From: Solirubrobacterales bacterium
GTDB taxonomy: Bacteria > Actinomycetota > Thermoleophilia > Solirubrobacterales > 70-9
Assembly: GCA_013821475.1 (NCBI GenBank)
Contig: JACDGU010000001.1
Location: forward strand, 1 to 50,633
Direction of reading: 5' to 3'
Length of the DNA: 50,633 bases
The notes beneath the pieces are model-generated. The model was not told the DNA's origin and did no database searches. It worked only from the letters and a program-made list of their open reading frames with translations. Each line of letters opens with the position of its first letter. The stretch's first letter is position 1. This document shows, one piece after another, positions 1 to 50,633 of the stretch. The translations under genes were made by a program, and so were the position numbers.

Positions 1-399
<399 letters not shown>

Positions 400-566
400 G
401 TTACTTCTTACAAAGAGTTGCCATGCCTGGCGGGCCACCGGGTACACAAACTCGGTGACCGGCATGACGGGTAATTCAGATCATCTCGGCACGCTGACGT
501 GACCGAGTGATTCGGGCTCAAACATTCCGCGGACCTGTTGATGGGTCCACGGAGTGCACGCTGCTC

Positions 567-580
567 AGTTTTCAAAGACC
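567..580 (-). promoter_or_regulatory. boxA-like antitermination element in the rRNA leader
   Basis: The minus strand reads GGTCTTTGAAAACT, close to the Bacillus-type rrn boxA core (GTTCTTTGAAAACT). It lies between the candidate promoter and the mature 16S 5' end. Confidence 0.45.
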
Positions 581-652
581 GCTGCGCCTCTACGACGGGT
601 TTCGTCGCTCTCAGACGCCGGGGCCCCACAAGGGAGCCCCAGAGGACCGGGG

Positions 653-681
653 AATATAGCGAGATCCGCGGGCTTTGTCCA
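653..681 (-). promoter_or_regulatory. candidate rrn promoter
   Basis: The minus strand reads TGGACA, then 17 nt, then TATATT (-35 at 676-681, -10 at 653-658). It sits about 260 nt upstream of the 16S 5' end and just downstream of the tyrS stop. Confidence 0.5.
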
Positions 682-732
682 GCCGGGGGTCGCTCTGCCG
701 GCCGGTTTGGCTCTGAGGGCCGTCGGGCGGGC

Positions 733-1896
733 TCAGGCAGCGCTGTCGAAGAGCGTGAGGAAGCGGCGCTTGCCGACCTGCAGCACCTTGCCGGCGAGCG
801 CCTCGCGCGGCAGCGCCAGGATATCGGGGCCGACGGTCTCGCCATCGAGCTTGACCCCGCCGCCCTTGATCAGCCGGCGCGCCTCGCTCGAGCTGAGCTC
901 GAAGCCGGAGCCGATCAGCTGCGGCAGCAGGATCGTGCCGGGTTCCTCGCCGGCCGCCGGGTCGATGTCCCAGGCGGGAATCTCGTCGGGGACGCCGCGA
1001 TCGACGAAGAGCCGGTTGAAGTGCTCCTCGGCCCCCGCCCCCGCCCCCTCGCCGTGGAAGCGGTCGACGATCCGCCGCCCCAGCTTGCGCTTGGCTTCGT
1101 TGGCCGGCCCGGCGGGCTGCTCGGATCCGAGCAGCAGCCGGTAGTACTGGGCCATCGCCTCGTCGGGGATGCTCATCAGCTTGCCGAACATCTCCTCCGG
1201 CGCGTCGGTGACGCCGACGTAGTTGCCGAGCGACTTGCTCATCTTCTGGACGCCATCCGTGCCGACCAGGATCGGCATCGTCAGGATCGACTGCGGCGTC
1301 TGCCCGTAGGCGACCTGGATGTCGCGGCCGAAGAGCAGGTTGAACTTCTGATCGGTCCCCCCGAGCTCGACGTCGGCCTCGACAGCGACCGAGTCGTAGC
1401 CCTGCAGCAGCGGGTAGAGCAGCTCCAGGGCCGCGACCGGGACGCCGGCGCCGAGCCGCTTCTGGAAGTCGTCGCGCTCGAGCAGGCGGGCGACCGTGGT
1501 CTGCGCCAGCAGGCCGAGCAAGGCATCGGGCTCCATCCGCAGCCACTCGCTGTTGCGGCGGACCTCGGTGCGCTCGCGGTCGAGCAGCTTGAAGGCCTGC
1601 TCCTGGTAGGTCGCCGCGTTCGCCTCGATCTCCTCGGCGGAGGGCAGGGGCCGGGTGCTGGAGCGGCCGCTGGGGTCGCCGACGCGAGCGGTGAAGTCGC
1701 CGATGATGAGGACGACCGTGTGGCCCTGGCGCTGGAACTCGCTGAGCTTCTCCAGGACGACGGTGTGGCCGAGGTGGATGTCGGCCGTGGTCGGGTCGAT
1801 CCCGAGCTTGATCCGCAGCGGGCGGTCGGCGGAGAGCTGCTCGGCGAGCCTGCCCTCGGGCAGCACGTCGACCGCGTTACGCGTCAAGTCCGGCAT
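733..1896 (-). CDS. tyrS: tyrosine--tRNA ligase
   Basis: 387 aa with a class I HIGH motif (HLGH), KMSKS, and a C-terminal S4-like domain. The family pattern is typical of TyrRS. Confidence 0.93.
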   Translation of the reverse strand: MPDLTRNAVDVLPEGRLAEQLSADRPLRIKLGIDPTTADIHLGHTVVLEKLSEFQRQGHTVVLIIGDFTARVGDPSGRSSTRPLPSAEEIEANAATYQEQAFKLLDRERTEVRRNSEWLRMEPDALLGLLAQTTVARLLERDDFQKRLGAGVPVAALELLYPLLQGYDSVAVEADVELGGTDQKFNLLFGRDIQVAYGQTPQSILTMPILVGTDGVQKMSKSLGNYVGVTDAPEEMFGKLMSIPDEAMAQYYRLLLGSEQPAGPANEAKRKLGRRIVDRFHGEGAGAGAEEHFNRLFVDRGVPDEIPAWDIDPAAGEEPGTILLPQLIGSGFELSSSEARRLIKGGGVKLDGETVGPDILALPREALAGKVLQVGKRRFLTLFDSAA

Positions 1897-1964
1897 CGGG
1901 CCAATGCTAGACTGCCGCCTGCGCTCGGAGGGCCTTCCGCCTTTCGAGCTTTTCCTTTTCCCTG

Positions 1965-4244
1965 ATGGCCGCCCTTGGACTAAAGCGCCGGCAGACGGAC
2001 GGCGGCGAAGCTCCGCCCGCGCCTCCGGCTCCCCCGAAGAACAGCAAGCCCCGGCTGAAGAAGCTGCGCGTGCTCTTCGTCCTGCTCGGGCTCGGCATCC
2101 TCTCGGTCGTCTCGATGATCTTCGGGATGATGGCCGCGGTCTCCCAGGACCTGCCGGCGATCTACAATTTCGCCCAGTACAGAGCCTCGAAAAACAGCGA
2201 GGTCTACGACTCCAACGGCGAACCGCTGGGGACGCTGACCAGCGACCAGAACAAAATCCTCCTCAACTCGGCGCAGATCTCGCCCAACATCAAGAACGCG
2301 GTGGTCTCGATCGAGGACTCGCGCTTCTACGAACACGACGGGGTCGACTTCAGGGGCATCGCCCGCGCCCTGGTCAACGACGTGCTCAGCCAGAGCGCCC
2401 AGCAGGGTGCCTCGACGATCACCGAGCAGTTCGTCAAGAACGCGCTCGAAGCCGAAGGCAGCCGCACGGTCCTGGAGAAGTTCCGTGAGGCCGCGCTCGC
2501 CTACAAACTCGAGAAACACTGGTCCAAGGACAAAATCCTGACCGAGTATCTGAACACGATCTACTTCGGCGAGGGCGCCTACGGGATCGAGGCGGCGGCG
2601 CGGACCTACTTCGGCGCCGCCCACCCCGGCTGCGGCACGCCGACCGAACCCTGCGCGACCGTGCTCGAGCCCTGGGAGGCGGCGACGCTGGCGGCGATCA
2701 TCGCCTCGCCCTCGGCCTTCGACCCCAAGGCCTATCCCGAAAACAGCCTCGGCCGGCGCAACCTCGTGCTCGAAAAAATGTACGAACAGGGCTACGTCTC
2801 GCACGAGCAGTACGAGGAAGGGATCCAGCACGCGCTGCCCTCGCCAAGCGACATCGAACCGCCCAAGTTCGAATCGAAGGCCCCCTACTTCGTCGCCTAC
2901 CTACGCCAGCAGCTGCTCGAACGCTACGGCGCCTCGAACGCCTTCTTCGGCGGCCTCAAAGTCAAGTCGACGCTCGACCTGCAGCTGCAGGAAAAGGCCG
3001 AAGAAGCGGTCAGCTCCTATCTCGGCTACCTGCCGGCGACCGCCTCGGTGGTCGTGATCGACGACCACAACGCCAGCATCAAGGCGATGGTCGGCGGCCC
3101 CAACTTCGACACCGCGCCCTTCAACCTGGCGACCCAGGGCCACCGCCAGCCCGGCTCCTCGATCAAGCCCTTCACTCTGCTGACGGCGCTGGAAGAGGGA
3201 ATCTCGCCGGAAACGGTCTACGAATCGGCCCCCCAGGAATTCCACTTCGGCAAACAGGACCAGGAAACCTTCGTCGTCCACAACGACGAGGACTCCTACC
3301 TCGGCTCCTGCTCGATCATCTGCGCGACGACCTACTCGGACAACTCGATCTACGCCCAGCTCGGCCTCGAAGGGCTCGAAGGCAAGACGATCGAGGACCG
3401 CACCCGCTCGATCGCCGGCACGATCCACAAGGCCGGCTACGACGACCCGATCTCGACCAACCCGGCGATGGTCCTCGGTGGGCTTAAGGAAGGGGTGACG
3501 CCGCTCGGCTGGGCCTACGCCTACAGCACGATCGGCAACAACGGCGACCGCGTCAGCGGCACCCTCGCCCCGCGGCCCGGCGACAGCCCGGTCGCCTTCA
3601 CCGAAGTCACCGACAAGGACGGCCACGTGATCAAGGGCGGCGACAACGACTCCACCCACGAACAGGTCTTCCAGCAGGGCACCGCCGAAGAGGCGAAGAG
3701 CATCCTCGAAACGGTCATCTCCGGCGGTACCGGCGTCTCGGCGCAGACCGGCGCCGAAGGCGAGTGGGGCAAGACCGGCACCACCTCGAACGAGGCCGAC
3801 GCCTGGTTCTGCGGCGGCATCGCCGAAGAAGTGACCGCCTGCGTCTGGGTCGGCTACCCGAACTCGACCACGCCGATGACGACCCTGTTCAACGGCGGAC
3901 CGGTCATGGGCGGCACCTTCCCGGCGCTGATCTGGGCCAGCGTGATGAACGCCTGGGAAGAAATCAAAGCCAATCACGAAGCCGAAAAGAAGGACGGCGA
4001 ACACCACGAACTGAGCGGCAGCGGCGCCGGCGTGGAAGGCGAATACGTCCCCACCGAACCGAGCGAAGAAGAAGTCGCGCCCGAAGGCGAAGGCGGCACC
4101 GAAGCGGCGCCGGAAGGCGAAGAAATCGCCCCCGAAGGCGCGCCGGCCGAAGGCGCGCCGGCCGAAGAAGTCGCTCCCGAAGCCACCCCGGAAGCGCCGG
4201 CGGAACCCGGCGCCGGCGGCGGTGGCGGCGTCACCGCGGGCTGA
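1965..4244 (+). CDS. ponA: class A penicillin-binding protein (bifunctional transglycosylase/transpeptidase) with an acidic Pro/Glu/Ala-rich C-terminal tail
   Basis: 759 aa with an N-terminal TM anchor and GT51 motifs (EDSRFYEHDGVD, GASTITEQFVKN). A transpeptidase SxxK-type region (GSSIKPF) follows, and the last ~90 aa are low complexity. Confidence 0.9.
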   Translation: MAALGLKRRQTDGGEAPPAPPAPPKNSKPRLKKLRVLFVLLGLGILSVVSMIFGMMAAVSQDLPAIYNFAQYRASKNSEVYDSNGEPLGTLTSDQNKILLNSAQISPNIKNAVVSIEDSRFYEHDGVDFRGIARALVNDVLSQSAQQGASTITEQFVKNALEAEGSRTVLEKFREAALAYKLEKHWSKDKILTEYLNTIYFGEGAYGIEAAARTYFGAAHPGCGTPTEPCATVLEPWEAATLAAIIASPSAFDPKAYPENSLGRRNLVLEKMYEQGYVSHEQYEEGIQHALPSPSDIEPPKFESKAPYFVAYLRQQLLERYGASNAFFGGLKVKSTLDLQLQEKAEEAVSSYLGYLPATASVVVIDDHNASIKAMVGGPNFDTAPFNLATQGHRQPGSSIKPFTLLTALEEGISPETVYESAPQEFHFGKQDQETFVVHNDEDSYLGSCSIICATTYSDNSIYAQLGLEGLEGKTIEDRTRSIAGTIHKAGYDDPISTNPAMVLGGLKEGVTPLGWAYAYSTIGNNGDRVSGTLAPRPGDSPVAFTEVTDKDGHVIKGGDNDSTHEQVFQQGTAEEAKSILETVISGGTGVSAQTGAEGEWGKTGTTSNEADAWFCGGIAEEVTACVWVGYPNSTTPMTTLFNGGPVMGGTFPALIWASVMNAWEEIKANHEAEKKDGEHHELSGSGAGVEGEYVPTEPSEEEVAPEGEGGTEAAPEGEEIAPEGAPAEGAPAEEVAPEATPEAPAEPGAGGGGGVTAG

Positions 4245-4268
4245 GGAAGCGCTGTCCCGAGCGCGCAG

Positions 4269-4859
4269 CTAGGGCCGCGGACGCGATACGAAGCGGCTGC
4301 CGGCGGCGCAGAAGCGCCAGGGGCGCTCGACCGCTTTGGTGATCCCGATCCGCGGGCCGACGAGCACCGCGGGCGGTTCGCCCTCCGGCGGCAGCAAGAG
4401 AAAGGGATCGCGGGCGAGGTCGGCCCCATTCAGCGCCAGGCCGATTCCGAGCGCCTCGGTCAGCTTGCCCGGGCCCGAGCAGAGTTCGGCGTCGGGACGG
4501 GGGCCGCGGCGGGCGCGCATCTGCTCGAGGCCTGCGGTCGGCTCGAGGGCGCGGATCAGGACCGCCGCCGCGTCGCCCTCCGCCTCGCAGACGGCGTTGA
4601 GCAGGCTGTGGATCCCGTAGGAGAGATAGACGTAGGCGTAGCCCGGCGGACCGAAGAGACCGCGGGTGCGCTCGGTCAGGCCGACGTAGGCGTGGCAGGC
4701 GGGGTCATCGCGCTCGTAGCTCTCGGTCTCGACGATGACGCCGCCGCAGCCTTCGAAGAGGAGCCGGCAGCCGATCAACTCGCGGGCGACCGCGTGGACC
4801 GAGCGGTCGAAGAAGCCGTGCTCGAGCCGTTGCCCGCCAGCCTGTCCGGCGAGCTTCAG
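4269..4859 (-). CDS. mpg: DNA-3-methyladenine glycosylase (Mpg/AAG family)
   Basis: The C-terminal ~196 aa of the 4269..6284 frame match the Mpg pattern (FFDR..VARELIG, VIVETESYE..DPACHAY, GYAYVYLSYGIH). There is no ATG/GTG/TTG near the expected start. The only candidate is a CTG at 4859..4857 overlapping the argH TGA, so the start is uncertain. Confidence 0.8.
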   Translation of the reverse strand: MKLAGQAGGQRLEHGFFDRSVHAVARELIGCRLLFEGCGGVIVETESYERDDPACHAYVGLTERTRGLFGPPGYAYVYLSYGIHSLLNAVCEAEGDAAAVLIRALEPTAGLEQMRARRGPRPDAELCSGPGKLTEALGIGLALNGADLARDPFLLLPPEGEPPAVLVGPRIGITKAVERPWRFCAAGSRFVSRPRP

Positions 4860-6250
4860 GAGCGCCGCTCGCCGACCCGTGCCCGCACCGCCGCCAGCGT
4901 CTCGCGGGCGCTCTCGAGCTGGGCGGCGAGCGGCGCTGAACCGGTGCCGCCGGCGATCCGCTTCGACTCCAGCCAGCTGCTGCGCTGCAGAACCTCGTAG
5001 TAGGAGGCGTCGAGGTGCTCGGAGCGGCGCTGAACCTCCTCGAGGGTCAGCTCCGACAGCGCCTTGCCCCCGTCGACCGCGTCGCGGACCAGGTCGCCGA
5101 CGATCCCGTGTGCCTCGCGGAAGGGCACACCGCCGCGGACCAGGAGGTCGGCGACCTCGGTCGCCGCCAGCATCTCGTCGCCTGAGGCAGCGGCCATCCG
5201 CGCGCGGTCGAAGCGGATCCCCGCCAGCATCCCGGCGCAGGCGTCGAGGCAGGCCTCGATCGTGTCGATCGCGTCGAACAGCGGCTCCTTGTCCTCCTGC
5301 ATGTCCTTGCCGTAGGTCAGCGGCAGCGCGTGCATGACGCCGAGCAGGGTCGCGTAGGAGGCGGTGACGCGGGGGCTCTTGGCGCGCAGCAGCTCGGCCG
5401 AGTCGGGGTTCAGCTTCTGGGGCATGATCGAGGAGCCCGAGGAGAACGACTCGTCGAGCTGGCAGAAGCCGAACTCGGTCGAGCTCCAGATCACGATTTC
5501 CGAGCCGAAGCGCGAGAGGTGCATCGCGCAGGTCGAGGCAGCGGCCAGGTAGTCGAGGAGGAAGTCGCGGTTGGAGGCGCCGTCGATCGAGTTGTGGGTG
5601 ACGTGCTCGAAGCCGAGATCGGCGGCTACCGAGTCGCGGTCGATCTCCCAGTTGACGCCGGCCAGGGCGCCGGAGCCGAGCGGCATCACGCCGGCGCTGT
5701 CGAGCGCGAACTGGAAGCGGAGGACGTCGCGGGCGAGCATCCAGAAGTAGGCGAGCAAGTGGTGGCCGAGGTACACCGGCTGCGCGCGCTGGAGATGCGT
5801 GTAGCCGGGCATCGGCCAGTCGCTGTGGCTCTCGGCCAGCGCCAGCAGCTGCGCCATCGTCTCGCCGCAGAGCTCGATCCCGCGCAGCGAGTGAGCCTGG
5901 ACGACCATCGCCACGTCGGTCGCAACCTGATCGTTGCGCGAGCGGCCGGTGTGAAGCTTGCCCGCGAGGGCGCCGATCTCGTCGCCGAGCAGGCGCTCGA
6001 TCGCCATGTGGATGTCCTCGTCGGCGTCCTCGAACTGGAAGCCGTGGGCGGCCATGCGGGCGCGGACCCGCTCCAGACCGGCGTCGATCTCGGCCAGCTC
6101 GGCGGCGTCGAGGACGCCGATCTCCATCAGCCCGCGGGCATGCGCCTGCGACTGGTCGATGTCGTACGCGGCCAGCTGCCAGTCGAACGGCAGCGAGCGG
6201 TTGATCCGCCAGAAGCGCGGGTCGGGGTCTTTGCGGAAGCGGCCGCTCAT
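4856..6250 (-). CDS. argH: argininosuccinate lyase
   Basis: 464 aa of the fumarase/aspartase superfamily with the [10 protein letters not shown] signature and an ArgH-type N-terminus. Its ATG overlaps the upstream gene's TGA (ATGA). Confidence 0.93.
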
Positions 6251-7370
6251 GGGCCCGATCGTATTGCCGCGGCGAGCTCCTCACAGACCCGCCCCACCTG
6301 GCTTTCGCTCATCGCCGGGAAGAAGGGCAGGGCCAGGGAGTCGGCCGAGGCGGCTTCGGCGACCGGGAACTGCCCCTCGCGGTAGCCGAGCTCGCGCAGG
6401 TGCGGGAAGAGGTGGATGCAGGGTAGGTAGGCCTTGCTGGCGATGCCGCGCTCGGCGAGGCGGGCGATCGTCGCGTCGCGGTCGATACCGGCGTCGAGCC
6501 GAACCGTGTAGACGAACCAGCTGCGCCGCTCGGAGCCGCGGGCGGCGATCGGCGCCCGCACCCCCTCGACCTCGGCCAGGCCCTGCGCGTAGAGCTCGGC
6601 GACCCCGGAGCGGCGCCGCAGCAGCGAGTCGAGCTTCTCGACCTGGGCGACGCCGAGCGCGGCGGCGAGGTCGGAGAGGCGGTAGTTGAAGCCGAGCCCC
6701 TCGTGCTCGAGCCAGCCCATGTCGGCGGCGCGCCCCTGGTTGCGGGCGCTGCGCAGGCCGGCGGCGGACTCCGGGCCGGTGGGGACGATCATCCCTCCCT
6801 CCCCCGTCGTCATCTGCTTGTTGGCGTAGAAGGCGAAGGTCGCGAGATTGCCGCGGGAGCCGACGGCGCGACCCTCGGAGTCGACTGCGCCGAGCGCCTC
6901 GCAGGCGTCCTCGAGGATCCCGAGCCCGTTGGCTGCGGCGAGCGCCTCGAGCTCGGGCATCGCCGCCGGGAAGCCGAAGATGTGGATCGGCAGGATCCCC
7001 CTGGTCCGCTCGCCGACGACGGCGGCGGCCGCACTGGAATCGAGGTTGAGGGTCTCCGGATCGACGTCGCAGAAGACCGGCCGTACCCCCTCGTAGAGCA
7101 GGCAGTTGGCCGAGGCGACGAAGCTGAAGGGGCTGGTCAGAACCTCGTCGCCGGGCCCCCAGCCGAGCGCCCGGACCCCGAGGTGCAGCGCCGTGGTGCC
7201 GCTGGAGACGGCGACGGCGTCCTGCGCCCCGAGCCAGGCGGCGAGCTCCCGCTCGAAGCGCTGGCCCATCGGCCCGAGCGAGAGCCGGCCGGAGCGCAGC
7301 ACCTCGAGCACCAGCTCCTCCTCGCGGGCGCCGATCTCGGGCTGGGCGAGCTGAATCGGCCCGGCGTCGC

Positions 7371-7374
<4 letters not shown>
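6247..7374 (-). CDS. DegT/DnrJ/EryC1/StrS family PLP-dependent aminotransferase
   Basis: Family pattern is present (SGTTALHL, FVASANC, FYANKQMTTGEGGMIV). I place the start at GTG 7374, which overlaps the cimA TGA (GTGA), rather than at the upstream ATG at 7455 that would overlap cimA by 85 nt. Confidence 0.85.
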
Positions 7375-8924
<1,550 letters not shown>

Positions 8925-8948
8925 CTGCTGCCTTTCGAGTCTGATGAT

Positions 8949-9013
8949 CGGGTAGGTCTCTCGCAGAGACCGAGCGCGCGGGTGATCTACCCGCGCCAGC
9001 CGCTAGGCGGCTG
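8949..9013 (-). promoter_or_regulatory. cluster of three adjacent GC-rich hairpins with an alternative pairing in the ilvE-cimA spacer (possible terminator or attenuator)
   Basis: H1 is 8955-8971 (GGTCTCT-CGC-AGAGACC). H2 is 8976-8996 (GCGCGGGT-GATCT-ACCCGCGC). H3 is 8997-9013 (CAGCCGC-TAG-GCGGCTG). The pairing 8949-8954 CGGGTA with 8988-8993 TACCCG excludes H2. Confidence 0.3.
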
Positions 9014-9049
9014 CGGTAATTCGCCCGATTGCCTCGTAAAGACGCTGCA

Positions 9050-10003
9050 TCAGTTACTGACCTTATCCGTCGCGTCAACCGCGGCCGGCGCCTCGACGAA
9101 GTCGAGCCACTCGTGGTACTCCTCGGCGCGCCCGTAGAGGGCGTCTTCGAACTTGGCCTGGACGTGGGTGGTGATCTCGCCGGGGCGGCCCTCGCCGATC
9201 GCGTGGTCGTCGATCTCGCGGACTGGGACCAGCTCGGCGGCGGTGCCGGTGAGGAAGACCTCCTCGGCCAGATAGAGCTCGGCGCGGGCGATGTCGCGCT
9301 CGACCACGGTGTAGCCGAGGTCGCGGGCGATCTGGATCACCGATTTGCGGTTGATCCCGTCGAGGATCGAGGCGACGTGCGGTGGGGTGACGATCTCGCC
9401 GTCGCGGACGAGAAAGATGTTCTCGCCCGAGCCCTCGCAGACGAAGCCGCGTTCGTCGAGCAGGATCGCCTCGTCGTAGCCGGCGTTGTGCGACTCGGTC
9501 TTGGCGAGGATCGAGTTGAGGTAGGAGCCCGAGGCCTTGGCGTGCGGGATCGAGCCGCCGGGGCTGATCCGCCGCCAGCTCGAGACCTTGGCGCGGATGC
9601 CGACGCCCTTGCTCTCCTCGCCGAGGTAGACGCCCCAGGGCCAGGCGGCGATGACGACGTCGATGCTGGTTTTGGCGTAGAGGCCGAGCTCGCCGTAGCC
9701 GCGGAAGGCGATCGGCCGGATGTAGGCCGAGTTGAGGCCGTTGCGGTTCAGCAGCTCATGGGTTGCAAGGCGAATCTCCTCGGCCGAGAACGGCAGCTCC
9801 AAGTAGTAGAGCTCGGCCGACTTCTCGAGCCTGGCGAGGTGATCCGCGTGGCGGAAGACGGCCGGGCCGCGCTCGGTCTCGTAGCAGCGGATGCCCTCGA
9901 AAACGCCGGTTCCGTAGTGCAATCCGTGCGTGAGGACGTGGACCTGCGCGTCCTCCCAGCGAACGAACTCACCGTTCTTCCAAATCAAATCCTGCCGTTC
10001 CAT
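9050..10003 (-). CDS. ilvE: branched-chain amino acid aminotransferase
   Basis: 317 aa PLP fold type IV enzyme. The N-terminus WKNGEFV..A.VHVLTHGLHYGTGVFEGIR is typical of IlvE. Confidence 0.92.
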   Translation of the reverse strand: MERQDLIWKNGEFVRWEDAQVHVLTHGLHYGTGVFEGIRCYETERGPAVFRHADHLARLEKSAELYYLELPFSAEEIRLATHELLNRNGLNSAYIRPIAFRGYGELGLYAKTSIDVVIAAWPWGVYLGEESKGVGIRAKVSSWRRISPGGSIPHAKASGSYLNSILAKTESHNAGYDEAILLDERGFVCEGSGENIFLVRDGEIVTPPHVASILDGINRKSVIQIARDLGYTVVERDIARAELYLAEEVFLTGTAAELVPVREIDDHAIGEGRPGEITTHVQAKFEDALYGRAEEYHEWLDFVEAPAAVDATDKVSN

Positions 10004-10089
10004 GTTGGGGAAGTATGCCCGATCAAACGAAGGTGTCTACCTTCGCGGCCTCGAATCACGCCTGAAACCAAGCAAAGGAGCAGGAACCG

Positions 10090-10905
10090 ATGAGAAAACG
10101 TCTTCTTCCGAAGCTGAGCTACTCGAACGTGATCGCCTCGATCGCGCTATTCGTCGCGCTGGGGGGCGCCGCGGTCGCCGCCGGGCTGCCGAAGCACAGC
10201 GTCGGCCCCAACCAGCTGAAGCGCGGCGCGGTGACCGCTGCGGCGATCCGCAAGCGGGCCGTGACCAGCGGCAAGCTGGCGCCCAAGGCCGTCACCGCCG
10301 ACAAGATCGGCCCCAACGCCGTGCTTCCGGGCAACATCGGCAACGGCGCGATCACCAGTGCCAAGATCGGCGGCGGGGCGGTCATCGCCAGCTCGATCAA
10401 GAACGGCGTCATCACCAATCCCAAGCTGGGCAGCGCCGCCGTCAACACCTCGAAACTGGCCGCCAACGCGGTGACCACGCCGATCCTCGCCAACGGCTCG
10501 GTGACGCTGGCGAAACTCAGTCCCGAAGTGACGCCACTGGTCGGCACCCTTAAACCGGGACAGACGCTGCGCGGAGTCTTCGACGTCGGCGGCACCGGGG
10601 GCGTTGCAGCGGACACCTCGCACGGCGGGGTCAGCTATCAGTTCCCGCTGAGCGGTACCGCGCCGACGGCCACGGTTCTGAAAAAAGGCCAGACCACGGC
10701 GAACTGCCCGGGCATCGGCACCGGCTCGGCGCCCAGCGCGACCGCGGGCAACCTCTGCGTCTACCTGACCGAAGAAGTCAATCTCGACGGAACCGCGCCG
10801 CTGGCCGCGGAGAACAACACCCGCCTGGGCTTCGGCCTAATCGCGAAGGCGAAAGCCGGCGGCGACTACACCGCCTTCGGCCAGTGGGCGCTGACGGCCC
10901 CTTAG
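10090..10905 (+). CDS. membrane-anchored or secreted protein with 11 tandem decapeptide repeats (x-A-V-T-x-x-K-I/L-x-x); function unknown
   Basis: 271 aa with an N-terminal hydrophobic anchor (IASIALFVALGGAAVAA). Residues 36-145 (nt 10195-10524) show strict 10-residue periodicity. The C-terminal ~120 aa form a Gly/Thr-rich domain with two Cys. Confidence 0.7.
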   Translation: MRKRLLPKLSYSNVIASIALFVALGGAAVAAGLPKHSVGPNQLKRGAVTAAAIRKRAVTSGKLAPKAVTADKIGPNAVLPGNIGNGAITSAKIGGGAVIASSIKNGVITNPKLGSAAVNTSKLAANAVTTPILANGSVTLAKLSPEVTPLVGTLKPGQTLRGVFDVGGTGGVAADTSHGGVSYQFPLSGTAPTATVLKKGQTTANCPGIGTGSAPSATAGNLCVYLTEEVNLDGTAPLAAENNTRLGFGLIAKAKAGGDYTAFGQWALTAP

Positions 10906-10913
10906 CCCGGCGC

Positions 10914-12020
10914 CTAGCTGGAGAGCTCCTCCAGCACCGCGGCGGTCATCTCCGCGGTCCCGACCTCGACCTCCTGGGGCACGTCGCTCAGCGGCGGCGG
11001 CGCGACGGTCCCGGAGGCGAGGTCGGGGGTGCGCAGGCCGCGTTCGAGCACGGCGTCGACCGCGATCTCGATCCGCACCGCCTCCTCGGCCCGGCCGAAG
11101 CCGTGGCGCAGCATCATCGCCACCGAGAGGAAGGTTGCGAGCGGGTTGGCGACGCCCTTGCCGGCGATGTCGGGGGCCGAGCCGTGGACCGGCTCGAACA
11201 GGCCGGGGGCACCGTCGGCGCCGAGGCTGGCGGAGGGCAGCATCCCCAGCGAGCCGGTCAGCATCGCCGCCTCGTCGCTGAGGATGTCGCCGAACAGGTT
11301 CTCGGTGACGATCACGTCGAAATCGGCCGGGCGCGAGACCAGCTGCATCGCCGCGTTGTCGACCAGCAGGTGGTCGAGCTTCACGTCCGGGTAGTCGGGG
11401 GCGACGCGGCCGACCACCTCGCGCCAGAGGCGGGAGGTCTCGAGCACGTTGGCCTTGTCGACCGAGGTGACCTTGGGCTCGCGGCCCGAGATCTCGGCCC
11501 GGCGGCGGGCGGCCTCGAAGGCGATGCGGGTGATGCGGTCGATTTCCTCGGCCGTGTACTCGCACGTGTCGTGGGCGGAATCCCCGTCGCGGCCGGAGTC
11601 GCCGAAGTAGATGCCGCCGGTCAGCTCGCGGACGACCAGTAGATCGGTGCCGGCGATCCGCTCCTCGCGCAGCGGGCTGGCGCCGACCAGGGCCGGGCTC
11701 GGGCGCACCGGGCGCAGGTTGGCGAACAGTCCCATCCCCTTGCGCAGGCCAAGCAGGCCCTGCTCGGGGCGCGGCGCATCTGGGTCGGTGGTGTCCCATT
11801 TGGGGCCGCCGACGGCGCCGAGCAGGACTGCGTCGGCCGCCTCGCAGGCGTCGAGGACATCGTCGGTGAGGGCGATGCCGTGCTCGTCGATCGAGCAGCC
11901 GCCCATCAGGCGGCGGTCGAACTCGAACTCGCCCAGCGACTCGAGCAACTCGATCGCGGCGCCGACGATTTCTGGGCCGACGCCGTCACCGGCGAGCACG
12001 ACTATGCGGGGCGTGCTCAC
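10914..12020 (-). CDS. leuB: 3-isopropylmalate dehydrogenase
   Basis: 368 aa of the isocitrate/isopropylmalate dehydrogenase family ([26 protein letters not shown]). Confidence 0.93.
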
Positions 12021-12153
12021 GCGACGAGACTCTACGACCTAGGCGGCAGCGATGGCGTCGATGTTGAGGCGGAGGCGGACGTGGCGCAGGCTGAACCGAT
12101 CCCCCACCGCCTCGAGGACGTCGGCGAGGAAACGCTCGTGCAGCCGCCGGCCA

Positions 12154-12717
12154 TCAGATCGCCGTCGTAACCGGGCCGCGGTCGGCGCCGCCGCCCTGCT
12201 CGAAGGTGTCGATCGCGGCTCCGTTCTCGAGCGTGATCCCGATGTCGTCGAGGCCGTTCAGCAGCCGGTATTTGACGTCGGATTCGACCGCGAACTCGAA
12301 GACGCCGGCGGCACAGGTCACGGTCTCGTCGTCGACGTCGATCCGCGCCTCGCCCGCCTCGGCTACCGCGCGGCAGTGCTCCTCGTCGAGGATCGCCGGC
12401 AGCAGGCCGATCTTGGTGCAGTTGGCGTAGAAGATGTCGGCGAAGGACGGGGCGATGATCGCCTGGAAGCCGAAGTCCTCCAATGCCCAGGGGGCGTGCT
12501 CGCGGGAGGAGCCGCAGCCGAAGTTGCGCCCGGCGACCAGGATCGGGTTTGGCTCGAGCTCGATCTCGCCGTCGCGGATCCAGTCGTAGAAGAGGAACTC
12601 GCCAAAGCCGGTCCGCTCGACCCGCTTGAGGAACTGCTTGGGGATGATCTGGTCGGTGTCCACGTCGGCCCGATCCAGGACCGAGACCTTGCCCTCGACT
12701 ACGTCAATTGGCCTCAT
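12154..12717 (-). CDS. leuD: 3-isopropylmalate dehydratase small subunit
   Basis: Starts at MRPIDVVEG (ATG 12717), 2 nt downstream of the leuC stop. The aconitase swivel-domain pattern is present (GRNFGCGSSREHAPWAL). The upstream part of the 12154..13647 ORF is an off-frame shadow of leuC. Confidence 0.9.
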   Translation of the reverse strand: MRPIDVVEGKVSVLDRADVDTDQIIPKQFLKRVERTGFGEFLFYDWIRDGEIELEPNPILVAGRNFGCGSSREHAPWALEDFGFQAIIAPSFADIFYANCTKIGLLPAILDEEHCRAVAEAGEARIDVDDETVTCAAGVFEFAVESDVKYRLLNGLDDIGITLENGAAIDTFEQGGGADRGPVTTAI

Positions 12718-12719
12718 GA

Positions 12720-14105
12720 TCAGCTCCAGTCTCTGATGTCGACGAAACGTCCCTCGATGGCGGCCGCGGCGGCCATCTTCGGGCTGACCAGGTGGGTGCG
12801 CCCACCCTTGCCCTGCCGGCCCTCGAAGTTGCGGTTCGAGGTCGATGCGCAGCGCTCGCCCTCGGCCAGCGTGTCCGGGTTCATCCCCAGGCACATCGAG
12901 CAGCCCGCCTCGCGCCATTCGAAGCCGGCGCCGCGGAAGACATCGTGCAGCCCCTCCGCTTCGGCAGCGGCTTTGACCTGTTGGGAGCCAGGTACGACCA
13001 TCGCCCGGATCGAGCTCGCGACCTGGCGGCCGTCGACGACCTCGGCGGCCTCGCGCAGATCCTCTATCCGCGAGTTGGTGCAGGAGCCGATGAAGACCCG
13101 GTCCGGCGCCACCTCGGTCATCGGGGTGCCGGGCTTCAGGTCCATGTAGGTGAGGGCGCGTTCGGCGGTTTCGCGGTCGGCCGGGGACTCCAGCGCCGCC
13201 GGGTCGGGGACGGTGTCGGTGACCTCGACGACCATCCCGGGGTTGGTCCCCCAGGTGACCATCGGAGAGATCGCCGAGGCGTCGACCTCGATCTCCTGAT
13301 CGAAGCTCGCGCCCTCGTCGGTCGGCAGCTCGCGCCAGCGGGCGACGGCGGCGTCGAAGTCCTGCGGGGCGCCGGGGCGCCCGCGGACCCACTCGAAAGT
13401 GGTCTCGTCCGGCGCGATCATGCCGGCGCGCCCGCCTCCCTCGATCGTCATGTTGCAGATCGTCATCCGGCCGTGCATCTCCAGCGACTCGATCGCCGGA
13501 CCCGCATACTCGACCGCGTGGCCGGTCATGCCGCCGGTGCCGAGACGGCCGATCGTCGCCAGGATCAGGTCCTTGGGAGTGACCCCGGCGCCGAGCTCGC
13601 CGCCGTAAGTGATCCGCATCGTCTTCGGCCGCTTCTGAACCAGGCACTGGGTTGCCATCACGTGCTCGACCTCGGAGGTGCCGATGCCGAAGGCCAGCGC
13701 CCCGAAGGCGCCGTGGGTCGAGGTGTGGCTGTCGCCGCAGACGATCGTCATGCCGGGCTGGGTGACGCCCAGCTCCGGGCCGATCACGTGGACGATGCCC
13801 TGACGGTCGGAGCCCAGCGAGTAGATCGGGATGCCGAACTCCTCGCAGTTGCGCTCCAGGGTTTCGACCTGGATCCGGGAGAGCTCATCGGCGATCAGAC
13901 GCGCCGCCATAGTGCCGTCGGTGGGCGTGTTGTGGTCGGCGGTGGCAAGGGTCTTGTCGGTGCGGCGGACGCCGCGGCCTGCCAGGCGCAGTCCGTCGAA
14001 GGCCTGCGGCGAGGTCACCTCGTGGATCAGGTGCAGGTCGATGTAGATCAACCCGTCGGAGACCTCGTGGGCCCCCCAGATCTTCTCGAACATGTTGTTG
14101 GGCAT
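12720..14105 (-). CDS. leuC: 3-isopropylmalate dehydratase large subunit
   Basis: 461 aa of the aconitase family with Cys ligand motifs ([22 protein letters not shown]). Confidence 0.93.
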
Positions 14106-14117
14106 CTGGTCCTCCTC

Positions 14118-14747
14118 CTAGCCGCGTCTTAAACCGGCGGCGATTACGGCGATGAACCGGGTCGGCTCCTCGCCATCGTTCTCGAAATGGTGCGGCAGGT
14201 CGGCGTCGAAAGTGACGCTGTCCCCTTGCGGAAGCTCGTAGCGGGTGCCGTCGACGACCAGCGCCAGGGTGCCGGCAAGGACGACCGCGGTCTCGCGGCT
14301 GCCGGGCTCGTGCATCGGCGGGTCGGTGCGGCCGCCGGTGGTGGCGCCGGGCTGCAGCATGTGCAGCGAGACGTCGGCGCGCAGGCCGGGCATCGGCGGC
14401 GTCAGCTCCTCGAAGCTGTGGCCGCCGCGGGTGTTGTGGCGGCGACCGCTGGCGCGGCTGACGGCGACGTGCTGGCCCTCGTCGAGCCGCAACAGCTGCG
14501 AGAGCGTCAGCTCCAGGCCGGCGGCGATCTTGGCGGCGACCGCCAGGGTCGGACTGGTCTCGCCGCGCTCGACCTGCGAGAGCATCGGCGCGCTGACGCC
14601 CGAGCGCTCGGCCAGGTCGCGCAGCGAGAAGCCCATCGCGTCGCGCAGGGCGCGGATGCGGGGGCCGGCGGTGGAGGGGGTGTCGACCCGCGCGGTAATA
14701 CCGGCGGATACGTCCTTGGGCTGGGTCGTTTGGGTGGTTGGGGGCAT
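14118..14747 (-). CDS. XRE-family HTH transcriptional regulator with a C-terminal cupin domain
   Basis: 209 aa with an HTH_3 pattern (LRDLAERSGVSAPMLSQVERGETSPTL) followed by a cupin_2-like C-terminus. Its stop is only 12 nt upstream of the leuC start. Confidence 0.8.
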   Translation of the reverse strand: MPPTTQTTQPKDVSAGITARVDTPSTAGPRIRALRDAMGFSLRDLAERSGVSAPMLSQVERGETSPTLAVAAKIAAGLELTLSQLLRLDEGQHVAVSRASGRRHNTRGGHSFEELTPPMPGLRADVSLHMLQPGATTGGRTDPPMHEPGSRETAVVLAGTLALVVDGTRYELPQGDSVTFDADLPHHFENDGEEPTRFIAVIAAGLRRG

Positions 14748-14824
14748 CGGGTGGGGTGTACGTTATCACGGACGTTTGTAATGCACTCGCCGCTCCCCTG
14801 CCGGGACGCGTTGCTGGCAACTGC

Positions 14825-14882
14825 CCCGTCGAGCAATCCCCGGAACCGCCATCAGGTGTGGTTCCGGGGATTGCTCGACGGG
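14825..14882 (-). repeat. perfect 23-bp inverted repeat (hairpin) spanning the DUF559 stop codon
   Basis: 14825-14847 pairs perfectly with 14860-14882, core CCGTCGAGCAATCCCCGGAACC / GGTTCCGGGGATTGCTCGACGG, with a 12-nt loop that contains the TGA (14852-14854). No U-tract follows. Confidence 0.8.
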
Positions 14883-15805
14883 CGCGAGAGGAGGGAGCGG
14901 AGGTCTTTGGCGAGGACCGAGGGTTCGTCGTCTAGCTGGGACCAGGTGATGCGGGTGACGTCGTAGCCGGCGACTCGGAGGGCTCGGTCGCGGGAACGGT
15001 CGCCGTCGAAGGCGGCGCGGGTGCCGTGTCCCTCCCAGCCGTCGAGCTCGACGACGTTCATCGTCTCCGGCCAGAGGCAATCGACCTGGACCATGCCCTC
15101 GGGGAGCTGGATCCAGGCGTTCAACTGTGGGCGCGGCAGACGGTGACCATCGAGGAAGGGCAGGAAGCGTTCCTCGAGGGGGCTGCGGGTGCGCCCAGGG
15201 CGTTCGGACCGGCGAGCCAGTGCCGTCCGGATCGCGCGGGCGCCGCGGCGACCCGGATAGCGCTCGAGGAGGTCGTGGAGCGAGAGGCGATCGTGCAGTC
15301 GCAGGTATTCGGATTGCCGCAGAGCGCTCTCGACCTGCTCCGGCGGCCCGGTTGCCGCGAGGTCGAAAACCGTGCGAGGGACGGTGGTGACCGGGATTCC
15401 GAGTTCGACCGTGATCTCATCCGCGGGCAGGGTCGCCAAATGCCGTCGGATCAGGACTGAAGAGCGACTTCTGCTGGGCAGGGTGACGTCGATTGGGCCT
15501 CGAGTCATGGGCCGTATCTCCCAGAGCGCAGCCGCGGAACGGTGGCTGAGCACCGCATCAGGCCCGCACGCAAGCACGGCGGCCATCCATCCGGCCTCCT
15601 TGGTGAGCGCCTCATGGCCTACGGCGTAGACACCCCAATGCAGGCGGTGCAATCTCCCGGCACGGAGGCGCCGGCCGATCGCACCGGGCCCAAGTCCGAG
15701 CCCCCCGAGTTGCCAACGCCCCACCACCCCGTGCTGAGTCCCCGCAATCGCGGCAATTCGCGCATCCACTCCGCGAGTTCGCACTTGCGTCCGCATATCG
15801 GACAT
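14852..15805 (-). CDS. DUF559 (Vsr-like PD-(D/E)XK endonuclease fold) protein with an AbiEi_4-like N-terminal wHTH domain
   Basis: 317 aa. The N-terminus (GVVGRWQL..LG.....I.RRLRAGRLHRLHWGVYAVG) and the C-terminus (VVELDGWEGHGTRAAFDGDRSRDRALRVAGYDVTRITWSQL) match the common actinobacterial DUF559 architecture. Confidence 0.8.
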   Translation of the reverse strand: MSDMRTQVRTRGVDARIAAIAGTQHGVVGRWQLGGLGLGPGAIGRRLRAGRLHRLHWGVYAVGHEALTKEAGWMAAVLACGPDAVLSHRSAAALWEIRPMTRGPIDVTLPSRSRSSVLIRRHLATLPADEITVELGIPVTTVPRTVFDLAATGPPEQVESALRQSEYLRLHDRLSLHDLLERYPGRRGARAIRTALARRSERPGRTRSPLEERFLPFLDGHRLPRPQLNAWIQLPEGMVQVDCLWPETMNVVELDGWEGHGTRAAFDGDRSRDRALRVAGYDVTRITWSQLDDEPSVLAKDLRSLLSRPSSNPRNHT

Positions 15806-15820
15806 AAGCGCGAACTCGCG
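15772..15820 (-). repeat. ~49-nt imperfect palindromic element, copy 1; spans the DUF559 start codon
   Basis: The minus strand reads CGCGAGTTCGCGCTTATGTCCGATATGCGGACGCAAGTGCGAACTCGCG, with arms of 11+3+5 bp around a 5-nt loop. About 80 percent identical to copy 2 at 31341-31388. Confidence 0.75.
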
Positions 15821-15841
15821 GAGGATCTCCCCCCGGTCGGA

Positions 15842-17428
<1,587 letters not shown>

Positions 17429-17494
17429 GGGACCTCTCCTTCTCGACTCGAATCGAATGGCCTCTGTCTCTCGCGGCTATCGCGCCGCCCAGCG

Positions 17495-17554
17495 TTATTC
17501 CCCCCGAGGGGGGAGGAGAAGGAGCAGTGCGGGGCTGGCGATGCGGAGCGTCAT
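17495..17554 (-). promoter_or_regulatory. candidate leu leader peptide ORF (MTLRIASPALLLLLPPRGE) upstream of leuA
   Basis: ATG at 17554 is preceded by GGAG 4 nt upstream. The 19 codons include five consecutive Leu codons (CTG CTC CTT CTC CTC). TAA lies at 17497-17495, 66 nt before the leuA ATG. A CCCCCC..GGGGGG hairpin overlaps the 3' end of the ORF. Confidence 0.5.
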
Positions 17555-17576
17555 TCGGCTCCGAACCTTAGCGTAG

Positions 17577-18397
17577 GCTGCCCCGATCGCAAAGCCGGAA
17601 CGCACCAACTGGCTGGCTCTCGCCGCGATGGGAATGGCGGTCGTCGTGATCGCCAACGACTTCTCCGCGATCAACGTCGCACTGCCGACGATGGAGAAGG
17701 ACTTCGACACGAACATCAACACGATCCAGTGGGTCGTCAACGCCTACGCGCTGACCTTCGGGGTCATGATCGTCACCGGCGGCCGGGGGCGGACATGTTC
17801 GGCCGCCGCAATGCCTTCTTTTTCGGCACCGCGATCTTCGCCTCGATGTCGGCCCTGGGCGGGGCGGCGCAGACGGAGACCTGGCTGATCGCGACGCGGA
17901 CGCTGATGGGGATCGGCGGGGCGCTGATGTGGCCGGCGATCCTCGGCATGACCTTCGCGATCCTGCCCGCAGAGAAGGCCGGCCCGGCCGGCGGGATCAT
18001 CCTCGGCGCCGCCGGCCTGGGCAACGCGATCGGGCCGCTGATCGGGGGCGTCCTCACCGACCTCGCCAGCTGGCGCTGGATCTTCTTCCTCAACGTCCCG
18101 ATCTCGATCTTCGCCGTCGCCGTCGCCAGCGACCACGGCCGGCGTCACCTCCGTCGACAGCTCCCAGACCAGCCTTGCCGGCGGCATCGTCTACATGTTC
18201 CAGATCGCCGGCGGCTCGATCGGGCTGGGATTGACGACGACGATCTTCTCGGCCGCGATTCCGCCCTTCGTCGATGGCATCCGCGCCGGCTTCCGGCTCG
18301 ACGCCGCACTCTCCCTGGTCGGCCTGCTGATCGCCGTCCTCTTCATCGGCGGCCGCGCCTTCACGCGCTCGCCGCCGCCGCAGAGCGCCGGCTGACC
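17577..18397 (+). pseudogene. decayed MFS (DHA2/EmrB-QacA type) transporter with a frameshift and a large internal deletion
   Basis: TM1-2 lie in frame 3 (MGMAVVVIANDFSAINVALPTMEKDF..NAYALTFGVMIVTGGR). The sequence continues in frame 2 after a 1-nt loss in the run near 17783 (ADMFGRRNAFFFGTAIF...FLNVPISIFAVAVA). It then jumps back to frame 3 near 18130, directly into the C-terminal helices (SLAGGIVYMFQIAGGSIGLGLTTTIFS...). About 250 codons are left where roughly 480-520 are expected. Confidence 0.75.
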
Positions 18398-18418
18398 CCG
18401 GTCTCCTTCGCGCCACGG

Positions 18419-18443
18419 CTGCGCGCGCGGCGGCCCCGCGCAG
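18419..18443. terminator. GC-rich hairpin between the convergent MFS pseudogene and the RTX-repeat gene
   Basis: CTGCGCG (18419-18425) pairs with CGCGCAG (18437-18443). An alternative 6-bp register exists. No clear U-tract. Confidence 0.3.
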
Positions 18444-18446
18444 TAT

Positions 18447-19013
18447 TCAGCCGCCGAGCGGGCCGACCGAGATTTCGTTCGTCCCGGTGCCGCCGAGCAT
18501 CCTGTTCTGACCGGGGCCGCCGTAGAGCGTGTCGTCGCCGGAGCCGCCAACCAGCTTGTCGTCGCCGGACCCTCCGGAGATCCAGTCGTCGCCGGCGCGG
18601 CCGACCAGGACGTCGTTGCCAGGGCCGCCGATCAGTTTGTCGTTGCCGGCGGCGCCGACGAGCTTGTCGTCGCCGCCACCGCCGCGCAGGGTCACCGGCA
18701 CCGGGACTTCGTGGCCGACGCTCACCACGTCGTCGCCGGCTCCGGCGTTGACTTCGAAGCCGGCGATCGGGGCCGTTTCGCAGAACAGTTCGTCGGGGTT
18801 GCCCGCCGGATGCGTGCAGACGCCGCCGCCGACTTCGAGCGCGGCGATCGAGGCGATCGTGTAGCTGCGGCCGTCGGGGCTGAGCCCGATCGTGATCCCG
18901 TCGGCTTCCGCGGCGCCGGCAAGGACGATCGTCAGCGACCGTTCGCCCGCGTGGGCGACCGAAGCGAAGCTTGCCACCAGCACGGTGAGCGCGATCAGGA
19001 TCGTCTTTTTCAT
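18447..19013 (-). CDS. secreted calcium-binding protein with hemolysin-type (RTX) nonapeptide repeats
   Basis: 188 aa with a Sec signal peptide (MKKTILIALTVLVASFASVAHA). The C-terminal half carries consecutive GGxGxDxLx repeats (GGGGDDKLVGAAGNDKLIGGPGNDVLVGRAGDDWISGGSGDDKLVGGSGDDTLYGGPG). Confidence 0.75.
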   Translation of the reverse strand: MKKTILIALTVLVASFASVAHAGERSLTIVLAGAAEADGITIGLSPDGRSYTIASIAALEVGGGVCTHPAGNPDELFCETAPIAGFEVNAGAGDDVVSVGHEVPVPVTLRGGGGDDKLVGAAGNDKLIGGPGNDVLVGRAGDDWISGGSGDDKLVGGSGDDTLYGGPGQNRMLGGTGTNEISVGPLGG

Positions 19014-19050
19014 CTCAGGGTCTTTTCGGCCCCGAACGTCCAGGGCACAA

Positions 19051-20082
19051 CTACGGCAACAACACGACCTTGCCGACGTTGCGGCGCTGGGCGATGAATT
19101 CGTGTGCGTCGCCGGCCCGGTCGAAGGGGAACGCCTCGGCCACCACCGGGTCGATCCGTGCCGCCTCGAGGTCGGCGAGCAGCGGTGCGGTAACGCGGTC
19201 GAGGTTGCCCTCGCGATCCCACCAGCTCAACATGTTGAGTCCGAAGATCCCTTTGTTCTCATTCATCAGCGAGAGGCTCTTCCACCAGGGCATCGTCGCC
19301 AGCGGCATCGCCAGCAGGCTCTTCACCGCGGTGGGGATGCTGCGAGCCCCGGAGACCGACGCCTCCGAGAGGCCGAACATCACCATCCGGCCACCGGAGC
19401 GCAGTAGCCGGTAGTCCTTGCGGAAGGAGGCGGGTCCGATCGCGTCGATCACCAGGTCGACGCCCTCGCCGCCTGTGATCCGCATCGTCTCGGCCTCGAA
19501 GTCCTGACTGCGGTAGTCGATCGCGTGGGTCACGCCCTGGGCGCGGATCGCATCGTGCTTGCCCGGCGAGGCGGTACCGAAAATCTCGGCACCGACGTTG
19601 CGGCCGATCTGGGTGGCGGCGATGCCGACACCCCCGGCGGCGGCGTGGATCAGCAGCCGGTCGCTCTCGCGCAGGCCGCCCATCAGAATCAGCGCCGCGT
19701 AGGCGGTTCCGTAGTTGACCGGGAAGGCGGCTCCCTGCTCGAAGCTGAGGCGATCCGGCAACGGCAGCACCTGCCCGGCGGGGACCACGGCGAGCTCGGC
19801 CTGGCCGCCGAAGCGGGTCCCGGCCATCACCCGGTCGCCTGGGGCGATGGCACTCACGCCCTCCCCCACCGACTCGATCTCTCCGGCCACCTCGTAGCCG
19901 AGCACGCAGGGCGTCTTCGGCGCGTCGGGGTAGAGACCGACGCGGGCCATCGTGTCGGCGAAGTTGATCCCGGCGGCGCGCACCGCAATCCGCACCTCCC
20001 CCGGTCCGGCCACGGGATCTGGCCGCTCCTGAACCTGGAGCACCTCAGGACCTCCCGTCCCCGTCAGTACGACCGCCCGCAT
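19051..20082 (-). CDS. zinc-type alcohol dehydrogenase / NADPH:quinone oxidoreductase family protein (MDR superfamily)
   Basis: 343 aa with a GroES-like N-terminus (VLGYEVAGEIESVGEGV) and a Rossmann motif (AAAGGVG). Confidence 0.8.
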   Translation of the reverse strand: MRAVVLTGTGGPEVLQVQERPDPVAGPGEVRIAVRAAGINFADTMARVGLYPDAPKTPCVLGYEVAGEIESVGEGVSAIAPGDRVMAGTRFGGQAELAVVPAGQVLPLPDRLSFEQGAAFPVNYGTAYAALILMGGLRESDRLLIHAAAGGVGIAATQIGRNVGAEIFGTASPGKHDAIRAQGVTHAIDYRSQDFEAETMRITGGEGVDLVIDAIGPASFRKDYRLLRSGGRMVMFGLSEASVSGARSIPTAVKSLLAMPLATMPWWKSLSLMNENKGIFGLNMLSWWDREGNLDRVTAPLLADLEAARIDPVVAEAFPFDRAGDAHEFIAQRRNVGKVVLLP

Positions 20083-20113
20083 CTGATCACCCTAAACCTC
20101 AGAGGACCTCGGA

Positions 20114-21693
20114 TCAAAGGTCGACGGAGCGGCCGACGGAAAATCCCTCGAGGGCGAGGATCTTCTCGATCGTCTCGGCCCGCACCGGCGCGTCGGTGGT
20201 CAGCGCCATCACCGCGCTCTCGCCTTCGTGCTCGGCGCCGACCGCGGCGGAGACGATGTTGACCCCCTCTTCGCCGAACAGGGTGCCCACCCGGCCGATC
20301 ATCCCCGGCTGATCGGCGTAACGGAAGACCGAGATGTGGCTGGCGAAGGGCAGGTAGAAGCCCTCGCCCCAGGCGGACACCAGATAGGGCTCGTTGCGGG
20401 GACCGACGCTGGTTCCCGCGACCTCGACCTCGCCGTTCGCGTGGTGGACGCGGACGGTGACGAGCTCGGTGAAGTCCTCGGTGCTGGCGTCCTTGGTCTC
20501 GATCAGCTCGATCCCCCGCTCCTCGGCCATCTGCGGCGCGTTGACGAGGTTGACCGGCTCCTCGGTGTGGCCGGAAAGGATCCCGACCAGCACGGCGATC
20601 CCGAGCAGGCGGGTGTCGTGGGAGGCGATTCGGCCGCGAAATTCTGCGGTGACGCTCTCGACCGAGGCGTCGCCGAGACCCTGAGCAAGGCGGCCGAGCT
20701 TTTCGCAGAGCGGTACGAACGGAGCCAGGGCTTCCATGGCCTCCGGTCGCACGGCGGCGATGTTGACCGCGTTGGTGACGACGCCACCGGTCAGCGCCGC
20801 GGTCACCTGCTCGGCGGTGACGACGCCGGCGCGGTCCTGGGCCTCCGCCGTCGAGGCGCCCAGGTGCGGGGTGACGACGACGTCGTCGCGGGCGAAGATC
20901 GGGTGCTCGGTGAACGGCTCTGACGGGAAGACGTCGAGCGCGGCGCCGCCGAGCTTGCCGGACTCGAGCCCGGCGAGCAGGTCGTCGAGGTCGATCAGCT
21001 CGCCGCGGGCGCAGTTGACGACCATCGCCCCGTCCTTCATCAGGGCGATCGCCTCGGCGTCGATCAGGTTGATCGTGTCCGGGGTCTTGGGCACGTGCAG
21101 GGTGACGAGGTCGGCGCGGCCGAGCAGCTCCTCGACGCTCTCGACCCCCTCGACGCCGAGCTCCCGGAAGCGCTCAGCGGAGACGAACTTGTCGAAGGCG
21201 AGGACGTCCATCTCGAAGCTCTGGGCGCGCTTGGCGACGAGCTGGCCGATGCGGCCGAAGCCGATCACGCCGAGCGTCTTGCCGTAGAGCTCGGAGCCCT
21301 TGAACTTAGCCCGGTCCCAACGGCCGGCGACCAGCGAGCCGTGCGCCTGAGGGACATTGCGGACCAGCGAGAGCGCCAGCGCCAGGGTGTGCTCGGCGGC
21401 GGCGACCGAGTTCGACTCGGGTGCGTTGGCGACGATGATGCCGCGGCGGGTGGCGGCCGGGATGTCGACGTTGTCGACGCCGGTGCCGGCGCGGCCGATC
21501 ACCTTCAGGTTGGTCGCCAGCTCGATCAGCTCCGGCGTCATCTTCGTCGCCGAGCGGATCAGGATCGCGTCATAGGTGCCGATCTTCTCGCGCAACTCAT
21601 CGTCGGACATCTCGAGGCCGAGGTCGACGTCGAAGTTGGCCTTCAGCAGGTCGACGCCGGTGTCAGCGATCTTCTCCTTGACCAGGACCTTCA

Positions 21694-21694
<1 letters not shown>
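20114..21694 (-). CDS. serA: D-3-phosphoglycerate dehydrogenase (long form with ASB and ACT domains)
   Basis: Starts at [17 protein letters not shown] (ATG 21694), overlapping the serC TGA (ATGA). It has a 2-hydroxyacid dehydrogenase core ([13 protein letters not shown]) and a C-terminal ACT domain. The upstream 400 codons of the 20114..22924 ORF are a shadow of serC. Confidence 0.92.
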
Positions 21695-22848
<1,154 letters not shown>

Positions 22849-22938
22849 TTATTGACCGCCGCCGGTGGACTTGGCGCCGAGGCCGAGGGTAGGCTGGCGC
22901 CGCGGTTGCCTGGGGACCTTCCAAGACGAGGGAGAAGC

Positions 22939-23583
22939 ATGTATCCGATCAGCTACGAAGCCGATTTCAACCCGACGCCGAACCGCGGGACCACCTTCTT
23001 CCGGATCCTGCTGGCGATTCCGTGGCTGATCGTCGGCGCCTTCTGGGGCATCCTCTTCCTCTTCACCCATCTCTTCGCCTGGGTGGCGATCGTGATCATC
23101 GGGCGCTACCCGCAGTGGCTCTACGAGTTCAACTCCGGGGTCGTCCGCTTCAGCATCCGCGTCTCCGCCTGGGTCTACCTGCAGACCGACGCCTGGCCCC
23201 CGTTCGGCCTCGGCGAGGACACCAGCTACCCGATCCGGGTCAACTTCCCGCCGATCGCCGAGCGCCAGAGCCGGCTGAAGGCGTTCTTCCGCGTGATCCT
23301 GGCGCTGCCGATGCTGGTCCTCTCCTACGCGGTCAACTACATGCACCTCTGGGTGGCGGTGATCTCCTGGCTGACGATCGTCTTCCGCGGCTACCAGCCG
23401 GAGGGCGTCGACAATGCCCTCACCTTCCTCAACGGCTTCTACGCCCGCCTCTACGGCTACCTGGTCTTCATCACCGACGACTACCCCCCGGTCGGGGTCG
23501 AGGCGGCGAGGGGCGCGGCCGACTCGCTGGTCAGCCCGCCACCCTCCACGCCCCCGATCCCGCCCGCGGCGCCGACGGTGTGA
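22939..23583 (+). CDS. membrane protein with two tandem DUF4389 domains
   Basis: ATG 22939 is preceded by GAGGGAG. Two repeats of the DUF4389 pattern are present (YP...F.RILLAIPW..., IIGRYPQWLYEF....R...RV.AW.YLQTD.WPPF, and a second copy ending ITDDYPP). The C-terminal tail is Pro-rich. Confidence 0.8.
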   Translation: MYPISYEADFNPTPNRGTTFFRILLAIPWLIVGAFWGILFLFTHLFAWVAIVIIGRYPQWLYEFNSGVVRFSIRVSAWVYLQTDAWPPFGLGEDTSYPIRVNFPPIAERQSRLKAFFRVILALPMLVLSYAVNYMHLWVAVISWLTIVFRGYQPEGVDNALTFLNGFYARLYGYLVFITDDYPPVGVEAARGAADSLVSPPPSTPPIPPAAPTV

Positions 23584-23592
23584 GGGGCTGAG

Positions 23593-23997
23593 ATGAGCGA
23601 GGAGAACCAGAAGGTCGCCAAAGGCGAGGGCTACGCGGTCGCCAACCTCGACGACCTCGGCCAGGGCCCGGGCTTCCGCAAGATCCGCAAGGAGCTGGGC
23701 GTCACCGCCTTCGGCGTCAACGCGATCGTCCTGCCGCCGGCCTACGCGACCGGCGGCCACTTCCACGACGAGCAGGAGGAGCTCTACTTCGTCCACAGCG
23801 GCCGGGTCGAGATCGAGTTCGGCGACGGCTCGACCCAGCAGCTCGGCCCCGGCGGCCTCGCCCGGGTCGACGCCCCGACCGAGCGCAAGGTCCGCAACCT
23901 CAGCGACTCAGAGGAGGCCGTCTACGTGATCGTCGGCGGCAAGGACGGCTACGTGGGGCGCGACGGGAAACTCGGCCAGGGCGAGACGCACCGCTAG
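23593..23997 (+). CDS. cupin domain protein
   Basis: 134 aa with a cupin_2 motif (GGHFHDEQEELYFVHSGRVEIEFGDG). Confidence 0.75.
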   Translation: MSEENQKVAKGEGYAVANLDDLGQGPGFRKIRKELGVTAFGVNAIVLPPAYATGGHFHDEQEELYFVHSGRVEIEFGDGSTQQLGPGGLARVDAPTERKVRNLSDSEEAVYVIVGGKDGYVGRDGKLGQGETHR

Positions 23998-24027
23998 AGG
24001 GACGCTTCGAACGACGGTTCGCGGCCA

Positions 24028-24043
24028 GTGGCACATGTGCCAC
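24028..24043. repeat. perfect 16-bp palindrome GTGGCACATGTGCCAC
   Basis: Read directly from the sequence, 31 nt downstream of the cupin stop codon. Confidence 0.85.
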
Positions 24044-24096
24044 CTCGGCGTGACTGATCCTCCGAGACGGCTAAAGGTGCGGCACCGCCAGCTGTA

Positions 24097-24206
24097 GGCA
24101 GGGATGGATACCCCTCTCCCGGAGGCTCAAGGAACCGCGCTTGAGCTCCCGGGCCTCGCCCCAGCTGCACAACGGTCTCCGGGAGAGGGTATCCATCCCT
24201 ACTGCC
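24097..24206. repeat. ~110-nt element: ~25-28 bp near-perfect terminal inverted repeats enclosing an inner 7-bp hairpin
   Basis: Left arm GGCAGGGATGGATACCCCTCTCCCGGAG (24097-24124). Right arm CTCCGGGAGAGGGTATCCATCCCTACTGCC (24177-24206), differing by a 1-nt bulge and a 2-nt indel. The inner hairpin is GCTCAAG-GAACCGCG-CTTGAGC. It lies between the convergent cupin gene and ilvC. Confidence 0.75.
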
Positions 24207-24217
24207 GAAATTGCCCC

Positions 24218-25234
24218 CTACTTCGTGTCCCTGAACCCCTGGTCGATCCAGGGCATCATCGAGCGCAGCTCGCCGCCGATCTCCTCGATTTCCTTGCCCT
24301 CGGCCTCTTTGCGCATGCGGTCGAAATTCTCGCCGCCGGCCTTGTTCTCGCCGATCCACTCGCGGGCGAACTCACCCGACTGGATCTCGCTGAGGATCTG
24401 CTTCATCGCCGCCCGTGACTCGTCGCCGATGACCCGTCTGCCGCGGGTCATGTCGCCGTACTCGGCGGTGTTGGAGATCGAGTAGCGCATTCCCTGAATG
24501 CCCTTCTCGTACATCAGGTCGGCGATCAGCTTGAGCTCGTGCAGGCACTCGAAGTAGGCCAGGCGCGGGTCGTAGCCGGCCTCGACCAGGGTTTCGTAGC
24601 CGGCCTGGACCAGCTCCGAGGCGCCGCCGCAGAGGACGGCCTGCTCGCCGAAGAGGTCGGTCTCGCACTCGTCTTTGAAGCTGGTCTCGATGATCGCCGC
24701 GCGACCGCCGCCGATCCCGGAGGCGTAGGCGAGGACGAGGTCGTGGGCCTCACCGCTGGCGTCCTGGTGGACGGCCATCAGACAGGGGACGCCGCTGCCT
24801 TCCTCGTACTGGCGACGGACCAGGTGGCCCGGGCCCTTCGGCGCGACCATGCCGATGTCGATGCCGGGCGGCGGCGCGACCTCGCCGAAGTGGATCGCGA
24901 AGCCGTGGGCGAAGAGCAGGAGGTTGCCGGGGGCGATCCCGTCGGCGATCTCGGAGATCCAGATCTCGCCCTGTTTCTCGTCGGGCAGGAGGATCATCAC
25001 GATCTCGCCGCGGCTGGCGGCTTCGGCGATCTCGAGGACCTCGAGCCCCGCCTCCTCGGCCTTGGCGCGGCTGGAGGAGTCGGAGCGCAGGCCGACGACC
25101 ACGTCGACGCCCGAGTCCTTGAGGTTGAGGGCGTGCGCGTGCCCCTGGGAGCCGTAGCCGAGGATGGCGACGGTCTTGCCGCTCAGCTTCCCCAGGTCGG
25201 CGTCTTTGTCGTAGTAGATGTCGTCGGTTTTCAT
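24218..25234 (-). CDS. ilvC: ketol-acid reductoisomerase
   Basis: 338 aa class I KARI ([19 protein letters not shown]). Confidence 0.94.
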
Positions 25235-25243
25235 GGCGGCAGG

Positions 25244-26569
25244 CTACCTGAGCGCCCTTCTCATCAGCTTGCCCGAGGGGGTGCGCGGCAGCGCCGCCGC
25301 GAGCTCGACGCGCTTGGGGACCTTGAAGCCCGCCAGCGACTCGCTGCAGTGTCGGCGCAGATCATCGGGAGTGATCTCCGAGCCGGCCTCGAGCACGACG
25401 ACGGCGGTTACCGCCTGCTGCCACTCGGGGTCCTCGCGGCCGATCACGGCGGCGTCGGCGACCTCGGGGTGGCGCAGCAGCACCTCCTCGACCTCGGCCG
25501 GGACGACGTTCTCGCCACCGCTGACGATCAGGTCGTCGATCCGGTCCTTGACGTAGAGGAAGCCTTCCTCGTCGATGTGGCCGAGGTCGCCGGTGTGCAG
25601 CCAGCCGTCGGGGTCGGCGTGCCCCGGCGCGACGGTCGGGCTCTGGACGAGGATCTCGCCCTGGCGGATGCGCAGGTGGGTGGTCAGCAGCGGCCGACCG
25701 GCGGAGCCGAGCTTGCGGGCGGCATCCTCGGGGGCAAGGGTCGTGACCTGCGAGCAGGTCTCGGTAAGGCCGTAGGTCTGGACCACGGTCGCGCCCTTGG
25801 CGATCGCCTCCTCAAGCGGCTCCTCCGGGACCGGGCCGCCGCCGACCAGGATCGCCCGCGGCGCCGAGAGGTCGACGCCGGCGGCCAGGAGGCGGGTCAG
25901 CATCGTCGTCACCAGCGAGACGACGGTGATGTCCTCCTCGGCGATCGCGCTCGCGACGCGGTCGACCTCGAAGCCGTCCTGGAGCACGGCGGTGGTCCCG
26001 TAGATGACCGAGCGCATGACGATGCTGAGGCCGGCGATGTGGCTGAGCGGCACGCAGCAGAGCCAGCGGTCCTGGGGGTCGACACCGATGTTGAAGCCGG
26101 AGCCGACGGCGCTCCAGAGGAAGTTGCCGTAGGTGAGGCCGATCGGCTTCGGCGCGCCGCTGCTGCCGCTGGTCAGGACCCGGCAGCAGACGTCGTCCAT
26201 GTCGTTCTCGCCGAGCAGCGGCAGGTCGGCCTCGGTCTGGGTCAGCTCGCCGGCGTCGTCGAGGTCGACGGTCGGCTCCTCCACGGCGACGATCGCGTTG
26301 CGCTCGGCGGCTGTCAGCCGGGGGCTCAGCGGCAGCAACGTCGCCCCGACCTTCATCAGCGCGTGGAAGAGGACGACCTGCTCGCGGCGCGGATGCATCG
26401 TCAGCGCCGCGGTCGAGCCGCGGCGGACGCCGTGGGCGGCGAGCCGGCGGGCGATCCACGTCGCCTCGGCCTCGAGCTCGGCGTAGGTGACATCGACGCC
26501 GTCCGCTGCGAGGGCGATGCGGTCGGGGCAGCTTTGGGATCTCTGGGCGAGCCAGTTGTCGAGTTTCAT
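25244..26569 (-). CDS. menE: AMP-dependent ligase, probable o-succinylbenzoate--CoA ligase
   Basis: 441 aa ANL-superfamily enzyme ([20 protein letters not shown]). Assigned to menE by its position in the men cluster. The stop lies 9 nt before the ilvC start. Confidence 0.72.
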
Positions 26570-26662
26570 CGCTGGGCGTCTGCCAGGGGTTGCTGGCTAT
26601 CGTTGCCACGCATTCTTAGCGCTCCGCGTCAGCGGGGCGCGAGACCCCCACCGGAGGAACAC

Positions 26663-27529
26663 TTGCCGCGACGTCACAAGGAAGCCCCGCCCGAAGAGAG
26701 CCTCTACGCGCCGATCGAGTGGCAGAGCGCCGGCGAGTTCGGCGACATCCTCTACGAGAAGGCCGACGGGATCGCCAAGATCGCGATCAACCGACCGGAC
26801 GTCCTCAACGCCTTCCGGCCGCAGACGCTGATCGACGTCTCCGCCGCGCTCGAGGACGCCCGGGAGGACCCCGAGGTCGGCGTGATCGTCCTCACCGGCG
26901 TCGGCGAGCGGGCCTTCTGCTCCGGCGGCGACCAGACGGTCCGTGGCGACACCGGCTACGTCGCCGAGGGCGCCTCGATCGGGCGCTTCCACGTCACCGA
27001 CCTGCAGGTGCAGATGCGGCGCCTGCCCAAGCCGGTGGTGGCGATGGTGGCCGGCTACGCGATCGGCGGCGGCCACATCCTCCATGTCTGCTGCGACCTG
27101 ACGATCGCCGCCGACAACGCCGTCTTCGGCCAGACCGGGCCGCGGGTCGGGTCCTGGGACGGCGGCTTCGGCGCCTCACTGCTGCGCGACCTGGTCGGGA
27201 CCAAGAAGGCGAAGGAGTTCTGGCTGCTCTGCCGCCAGTACGACGCCGAGGAGGCACTGGAGATGGGCCTGGTCAACACCGTCGTCCCGCTCGACCGGCT
27301 CGAGGCCGAGACGGTCGCCTGGTGCCGCGACATGCTGGCGCTATCGCCGTTCGCCCTGCGGCTGGTCAAGGCCAGCTTCAACGCCCACGAGGACGGCTAC
27401 GCCGGGATCCAGCAGCTGGCCCACGACGCCAACCTCCTCTTCTACGGCAACGAGGAGGCGCGCGAGGGGCGTGAGGCCTTCAAGGAGCGCCGCCGGCCCG
27501 ACTTCTCGAAGTTCCCCCGCCGGCCATGA
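26663..27529 (+). CDS. menB: 1,4-dihydroxy-2-naphthoyl-CoA synthase
   Basis: Crotonase fold with MenB-specific blocks ([32 protein letters not shown]). There is no ATG in the ORF. I chose TTG 26663, which is preceded by GGAGG 5 nt upstream. Confidence 0.88.
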
Positions 27530-28410
27530 GGATCTGGCTGATGGCGGCGCGTCCGCGGACGCTGCCGGCGGCGATCGCGCCGGTCCTGGTCGGCACCGCG
27601 GCGGCGGCACAGTGGCTCGGGCACCTGCCGCGCTGGGGCGCGTTCGTCGCCGCCCTGGTCGGCTCGATCTTCATCCAGATCGGGACCAACCTCGCCAACG
27701 ACTACTCCGACGCCAAGCGCGGCGCCGACACCACCGACCGGCTCGGCCCGGTCCGGGTCACCTCGGCCGGGCTGGTGACGCCGCAGCGGGTGATGACGGC
27801 GACCTGGATCGCCTTTGCGGTGGCGGTCGCCTGCGGCATCTACCTGGCGACGGTGGCGGGGGTCGTAATCCTCGTCATCGGCGTCTTCTCGATCGCCGCC
27901 GGCGTCCTCTACACGGGAGGCCCGCGGCCCTACGGCTACGCCGGCCTCGGCGAGGTCTTCGTCTTCCTCTTCTTCGGCCTGGTCGCCGTCAACGGCTCCT
28001 ATTACGCGCAGCTCGAGCATCTCGACCCGCTGCCGCTGGGCCTCTCGATCTCGGTCGGCTTCCTCGCCACCGCGATCCTCGTCGTCAACAACGTCCGCGA
28101 CCTCGAGACCGACCGGCGCGCGGGCAAGATGACCTCGGCGGTGCGGATAGGGCGGGCCAATGCCGTCAACCTCTACCGGCTGCTGGTGATCGGCGCCTTC
28201 CTCGTCCTGCCGGTCTCGCTGCTCGGCGGCGAGAATGGCAGCGCGCTGCCCCTGATCGGGCTGCTGGCGGCGCCGATGGCGATCAAACCGATGCGGGCGA
28301 TGGCGAACCACACCGATGGCCCGGCGCTGAACGGGGCGCTGGCCGGGACCGGCGCCCTGCTCGGCGCCTTCAGCCTGCTGGTCACCGCCGGACTGCTGAT
28401 CTCCAGCTGA
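27526..28410 (+). CDS. menA: 1,4-dihydroxy-2-naphthoate polyprenyltransferase
   Basis: 294 aa UbiA-family membrane prenyltransferase ([21 protein letters not shown]). Its ATG overlaps the menB TGA. Confidence 0.88.
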
Positions 28411-28454
28411 GCGGGTCGCGCCTGGCGGGAACGGCGGGATGAAAGGGTGTCGGG

Positions 28455-29534
28455 ATGCGACTCGCGACCGTCGAGGTGATCCCCTACGCGCTGCCGTTCC
28501 GACAGCCCTACGTGACCGCGTGCGGGGCGCTGAGCCGGCGCGAGATGGTCCTGCTGCGGCTGCGCAGCGACGAGGGGCTGACCGGGCTCGGCGAAGCGGT
28601 GCCGCTGGCGCTGCGCGGCGGCGCCGACCTGGCCGAGGTGGTCGCCCAGCTGCAGGCCCTGGCGGCTGCGGCCGAAGGCAGCGCCAGCGCGCTGGCGGCC
28701 GGGGTCAGGAGCCTGGCGCCGCCGGCGCGGTGCGCGGTCCTGATGGCGCTCGACGACCTCCACAGCCGCACCCGCGGCAGCAGCTGGAGCAACCCGGCCG
28801 AGCCCTGGGTGGCCGGCGTCAACTACGTGCGGCCCTCGCGCTCGGCGCGGTGCAACGCGACGCTGGTCGCGGGGGCACCGCACGAGGTCGCCGCCGAGGC
28901 GGAGCGCTGGGCGGCCGACGGCTTCGGAACCTTCAAGCTCAAGCTCGGGACCGGCGAGGACGCGGCGCAGGTGCAGGCGGTGCGCGAGGCGCTCGGCGCC
29001 GAGGCGAAGATCCGGGTCGACGCCAATCAGGCCTGGGAGGTCGCGGATGCCGCGCAGATCCTCAGCGCGATCGAGCCCTTCGACGTCGAGCTGGCCGAGC
29101 AGCCGGTCGCCGGCCTCGAGCAGATGGCCGAGCTGGCGGCGCTGACCTCGATCCCGCTGGCCGCCGACGAGAGCATCGAGAACCGGCAGGACGCCGAACG
29201 GGCGGTCGAGCTCGGCGCCTGCGCGGCGACCGGGGTCAAGCTCTCCAAGGTCGGTGGCGCCGGCGAGGCGAGCGCGATCTCGATGCTGCTGCCGATCTAC
29301 CTCTCCAGCGCCCTCGACGGCCCGGTCGGGATCGCCGCGGCGGTCGAGCTGGCCAGCGAGCTCGACGACCCCTCTGCGCCCCGATTCGCCCATGGGCTTG
29401 CCACCCAGCGCCTCTTCGCAGCGACGATCGCCGCCGTCGAGTGTGAGATCCGCGACGGCGTCATCCACATGCCCCCCGGCCCCGGCCTCGGGGTCGAGAT
29501 CGACGAGGACGCGCTCCAGGCGCACCGGCTTTAG
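28455..29534 (+). CDS. menC: o-succinylbenzoate synthase (enolase superfamily, MR/MLE subgroup)
   Basis: 359 aa with metal-ligand blocks (FKLKLG, RVDANQAW, LAADES). Assigned to menC by men cluster context. Confidence 0.75.
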   Translation: MRLATVEVIPYALPFRQPYVTACGALSRREMVLLRLRSDEGLTGLGEAVPLALRGGADLAEVVAQLQALAAAAEGSASALAAGVRSLAPPARCAVLMALDDLHSRTRGSSWSNPAEPWVAGVNYVRPSRSARCNATLVAGAPHEVAAEAERWAADGFGTFKLKLGTGEDAAQVQAVREALGAEAKIRVDANQAWEVADAAQILSAIEPFDVELAEQPVAGLEQMAELAALTSIPLAADESIENRQDAERAVELGACAATGVKLSKVGGAGEASAISMLLPIYLSSALDGPVGIAAAVELASELDDPSAPRFAHGLATQRLFAATIAAVECEIRDGVIHMPPGPGLGVEIDEDALQAHRL

Positions 29535-29540
29535 CCTGGA

Positions 29541-29577
29541 TTGGCGCTTTATTCGGTGTATGGCCGAATAAAGCGCC
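29541..29577 (+). repeat. perfect 15-bp stem hairpin in the menC-menD spacer; locally AT-rich
   Basis: TGGCGCTTTATTCGG (29541-29555) pairs with CCGAATAAAGCGCCA (29563-29577) around a 7-nt loop. Confidence 0.8.
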
Positions 29578-29587
29578 AGAGCTACCC

Positions 29588-31339
29588 ATGGATCCGACCA
29601 ACACCAACACCGCGCTCGCCTCGGCTTTTGCCGAGGAGCTGGCACGCGGCGGGCTGCGCCACGCGGTCGTCTCCCCCGGTTCCCGCTCCACCCCACTGGC
29701 GGTCGCGCTCTGGCGCCAGGAGGGGATCGAGGTGACGGTGATCCTCGACGAGCGCTCGGCCGGCTTCTTCGCCCTTGGCGCGGGCCAGGCGAGTGGAGAG
29801 CCGGTGGCGCTCCTCTGCACCTCGGGGACTGCGGCCGCCAACTACCACCCGGCGGTCTGCGAGGCCGACGAATCGGCCACGGCGCTGCTGGTGCTGAGCG
29901 CCGACCGTCCGGCAGAGTTGCGCGGGATCGGCGCCGGGCAGACAATTGACCAGCTCAAGCTCTTCGGCTCGTCGGTGCGCTGGTTCTGCGAAGTCGGCAC
30001 CCACGAGGCTGACGACGACGGGCTCCTCCACTATCGCTCGGTCGCCTGTCGGGCGCTGGCGAGGGCGCGCGGCGAGACGCGACCCGGCCCCGTCCACCTC
30101 AACCTGCCCTGGCGCGAGCCGCTGGCACCGGTTCCGGTCGAGGGAGCGGTGATGGCGACGGACCCGCTGGCGCTGCAGGGTCGAGCCGGGCGCCCGCTGA
30201 CCGCGGTGACCCGGATCGACCTCGAGCCCTCGGCCTTCCTGCTCGACGAGGTCGCCGACCACATCGGCGATGCGATCGCGGGGGTGATCGTCGCCGGGCG
30301 CCAGCTCGATCCCGAGCTGCGCGAGCCGCTCGCCCACCTGGCGCGGGCGTCGGGCTTCCCGATCCTGGCCGAGCCGACCTCGCAGCTGCGCTGCGGCCCC
30401 CACGACCGCTCCCACATCATCGGCAGCTACGATCAGCTGTTGCGCGACGAGCACTTTGCCCGTTCGGTCGTCCCCGACCTGGTTCTGCGCTTCGGCGAGA
30501 TGCCGACCAGCAAGCCGCTGCGTGTCTGGCTGGCGGCGGGCGGCGCCGACCAGATCGTCGTCGACCCCTACGGCGGCTGGAACGACCCGAGCCGGCGGGC
30601 GGCTGCCATGCTGCGCGCCGACCCGACCGAGCTCGCCTCGGGCTGGGCGACGCGGCTGGAGAAGGAGGATCGAGGCGCGCCGCAGGCGTGGATCGACGCC
30701 GAGCGGGCGGCCAGCGAGGCGATCGAGGCCGAGCTGAGCGGGGCGGGCGAGATCTCCGAGCCGGCCCTGGCCCGGGCCCTGGGCGGGGCTCACCGCGACG
30801 GCGACCTCGTCTACACCGCTTCGAGCATGCCGATCCGCGACCAGGAGTCGTTCCTCGCCGCCGGTGAGGCCGACGTCCTCTTCCTCTGCAACCGCGGCGC
30901 CAACGGGATCGACGGCCTCGTCTCCTCCGGCATCGGCGCCGCCCACGCAAGCGGGCGACCGACGACGATCCTCACCGGCGACCTCGGCCTGCTCCACGAC
31001 ATCGGCGGCCTGGCCGCCCTGCGCGACGTCTCCACCCCGGTCCGGATCGTCGTCGTCGACAACGACGGCGGCGGCATCTTCCACTTTCTGCCCCAGGAGC
31101 AGGCGCTGGCCGGCGAGGAGTTCGAGGCCCTGTTCGGCACCCCGCGCGGCGTCAGCGTCGAGAAGGCGGCAGCGCTGTTCGACCTCCCCCACCGCAGGCT
31201 CGATTCGCTCGCCGAGCTGCCCGAGGCGCTGGCGGCCGGCACCGGCCTGATCGAGGTTCGGACCGACCGGCAAGCAAACGTCTCGGTGCATCGGCGCCTG
31301 ACCAAGCGCGTCGCCGCGTCCCTTGCTTCGCTCGGCTGA
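29588..31339 (+). CDS. menD: 2-succinyl-5-enolpyruvyl-6-hydroxy-3-cyclohexene-1-carboxylate (SEPHCHC) synthase
   Basis: 583 aa ThDP-dependent enzyme with a MenD-type N-terminus (ALASAFAEELARGGLRHAVVSPGSRSTPLA) and a ThDP motif (GDLGLLHD...NDGGGIF). Confidence 0.9.
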   Translation: MDPTNTNTALASAFAEELARGGLRHAVVSPGSRSTPLAVALWRQEGIEVTVILDERSAGFFALGAGQASGEPVALLCTSGTAAANYHPAVCEADESATALLVLSADRPAELRGIGAGQTIDQLKLFGSSVRWFCEVGTHEADDDGLLHYRSVACRALARARGETRPGPVHLNLPWREPLAPVPVEGAVMATDPLALQGRAGRPLTAVTRIDLEPSAFLLDEVADHIGDAIAGVIVAGRQLDPELREPLAHLARASGFPILAEPTSQLRCGPHDRSHIIGSYDQLLRDEHFARSVVPDLVLRFGEMPTSKPLRVWLAAGGADQIVVDPYGGWNDPSRRAAAMLRADPTELASGWATRLEKEDRGAPQAWIDAERAASEAIEAELSGAGEISEPALARALGGAHRDGDLVYTASSMPIRDQESFLAAGEADVLFLCNRGANGIDGLVSSGIGAAHASGRPTTILTGDLGLLHDIGGLAALRDVSTPVRIVVVDNDGGGIFHFLPQEQALAGEEFEALFGTPRGVSVEKAAALFDLPHRRLDSLAELPEALAAGTGLIEVRTDRQANVSVHRRLTKRVAASLASLG

Positions 31340-31340
31340 C

Positions 31341-31388
31341 CGCGAGTTTGCATTTATGTCCGCTATGCGGACCTAACTGCGAACTCGG
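31341..31388 (+). repeat. palindromic element, copy 2 (homolog of the DUF559 5' end); starts 1 nt after the menD stop
   Basis: CGCGAGTTTGCATTTATGTCCGCTATGCGGACCTAACTGCGAACTCGG, versus copy 1 at 15772-15820. The embedded ATG TCC GCT ATG CGG ACC is followed by TAA, so the reading frame is dead. Confidence 0.7.
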
Positions 31389-31473
31389 CGAGAACTGGGC
31401 GGGGTGACAGGCGAGCGGGCAGGTGTCGCCGATGCCGCGATTCCTCTGCCGGCAGCTTGGGTTCCTCGACGCT

Positions 31474-31593
31474 ACCCCGAGGCGCTCACCACCGCTCGGC
31501 CTGATCGAGGTCAAAACCGATCGCCAAACCAACGTCGCGGTCCACCGGCAGTTAACCCAACGCGTAGAAGCCGCTCTCGCGGAGCGGCGCTGA
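31474..31593 (+). pseudogene. displaced, diverged duplicate of the menD 3' end
   Basis: 31498-31593 translates as GLIEVKTDRQTNVAVHRQLTQRVEAALAERR*, against the functional menD end GLIEVRTDRQANVSVHRRLTKRVAASLASLG*. The two are the same length to the stop, with 21 of 31 residues identical. Nucleotide similarity continues upstream (CCCGAGGCGCT) but with a 2-nt indel. Confidence 0.75.
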
Positions 31594-31594
31594 T

Positions 31595-31662
31595 GAGGGA
31601 TCGGGGGGACCCTCGGCGGAGCCTCCCGCTGTTCGTGGCGGCGAGGGTCCCCCCGATCCCTC
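31595..31662. terminator. perfect 21-bp inverted repeat between the convergent menD remnant and menF (probable bidirectional terminator)
   Basis: GAGGGATCGGGGGGACCCTCG (31595-31615) pairs with CGAGGGTCCCCCCGATCCCTC (31642-31662) around a 26-nt loop. It ends 9 nt from the menF stop. Confidence 0.6.
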
Positions 31663-31670
31663 TCCGTCCG

Positions 31671-32978
31671 CTACTCGGCGACGAGCGGCAGCAGTGCGCC
31701 CAGCTTGACCTCGGTCTCGGCCAGCTCGGCCGCCGGGTCGGAGCCGGCGACAACGCCGACGCCGGCGAAGAGATGGGCCTCGCGGTCGCGTAGGAGGGCG
31801 CTGCGCAGGGCGACGCAGAACTCGCCGTCCTCGGTCGCGTCCATCCAGCCGACCGGGCCCGCGTACCAGCCGCGGTCCATGCCCTCGAGATCCTCTATCG
31901 CCGCGGCGGCGTCGGGCCAGGGCTCGCCGCCCACTGCCGGCGTCGGGTGCAGCATCCCGGCCAGCTCGATCGCCGAGCGGGGGTCGGCCAACTGGGCGAT
32001 GACCGGCGTCGCCAGGTGCTGGATGTTGGCGACCTTGACGATCTCCGGCGCGGGCGCGGCCTCGACCCAGACGGCGTGGGGACGCAGGGCGCGGACGATC
32101 CGCTCGGCGACGATCCGCTGCTCGCGGCGGTCCTTGTCGCTGCGCAGCAGCTGCTCGCCGAGGTGGTCGTCGACGGCGGGGTCGGAGCTGCGGCGGGTCG
32201 AGCCGGCGAGGGCGACCGTGGAGACGCTGGCGCCCGAGCGCCGGACCAGCAGCTCCGGGCTGGCGCCGATGAAGGCGGCCTCGGGGGTGCCGACGCAGAA
32301 GCAGAAGCAGGCCGGGAACTGGACCCGCATCGCCCCGAACAGCGCCGCCGGGTCGTGGGCGGCGCCGGCGCTGACGATCACCTCGCGGGCGAGGACGACC
32401 TTGCTCATCCCCCCCGCGTCGATCCGGCCTGTCGCCGCGGCGACAGCGGCTTCGAACTCGGCCGGTGGGCGGGCGCTGCGGATCGCGGCGTGGGCGGTCG
32501 GGTGCGGGTCGAGCATCGGCAGCGGTGCCTCACCCCGCAGCCCGGCCAGGCGGGAATCGATCGCGGCACTGCGGCGATCGGCGTCCTCGCCCGGGTTGAC
32601 GACGGCGTTGACGGTGAGGAAGGTCCGCTCGCCGCTGCGGCACAGCGATAGCTCCGGCAGCACCAGCGAGCTCGGCGAGAGCGAGGACCAGGTCGAGGAC
32701 GAGCCGCCTTCGGGGTCGAAGGCGAAGCCTCCCAGCCAAACCGGGCCGGCGCCGGCGGGCAGCCCGCGCGGCTCGTCCCGCACCGCGTCCCCCCCGGTTC
32801 GCATGCACTCGCGGGCGACATCGGCGAAGCGCTGCCGGCCGCGCGAGGCGGACTCGTGGGCGACGCCGAGCCCGGCCAGGGCGAAGTCGCGATCGGGCTG
32901 CTCCCAGCAGAACCAGCGGTCGGAGGCCAGCCGCGAGGCGAAGACCGCAGCGCAGGGATCGCCGACATCGACTTCCAC
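31671..32978 (-). CDS. menF: isochorismate synthase
   Basis: 435 aa chorismate-binding enzyme with C-terminal signature blocks (LHPTPAVGGEP, GWYAGPVGW, FCVALRSAL). Sits in the men cluster. Confidence 0.85.
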   Translation of the reverse strand: MEVDVGDPCAAVFASRLASDRWFCWEQPDRDFALAGLGVAHESASRGRQRFADVARECMRTGGDAVRDEPRGLPAGAGPVWLGGFAFDPEGGSSSTWSSLSPSSLVLPELSLCRSGERTFLTVNAVVNPGEDADRRSAAIDSRLAGLRGEAPLPMLDPHPTAHAAIRSARPPAEFEAAVAAATGRIDAGGMSKVVLAREVIVSAGAAHDPAALFGAMRVQFPACFCFCVGTPEAAFIGASPELLVRRSGASVSTVALAGSTRRSSDPAVDDHLGEQLLRSDKDRREQRIVAERIVRALRPHAVWVEAAPAPEIVKVANIQHLATPVIAQLADPRSAIELAGMLHPTPAVGGEPWPDAAAAIEDLEGMDRGWYAGPVGWMDATEDGEFCVALRSALLRDREAHLFAGVGVVAGSDPAAELAETEVKLGALLPLVAE

Positions 32979-33058
32979 CGTGATGCTGACCTGAGTCCGT
33001 CGTCCCCGGTCAAGGGCCTTCTCGACCCCCGCGTGAACGCGATCTGGGGCGAGGACGG

Positions 33059-33604
33059 CTACTCGGCGCCTCGCGCTATCGCGATCTCGCCGGTGCGGAC
33101 CATTTCGACCAGGCCGTGGGGACGGATCATCCGCTCGAAGGCCTCGATCTTGTCGGCCGAGCCGGTCACCTCGATCGTCATCGTGCGGCGGGCGACGTCG
33201 ACGATCTTGGCCCGGAAGATCTCGGCGAACTGGATGATCTCGGCCCGGTTCTCGACCGCCGAGGAGACCTTGAACAGCGCCATCTCGCGGGCCACCGTCT
33301 CGTCGGGCTCCATGTCGCGGATCTTGAGAACGTTGATGAGCTTGTGCAGCTGCTTGGTCACCTGGTCGATCGGGTGGACGGCGCCGTCGAGGGTGAGCGT
33401 GATCCGCGAGATGCTGGGGTCGTCGGTCGGGCCGACGGCGAGGGTGTCGATGTTGAAGCCGCGACGCGAGAACAGGCCGGCGACGCGGGCCAGGACGCCG
33501 GGCTTGTTCTCGACCTGGATCGAGAGGATGTGCTTGCGGCCGGTCAGCTGACCCGGCAGGTGCAGGTCTTCGAGCTTGACGACCTGTGGAGTTCCGGCCT
33601 CCAT
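33059..33604 (-). CDS. ilvN: acetolactate synthase small (regulatory) subunit
   Basis: Contains ACT and ACT-like domains (HILSIQVENKPGVLARVAGLFSRRGFNIDTLAVGPT). ATG 33604 overlaps the ilvB TGA (ATGA). Confidence 0.9.
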   Translation of the reverse strand: MEAGTPQVVKLEDLHLPGQLTGRKHILSIQVENKPGVLARVAGLFSRRGFNIDTLAVGPTDDPSISRITLTLDGAVHPIDQVTKQLHKLINVLKIRDMEPDETVAREMALFKVSSAVENRAEIIQFAEIFRAKIVDVARRTMTIEVTGSADKIEAFERMIRPHGLVEMVRTGEIAIARGAE

Positions 33605-35301
33605 CAGCGCACCGCCCTCGGCGCCTCGACCATGTCGCGGGCGGCTTCGCCCGGGGCGATCATCGGGTAGACGTTCTCCTCCTGGGCGACGCGGACGTCG
33701 AGCAGGACCGGGCCCTCGGTCTCCAGCGCCTTGACCATCGTCTCCTCGAGGTCGGCGGAGCTCTCGCAGCGCATGCCGGTCGCGCCGAAGGCCTCGGCCA
33801 GCTTCACCCAGTCGGGGCTGGCGCCCATCTCGACCGAGCTGTAGCGGCGATCCCAGAACAGCTCCTGCCACTGGCGGACCATGCCCATGTAGCCGTTGTT
33901 CATGAGGAAGATCTTCACCGGGATCCGCTCGGTGACGCAGGTCGCGAGCTCCTGCACGTTCATGATCAGGCTGCCGTCGCCGGCGAGGCAGACGACCGTC
34001 TCGGCGGGGCAGGCGACCTTGGCGCCGACCGCCGATGGCAGGCCGAATCCCATCGTCCCGAGACCGCCGGAGTTGATCCAGCGCCGCGGCTTGTCGAAGC
34101 CGTAGTACTGCGCCGCCCACATCTGGTGCTGGCCGACGTCGGAGGTGATGATCGCGTCGCCCTGGGTCGCCTTGTGCAGCGTCTCGACCATGAACTGCGG
34201 CTTGATCTCGCCGTCCTTGCCGGGCTCGTAGAAGAGCGGGTGCTCCTGCTGCCAGCCGCGGATCTGGTTCCACCAGGAGTCCAGGCGCGAGGAGTCGGTC
34301 TGCAGCGCCCGGTACTCGCGGGTCAGTTTCGGCAGCACCAGCTTGACGTCGCCGACGATCGGGATGTGGGCGCCGACGTTCTTCGAGATCTCCGCCGGGT
34401 CGACATCGATGTGGATGATCTTTGCGTGCGGCGCGAACTCGGCCAGCTTGCCGGTGATGCGGTCGTCGAAGCGGGCACCGATCGCGACGATCAGGTCGGC
34501 CTTGTCCATCGCCCAGTTGGCGGTAAAGGTGCCGTGCATGCCGAGCATCCCAAGCCAGTTGTCGCCCGAGGCCGGGTAGGCGCCGAGCCCCATCAGAGTC
34601 GAGGTGACCGGGAAGCGGTCGGAGGCGGCGAGCTCGCGCAGCTCCTCGGAGGCGTTGCCGTTGATGACGCCGCCGCCGCTGTAGAAGATCGGCCGGCGGG
34701 CGTTGGCCAGCGCTTTGGCGGCGATCCGGATCTGTTTGATGTTGCCCTCGGTCGAGGGCTTGTAGCCCGGCAGGTCGACCGGCTCGGTCCGCGGCTGGTA
34801 GTCGATGTCCGCCCGCGAGAGGTCCTGCGGGATGTCGAGCAGCACCGGTCCCGGGCGCCCGGTCGAGGCGATGTGGAAGGCCTCGTGGACGTACTCGGGG
34901 ATCTGGCGCGCATCGGTGGCCTGGAAGGAGTGCTTGACGAAGGGCAGCGTCGCGCCGAGGATGTCGGCCTCCTGGAAGCCGTCGGTACCGATCAGCTCGG
35001 TTCGCACCTGGCCGGTGATGAAGACGGTCGGGACCGAGTCCAGCATCGCGTCGGCGATCGCCGTCACCAGGTTGGTGGCGCCGGGGCCGGAGGTTGCGAA
35101 GGCGACCCCGACCCGGCCCGAAGCCTTGGCGTAGCCCTCGGCGGCGTGGCCGCCGCCCTGCTCGTGACGGACCTGGACGTGGCGGAAATCGGCGTCGACG
35201 AGCGCGTCGTAGGTCGGCAGGTTGGCCCCACCGGGGATCCCGAAGACGTCTTTGACGCCCTCGGCCTTGAGCGATTCCATCAGCGTGTCGGCTGCTCTCA
35301 T
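33604..35301 (-). CDS. ilvB: acetolactate synthase large (catalytic) subunit
   Basis: 565 aa ThDP/FAD enzyme (GIPGGANLPTYDAL, GPGATNLVT, GLGTMGFGLPSAVGAK, GDGS...NVQEL). Confidence 0.93.
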   Translation of the reverse strand: MRAADTLMESLKAEGVKDVFGIPGGANLPTYDALVDADFRHVQVRHEQGGGHAAEGYAKASGRVGVAFATSGPGATNLVTAIADAMLDSVPTVFITGQVRTELIGTDGFQEADILGATLPFVKHSFQATDARQIPEYVHEAFHIASTGRPGPVLLDIPQDLSRADIDYQPRTEPVDLPGYKPSTEGNIKQIRIAAKALANARRPIFYSGGGVINGNASEELRELAASDRFPVTSTLMGLGAYPASGDNWLGMLGMHGTFTANWAMDKADLIVAIGARFDDRITGKLAEFAPHAKIIHIDVDPAEISKNVGAHIPIVGDVKLVLPKLTREYRALQTDSSRLDSWWNQIRGWQQEHPLFYEPGKDGEIKPQFMVETLHKATQGDAIITSDVGQHQMWAAQYYGFDKPRRWINSGGLGTMGFGLPSAVGAKVACPAETVVCLAGDGSLIMNVQELATCVTERIPVKIFLMNNGYMGMVRQWQELFWDRRYSSVEMGASPDWVKLAEAFGATGMRCESSADLEETMVKALETEGPVLLDVRVAQEENVYPMIAPGEAARDMVEAPRAVR

Positions 35302-35350
35302 CGGACTGGCGATCCTACCAGCGGCGGCACGCCTGGCCCCAGGCAGGCGC

Positions 35351-36526
35351 CTACGCCTGCGCTGCAGGAGATTTCGCCGGGTTCCAGCGGGTGCGGGGAT
35401 CGATCGAGGACTCGATCGCGTTCCCCTTGTAGCGCTCGATCGTGTGCAGCAGCGACTCGACCAGCTCCTCGCCCAGCAGCGTCGGCTCGAGACCGAGATC
35501 GAGCAGCTTGGTGTGGATCGGGTTGTAGTAGTGCTCTTCCTTCTCCACCCGGGGGTTGTCGTAGTGCTGGATCTCGACCGTGTAGCCGAGGTGCTCGGCG
35601 GCGCCCTTGACCAGCCCGGCCAGCTGCATCACCGAGAAGTGCTCGGTGAACTGGTTGAAGACGCGGAACTCGCCGACCGGGGCCGGGTTGGTCACCGCCA
35701 GCTCGACACAGGCGAGGGTGTCGCGGATGTTGAGGAAGCCGCGGATCTGCTGGCCGGCGCCGTAGACGGTCAGCGGGTGGCCGATCACCGCCTGCAGGCA
35801 GAAGCGGTTGAGCACGGTGCCGAACAGCTCGTCGTAGTCGAAGCGGGTGAGCAGGCGCTCGTCGCCGGCGGTCTCGTCGCTCTCGATCCCGTAGACGACT
35901 CCCTGGTTGAGGTCGGTCGCGCGCAGGCCCCAGGTGCGACAGGCGAAGTGGATGTTGGTCGAGTCGTGGACCTTCGCGCAGTGGTAGAGCGAGCCGGGCA
36001 GCTTCGGGAACGGCAGGTTGTCCTTGCGCCCCTTGTGCTCGATCTCGATGTAGCCCTCCTCGATATCGATGTTGGGCTGGCCGTACTCGCCCATCGTCCC
36101 GAGCTTGACCAGGTGCGCATCGGGGACGTGGTCGCGCATCGCGAAGAGCAGGTTGAGGTTGCCGATCGTGTTCGCGTACTGGGTCTCGACCGCGGTCTCG
36201 CGGGAGATCATCGAGTAGGGCGCGGAGGCCTGCTGGCCGTAGTGGATCACCGCCTCGGGGCGGGTCTCGGCGACGACCTCGTCGAGGAAGTCGCCGTCCT
36301 CGATCGCGCCGACGTAGCTGGGGATGCGCTTGCCGGAGACCTGCTCCCAGGCGTCGATCCGGTCCTCGAGGTCGGCGATCGGCGTCAGCGAGCCGGAGCC
36401 CGCGTCGCGCACCCAGCGGCGCCGGGAGAAGTTGTCGACGACGCTGACCTCGTGGCCGCGGGCCGAGAAGCGGAGGGCCGTCGGCCACCCCAGATAGCCG
36501 TCGCCGCCAAGGATCAGAACTCGCAT
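35351..36526 (-). CDS. sqdB: UDP-sulfoquinovose synthase (SQD1/SqdB/Agl3 family SDR)
   Basis: 391 aa. It matches my recollection of plant SQD1 along the whole length: GGDGYLGW, SAPYSMI, HLVKLGTMGEYGQPNIDIEEGYI, LYHCAKVHDS (the YHxxK catalytic block), WGLRATDLNQGVVYG, GHPLTVYG, EFRVFNQFTE, NPRVEKEEHYYN. Confidence 0.85.
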   Translation of the reverse strand: MRVLILGGDGYLGWPTALRFSARGHEVSVVDNFSRRRWVRDAGSGSLTPIADLEDRIDAWEQVSGKRIPSYVGAIEDGDFLDEVVAETRPEAVIHYGQQASAPYSMISRETAVETQYANTIGNLNLLFAMRDHVPDAHLVKLGTMGEYGQPNIDIEEGYIEIEHKGRKDNLPFPKLPGSLYHCAKVHDSTNIHFACRTWGLRATDLNQGVVYGIESDETAGDERLLTRFDYDELFGTVLNRFCLQAVIGHPLTVYGAGQQIRGFLNIRDTLACVELAVTNPAPVGEFRVFNQFTEHFSVMQLAGLVKGAAEHLGYTVEIQHYDNPRVEKEEHYYNPIHTKLLDLGLEPTLLGEELVESLLHTIERYKGNAIESSIDPRTRWNPAKSPAAQA

Positions 36527-36555
36527 AGGCGCGGCAGCTTAGTTGAATCCGGACG

Positions 36556-37911
36556 ATGGCAAACGGACTGACGGCGCGCAACGGGGGACGATTCGGCCTG
36601 GCTGCCCTGGTCGCGATCCTGCTGCTGGGCGCCGGTTTGCGCGTCGGCGAAGCCTGGGACGGGCGGGCGCCGGTCTACGACGCCGCGGCCTACGCGGCGA
36701 TCGCAAGGAACCTCGACCAGGGCAACGGGTTCACCGTCGGCGCCGGCGCGACCCAGCCCTCGAGCAACTACTCCCCCGGCCTGCCGCTGCTGACGGCGGG
36801 CGTCTACGAGCTCAGCGGCAGCGTCCACGAACGGCTGGCGCGAGTGCTGCTGGCACTGGTCGGCACGCTCTCGGTCCTCTTCGCCTACCTCCTCGGCCGC
36901 CGCCTCTCGCGTTTCCTTAATTCACCTCGCCATAGCGAGGTCAACACTGGAAACGTCGTCGCCGGGCTGATCGGCGCCGCCGCGGTGGCGATCTACCCGG
37001 CACTGCTCGAGTACCAGGGGATGCTGATGAGCGAGCCGCTGGCGGCGTCGCTGCTCTCGGGCGCGGTGCTGGCGATGTTCTGGGCTGCGGCTCGCGGCGG
37101 CCTGCTCCGCTGGCTCCTGCCCGGCATCCTGCTCGGGGCGCTGGCGATGGTGCGACCCGAGTACCTCGGGGTCGCCGTCCTGCTCGGGCTGGTGGTGCTC
37201 GCGCGGGGGCTCCGGGACGACTGGAGCCGTTCGCTGGCCGCGGCGGCGGTCCTGGTCGCGGGGGTCGTCGTCGTGGTCGCGCCCTGGACGATCCGCAACG
37301 CGGTGGCGCTCGACCGGATGGTGCCGATCTCGACCGGCAGCGGGCAGGTGCTGTTCGCCGGCACCTACCTCCCCTCCGACGGCAACCCGGAACGGGTTGG
37401 CGAGGAGGTCGTCGCCGAACATCCCCGGCTCTTCGCCTCAGGCGACGCAGAACGGCTGCGGCTGGAGCAGATCCTGGCGACCCTCGCCGCGCACCGCTAT
37501 CCCGAACTGGAAAGCGACGCGGCGCTCTCGAAGATGGGCAAGGAACAACTCTGGGACGACGTCAGCGAAGAGCCGCTGGAAACGTCCGGCTTCGTCGCCG
37601 CCAAGGTCGGCAGGATCTGGTCGCACGGGCCGCGGGCGGTGATGCGCGAGCCGGTCTGGGAGGCGCTGCACTGGGTACTGCTCGTCCTCGGCCTGCTCAG
37701 CCTCGCCGTGCTCGCCTGGTGCCGGCGCTGGGAGGCGCTGGTGATCGGCGCTGTCTTCCTCGCGATCACCGCGATCAGCGCCCTGCTGGTCGCCTCACCG
37801 CGCCGGGTCCTGGTCCTGGTGCCGCTGCTCGCCGCCCTCGCCGGGAGCGCCACGGTCCGGCTCTGGGCCGAGGCTCACAAGTGGAAGCTCGGTCGCGCGC
37901 CTTCCCAGTAG
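36556..37911 (+). CDS. GT-C fold membrane glycosyltransferase (GT39/PMT_2, ArnT-like), paralog 1
   Basis: 451 aa with at least 9 predicted TM helices. The first-loop acidic/aromatic motif is present (YDAAAYAAIARNLDQGNGF), along with a W..RN motif (APWTIRNAVALDRMVPISTGSG) shared with paralog 2. Confidence 0.75.
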   Translation: MANGLTARNGGRFGLAALVAILLLGAGLRVGEAWDGRAPVYDAAAYAAIARNLDQGNGFTVGAGATQPSSNYSPGLPLLTAGVYELSGSVHERLARVLLALVGTLSVLFAYLLGRRLSRFLNSPRHSEVNTGNVVAGLIGAAAVAIYPALLEYQGMLMSEPLAASLLSGAVLAMFWAAARGGLLRWLLPGILLGALAMVRPEYLGVAVLLGLVVLARGLRDDWSRSLAAAAVLVAGVVVVVAPWTIRNAVALDRMVPISTGSGQVLFAGTYLPSDGNPERVGEEVVAEHPRLFASGDAERLRLEQILATLAAHRYPELESDAALSKMGKEQLWDDVSEEPLETSGFVAAKVGRIWSHGPRAVMREPVWEALHWVLLVLGLLSLAVLAWCRRWEALVIGAVFLAITAISALLVASPRRVLVLVPLLAALAGSATVRLWAEAHKWKLGRAPSQ

Positions 37912-38567
37912 AGGTCGCCGAGCTTGCCGGCGGAGTAGGCGTAGTAGAAGGTCCCGTGGCCGCTGAGGTGGAAGATCGCGCTGCCGGCTTTGTTCGCGGA
38001 GCGGGTCTTGCCGCCGGAGATTTCGTAGCCGTATTCGTCGGTGACGGCGATCTTGACCGGTTCGCTGGTCCCCTTGACGGTGATCTTGACCCGGCCGCCG
38101 CCGAGCTTGGTGACGCTGGTCGAGAGCTGGCGCGAGACCTGGGCTTCGACCGCGGTGGCCGAGACGCCGAGCTTTTCGTCGGCGACGGTTTCGAACTTGA
38201 GGCCGATCCGGCTCGAGGTCTTGACCGGCAGCGAGAAGCTGCCGTTGGCCTTGGCGGTAATCGTCCTGGTCGAGGTCGGTTCGAGGTCGAAGGCGCCTTC
38301 GCCGGCCGGAGTCCAGGAGATGAAGGTGACGGTGATCTTCGCCGCCACCGCCTTGCCGGAGTCGCTGCGGACCGTGCCGGTGACCGTCCGCGGCTTGCCG
38401 ACCGCGGCGGCGCAGAGGACGGTGCCGAGGCTGTCCTGGTTGCGCGATCCCGTGCCGCCGCAGGCGAGCTTGATCGTCGCGGCCGAAGCGGTCGCAGCGA
38501 AGAGGAGGATGCCCAGCGCCGCAAGTGCGGCGAGGAGGGCGAGGCGGTTCAGGCGGGGACGGTTCAT
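37875..38567 (-). CDS. secreted Ser/Thr/Lys-rich beta-sandwich-like protein; function unknown
   Basis: 230 aa starting at ATG 38567, with signal peptide MNRPRLNRLALLAALAALGILLFAATASA. Contains a CarboxypepD_reg-like segment (TVTGTVRSDSGKAVAAKITVTF). Its 3' end overlaps the convergent GT-C gene by 37 nt. Confidence 0.65.
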   Translation of the reverse strand: MNRPRLNRLALLAALAALGILLFAATASAATIKLACGGTGSRNQDSLGTVLCAAAVGKPRTVTGTVRSDSGKAVAAKITVTFISWTPAGEGAFDLEPTSTRTITAKANGSFSLPVKTSSRIGLKFETVADEKLGVSATAVEAQVSRQLSTSVTKLGGGRVKITVKGTSEPVKIAVTDEYGYEISGGKTRSANKAGSAIFHLSGHGTFYYAYSAGKLGDLYWEGARPSFHL

Positions 38568-38642
38568 CCGGGGAGTCTCCTGGCTCGGACGGCGGGACGA
38601 AGGCGGCGGCAGCATATGCGACCCGGATAGCCTGAGCCGCCT

Positions 38643-40013
38643 GTGAGTGCCGTCGCCGACCGGATCCGCGCGCTGTCCCAGCGCCACGGGCGCAGAGTGC
38701 TGATCGCGCTGTCGCTGATCGCCGTGCTCGGCCTCGGCCTGCGCGCCTACGCGGTGGTCGACCCCGTCGCCAACCCGGCCGACGACTCGCACGCCTATTA
38801 CGCGCTCTCCAAGGCGCTCTACGAGGAAGGCAGCTACGGCGGCCCGACCTTCCACGACTCAAGCGACTGGTCGCCGGGCGCGCCACTGCTCTACGCGGCC
38901 GGCTTCTACGCCACCGGCGGGCCGCGCGAAGGCACCGCGCGGATCATCGAGGCGCTGATGGGGGTGGCCGCGATCTTCGTCGTCTTCCTGCTCGGCGAGC
39001 GCCTCGGCGGGCGCTGGGTCGGCCTCTTCTCCGCCTTTGCGGTCGCCGTCTACCCGCCGTTCATCCACTCCACCGGCGAGCTGATGAGTGAGCCGCCGGC
39101 GATTCTCACCCTGCCGGCGGCGGTGCTCGCCTTTCTCTGGGCGAGCGAGCAGGAGCGGCTGCGCGCCTGGCTGGTGCCGGGGCTGCTGTTCGGCCTGACC
39201 GCGATGTTCCGGCCCGAGTACCTGCTGGTCGCCGCCGCCTTCGTCGTCCTTGCCGCGGTCAGGGTCGGCTTCGCCCGCGGTTGGAAGCCGGGACTCGCCG
39301 GCGCCGCGCTGCTGCTGGCCGCGCTGCTGGCGCCGATCGTGCCCTGGACGATCCGCAACGTCGACGTGCTCGGCCGCGTGGTGCCGATCTCGACCGGTAG
39401 CGGCAAGGCGCTCTACGTCGGCACCTACCTGCCGGCCGATGGCGAATACCAGCGGGTCAAGGCGCTGCTCTACGAACGCTACGAAGGCAAGTCGCTGCCA
39501 CCTGACTCCGAAGCGCTGAACGAAGTCAACCCGACGCCGCTCTTCAACCGCGTCGCCAAGGAATACAAGGCCGAACAGGGGGAACCCGACCTGCCGCGCG
39601 ACTCGGCGCTGGGCAGGGTCGGCAAGCAGAACTTCTCCAAGTACTTCGGCGAAGACCCGATGGGCTACCTGGCGATGACGGTGCGCAAGGTCGGGCGGAT
39701 GTGGTCAAGCGGCGTCGGCGCGGCGATGAGCAGCACCCTCGGCCGCGGCATCCAGATCCTGCTGGTGGTGCTCGGATTGGTCGGTTTCGTCCTGCTCGGG
39801 CTGCGCCGGCGCTGGTGGGAGCTGATCGCGCCGGCGACGCCGATCGTGCTCGTCACCCTGGTCGGCGCCGCCTCGCTGGCGGCCCCCCGTCGCAACGAGG
39901 TGCTGATGACGCTCGTCTTTCCGCTTGCCGGGCTGGCCCTGGTTTCCGCGGCCACGGCCATATCCTCCGGTCGCGAATGGTCCCCCAGGCAGGCATCTTC
40001 CCCTCCGAGCTGA
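38643..40013 (+). CDS. GT-C fold membrane glycosyltransferase (GT39/PMT_2, ArnT-like), paralog 2
   Basis: 456 aa with a GTG start. Motifs are DDSHAYYALSKALYEEGSYGG and VPWTIRNVDVLGRVVPISTGSG, and the protein is multi-TM. Confidence 0.75.
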   Translation: MSAVADRIRALSQRHGRRVLIALSLIAVLGLGLRAYAVVDPVANPADDSHAYYALSKALYEEGSYGGPTFHDSSDWSPGAPLLYAAGFYATGGPREGTARIIEALMGVAAIFVVFLLGERLGGRWVGLFSAFAVAVYPPFIHSTGELMSEPPAILTLPAAVLAFLWASEQERLRAWLVPGLLFGLTAMFRPEYLLVAAAFVVLAAVRVGFARGWKPGLAGAALLLAALLAPIVPWTIRNVDVLGRVVPISTGSGKALYVGTYLPADGEYQRVKALLYERYEGKSLPPDSEALNEVNPTPLFNRVAKEYKAEQGEPDLPRDSALGRVGKQNFSKYFGEDPMGYLAMTVRKVGRMWSSGVGAAMSSTLGRGIQILLVVLGLVGFVLLGLRRRWWELIAPATPIVLVTLVGAASLAAPRRNEVLMTLVFPLAGLALVSAATAISSGREWSPRQASSPPS

Positions 40014-41044
40014 CCGCGCTGCGCAGCGCCGGCCTGCTGATCGGCCTGGCGATCGTCGCCTACACCCTCGCTCGCCGCCGCTCGCTGCGCAACGCCGACG
40101 TCCTGATCCTCCTGCTCGCCGGGCTCGGGCTGATCCTCGTCACCGGCACCGAAGCGGTCGACGGCCTGCTCTCGGCCTTCTCCTTCGAAAAGGGCAACGG
40201 CGGCCGCATCCTCGGCCTCGCCGTGTTCGCGATCTTCATCCTCTTCCTGATGATCCTGCGGGCGCTCTCGCAGGCCTCGCGCAACTCGCGCCAGCTCTCA
40301 GCTGCGCTCGAGGGCCTGGCCTGGGAGGAGTTCCGCCAGGCGGGCAACCCGGAGCGCTTCCGCGGCAAGATCGCGATCCTGGTCCCCGCCTACAACGAGG
40401 CCGAAAACATCGGCCAAGTGCTCGACCAGATGCCGGCCGATGTCTGCGGCCTCGCCACCGCGACGCTGGTCCTCGACGACGGTTCGCGCGACGGGACCGG
40501 CGACGTCGCCGTCGCCCACGGAGCGACGGTCGCCCGCCACGTCACCAACCGCGGTGGTGGCGCGGCGCTGCGCACCGGCTACCGGCTGATGGTCGACTCC
40601 GGCGCCGAGATCGTCGTCACCCTCGATGCCGACGGCCAGCACCTGCCCGCGGAGATGGAGAGGCTGGTCAAACCGGTGCTCGACGGCGAGGTCGACGTCG
40701 CCCACGGCTCGCGCGTCCTCGGCCACGCCGACCGCAACCATTTCGCCCGCGAGCTCGGCATCGTCTTCTTCAACCGCCTCGTCTCCTTCATCACCCGCAC
40801 CCACGTCACCGACTGCTCCAACGGCTACCGCGCCGTCCGCACCACCGTCCTGCCGCAGCTGGTCCTGCGCCAGGAGCAGTTCCACACCTCCGAGTTCATG
40901 ATCGAGGCGATCAAGCGGGGGATCCCGGCCAAGGAGATCCCGATCACGGTCGAACAGCGGCTGCACGGGCACTCGAAGAAGCCGGCGGTGTTCCGCTACG
41001 GCGTCGGCTTCGCCAACGCGATCTTCAGAACCTGGCTGCGCTGA
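39977..41044 (+). CDS. GT2 polyprenyl-phosphate sugar synthase-like glycosyltransferase (Ppm1/GtrB/ArnC type) fused to an N-terminal DUF2304-like membrane domain
   Basis: The N-terminal ~95 aa hold three hydrophobic helices and a coiled segment. The GT-A core follows (ILVPAYNEAENI, VLDDGSRDGT, VTLDADGQH). The start is set at ATG 39977 and overlaps the preceding gene by 37 nt; it is uncertain. Confidence 0.75.
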   Translation: MVPQAGIFPSELTALRSAGLLIGLAIVAYTLARRRSLRNADVLILLLAGLGLILVTGTEAVDGLLSAFSFEKGNGGRILGLAVFAIFILFLMILRALSQASRNSRQLSAALEGLAWEEFRQAGNPERFRGKIAILVPAYNEAENIGQVLDQMPADVCGLATATLVLDDGSRDGTGDVAVAHGATVARHVTNRGGGAALRTGYRLMVDSGAEIVVTLDADGQHLPAEMERLVKPVLDGEVDVAHGSRVLGHADRNHFARELGIVFFNRLVSFITRTHVTDCSNGYRAVRTTVLPQLVLRQEQFHTSEFMIEAIKRGIPAKEIPITVEQRLHGHSKKPAVFRYGVGFANAIFRTWLR

Positions 41045-41062
41045 GCGGCCGGGCGGCGGCGA

Positions 41063-41347
41063 CTACCGAACGCCCGGGTGCCGCACGGCCGCCGGGTCGG
41101 GCAGGTACAGGTCGGTGCCGCAGCGCGGGCAGACCTGGACGTAGAGCTTCAGCGCCTTGGTGCAGGTCGGGCACTGGCGTTCGGGTTCGTCCTTCTCCAC
41201 CCGGTAGAGGACGACGGCGACGAGGCCGAGGATCGGCAGCACCGCTCCGACCAGGAACCAGATGAAGAAGGAGCTGCCCTTGCTGCGGCCGACGATCGCC
41301 GTGGCGAGGCCGAAGAAGAAGACGATGACGAGGTACTCGAGGCCCAT
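41063..41347 (-). CDS. small membrane protein with a C-terminal zinc-ribbon
   Basis: 94 aa with two TM helices followed by CPTC-x12-CPRC. Confidence 0.6.
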   Translation of the reverse strand: MGLEYLVIVFFFGLATAIVGRSKGSSFFIWFLVGAVLPILGLVAVVLYRVEKDEPERQCPTCTKALKLYVQVCPRCGTDLYLPDPAAVRHPGVR

Positions 41348-41463
41348 GCGCCCACATTGTGGCGGGTCGGCGACTAGGCCTTACGTCCAGGCAGACCGAC
41401 ACGGCTAAGCCCCGGCGGCCTATGGCCGACAACTGAAAGAGGGCCAGCCGGCCACCCTCGTCT

Positions 41464-43047
41464 ATGGCGATTCCCCAGACCACAGGTCGCAAGAACAAGA
41501 GCAGGCGGCACGCCCACCGCAAGCAGAAGCACGTCTGGAACGACAAGCACTGGCGCTGGGTCCCGACCGCCGACGGCGACTGGCGGGTCCAGGGCTACGT
41601 CTTTCACCACAAACACAAGCCTGCCAAGCACCACTTCCGCGGCCCCGGGCCGAAGCCGGTGCGGCGGCTGGCGGCAGCCGCGGCGCTCAACCCCGATCCG
41701 CGCCCGGCGGGGGCCTACCAGGGCCCCTTCGGCCACGACCAGGCGGTGCGACTGCTGAACCGGGCGGGCTTCGGCCCCAGCCTCGGCCAAGCCGACCCGC
41801 TCGCCTCGCTCGGTCTCGTCGGCGCGGTCCAGTCGTTGACCAGACCCAGCGGCGCGGCGATCCTGAGCGGGCCGGCGCCGGTCGACGACAACGGCAAACC
41901 GCTCGCCCCCGCCGACTCCTGGGGCCACGACCACCTCTGGTGGCTGGACCGGATGGTGCGCAGCAACCAGCCGCTGGTCGAGCGCATGGCGCTGGTCTTC
42001 CACGACTGGTTCGCGACCTCGAAGCGCGGCGTCTCCAAGCAGCAGCAGATGATCGACCAGTCGAACCTCTTCCGCGCCGCCTGGGGCGGCTCGTTCCTCG
42101 ACCTGTTCAAGGCGGTGGCGATCGATCCGGCGATGCTGCAATGGCTGAACGGCGCCGAAAACGAGAAGTGGGCGCCGAACGAGAACTTTGGCCGCGAGAT
42201 GATGGAGCTGTTCAGCCTCGGTGCCGACCGCGGCGCCTATACCGAGGACGACGTGCGCGAACAGGCGCGGGCGCTGACCGGCTGGCGCAACGACTGGTCG
42301 AACGAACTCGGTGCCCACAACTTCCGCTTCGAACCCGGCTGGCACGACACGGGCAGCAAGTCCGTCTTCGGCCGCAGCGGCAACTGGGGCTGGGAAGACG
42401 CCTGCCGACTGTGTGTCGAACACCCCCTCCATCCCTCCTTCTTCGTCGACAAGCTGTGGAGCTACTTCGTCCCCACGCCGGCCCCCGAACCCCTGCGCGC
42501 CAGCCTGATCGACACCTACGTCGGCTCCGGCTGGCAGATCCGGCCGGTGTTGGAGACGATCCTGATGAGCCCGGCGCTCTACGAAGGGCCGCCGATGGTC
42601 AAACCGCCGGTGGTGCAGCTGGCTGGGATGCTGCGCGCGGTCGGCCGCTACATCGACACCACCGCCTGGGTCTGGCTCTGCGAACCGGCCGGCCAGGTGC
42701 TCTTCCTGCCGCCCAATGTCGCCGGCTGGGACGACTCGCGCTGGCTCGACACCTCGCGCATGCGCGCCCGCTGGAACATCGTCGACTACGTCCTCGACGG
42801 GATCTCCGTCGACGCCTGGCGGCGGCCCTACAGCACGACCGAGACCGCTGAGGAAGCGCTGGCGCGGGCGCTGGGCTCGTGGGGCTCGCCGGGCCTGCGC
42901 GAAGAACATCGCGCCGAGCTCCTCGAATTCGCCCGCCGCGCCGAAAAACAAGTTTCCGCCAACTGGCAGAAGGGCCCCTACCGGGCGATGCGCCAGAACG
43001 CCCTCCTGCAGCTGATCGGTATCAGCCCCGACCTGATCCTGCAATGA
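41464..43047 (+). CDS. DUF1800 domain protein
   Basis: 527 aa with family blocks (LLNRAGFGP, FHDWFATS, GREMMELFSLG...YTEDDVREQARALTGW). The N-terminal ~65 aa are unusually His/Lys/Arg-rich. Confidence 0.8.
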   Translation: MAIPQTTGRKNKSRRHAHRKQKHVWNDKHWRWVPTADGDWRVQGYVFHHKHKPAKHHFRGPGPKPVRRLAAAAALNPDPRPAGAYQGPFGHDQAVRLLNRAGFGPSLGQADPLASLGLVGAVQSLTRPSGAAILSGPAPVDDNGKPLAPADSWGHDHLWWLDRMVRSNQPLVERMALVFHDWFATSKRGVSKQQQMIDQSNLFRAAWGGSFLDLFKAVAIDPAMLQWLNGAENEKWAPNENFGREMMELFSLGADRGAYTEDDVREQARALTGWRNDWSNELGAHNFRFEPGWHDTGSKSVFGRSGNWGWEDACRLCVEHPLHPSFFVDKLWSYFVPTPAPEPLRASLIDTYVGSGWQIRPVLETILMSPALYEGPPMVKPPVVQLAGMLRAVGRYIDTTAWVWLCEPAGQVLFLPPNVAGWDDSRWLDTSRMRARWNIVDYVLDGISVDAWRRPYSTTETAEEALARALGSWGSPGLREEHRAELLEFARRAEKQVSANWQKGPYRAMRQNALLQLIGISPDLILQ

Positions 43048-43060
43048 CCTGGAGCAGATC

Positions 43061-44410
43061 GTGAAGAACAACTGCTGCGACGAGTACACCCGCTCCCAAC
43101 TGCTGCGCTCGGCCGCGGCCGAAGCCGGCAAGGGCCTGCCGGCGATCGAGGTCGGGATGCCAGAGCCGGCGGGGACCGGGCTCTCGCGGCGGCGGTTCCT
43201 CTCGCGCAGCGCCGGGCTGGCGCTGGCCGTCTACGGCGCCTCGAAGATCCCGCTCTCGGCCTTCGAGACCGGGATCGCCCAGGCGGCGCCGACCGACAAG
43301 GTCCTGGTCTCGGTCTTCTTCGAAGGCGGAATCGACGCGCTCAGCCTGTTGGCCCCGGTCGGCGACCCGAAGTACGCCCAGCTGCGCCCGAAACTGGCCG
43401 AGGCACCCGGCTCCGGGACCAGCTTCAGCGAGGACTCGCGCCTGCAGTGGCACCCGGCGGCCGCCGGGCTGGCGACGCTGCACGACGAGGGCAAAGTCAG
43501 CTCCTTCCCGGCGATCGGCTACGACCACCCCGACCAGTCGCACTTCACCTCACGCCACTACTACGAGATCGGCCAGCTCGAGGTCGGGTACCGGACCGGC
43601 TGGCTGGGCCGCTACATCGACGCCGTCGGCGACGACGAAAACCCGCTGCAGGGGCTCTCGATGGACGGCTCGCTCTCGCCGATGATCGCCACCGCGGAAA
43701 AGCCGGTGGCGGCGATCGACAGCGTCGACGGGTACGACCTCTGGTCGGCGGTGAGCGAACCGATCCAGAGCGAGATGTTCAACAGCTTCGCCCGCTTCGG
43801 CTCGCTGCCCTCGGACTCGCCGGGGCTGGCCCAGGTCCGCCACGCGACCTCCCAGACCGACAAGCTGCGAACCGAACTCGGCGGCGTCGGCAAAGCCAGC
43901 AGCCCAGTCGAATATCCCGACACCGACTTCGGCCACAAGCTCGCCGGCCTCGCCGCCTACCTCGCCTTCGGCTTGCCGATGCGGGTGGTGACGATCCGCG
44001 CCGCGGGCAGCTACGACACCCACGCCGGCCAGGCGCCGGACCTCGAACGGAACCTGCGCGAAACCTGCGAAGGCCTGCTCGCCTTCCAGCGCGACCTCGA
44101 GAACCGCGGCCTCGCCGACCGGGTGCTGACCGAGGTCTGGAGCGAGTTCGGCCGCCGGCCCGAGGAAAACGGCTCCGAAGGCACCGACCACGGCGCCGCC
44201 GGCTGCGCATTCGTGATCGGCTCCAAAGCCAAGGGCGAAATGGTCGGCGAATTCCCCGGCCTCTCGAAACTCGACGGCGACGAAAACCTCCGCGTGACCA
44301 GCGACTTCCGGGCGATGTACTGCTCGCTGCTGGAGCAGTGGCTGGGTTACGACGCCGCCTCGATCATCCCCGGGGCCTCCGGCTTCGCCCGCCCGCCACT
44401 GGTGGCGTGA
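43061..44410 (+). CDS. DUF1501 domain protein (sulfatase/alkaline-phosphatase-like fold) with a Tat signal
   Basis: 449 aa with a twin-arginine motif (SRRRFLSRSAGLALAV). DUF1501 blocks are present (FFEGGIDALS, GSYDTHAGQ, EFGRRPEENGSEGTDHG). Confidence 0.8.
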   Translation: MKNNCCDEYTRSQLLRSAAAEAGKGLPAIEVGMPEPAGTGLSRRRFLSRSAGLALAVYGASKIPLSAFETGIAQAAPTDKVLVSVFFEGGIDALSLLAPVGDPKYAQLRPKLAEAPGSGTSFSEDSRLQWHPAAAGLATLHDEGKVSSFPAIGYDHPDQSHFTSRHYYEIGQLEVGYRTGWLGRYIDAVGDDENPLQGLSMDGSLSPMIATAEKPVAAIDSVDGYDLWSAVSEPIQSEMFNSFARFGSLPSDSPGLAQVRHATSQTDKLRTELGGVGKASSPVEYPDTDFGHKLAGLAAYLAFGLPMRVVTIRAAGSYDTHAGQAPDLERNLRETCEGLLAFQRDLENRGLADRVLTEVWSEFGRRPEENGSEGTDHGAAGCAFVIGSKAKGEMVGEFPGLSKLDGDENLRVTSDFRAMYCSLLEQWLGYDAASIIPGASGFARPPLVA

Positions 44411-44414
44411 GCCG

Positions 44415-44999
44415 ATGAGGCGGGCGCTCGCGGTCACGGTCGGAGTGGCGCTGTTGGCGGCGCTGCTGCTGTCGACCAGCATGGGGTCGATCCTCCATCC
44501 GAGCGGAGCCGAGGCGGCGGAATGCACCTGGCAGCGACACGGCAAACGGGTCGTAAAGCACATCAAGCGCCACGGGCGAGTACGGCGGGTCGTGGTCGTC
44601 AGGCACTCGTGGAGCTGCGAGGAAGTGCCCCTCGCACCGGTGGCGACGCCGAACCCGACCCCGGCGCCGCCGGTGACCGCGCCGTCGCAGCTCGAACCGG
44701 AAGCGAATGCGCTCAGCGTCACCTCCCGGGACCAGACCGCCTACTCGTACACGCTGTCGCGGCCACAGACCAAGGACGGCGAACTGACGGTCGAACTCAA
44801 CAACCAGGGCGAAGACCCCCACAACCTCAACCTGCAGCTGGAAAGCGGCGAAGGCAGCGTCTACAAAATCGGCAAAACCCTGCCCACCGAACACCAGGTC
44901 GCTAGCTTCAACCTGCCGGCGGGCACCTACCGCCTCTGGTGCAGCTTCATGACCCACGACGAAAAAGGCATGCACGCCACGCTCGTCGTCGCCCCGTAG
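44415..44999 (+). CDS. secreted cupredoxin-like (plastocyanin/azurin family) domain protein
   Basis: 194 aa with an N-terminal signal or anchor and a Pro-rich linker. The C-terminal beta-sandwich carries candidate type-1 Cu ligands (DPHNL ... WCSFMTHDEKGMH). Confidence 0.6.
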   Translation: MRRALAVTVGVALLAALLLSTSMGSILHPSGAEAAECTWQRHGKRVVKHIKRHGRVRRVVVVRHSWSCEEVPLAPVATPNPTPAPPVTAPSQLEPEANALSVTSRDQTAYSYTLSRPQTKDGELTVELNNQGEDPHNLNLQLESGEGSVYKIGKTLPTEHQVASFNLPAGTYRLWCSFMTHDEKGMHATLVVAP

Positions 45000-45015
45000 C
45001 GAGGGCAGCGCCCAG

Positions 45016-46287
45016 CTAGCCGAGTGGCTTGCGGTGCCCGATCGAGCCGAGCTCGGAGATGTCGCGCTTGAACGGCAGGCCGGCGGTCCAGTCGAGCACC
45101 GCGCGCACCTTGCGAGCTGCGCCCGGGATCTGGCTCATGTGGTAGCTGCGGGCGAGCCACCAGGCGGGGAAACCGCGGAAGGTCATGTCGCCGATCCGGC
45201 CCACTGCCTTGTAGCGACCGAGGTTGACGAAGGACGCCTCGCTGCGGTACTCGAAGGCCTGTGGGTTGCCGATCCCGAGCTCGGCGGCGATGTTGCGGGC
45301 GACGACCGGGCCCTGGCGGACGGCGTGCTGGGCGGTGGGCGGACAGACGCCGCCGCGGGGGTCGGGGGCGGCGGCGCAGTCGCCGATCGCCCAGACGGAG
45401 TCCGAGCCCTGGACCCGCAGGTACTCGTCGACCGGGACGCGACCGCGCTCGTCGAGCGGCAGGTTGAGTTCCTTGAGAATCGGCTGCGGAACGACGCCGG
45501 CGGTCCAGACCACGGTCCGGCTCGGCAGCGTCTCGCCGCTTGAGAGGCGGGCGAACTCGGGGCCGACCTCCTCCAGAGTGGTCTGCAGGCGGATGTCGAT
45601 GCCGCGGCCGCGCAGCTCGCGCAGCGCGTACTCGGCCAGCTGCAGGTCGATCTCCGGCAGGACCCGGTCCATCGCCTCGACCAGGACCCAGCGCATCCCG
45701 TGCAGCCGTGCGCGCGGGTAGCTCTCCATCGCGTCGGCGGCGAAGTCCTGCAGCTCGGCCAGCGCCTCGAGGCCGGCGTAGCCGCCCCCGACGAAGACGT
45801 AGGTGAGCAGTTCGTCGCGGCGGACGGGATCCTCGGTCGCGTTGGCTTCCTCGAGCGTCTCGACCACGTGGTTGCGCAGGTAGATCGCGTCGGCGAGGCT
45901 CTTGAAGCCGACCGCGTGCTCGGCCAGCCCGGGGATCGGCAGCACCCGCGAGACCGAGCCCAGCGCCAGCAGCAGCTGGTCGTAGGGCAGCGTCTCGGTT
46001 TCCCCGTACTTGGCCCGCAGCTCGACGGTCTTCGCCGCGGGATCGTGGGCGACGATCGAGCCCAGCCGCAGGTAGGTGCGCTTGAGAATGTCCCGCAGCG
46101 GCGTCACCACGTGCCGCGGCTCCAGCGTCCCCGCGGCGGCCTCGGGCAGGAACGGCGTGTAGAGCATGAAGTTCGTCTCGTTGACGAGCAGCATCCGCGC
46201 CGACTGCTTCGGCATCGTCTTCTCCAGCTCCCGGGCAGCCGCCGCCCCCGCGAACCCTCCACCGGCGATGACTACGTTCCAGGCCAT
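45016..46287 (-). CDS. ndh: type II NADH dehydrogenase (NDH-2)
   Basis: 423 aa with two Rossmann motifs (VVIAGGGFAG; FVGGGYAGLE) and the GDCA motif. Confidence 0.88.
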   Translation of the reverse strand: MAWNVVIAGGGFAGAAAARELEKTMPKQSARMLLVNETNFMLYTPFLPEAAAGTLEPRHVVTPLRDILKRTYLRLGSIVAHDPAAKTVELRAKYGETETLPYDQLLLALGSVSRVLPIPGLAEHAVGFKSLADAIYLRNHVVETLEEANATEDPVRRDELLTYVFVGGGYAGLEALAELQDFAADAMESYPRARLHGMRWVLVEAMDRVLPEIDLQLAEYALRELRGRGIDIRLQTTLEEVGPEFARLSSGETLPSRTVVWTAGVVPQPILKELNLPLDERGRVPVDEYLRVQGSDSVWAIGDCAAAPDPRGGVCPPTAQHAVRQGPVVARNIAAELGIGNPQAFEYRSEASFVNLGRYKAVGRIGDMTFRGFPAWWLARSYHMSQIPGAARKVRAVLDWTAGLPFKRDISELGSIGHRKPLG

Positions 46288-46299
46288 GCCCCCAACGTA

Positions 46300-46328
46300 G
46301 CACTTTGTAACAACGTGTCACAAAGTGC
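46300..46328. promoter_or_regulatory. 9-bp perfect inverted repeat 13 nt upstream of the ndh start (operator or leader-hairpin candidate)
   Basis: GCACTTTGT-11 nt-ACAAAGTGC. The half-sites TTGTAAC / GTCACAA resemble Rex-box halves (TTGTGAA), but the spacer is 5 nt rather than 4. Confidence 0.4.
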
Positions 46329-46396
46329 GAAGAATCACATTCCGCGCCGCGTCCGAAGGTACTTCTTCCCGCACAACGGGAACAACTGCGTTCGAG

Positions 46397-47830
46397 TCAG
46401 AGGCCGAGCTGGGCGCGGATCAGGCGGTTGACGTCGCCGCCGTCGGCGCGGCCGCTGGTCTCGCGCATCACGGCGCCGACGATCGAGCCGATCGCCTTGC
46501 CGTTGCCAGCCTTTATCTGCTCAGCGGCCGCCGGGTCGGCGGCGATCGCGGCGGCGACAATCGACTCCAGGTCGCCGTCGTCATCCCCCATCGCCAGGCC
46601 CTCGCGCTCGACGATCACCTGGGCGTCGCCGCCCTCCTCGACCAGGGCTGCGAGGACGGTCTTGCCGCTGCCGTGGGAGATCGTCTTGCGGGCGACCAGC
46701 GTGATCAGCTCCGCCAGCGCCGCCGGGGTGACCTTGGACTCGGCGGCGGTACCGCCGCCGGCCGCACGCAGCGCCGCGGCGAGCTCGCCCGTTACCCAGT
46801 TGGCGACTACCTTGGGCTCGACGCCGCTGACGTCGGTGCTCACCTGCTCGAAGTAGGCGGCCGTCTCGGGATCGGCGGCGAGGACGGCGGCGACGTCGCG
46901 GGCCAGGCCCTCGCCGACGTAGCGCTCGATCCGCGCCGCGGGTAGCTCGGGCAGCGACTCGCGGGCGGTGCGCGCCATCTCCTCGGTCGGTGCGATCGCG
47001 ACCAGGTCGGGCTCGGGGAAGTAGCGGTAGTCGTGGGCTTCCTCCTTCGAGCGCAGCGAGGTCAGGCTGCCGCTCTGGGGGTCGAAGTGGAGCGTCTCCT
47101 GTTCGACCTCTCCCCCGCTCTCGATCAGCCGGCGCTGGCGTTCGAGCTCGGCTTCGACCCCGCGCTGGAGGAAGCGGAAGCTGTTCATGTTCTTCAGCTC
47201 GGTCTTGGTACCCAGTGTCTCGGTGCCCGCGGGACGGACCGAGACGTTGGCGTCGACCCGCAGGCTGCCCTCCTCCATGTTCACGTCGGAGACGCCGAGC
47301 TGGCGCACCGTCTCGCGCAGCAGCCGCGCCCACTCGGCGGCCTCGGCAGCGCCGCGCAGATCCGGCTCGGTGACGATCTCGACCAGGGGCGTGCCGCCGC
47401 GGTTGAAGTCGACCAGCGAGGCGCTGGAGCCGTGGATCCGACCCGACTCGCCGGCGTGGATCATCTTCGCCGCGTCCTCCTCGAGGTGGGCGCGGTGGAT
47501 GCGGACGTCGCCGAGCCGACCGGCACCCGCGATCGGGGTGTCGTATTGGCTGATCTGATACGCCTTCGGACTGTCGGGATAGAAGTAGTTCTTGCGGTGG
47601 AAGATCGAGCGCGGCGCCACCTCGCAGCCGAGCGCGGCGGCGATCTGCAGGGCGTAGAGGATCGCCTGTTCGTTGACCACCGGCAGCACCCCCGGGTGGG
47701 CTAGGCAGACCGGGCAGGTGTGGACGTTCGGCTCGTCGCCGAAGGAGAGTTCGCAGCCGCAGAACATCTTCGTCTTCGTCGCCAGCTGGACATGGATCTC
47801 CAGACCGATGACCGCCTCCAGCTCAGCCAT
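46397..47830 (-). CDS. gatB: Asp-tRNA(Asn)/Glu-tRNA(Gln) amidotransferase subunit B
   Basis: Starts at MAELEAVIGLEIHVQLATKTKMFCGC (ATG 47830), overlapping the gatA end by 8 nt. 477 aa. Confidence 0.92.
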   Translation of the reverse strand: MAELEAVIGLEIHVQLATKTKMFCGCELSFGDEPNVHTCPVCLAHPGVLPVVNEQAILYALQIAAALGCEVAPRSIFHRKNYFYPDSPKAYQISQYDTPIAGAGRLGDVRIHRAHLEEDAAKMIHAGESGRIHGSSASLVDFNRGGTPLVEIVTEPDLRGAAEAAEWARLLRETVRQLGVSDVNMEEGSLRVDANVSVRPAGTETLGTKTELKNMNSFRFLQRGVEAELERQRRLIESGGEVEQETLHFDPQSGSLTSLRSKEEAHDYRYFPEPDLVAIAPTEEMARTARESLPELPAARIERYVGEGLARDVAAVLAADPETAAYFEQVSTDVSGVEPKVVANWVTGELAAALRAAGGGTAAESKVTPAALAELITLVARKTISHGSGKTVLAALVEEGGDAQVIVEREGLAMGDDDGDLESIVAAAIAADPAAAEQIKAGNGKAIGSIVGAVMRETSGRADGGDVNRLIRAQLGL

Positions 47831-49265
47831 CCGAGCCCACCGGCTTGGCATCGAAGCCGATCGCCTGCTCCAGCGCGTATGAGGCCTCGAGCAGCTTCTG
47901 CTCGGCGAAGGCGGGGGCGGCGATCTGGAAGCCGACCGGCAGCTGCCTGCCGCCACCCTCGGGCTCGGCCAGCCCGGCGGGGATCGAGATCGCCGGGATT
48001 CCGGCCAGGCTCATCGGCACGGTGAAGAAGTCGTTGAGGTACATCGAGAGCGGGTCGGCGGTCTTCTCGCCGAGCTCGAAGGCGACCGAGGGCGAGGTCG
48101 GGGTGACAACGAAGTCGACCTTCTCGAAGGCGGCCTTGAAGTCCTCGGCGATCCGGGTGCGAACCTTCTGCGCCTGGCCGTAGTAGGCGTCGTAGTAGCC
48201 GGAGGAGAGCGCGTAGGTGCCGAGCATGATGCGCCGCTTGACCTCGGTCCCGAAGCCCTGCGAGCGGGTCGTCTCGTACATCTGCAGGAGGTCGCCATCG
48301 CCGCCGGCGCGGACCCCGTAGCGGACGCCGTCGTAGCGGGCGAGGTTGGAGGAGGCCTCGGCCGGGGCGATCACGTAGTACGCGGAGATGCCGTGCTCGG
48401 CGCTCGGCAGCGCGACCTCGGCGAGCTCGCCCCCCAGGTCCTCGATCCACTTCAGCGTCGCCTCGAAAACCTCGCGCACGCCGGCGTCGAAGCCGGCCCC
48501 GGCGAGGTCGCTGGGAACGCCGAAGCGCAGGCCGCCCAGATCCTCGCGGCTGGGGGCGAGGATCCCGCCCTCGATCCCGACCGAGGTCGAGTCGCAGGGG
48601 TCGCGCCCCTCCATCGCGGCCAGCAGCAGCGCCGCGTCGGTGACGTCGCGGGTGAACGGCCCGCACTGGTCGAGCGAGGAGGCGAAGGCGATCATCCCGT
48701 AGCGCGAGATCGCCCCGTAGGTGGGCTTGAGGCCGACGATCCCGCAGAGCGAGGCGGGCTGGCGGATCGAGCCACCGGTGTCGGTGCCGATCGCGCAGGG
48801 GGCGAGGCCGCCGGCGACCGCGGCCGCCGAGCCGCCCGAGGAGCCGCCGGGGACGCGGCCACGGTCCCAGGGGTTGAGCACCGGCCCGTAGGCCGAGTTC
48901 TCGTTCGAGGAGCCCATCGCGAACTCGTCCATGTTGGTCTTGCCGAGGACCCTGGCGCCGGCGGCGTCGAGGCGGCGCACCGCGGTCGCGGTGTACGGGG
49001 GGCGGTAGCCCTCGAGGATCCGCGAGCCGGCGGTGGTCGGCGTGCCCTCGGTGCAGAAGATGTCCTTGACCGCAACCGGGATGCCGCCCAGCGGGCCGTC
49101 CATCGCCTGGTGGTCGACCGGGTGCTCGACGTGGAAGAGGTAGGCGTTGAGATCGTCGCCGGCCGCAGCCTCGCGCCAGGCGTCGAAGTACTCCTCCGCC
49201 GAGAGCTCGGTCGCGGCGATCTGCGCCGCCGCTTCGGCGACGGTGAGCTCGAGGATCCCGGCCAT
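47823..49265 (-). CDS. gatA: Asp-tRNA(Asn)/Glu-tRNA(Gln) amidotransferase subunit A
   Basis: 480 aa with the amidase signature (GGSSGGSAAAVA). ATG overlaps the gatC TGA. Confidence 0.93.
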   Translation of the reverse strand: MAGILELTVAEAAAQIAATELSAEEYFDAWREAAAGDDLNAYLFHVEHPVDHQAMDGPLGGIPVAVKDIFCTEGTPTTAGSRILEGYRPPYTATAVRRLDAAGARVLGKTNMDEFAMGSSNENSAYGPVLNPWDRGRVPGGSSGGSAAAVAGGLAPCAIGTDTGGSIRQPASLCGIVGLKPTYGAISRYGMIAFASSLDQCGPFTRDVTDAALLLAAMEGRDPCDSTSVGIEGGILAPSREDLGGLRFGVPSDLAGAGFDAGVREVFEATLKWIEDLGGELAEVALPSAEHGISAYYVIAPAEASSNLARYDGVRYGVRAGGDGDLLQMYETTRSQGFGTEVKRRIMLGTYALSSGYYDAYYGQAQKVRTRIAEDFKAAFEKVDFVVTPTSPSVAFELGEKTADPLSMYLNDFFTVPMSLAGIPAISIPAGLAEPEGGGRQLPVGFQIAAPAFAEQKLLEASYALEQAIGFDAKPVGSDG

Positions 49266-49555
49266 CAGGCGTCGGCCTGGGGCGAGGGCACGCGGAAGGC
49301 GCCGTCCTGCGGTTCGGGCGCCGAGGCCAGCGCCACCTCCGGCGGCAGGCTCGGCCGCGGCTCATCCGCCCGCCAGACGTTCTCCAGCGCGACCACGTGC
49401 GAGGTCGGCTCGACGCCCTCGAGATCGAGGTTGGAGATCCGATCGACGTGCTCGAGGATCCCCGAGAGATCTCCGGTCATCGTCTCGACTTCGTCCTCGG
49501 TCAGCTTCAGCCGTGCCAGTCTCGCCACGTGCAGCACTTGATCGCGATCAATCAC
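49265..49555 (-). CDS. gatC: Asp-tRNA(Asn)/Glu-tRNA(Gln) amidotransferase subunit C
   Basis: 96 aa from GTG 49555 (V/MIDRDQVLHVARLARLKLTEDE), a typical GatC N-terminus. Confidence 0.85.
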   Translation of the reverse strand: MIDRDQVLHVARLARLKLTEDEVETMTGDLSGILEHVDRISNLDLEGVEPTSHVVALENVWRADEPRPSLPPEVALASAPEPQDGAFRVPSPQADA

Positions 49556-49567
49556 GGCCGGGATTCT

Positions 49568-49642
49568 AGGGTGCGTGCAGGGGGTGAAGCGTGTTGTACT
49601 TTTTTCGTCGCTTCGGACCGCGGAACCCCCTGCACGCACCCT
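49568..49642. repeat. perfect 17-bp inverted repeat enclosing a 6-bp inner hairpin, between divergent gatC and a membrane-protein gene
   Basis: AGGGTGCGTGCAGGGGG (49568-49584) pairs with CCCCCTGCACGCACCCT (49626-49642). The inner pair is GAAGCG (49586-49591) / CGCTTC (49609-49614), with a T-rich loop. Confidence 0.8.
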
Positions 49643-49671
49643 GGCTAGCCAGCCAGTTATTGTCCGCACCG

Positions 49672-50115
49672 ATGCAGGGAGCCGCGGCCGAGAGATTCGT
49701 CGTCCTCAACCTGCGCCTGCTCGCGGCCACCTTCGCCGTCGTCGGACTGCTCTTCATCGCCGTCCCCGACGGCACGCTCGACGTGATCTCCGATTTCGGC
49801 GAACTGCTCGGCAACCACACCCGCGCCCCGCACGGCGACGAGCAGCTCTGGCTCTCGCTCGGCTTCGCCTACATGGTCGTGATCACCGGGATCTGCCTGG
49901 TCGTGCAGATGGACGTCGTTCGCTACCGGCCGCTGCTGCTCGTCCTCGCCGCCGGCAAGACCGCCTCCTCGCTGGCGACGCTCGGCTTTTTCCTCTTCGA
50001 CGAACAGGTCTTCGCCTACCTGCTCAACTTCCTGCTCGACGGCTCGCTGGTGGTGATCTCGCTGGCCCTCTGGGTTCTCGCCGGGCGGATCGGCCGGCGG
50101 CTCGACCCCGGTTGA
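49672..50115 (+). CDS. hypothetical integral membrane protein (4 predicted TM helices)
   Basis: Start moved to ATG 49672. The first 27 codons of the 49591 ORF have poor GC3 and lie inside the inverted repeat. The rest is hydrophobic with high GC3. Confidence 0.6.
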   Translation: MQGAAAERFVVLNLRLLAATFAVVGLLFIAVPDGTLDVISDFGELLGNHTRAPHGDEQLWLSLGFAYMVVITGICLVVQMDVVRYRPLLLVLAAGKTASSLATLGFFLFDEQVFAYLLNFLLDGSLVVISLALWVLAGRIGRRLDPG

Positions 50116-50175
50116 CAGCGCCCGCCAGGGCTGTCGGCCGCTGAGCAACGAACCCTGGGCGCGATCTGCGCGGCG

Positions 50176-50633
50176 ATGGCGCCGGGAATCGACGGCCTGC
50201 CCGCCGCCGAGCGCGACGTCGACGTCTCCGGCCCGGTCGCCGAGTTCCTGACCGCGGTCTCCCCCCGCGTCCTCACCCGCCTCAGGCTCGGCCTGCGGGC
50301 CTTCGAGTGGCTGCCGTTCCCGCGCCGCTTCAGCCGCCTCGACCCGGCGGCGCAGGAGGCCTTCCTGGTCAAGCTCGAGAGCTCTCGCCTCTCCTTCAAG
50401 CACGACCTGCTGCTGATGGCGAAGCTGTTCTCGACGCTCGGCTACGCGGTCGTGCCCGAGGTCGAGGCGCGGATCGGGTTCGAGATCTCCTGCCGCCTCG
50501 CCGACGGCTCGCTGCCCGAGCCCGCCGGCAGCCTCGGCGACACCGAACCGGCCGGCGAGGGCGAGGAGTGCGACGTCGTCATCGTCGGCTCTGGCGCCGG
50601 CGGCGCCGTCGCCGCGGCGACGCTGGCCGAGGC
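50176..50633 (+). CDS. GMC-family FAD oxidoreductase, N-terminal part; continues past the right edge
   Basis: The frame is open from 50116 to the window end and is not in the ORF track because it has no stop. It ends with the FAD-binding motif DVVIVGSGAGGAVAAATLAE. The first ATG is at 50176, but conserved-looking sequence (LSAAEQRTLGAICAAM) lies upstream of it, so the start is unresolved. Confidence 0.7.
   Translation, partial: MAPGIDGLPAAERDVDVSGPVAEFLTAVSPRVLTRLRLGLRAFEWLPFPRRFSRLDPAAQEAFLVKLESSRLSFKHDLLLMAKLFSTLGYAVVPEVEARIGFEISCRLADGSLPEPAGSLGDTEPAGEGEECDVVIVGSGAGGAVAAATLAE

What the first reader, a model, noticed from the sequence alone, without database searches (positions are those of the whole stretch)
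35351..41044. UDP-sulfoquinovose synthase paired with a polyprenyl-phosphate/GT-C glycosylation module instead of an SQDG lipid synthase
The sequence shows a full-length SQD1/SqdB-type enzyme with the TMGEYG and YHxxKVHDS catalytic blocks intact. It sits 29 bp from, and divergent to, a block of four genes. These are a GT39/ArnT-like GT-C enzyme, a 230-aa signal-peptide protein rich in Ser/Thr/Lys, a second GT-C paralog, and a Ppm1/GtrB/ArnC-type GT2 fused to a DUF2304-like membrane domain. The last two genes overlap. By established knowledge, bacterial and plant sqdB normally pairs with a GT4 SQDG synthase (SqdX/SQD2/SqdD), and none is present here. GT2 plus GT-C pairs load a sugar onto polyprenyl phosphate and then transfer it outside the membrane, as in Gtr, ArnC/ArnT and Ppm1/Pmt. 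My inference is that this locus could make polyprenyl-phosphate sulfoquinovose and sulfoquinovosylate a protein or envelope polymer, possibly the embedded secreted protein. As far as I know that route has not been described in bacteria; the archaeal Agl3 N-glycan pathway is the nearest precedent. The alternative is that sqdB is simply the first gene of the sqdB-ilvBN transcription unit and the GT module handles mannose or glucose.
Basis: partly seen in the sequence, partly recalled or inferred. Interest (0 to 1): 0.72.

Follow-up and report, generated by a model that had tools for sequence, protein, structure and literature searches.

The report
Sulfoquinovose lipid-carrier glycosylation gene module
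A soil actinobacterium keeps the enzyme that makes the sulfo-sugar donor UDP-sulfoquinovose next to a membrane enzyme of the kind that loads sugars onto a lipid carrier, and this gene pair recurs in several unrelated bacterial groups, which suggests bacteria can decorate their envelope with sulfoquinovose rather than only make the classical sulfolipid.

Summary
The genes are there, with one correction. The 230-aa signal-peptide ORF lies on the minus strand, converges on the first GT-C gene, and is missing from about 74 of 80 related loci. So the block is three co-directional genes (GT-C, GT-C paralog, DUF2304-GT2) divergent from sqdB.

SqdB is 58% identical to Arabidopsis SQD1, gapless over 381 residues, with the catalytic T/Y-H/K blocks intact. 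The GT2 family profile best matches Dol-P-mannose synthase, ArnC and GtrB. Its N-terminal domain is a divergent DUF2304 (GacJ/Rv3632 type).

Linkage within the close Solirubrobacterales relatives (78 of 80 loci) is uninformative, because the whole 20 kb, including ilvBN and the men genes, is syntenic.

The decisive evidence comes from distant lineages. In Gaiellaceae, Myxococcota, "Desulfobia", Nitrospina and unassigned metagenome contigs (33-72% GC), a full-length sqdB orthologue lies within 1.3 kb of the DUF2304-GT2 homologue in 26 of 38 loci that could be judged. It usually sits directly upstream on the same strand, in unrelated contexts, and often with PMT_2/PMT/YfhO-type membrane proteins nearby.

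This supports a route UDP-SQ -> polyprenyl-P-SQ -> GT-C transfer. Nothing is shown biochemically, the acceptor is unknown, and an unlinked GT4 SQDG synthase could not be excluded. I found no published description.

The parts
35351..36526 (-). sqdB: UDP-sulfoquinovose synthase (SQD1/SqdB/Agl3 family), 391 aa
   Evidence: NCBIfam NF041015 matches full length (1-382 of the protein to 1-384 of 384 model positions), 486 bits, below the equivalog cut-off of 575. It is 58% identical to SQD1 1qrr with no gaps over 381 residues, and keeps GTMGEYG and YHCAKVHDS. Identity to relatives in 80 Solirubrobacterales loci is 82-88%.
36527..36555 (.). 29-bp divergent intergenic spacer between sqdB and the GT-C/GT2 genes
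   Evidence: Both genes use the first start codon available in their ORF. In many related loci the match to the first GT-C begins about 30 bp from the sqdB start. No sigma-70 consensus site was found in the spacer. It is too short for two leadered transcripts, so leaderless mRNAs are inferred.
36556..37911 (+). GT-C paralog 1 (451 aa, polytopic membrane protein)
   Evidence: 37% identical to GT-C 2 over 441 residues, E 4e-64. The direct PMT_2 hit is weak, E 0.038. About 13 hydrophobic segments, with TM1 followed by a loop of about 55 aa and then TM2. Found in 78 of 80 related loci at 43-74% identity.
38643..40013 (+). GT-C paralog 2 (456 aa), PMT_2 family (ArnT/PMT-like lipid-phosphate-sugar-dependent glycosyltransferase)
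   Evidence: Pfam PMT_2 E 5.7e-13, 49.8 bits against a gathering score of 26.1; PMT E 2e-4. The profile of GT-C 1 and 2 orthologues hits the STT3 core (E 0.005), with Asp48 in loop 1 and Glu150 invariant. Found in 78 of 80 loci at 63-82% identity. Its stop codon overlaps the GT2 start.
39977..41044 (+). DUF2304(GacJ/Rv3632-like)-GT2 fusion (355 aa): predicted polyprenyl-phosphate sulfoquinovosyltransferase
   Evidence: Pfam Glycos_transf_2 E 1.5e-20. NCBIfam AglJ 5.7e-30, PpgS 1.5e-26, ArnC 3e-11, all below their cut-offs. The family profile hits Dol-P-Man synthase 5mlz at 7e-32, ArnC at 8e-24 and GtrB at 2e-14. The AF2 model has pLDDT 79, and its best Foldseek matches are ArnC and DPMS. The N-terminal domain scores DUF2304 E 0.11 here, while homologues pass the threshold. 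A sqdB orthologue lies within 1.3 kb in 26 of 38 distant loci that could be judged.

Best explanation
The locus encodes a lipid-carrier glycosylation system dedicated to sulfoquinovose.

Proposed steps:
1. SqdB makes UDP-alpha-sulfoquinovose from UDP-glucose and sulfite in the cytoplasm. This follows from strong orthology to SQD1.
2. The DUF2304-GT2 fusion transfers sulfoquinovose to polyprenyl phosphate at the inner face of the membrane. It is an inverting GT-A enzyme of the DPM1/ArnC/GtrB/GacI/PpgS kind, with its GacJ/Rv3632-type activator fused to it. The product would be polyprenyl-P-beta-sulfoquinovose. The enzyme class is shown by homology. The sugar is inferred from the conserved sqdB-GT2 gene pair.
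3. The lipid-linked sugar is flipped by an unidentified flippase.
4. The two PMT_2-type GT-C paralogs transfer sulfoquinovose to one or two extracytoplasmic acceptors: a wall or membrane glycopolymer, or proteins. The acceptor is unknown. The GT-C step is inferred from the family's dependence on lipid-phosphate sugar donors, from the overlap of GT-C 2 with the GT2 gene, and from GT-C genes near the pair in other phyla.

The result would be a phosphate-free anionic decoration of the envelope.
For: SqdB identity:
- 58% identical and gapless to SQD1, with the catalytic Thr and the Tyr-His-x-x-Lys block kept.

GT2 class:
- Sequence and profile matches are best to polyprenyl-phosphate glycosyltransferases: AglJ and PpgS in NCBIfam, DPMS, ArnC and GtrB in the PDB, and ArnC and DPMS by fold.
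- The N-terminal domain is homologous to DUF2304. Members of that family, GacJ and Rv3632, bind and stimulate the Und-P-GlcNAc and polyprenyl-P-GalNAc synthases GacI and PpgS (bioRxiv 10.1101/180810, read).

Gene association outside the window's syntenic clade:
- Gaiellaceae L085/L086: sqdB (68% identity) is followed on the same strand, 4-14 bp later, by the GT2 (48%), inside an envelope-polysaccharide cluster.
- Myxococcota L087: sqdB then GT2, with two PMT_2 genes upstream.
- 'Desulfobia' L088: a PMT-like gene, an epimerase, sqdB, GT2, a sulfotransferase and a flippase-like LPG_synthase_TM gene.
- A Nitrospina contig: a 388-aa epimerase-family gene overlapping the GT2, with a PMT_2 gene at the contig edge.
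- L089: two sqdB copies, the GT2 and a YfhO-like gene.
- Blind metagenome scan with diverse DUF2304-GT2 queries, combined with the five loci above and L170: 26 of 38 loci that could be judged have sqdB within 1.3 kb, and in 21 it is directly upstream on the same strand. GC content of the pair loci ranges from 33 to 72%.
- All 42 sqdB-like genes near the GT2 in these loci keep YHxxK, and 41 keep GTMGEYG.
- Paired members are spread over the whole GT2 subfamily tree.

Within Solirubrobacterales:
- A sister clade has sqdB and the GT2 as direct divergent neighbours.
- The one locus where sqdB has moved (L062) again has a large membrane protein with a weak PMT_2 match as its divergent neighbour.

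No GT4 gene was found in the window or in the annotated distant loci.
Against: - Nothing is shown biochemically, and donor-sugar specificity cannot be read from the GT2 sequence.
- Within the window's own clade the linkage is no stronger than that of sqdB with ilvBN, menF and menD, because the whole 20 kb is syntenic.
- 11 of 38 distant loci that could be judged show no sqdB within view. Some family members may therefore use other sugars, or sqdB may lie elsewhere in those genomes.
- SqdB scores below the NCBIfam equivalog cut-off (486 against 575).
- No GtrA-, Wzx- or LPG_synthase_TM-type flippase gene is in the window.
- The sister Solirubrobacterales clade has no GT-C gene at the locus. GT-C families near the pair differ between lineages, and many neighbouring membrane proteins have no family assignment.
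- Whether these genomes also carry an unlinked sqdX, SQD2 or sqdD gene could not be tested.
Confidence: 0.6

Rival explanations
1. Chance neighbourhood. sqdB belongs with ilvBN, or stands alone, and supplies UDP-sulfoquinovose to an unlinked GT4 or GT8 SQDG synthase. The GT2/GT-C genes form an ordinary polyprenyl-P-mannose or -glucose system (Ppm1/Pmt-like or Gtr-like).
For: In the 80 close relatives the sqdB-GT linkage is just part of a 20-kb syntenic block that also holds ilvBN, menF, menD and gatB. sqdB lies 49 bp upstream of ilvB on the same strand, with no terminator-like site between them. The GT-C genes belong to the PMT_2 family, which includes mannosyltransferases. 11 of 38 distant GT2 loci have no sqdB in view.
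Against: The sqdB-GT2 pair recurs as a tight, often overlapping same-strand pair in at least five distant lineages, in unrelated contexts and without ilvBN. No GT4 gene appears in the window or in any annotated distant locus. sqdB is otherwise uncommon in non-phototrophs, so repeated chance adjacency is very unlikely; that last point is inference.
Confidence: 0.15
2. The DUF2304-GT2 is a new sulfoquinovosyl-lipid synthase whose product is itself the end point. That product would be a beta-sulfoquinovosyl glycerolipid or a stable sulfoquinovosyl-phospho-polyprenol membrane lipid. The GT-C genes would not use it.
For: The sqdB-GT2 pair is conserved, but the GT-C genes are not always beside it: the sister clade L081-L084 has none. 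Some GT2 enzymes make glycerolipids; cyanobacterial MgdA is one, which is established knowledge. Replacing phospholipid with sulfolipid is a known response to phosphate limitation.
Against: The catalytic domain is closest to polyprenyl-phosphate enzymes (DPMS, ArnC, GtrB, AglJ, PpgS). It is fused to the GacJ/Rv3632-type partner of such enzymes. GT-C 2 overlaps the GT2 start in the window clade. PMT_2, PMT or YfhO genes lie near the pair in Myxococcota, 'Desulfobia', Nitrospina and L089.
Confidence: 0.15
3. The SqdB-like enzyme makes a different nucleotide sugar (another C6-modified or 4-keto-6-deoxy product), and the module installs that sugar rather than sulfoquinovose.
For: The NCBIfam equivalog cut-off is not reached. 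Agl3 can form other products in vitro depending on conditions (PMC4388408).
Against: 58% identity without a single gap to the crystallised SQD1, with the SQD1-specific His after the catalytic Tyr and the GTMGEYG block kept in essentially all paired orthologues. SQD1 and Agl3 share the activity at only about 40% identity (PMC4388408).
Confidence: 0.05

Closest known systems
GacI/GacJ/GacK/GacL system of Streptococcus pyogenes (GlcNAc side chain of the group A carbohydrate)
   Same: A GT2 (GacI) with a DUF2304 partner (GacJ) makes sugar-P-undecaprenol. A GT-C (GacL) then transfers the sugar to a wall polysaccharide outside the membrane. GacJ-GacI fusions were already noted in Geobacter, Desulfuromonas, Desulfurivibrio and Desulfurispirillum (10.1101/180810). 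In Gaiellaceae L086 the order Polysacc_synt (Wzx-like), sqdB, DUF2304-GT2, large membrane protein parallels gacI-J-K-L.
   Different: The sugar there is GlcNAc taken from the general UDP-GlcNAc pool. Here a dedicated sqdB is the conserved neighbour, which points to sulfoquinovose. DUF2304 is fused rather than separate. The window holds no flippase gene. The GT-C genes are of the PMT_2 type and are duplicated.
PpgS (Rv3631)/Rv3632/Rv3779 of Mycobacterium tuberculosis (galactosamine on arabinogalactan)
   Same: An actinobacterial polyprenyl-P-sugar synthase (GT2) stimulated by a DUF2304 membrane protein, feeding a GT-C that decorates a wall polymer (and established knowledge). The PpgS model is the second-best NCBIfam match for the window GT2 (1.5e-26).
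   Different: The window GT2 scores far below the PpgS equivalog cut-off (93 bits against 370), so it is not a PpgS orthologue. The sugar is different and the two proteins are fused.
Three-component glycosylation systems: ArnC/ArnT, GtrA/GtrB/Gtr*, CsbB/GtcA/YfhO
   Same: The same logic applies: a cytoplasmic GT2 loads polyprenyl phosphate, a flippase moves the product across, and a GT-C transfers the sugar outside the membrane (PMC11127046 and PMC7389260, listed). ArnC is the best structural match for the window GT2.
   Different: A sulfonated hexose has not been described as cargo. The membrane anchor is an N-terminal DUF2304 instead of C-terminal helices. No flippase has been identified here.
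Canonical bacterial and plant SQDG pathways (SqdB+SqdX/SQD2; SqdB+SqdD/SqdC/SqdA)
   Same: The first enzyme, SqdB/SQD1, which makes UDP-sulfoquinovose, is the same.
   Different: The partner is not a GT4 (SqdX/SQD2) or a GT8 (SqdD). It is a polyprenyl-phosphate-type GT2, plus GT-C genes. The predicted product is therefore not SQDG. Only the GT4 and the SqdD/C/A routes are described in the papers read (PMC13436972; 10.1101/2022.08.18.504050).
Agl3 pathway of Sulfolobus acidocaldarius (sulfoquinovose in the N-glycan)
   Same: The only established use of UDP-sulfoquinovose for a non-lipid glycoconjugate on a cell surface (PMC4388408).
   Different: It is archaeal. Sulfoquinovose is thought to be added to a dolichol-pyrophosphate-linked oligosaccharide by a membrane-bound glycosyltransferase (Agl1, predicted) and transferred en bloc by AglB. 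It is not carried as a monophosphate-linked single sugar and used by PMT_2-type GT-C enzymes.
Actinobacterial Ppm1/Pmt protein O-mannosylation
   Same: A polyprenyl-P-sugar synthase plus a PMT-family GT-C in an actinobacterium.
   Different: No evidence for mannose here, no Lnt-like partner, the GT-C proteins are short (about 450 aa) PMT_2 members, and the conserved neighbour is sqdB.

Membership tests
UDP-sulfoquinovose synthase (SQD1/SqdB/Agl3) | Extended-SDR fold with an N-terminal GxxGxxG NAD site and full-length collinearity with SQD1 | tested here: met
   MRVLILGGDGYLGW lies at the N-terminus. Residues 2-382 align to SQD1 1qrr residues 3-383 without gaps, E 5e-146. Pfam Epimerase and GDP_Man_Dehyd also match.
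UDP-sulfoquinovose synthase (SQD1/SqdB/Agl3) | Catalytic Thr (GTMGEYG) and the Tyr-His-x-x-Lys block, with the SQD1-specific His | tested here: met
   KLGTMGEYG and YHCAKVHDS align with SQD1 KLGTMGEYG and YHLSKVHDS. 41 of the 42 sqdB-like neighbours keep GTMGEYG and all 42 keep YHxxK.
UDP-sulfoquinovose synthase (SQD1/SqdB/Agl3) | Score above the curated NCBIfam equivalog cut-off (NF041015) | tested here: not met
   485.8 bits against a cut-off of 575, although the match is full length.
UDP-sulfoquinovose synthase (SQD1/SqdB/Agl3) | Converts UDP-glucose plus sulfite to UDP-sulfoquinovose | not testable with these tools
   Needs an enzyme assay.
Polyprenyl-phosphate glycosyltransferases of family GT2 (DPM1/GtrB/ArnC/GacI/PpgS/AglJ) | GT-A catalytic domain with a DxD motif, most similar to known polyprenyl-P enzymes | tested here: met
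   Pfam Glycos_transf_2. TLDADGQH and GSR motifs are invariant in the family. Best NCBIfam matches are AglJ, PpgS, Dol-P-hexose transferase and ArnC. PDB profile hits: DPMS 7e-32, ArnC 8e-24, GtrB 2e-14. Foldseek top hits are ArnC and DPMS.
Polyprenyl-phosphate glycosyltransferases of family GT2 (DPM1/GtrB/ArnC/GacI/PpgS/AglJ) | Membership of one characterised orthologous group (a curated equivalog cut-off) | tested here: not met
   All NCBIfam hits are far below their cut-offs: AglJ 105 against 325, PpgS 93 against 370, ArnC 43 against 529. It is a separate subfamily.
Polyprenyl-phosphate glycosyltransferases of family GT2 (DPM1/GtrB/ArnC/GacI/PpgS/AglJ) | Transfers a sugar from a nucleotide sugar to polyprenyl phosphate | not testable with these tools
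   Needs a membrane assay with UDP-sulfoquinovose and Und-P or decaprenyl-P.
DUF2304 (GacJ/Rv3632) accessory membrane domain | Pfam PF10066 match above the gathering score | tested here: inconclusive
   The window N-terminus scores E 0.11, 13 bits against 25.5, yet covers profile positions 9-94 of 106. Full-length homologues at 32-49% identity pass: P0134 49.8 bits, P0146 45 bits, P0131 36 bits.
DUF2304 (GacJ/Rv3632) accessory membrane domain | About 110 residues with three transmembrane helices, physically coupled to a GacI/PpgS-type GT2 | tested here: met
   The AF2 model shows helices 14-32, 39-57 and 75-121 ahead of the GT-A domain. It is fused to the GT2, as noted for other bacteria in 10.1101/180810.
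GT-C glycosyltransferases, PMT_2 (ArnT/PMT-like) | Pfam PMT_2 above the gathering score | tested here: met
   GT-C 2: 49.8 bits against 26.1. GT-C 1 reaches only E 0.038 directly, but is a clear paralog of GT-C 2 (E 4e-64).
GT-C glycosyltransferases, PMT_2 (ArnT/PMT-like) | Polytopic topology with a conserved acidic residue in the first extracytoplasmic loop | tested here: met
   9-13 hydrophobic segments, with TM1, a loop of about 55 aa, then TM2. Asp48 (the P45-x-x-D48-x-x-x-Y52 positions in loop 1) and Glu150 are invariant in 23 orthologues. Glu150 falls within the segment of the profile that matches the STT3 core.
GT-C glycosyltransferases, PMT_2 (ArnT/PMT-like) | GT-C fold shown by structure comparison | tested here: inconclusive
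   The AF2 model from a two-sequence alignment had pLDDT 39 and could not be used.
Three-component (GT2 + flippase + GT-C) glycosylation system | A dedicated flippase gene (GtrA/GtcA, Wzx-like or flippase-like LPG_synthase_TM) in the locus | tested here: not met
   None found in the window. Polysacc_synt and LPG_synthase_TM genes do lie beside the pair in L085, L086 and L088.
Canonical SQDG synthesis locus (sqdB with sqdX/SQD2 or sqdD/C/A) | A GT4 (Glycos_transf_1) or GT8 sulfoquinovosyltransferase linked to sqdB | tested here: not met
   No GT4 or GT8 gene was found in the window or in the annotated distant loci.
Canonical SQDG synthesis locus (sqdB with sqdX/SQD2 or sqdD/C/A) | A GT4 or GT8 SQDG synthase elsewhere in the same genome | not tested
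The window is a whole 50.6-kb contig, so the rest of the genome is not available.

The most novel reading that the evidence does not exclude
A third route for using UDP-sulfoquinovose, not previously described, may exist in bacteria and be widespread among non-phototrophs: Thermoleophilia, Myxococcota, a 'Desulfobia' MAG, Nitrospina and others. A dedicated DUF2304-GT2 would make polyprenyl-phosphate-sulfoquinovose, a lipid-linked sugar donor that has not been reported. GT-C enzymes would use it to sulfoquinovosylate envelope polymers or proteins outside the membrane. This would give cells a phosphate-free anionic surface and create an unrecognised pool of sulfoquinovose in soils and sediments.
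Probability: 0.5. Interest if true: 0.85.

Novelty: new variant of a known kind. Interest (0 to 1): 0.74.

Why it matters
Sulfoquinovose is counted among the most abundant organosulfur compounds. It is treated as a product of phototrophs (SQDG), plus one archaeal N-glycan.

If abundant soil and sediment heterotrophs load it onto a polyprenyl carrier and attach it to their envelopes, three things follow:
- A new lipid-linked sugar donor and a new specificity class of GacI/PpgS-type enzymes would exist.
- Bacterial surfaces could carry a sulfonate-based negative charge that costs no phosphate, much as SQDG replaces phospholipid and teichuronic acid replaces teichoic acid.
- Sulfoquinovose budgets, and the ecological reason for the many sulfoquinovose-degrading pathways in soil, would need to include non-phototroph sources.

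The hypothesis can be tested directly with two genes (sqdB plus the GT2) expressed in E. coli.

Tried and rejected
- Synteny within the clade. 78 of 80 genome loci keep sqdB next to the GT-C/GT2 genes. The whole 20 kb is collinear, including ilvBN, menF, menD and gatB, so I did not count this as functional evidence.
- The 230-aa secreted protein as target. Rejected because it is on the minus strand, has no family match, and is recognisable in only about 6 of 80 loci.
- Direct Pfam call of DUF2304 on the window protein. Not significant (E 0.11). The domain had to be established through homologues.
pLDDT 39, unusable, so no fold search was run.
- An HMM of the GT-C 1/2 subfamily. It finds these proteins only in Solirubrobacterales, plus four weak hits elsewhere. 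The GT-C partners in other phyla belong to different families or have no Pfam assignment.
- Fold search alone does not separate polyprenyl-P GT2 enzymes from GpgS-type GT-A enzymes. The assignment rests on the sequence profiles.
- Promoter and terminator scans gave nothing useful.
- Seven literature searches found no paper linking UDP-sulfoquinovose to polyprenyl phosphate or GT-C enzymes in bacteria, and none on sqdB in Thermoleophilia.

Full report
**What is in the window.** The window is a 70% GC contig from an uncultured member of Solirubrobacterales (class Thermoleophilia, Actinomycetota). The closest proteins all come from MAGs with that label. Reading-frame and third-position GC analysis, together with family searches, give this gene order:

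| Coordinates | Strand | Gene |
|---|---|---|
| 29588-31339 | + | menD-like |
| 31671-32978 | - | menF-like |
| 33059-33601 | - | ilvN |
| 33604-35301 | - | ilvB |
| 35351-36526 | - | sqdB |
| 36556-37911 | + | GT-C 1 |
| 37875-38567 | - | 230-aa ORF with a signal peptide |
| 38643-40013 | + | GT-C 2 |
| 39977-41044 | + | DUF2304-GT2 fusion |
| 41063-41380 | - | small two-helix zinc-ribbon membrane protein |
| 41464-43047 | + | DUF1800 |
| 43061-44410 | + | DUF1501 |
| 45016-46287 | - | pyridine-nucleotide-disulphide oxidoreductase-family gene |
| 46397-48010 | - | gatB |
| 47823-49361 | - | gatA |

The rest of the window holds branched-chain amino acid genes, menaquinone genes and other housekeeping genes. 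It holds no GT4 glycosyltransferase.

**Check of the observation.**
- SqdB matches the NCBIfam UDP-sulfoquinovose synthase model end to end. The score is 486 bits, below the strict equivalog cut-off of 575.
- SqdB aligns to Arabidopsis SQD1 (1qrr) over 381 residues without one gap, at 58% identity. The catalytic Thr (KLGTMGEYG) and the Tyr-His-x-x-Lys block (YHCAKVHDS) are kept.
- The divergent spacer is 29 bp.
- The two GT-C proteins are paralogs, 37% identical with E 4e-64.
- GT-C 2 passes the Pfam PMT_2 threshold. A profile of both paralogs' orthologues hits the conserved core of STT3, with Asp48 in the first loop and Glu150 invariant.
- The GT2 starts at the ATG at 39977 and overlaps the GT-C 2 stop by 37 bp.
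- The N-terminal 115 residues of the GT2 give only a sub-threshold DUF2304 match (E 0.11). Full-length homologues at 32-49% identity pass the DUF2304 threshold, so the "DUF2304-like" call stands.

The error concerns the 230-aa ORF. It is on the minus strand, converges on GT-C 1, and has a recognisable counterpart in only about 6 of 80 related loci. It is a variable insert. It is neither the fourth gene of the block nor a credible conserved target.

**Why linkage inside the clade proves little.** A scan of one genome per species with SqdB returned 80 loci, all from Solirubrobacterales MAGs at 82-88% SqdB identity. Of these, 78 keep GT-C 1 and GT-C 2 next to sqdB, and 70 show the GT2; most of the rest are cut short by contig ends. 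The whole 20 kb from gatB to menD is collinear in these genomes, however. sqdB is linked to ilvB just as faithfully as to the glycosyltransferases. This is inheritance of gene order and does not show a functional tie. The one exception is L062. There sqdB (84% identity) lies in a different context (MerR, SHMT, an AbiE toxin-antitoxin pair), yet its divergent neighbour is again a large polytopic membrane protein with a weak PMT_2 match.

**The decisive comparison.** I searched 1.8 billion representative proteins with the GT2. The DUF2304-GT2 fusion proved to be a large family, with 389 representatives below E 1e-30, many aligning end to end at 32-49% identity. I then examined the genomic contexts of progressively more distant members.
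- **Sister Solirubrobacterales clade** (GT2 71% identical). sqdB and the GT2 are direct divergent neighbours with no GT-C genes between them. The locus still sits inside the same ilvBN/gatCAB synteny.
- **Gaiellaceae**, a different order (GT2 48%, SqdB 68%). sqdB is followed 4-14 bp later, on the same strand, by the GT2. The surrounding cluster is entirely different: a Wzx-like Polysacc_synt gene, phosphodiesterase, sulfatases, sulfotransferases, an ABC exporter, DUF6077, a flippase-like LPG_synthase_TM gene and several unassigned membrane proteins with 8-12 predicted helices.
- **A Myxococcota MAG.** sqdB then GT2, preceded by two PMT_2 genes on the same strand.
- **A "Desulfobia" MAG.** A PMT-like gene, an epimerase, sqdB, the GT2 (overlapping sqdB), a sulfotransferase, and LPG_synthase_TM on the opposite strand.
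- **A Nitrospina contig.** A 388-aa epimerase-family gene overlaps the GT2 start, and a PMT_2 gene lies at the contig edge. No DNA was available to confirm that the upstream gene is sqdB.
- **L089** (phylum not assigned). Two sqdB paralogs, the GT2, a second DUF2304-GT2 and a YfhO-like protein.

**A larger, blind sample.** I scanned metagenome contigs with an alignment of 42 diverse fusions and searched the 80 returned loci for SqdB. I pooled the loci whose fused GT2 is less than 60% identical to the window's (that is, outside Solirubrobacterales) with the five loci above and L170, and kept those with enough flanking sequence to judge.

| Outcome | Loci |
|---|---|
| Full-length sqdB orthologue within 1.3 kb | 26 |
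| of these: directly upstream on the same strand, gap about -29 to +154 bp | 21 |
| of these: downstream | 1 |
| of these: divergent | 1 |
| sqdB 5.4 kb away | 1 |
| No sqdB in view | 11 |

- Six loci with an unfused GT2 also have sqdB 0.6-1.3 kb away, which leaves room for a separate DUF2304 gene.
- All 42 sqdB-like neighbours keep YHxxK, and 41 keep GTMGEYG.
- The pair-bearing loci span 33-72% GC.
- In a neighbour-joining tree of the GT2 proteins, the paired members are spread across the whole subfamily rather than confined to one branch.
- No GT4 or GT8 gene appears beside sqdB in any annotated locus.

sqdB is not a common gene in non-phototrophs. Repeated tight pairing in unrelated contexts is the classic signature of a functional couple.

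**What the GT2 does.** Its catalytic domain is closest to enzymes that transfer a sugar from a nucleotide sugar to polyprenyl phosphate.
- NCBIfam: AglJ, PpgS, haloarchaeal Dol-P-hexose transferase and ArnC.
- PDB profile search: Pyrococcus Dol-P-mannose synthase 7e-32, ArnC 8e-24, GtrB 2e-14, well ahead of soluble GT-A enzymes.
- An AlphaFold model (pLDDT 79) matches ArnC and DPMS best.
- DUF2304 is the family of GacJ and Rv3632. These small membrane proteins bind and stimulate the Und-P-GlcNAc synthase GacI and the polyprenyl-P-GalNAc synthase PpgS. Fusions of the two were already noted in several bacteria (10.1101/180810).

GT-C enzymes such as the PMT_2 family need lipid-phosphate-linked sugar donors; this is established knowledge of ArnT, PMT, GacL and YfhO. 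The most economical reading is UDP-sulfoquinovose -> polyprenyl-P-sulfoquinovose -> transfer by GT-C outside the membrane. Because the GT2 is an inverting enzyme, the lipid intermediate should be beta-linked, and a second inversion by the GT-C would give an alpha-linked final product. That stereochemistry is inference.

**What remains uncertain.**
- No activity has been shown. The GT2's sugar specificity is inferred only from its conserved neighbour.
- The GT-C step is less firmly tied to sulfoquinovose than the GT2 step. In favour: GT-C 2 overlaps the GT2 gene in the window clade, and recognised GT-C families (PMT_2 5, PMT 3, YfhO 2 of 43 large membrane ORFs) occur near these GT2 loci. Against: the sister clade lacks GT-C genes at the locus, the GT-C 1/2 subfamily is confined to Solirubrobacterales, and many neighbouring polytopic proteins have no family assignment.
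- No flippase gene is present in the window.
- The acceptor is unknown.
- I could not check whether these genomes also carry an unlinked SQDG synthase.
- About 30% of the distant GT2 loci show no sqdB in view. In those genomes sqdB may lie elsewhere, or those family members may use another sugar.

**Comparison with what is known, and novelty.**
- By mechanism this is a member of the three-component lipid-carrier glycosylation systems: GacIJKL, PpgS/Rv3632/Rv3779, ArnC/ArnT, Gtr, CsbB/GtcA/YfhO.
- What is new is the cargo and the dedicated pairing with sqdB.
- The papers I could search describe only two bacterial fates for UDP-sulfoquinovose: SqdX/SQD2, and SqdD/SqdC/SqdA, both leading to SQDG. 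They describe one archaeal fate, the Agl3-dependent N-glycan.
- No paper in the library links UDP-sulfoquinovose to polyprenyl phosphate or GT-C enzymes in bacteria, or discusses sqdB in Thermoleophilia. The library lacks most subscription journals, so a prior description cannot be ruled out.
- I rate this a new variant of a known kind, well supported by comparative genomics and directly testable. My confidence in the overall mechanism is about 0.6.

Noticed in passing
window 37875-38567 (-): A 230-aa ORF with a signal peptide and coding-type GC3 lies between the two GT-C genes on the opposite strand. Its 3' end overlaps the 3' end of GT-C 1 by 37 bp. It has no family match, only a weak CarboxypepD_reg-like hint, and is recognisable in only about 6 of 80 related loci. 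In other loci the gap between the two GT-C genes ranges from about 50 to 640 bp, so it is a variable insert.
   Followed up: partly
L062 (OY970165.1) 7591-11206: In one complete Solirubrobacterales chromosome sqdB (84% identity) has left the ilvBN/GT2 locus. It sits in a lower-GC stretch with a MerR regulator, SHMT and an AbiEi/AbiEii toxin-antitoxin pair. It faces a protein of up to 793 aa with about 12 predicted helices, a weak PMT_2 match (3.4e-4) and no BLAST similarity to GT-C 2. This looks like a relocated or acquired copy with a different membrane partner.
   Followed up: partly
L085 6229-16283; L086 1-1934; L088 5171-6109: The sqdB-GT2 pair in Gaiellaceae and 'Desulfobia' sits among sulfotransferase and sulfatase-family genes (Sulfotransfer_1/2/3, Sulfatase). 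These organisms may therefore combine sulfonated and sulfated sugars on the same envelope polymer.
   Followed up: no
L086 12909-14033; L088 6106-7065; L170 8972-9961: A stand-alone LPG_synthase_TM (MprF-type, flippase-like) gene lies beside the DUF2304-GT2 in three unrelated loci, one of which has no sqdB. It is a candidate flippase for the polyprenyl-P-sugar. No such gene is in the window.
   Followed up: no
L089 1-685, 7354-8538, 8846-9976, 10001-11062: One metagenome contig of unknown phylum (68% GC) carries two divergent sqdB paralogs (58% and 63% identical to the window's) and two DUF2304-GT2 genes within 11 kb. It also carries three mutually related unassigned membrane proteins of about 620-670 aa and a YfhO-like protein.
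   Followed up: partly
window 41464-44410: The DUF1800/DUF1501 gene pair next to the module is present in only about 22 of 80 otherwise collinear loci. It is an insertion or deletion polymorphism within the conserved block.
   Followed up: partly
window 36527-36555 and 35302-35350: The divergent sqdB/GT-C 1 spacer is only 29 bp, and its length is conserved in many loci, which implies leaderless transcripts. sqdB ends 49 bp before ilvB with no terminator-like site between them, so sqdB may be co-transcribed with ilvBN in this clade.
   Followed up: partly
window 41063-41380 (-): A small conserved protein with two transmembrane helices and a C-terminal zinc ribbon (CxxC...CxxC) lies immediately downstream of the GT2 on the opposite strand. 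It is found in 67 of 80 loci, and an unannotated ORF of about 96-98 aa occupies the same position in the sister clade. Its function is unknown.
   Followed up: no
L071 (JBLNAC010000374.1): A contig labelled 'Syntrophothermus sp.' (a Firmicute) carries the full Solirubrobacterales-type locus at 84-89% protein identity. This most likely reflects a binning error in that MAG.
   Followed up: no
window 7371-9002 and 15842-17476; 6247-7518: There are two HMGL-like/LeuA_dimer genes (probably 2-isopropylmalate synthase and a citramalate-type paralog). A lone DegT/DnrJ/EryC1 sugar aminotransferase is wedged between argH and one of them.
   Followed up: no
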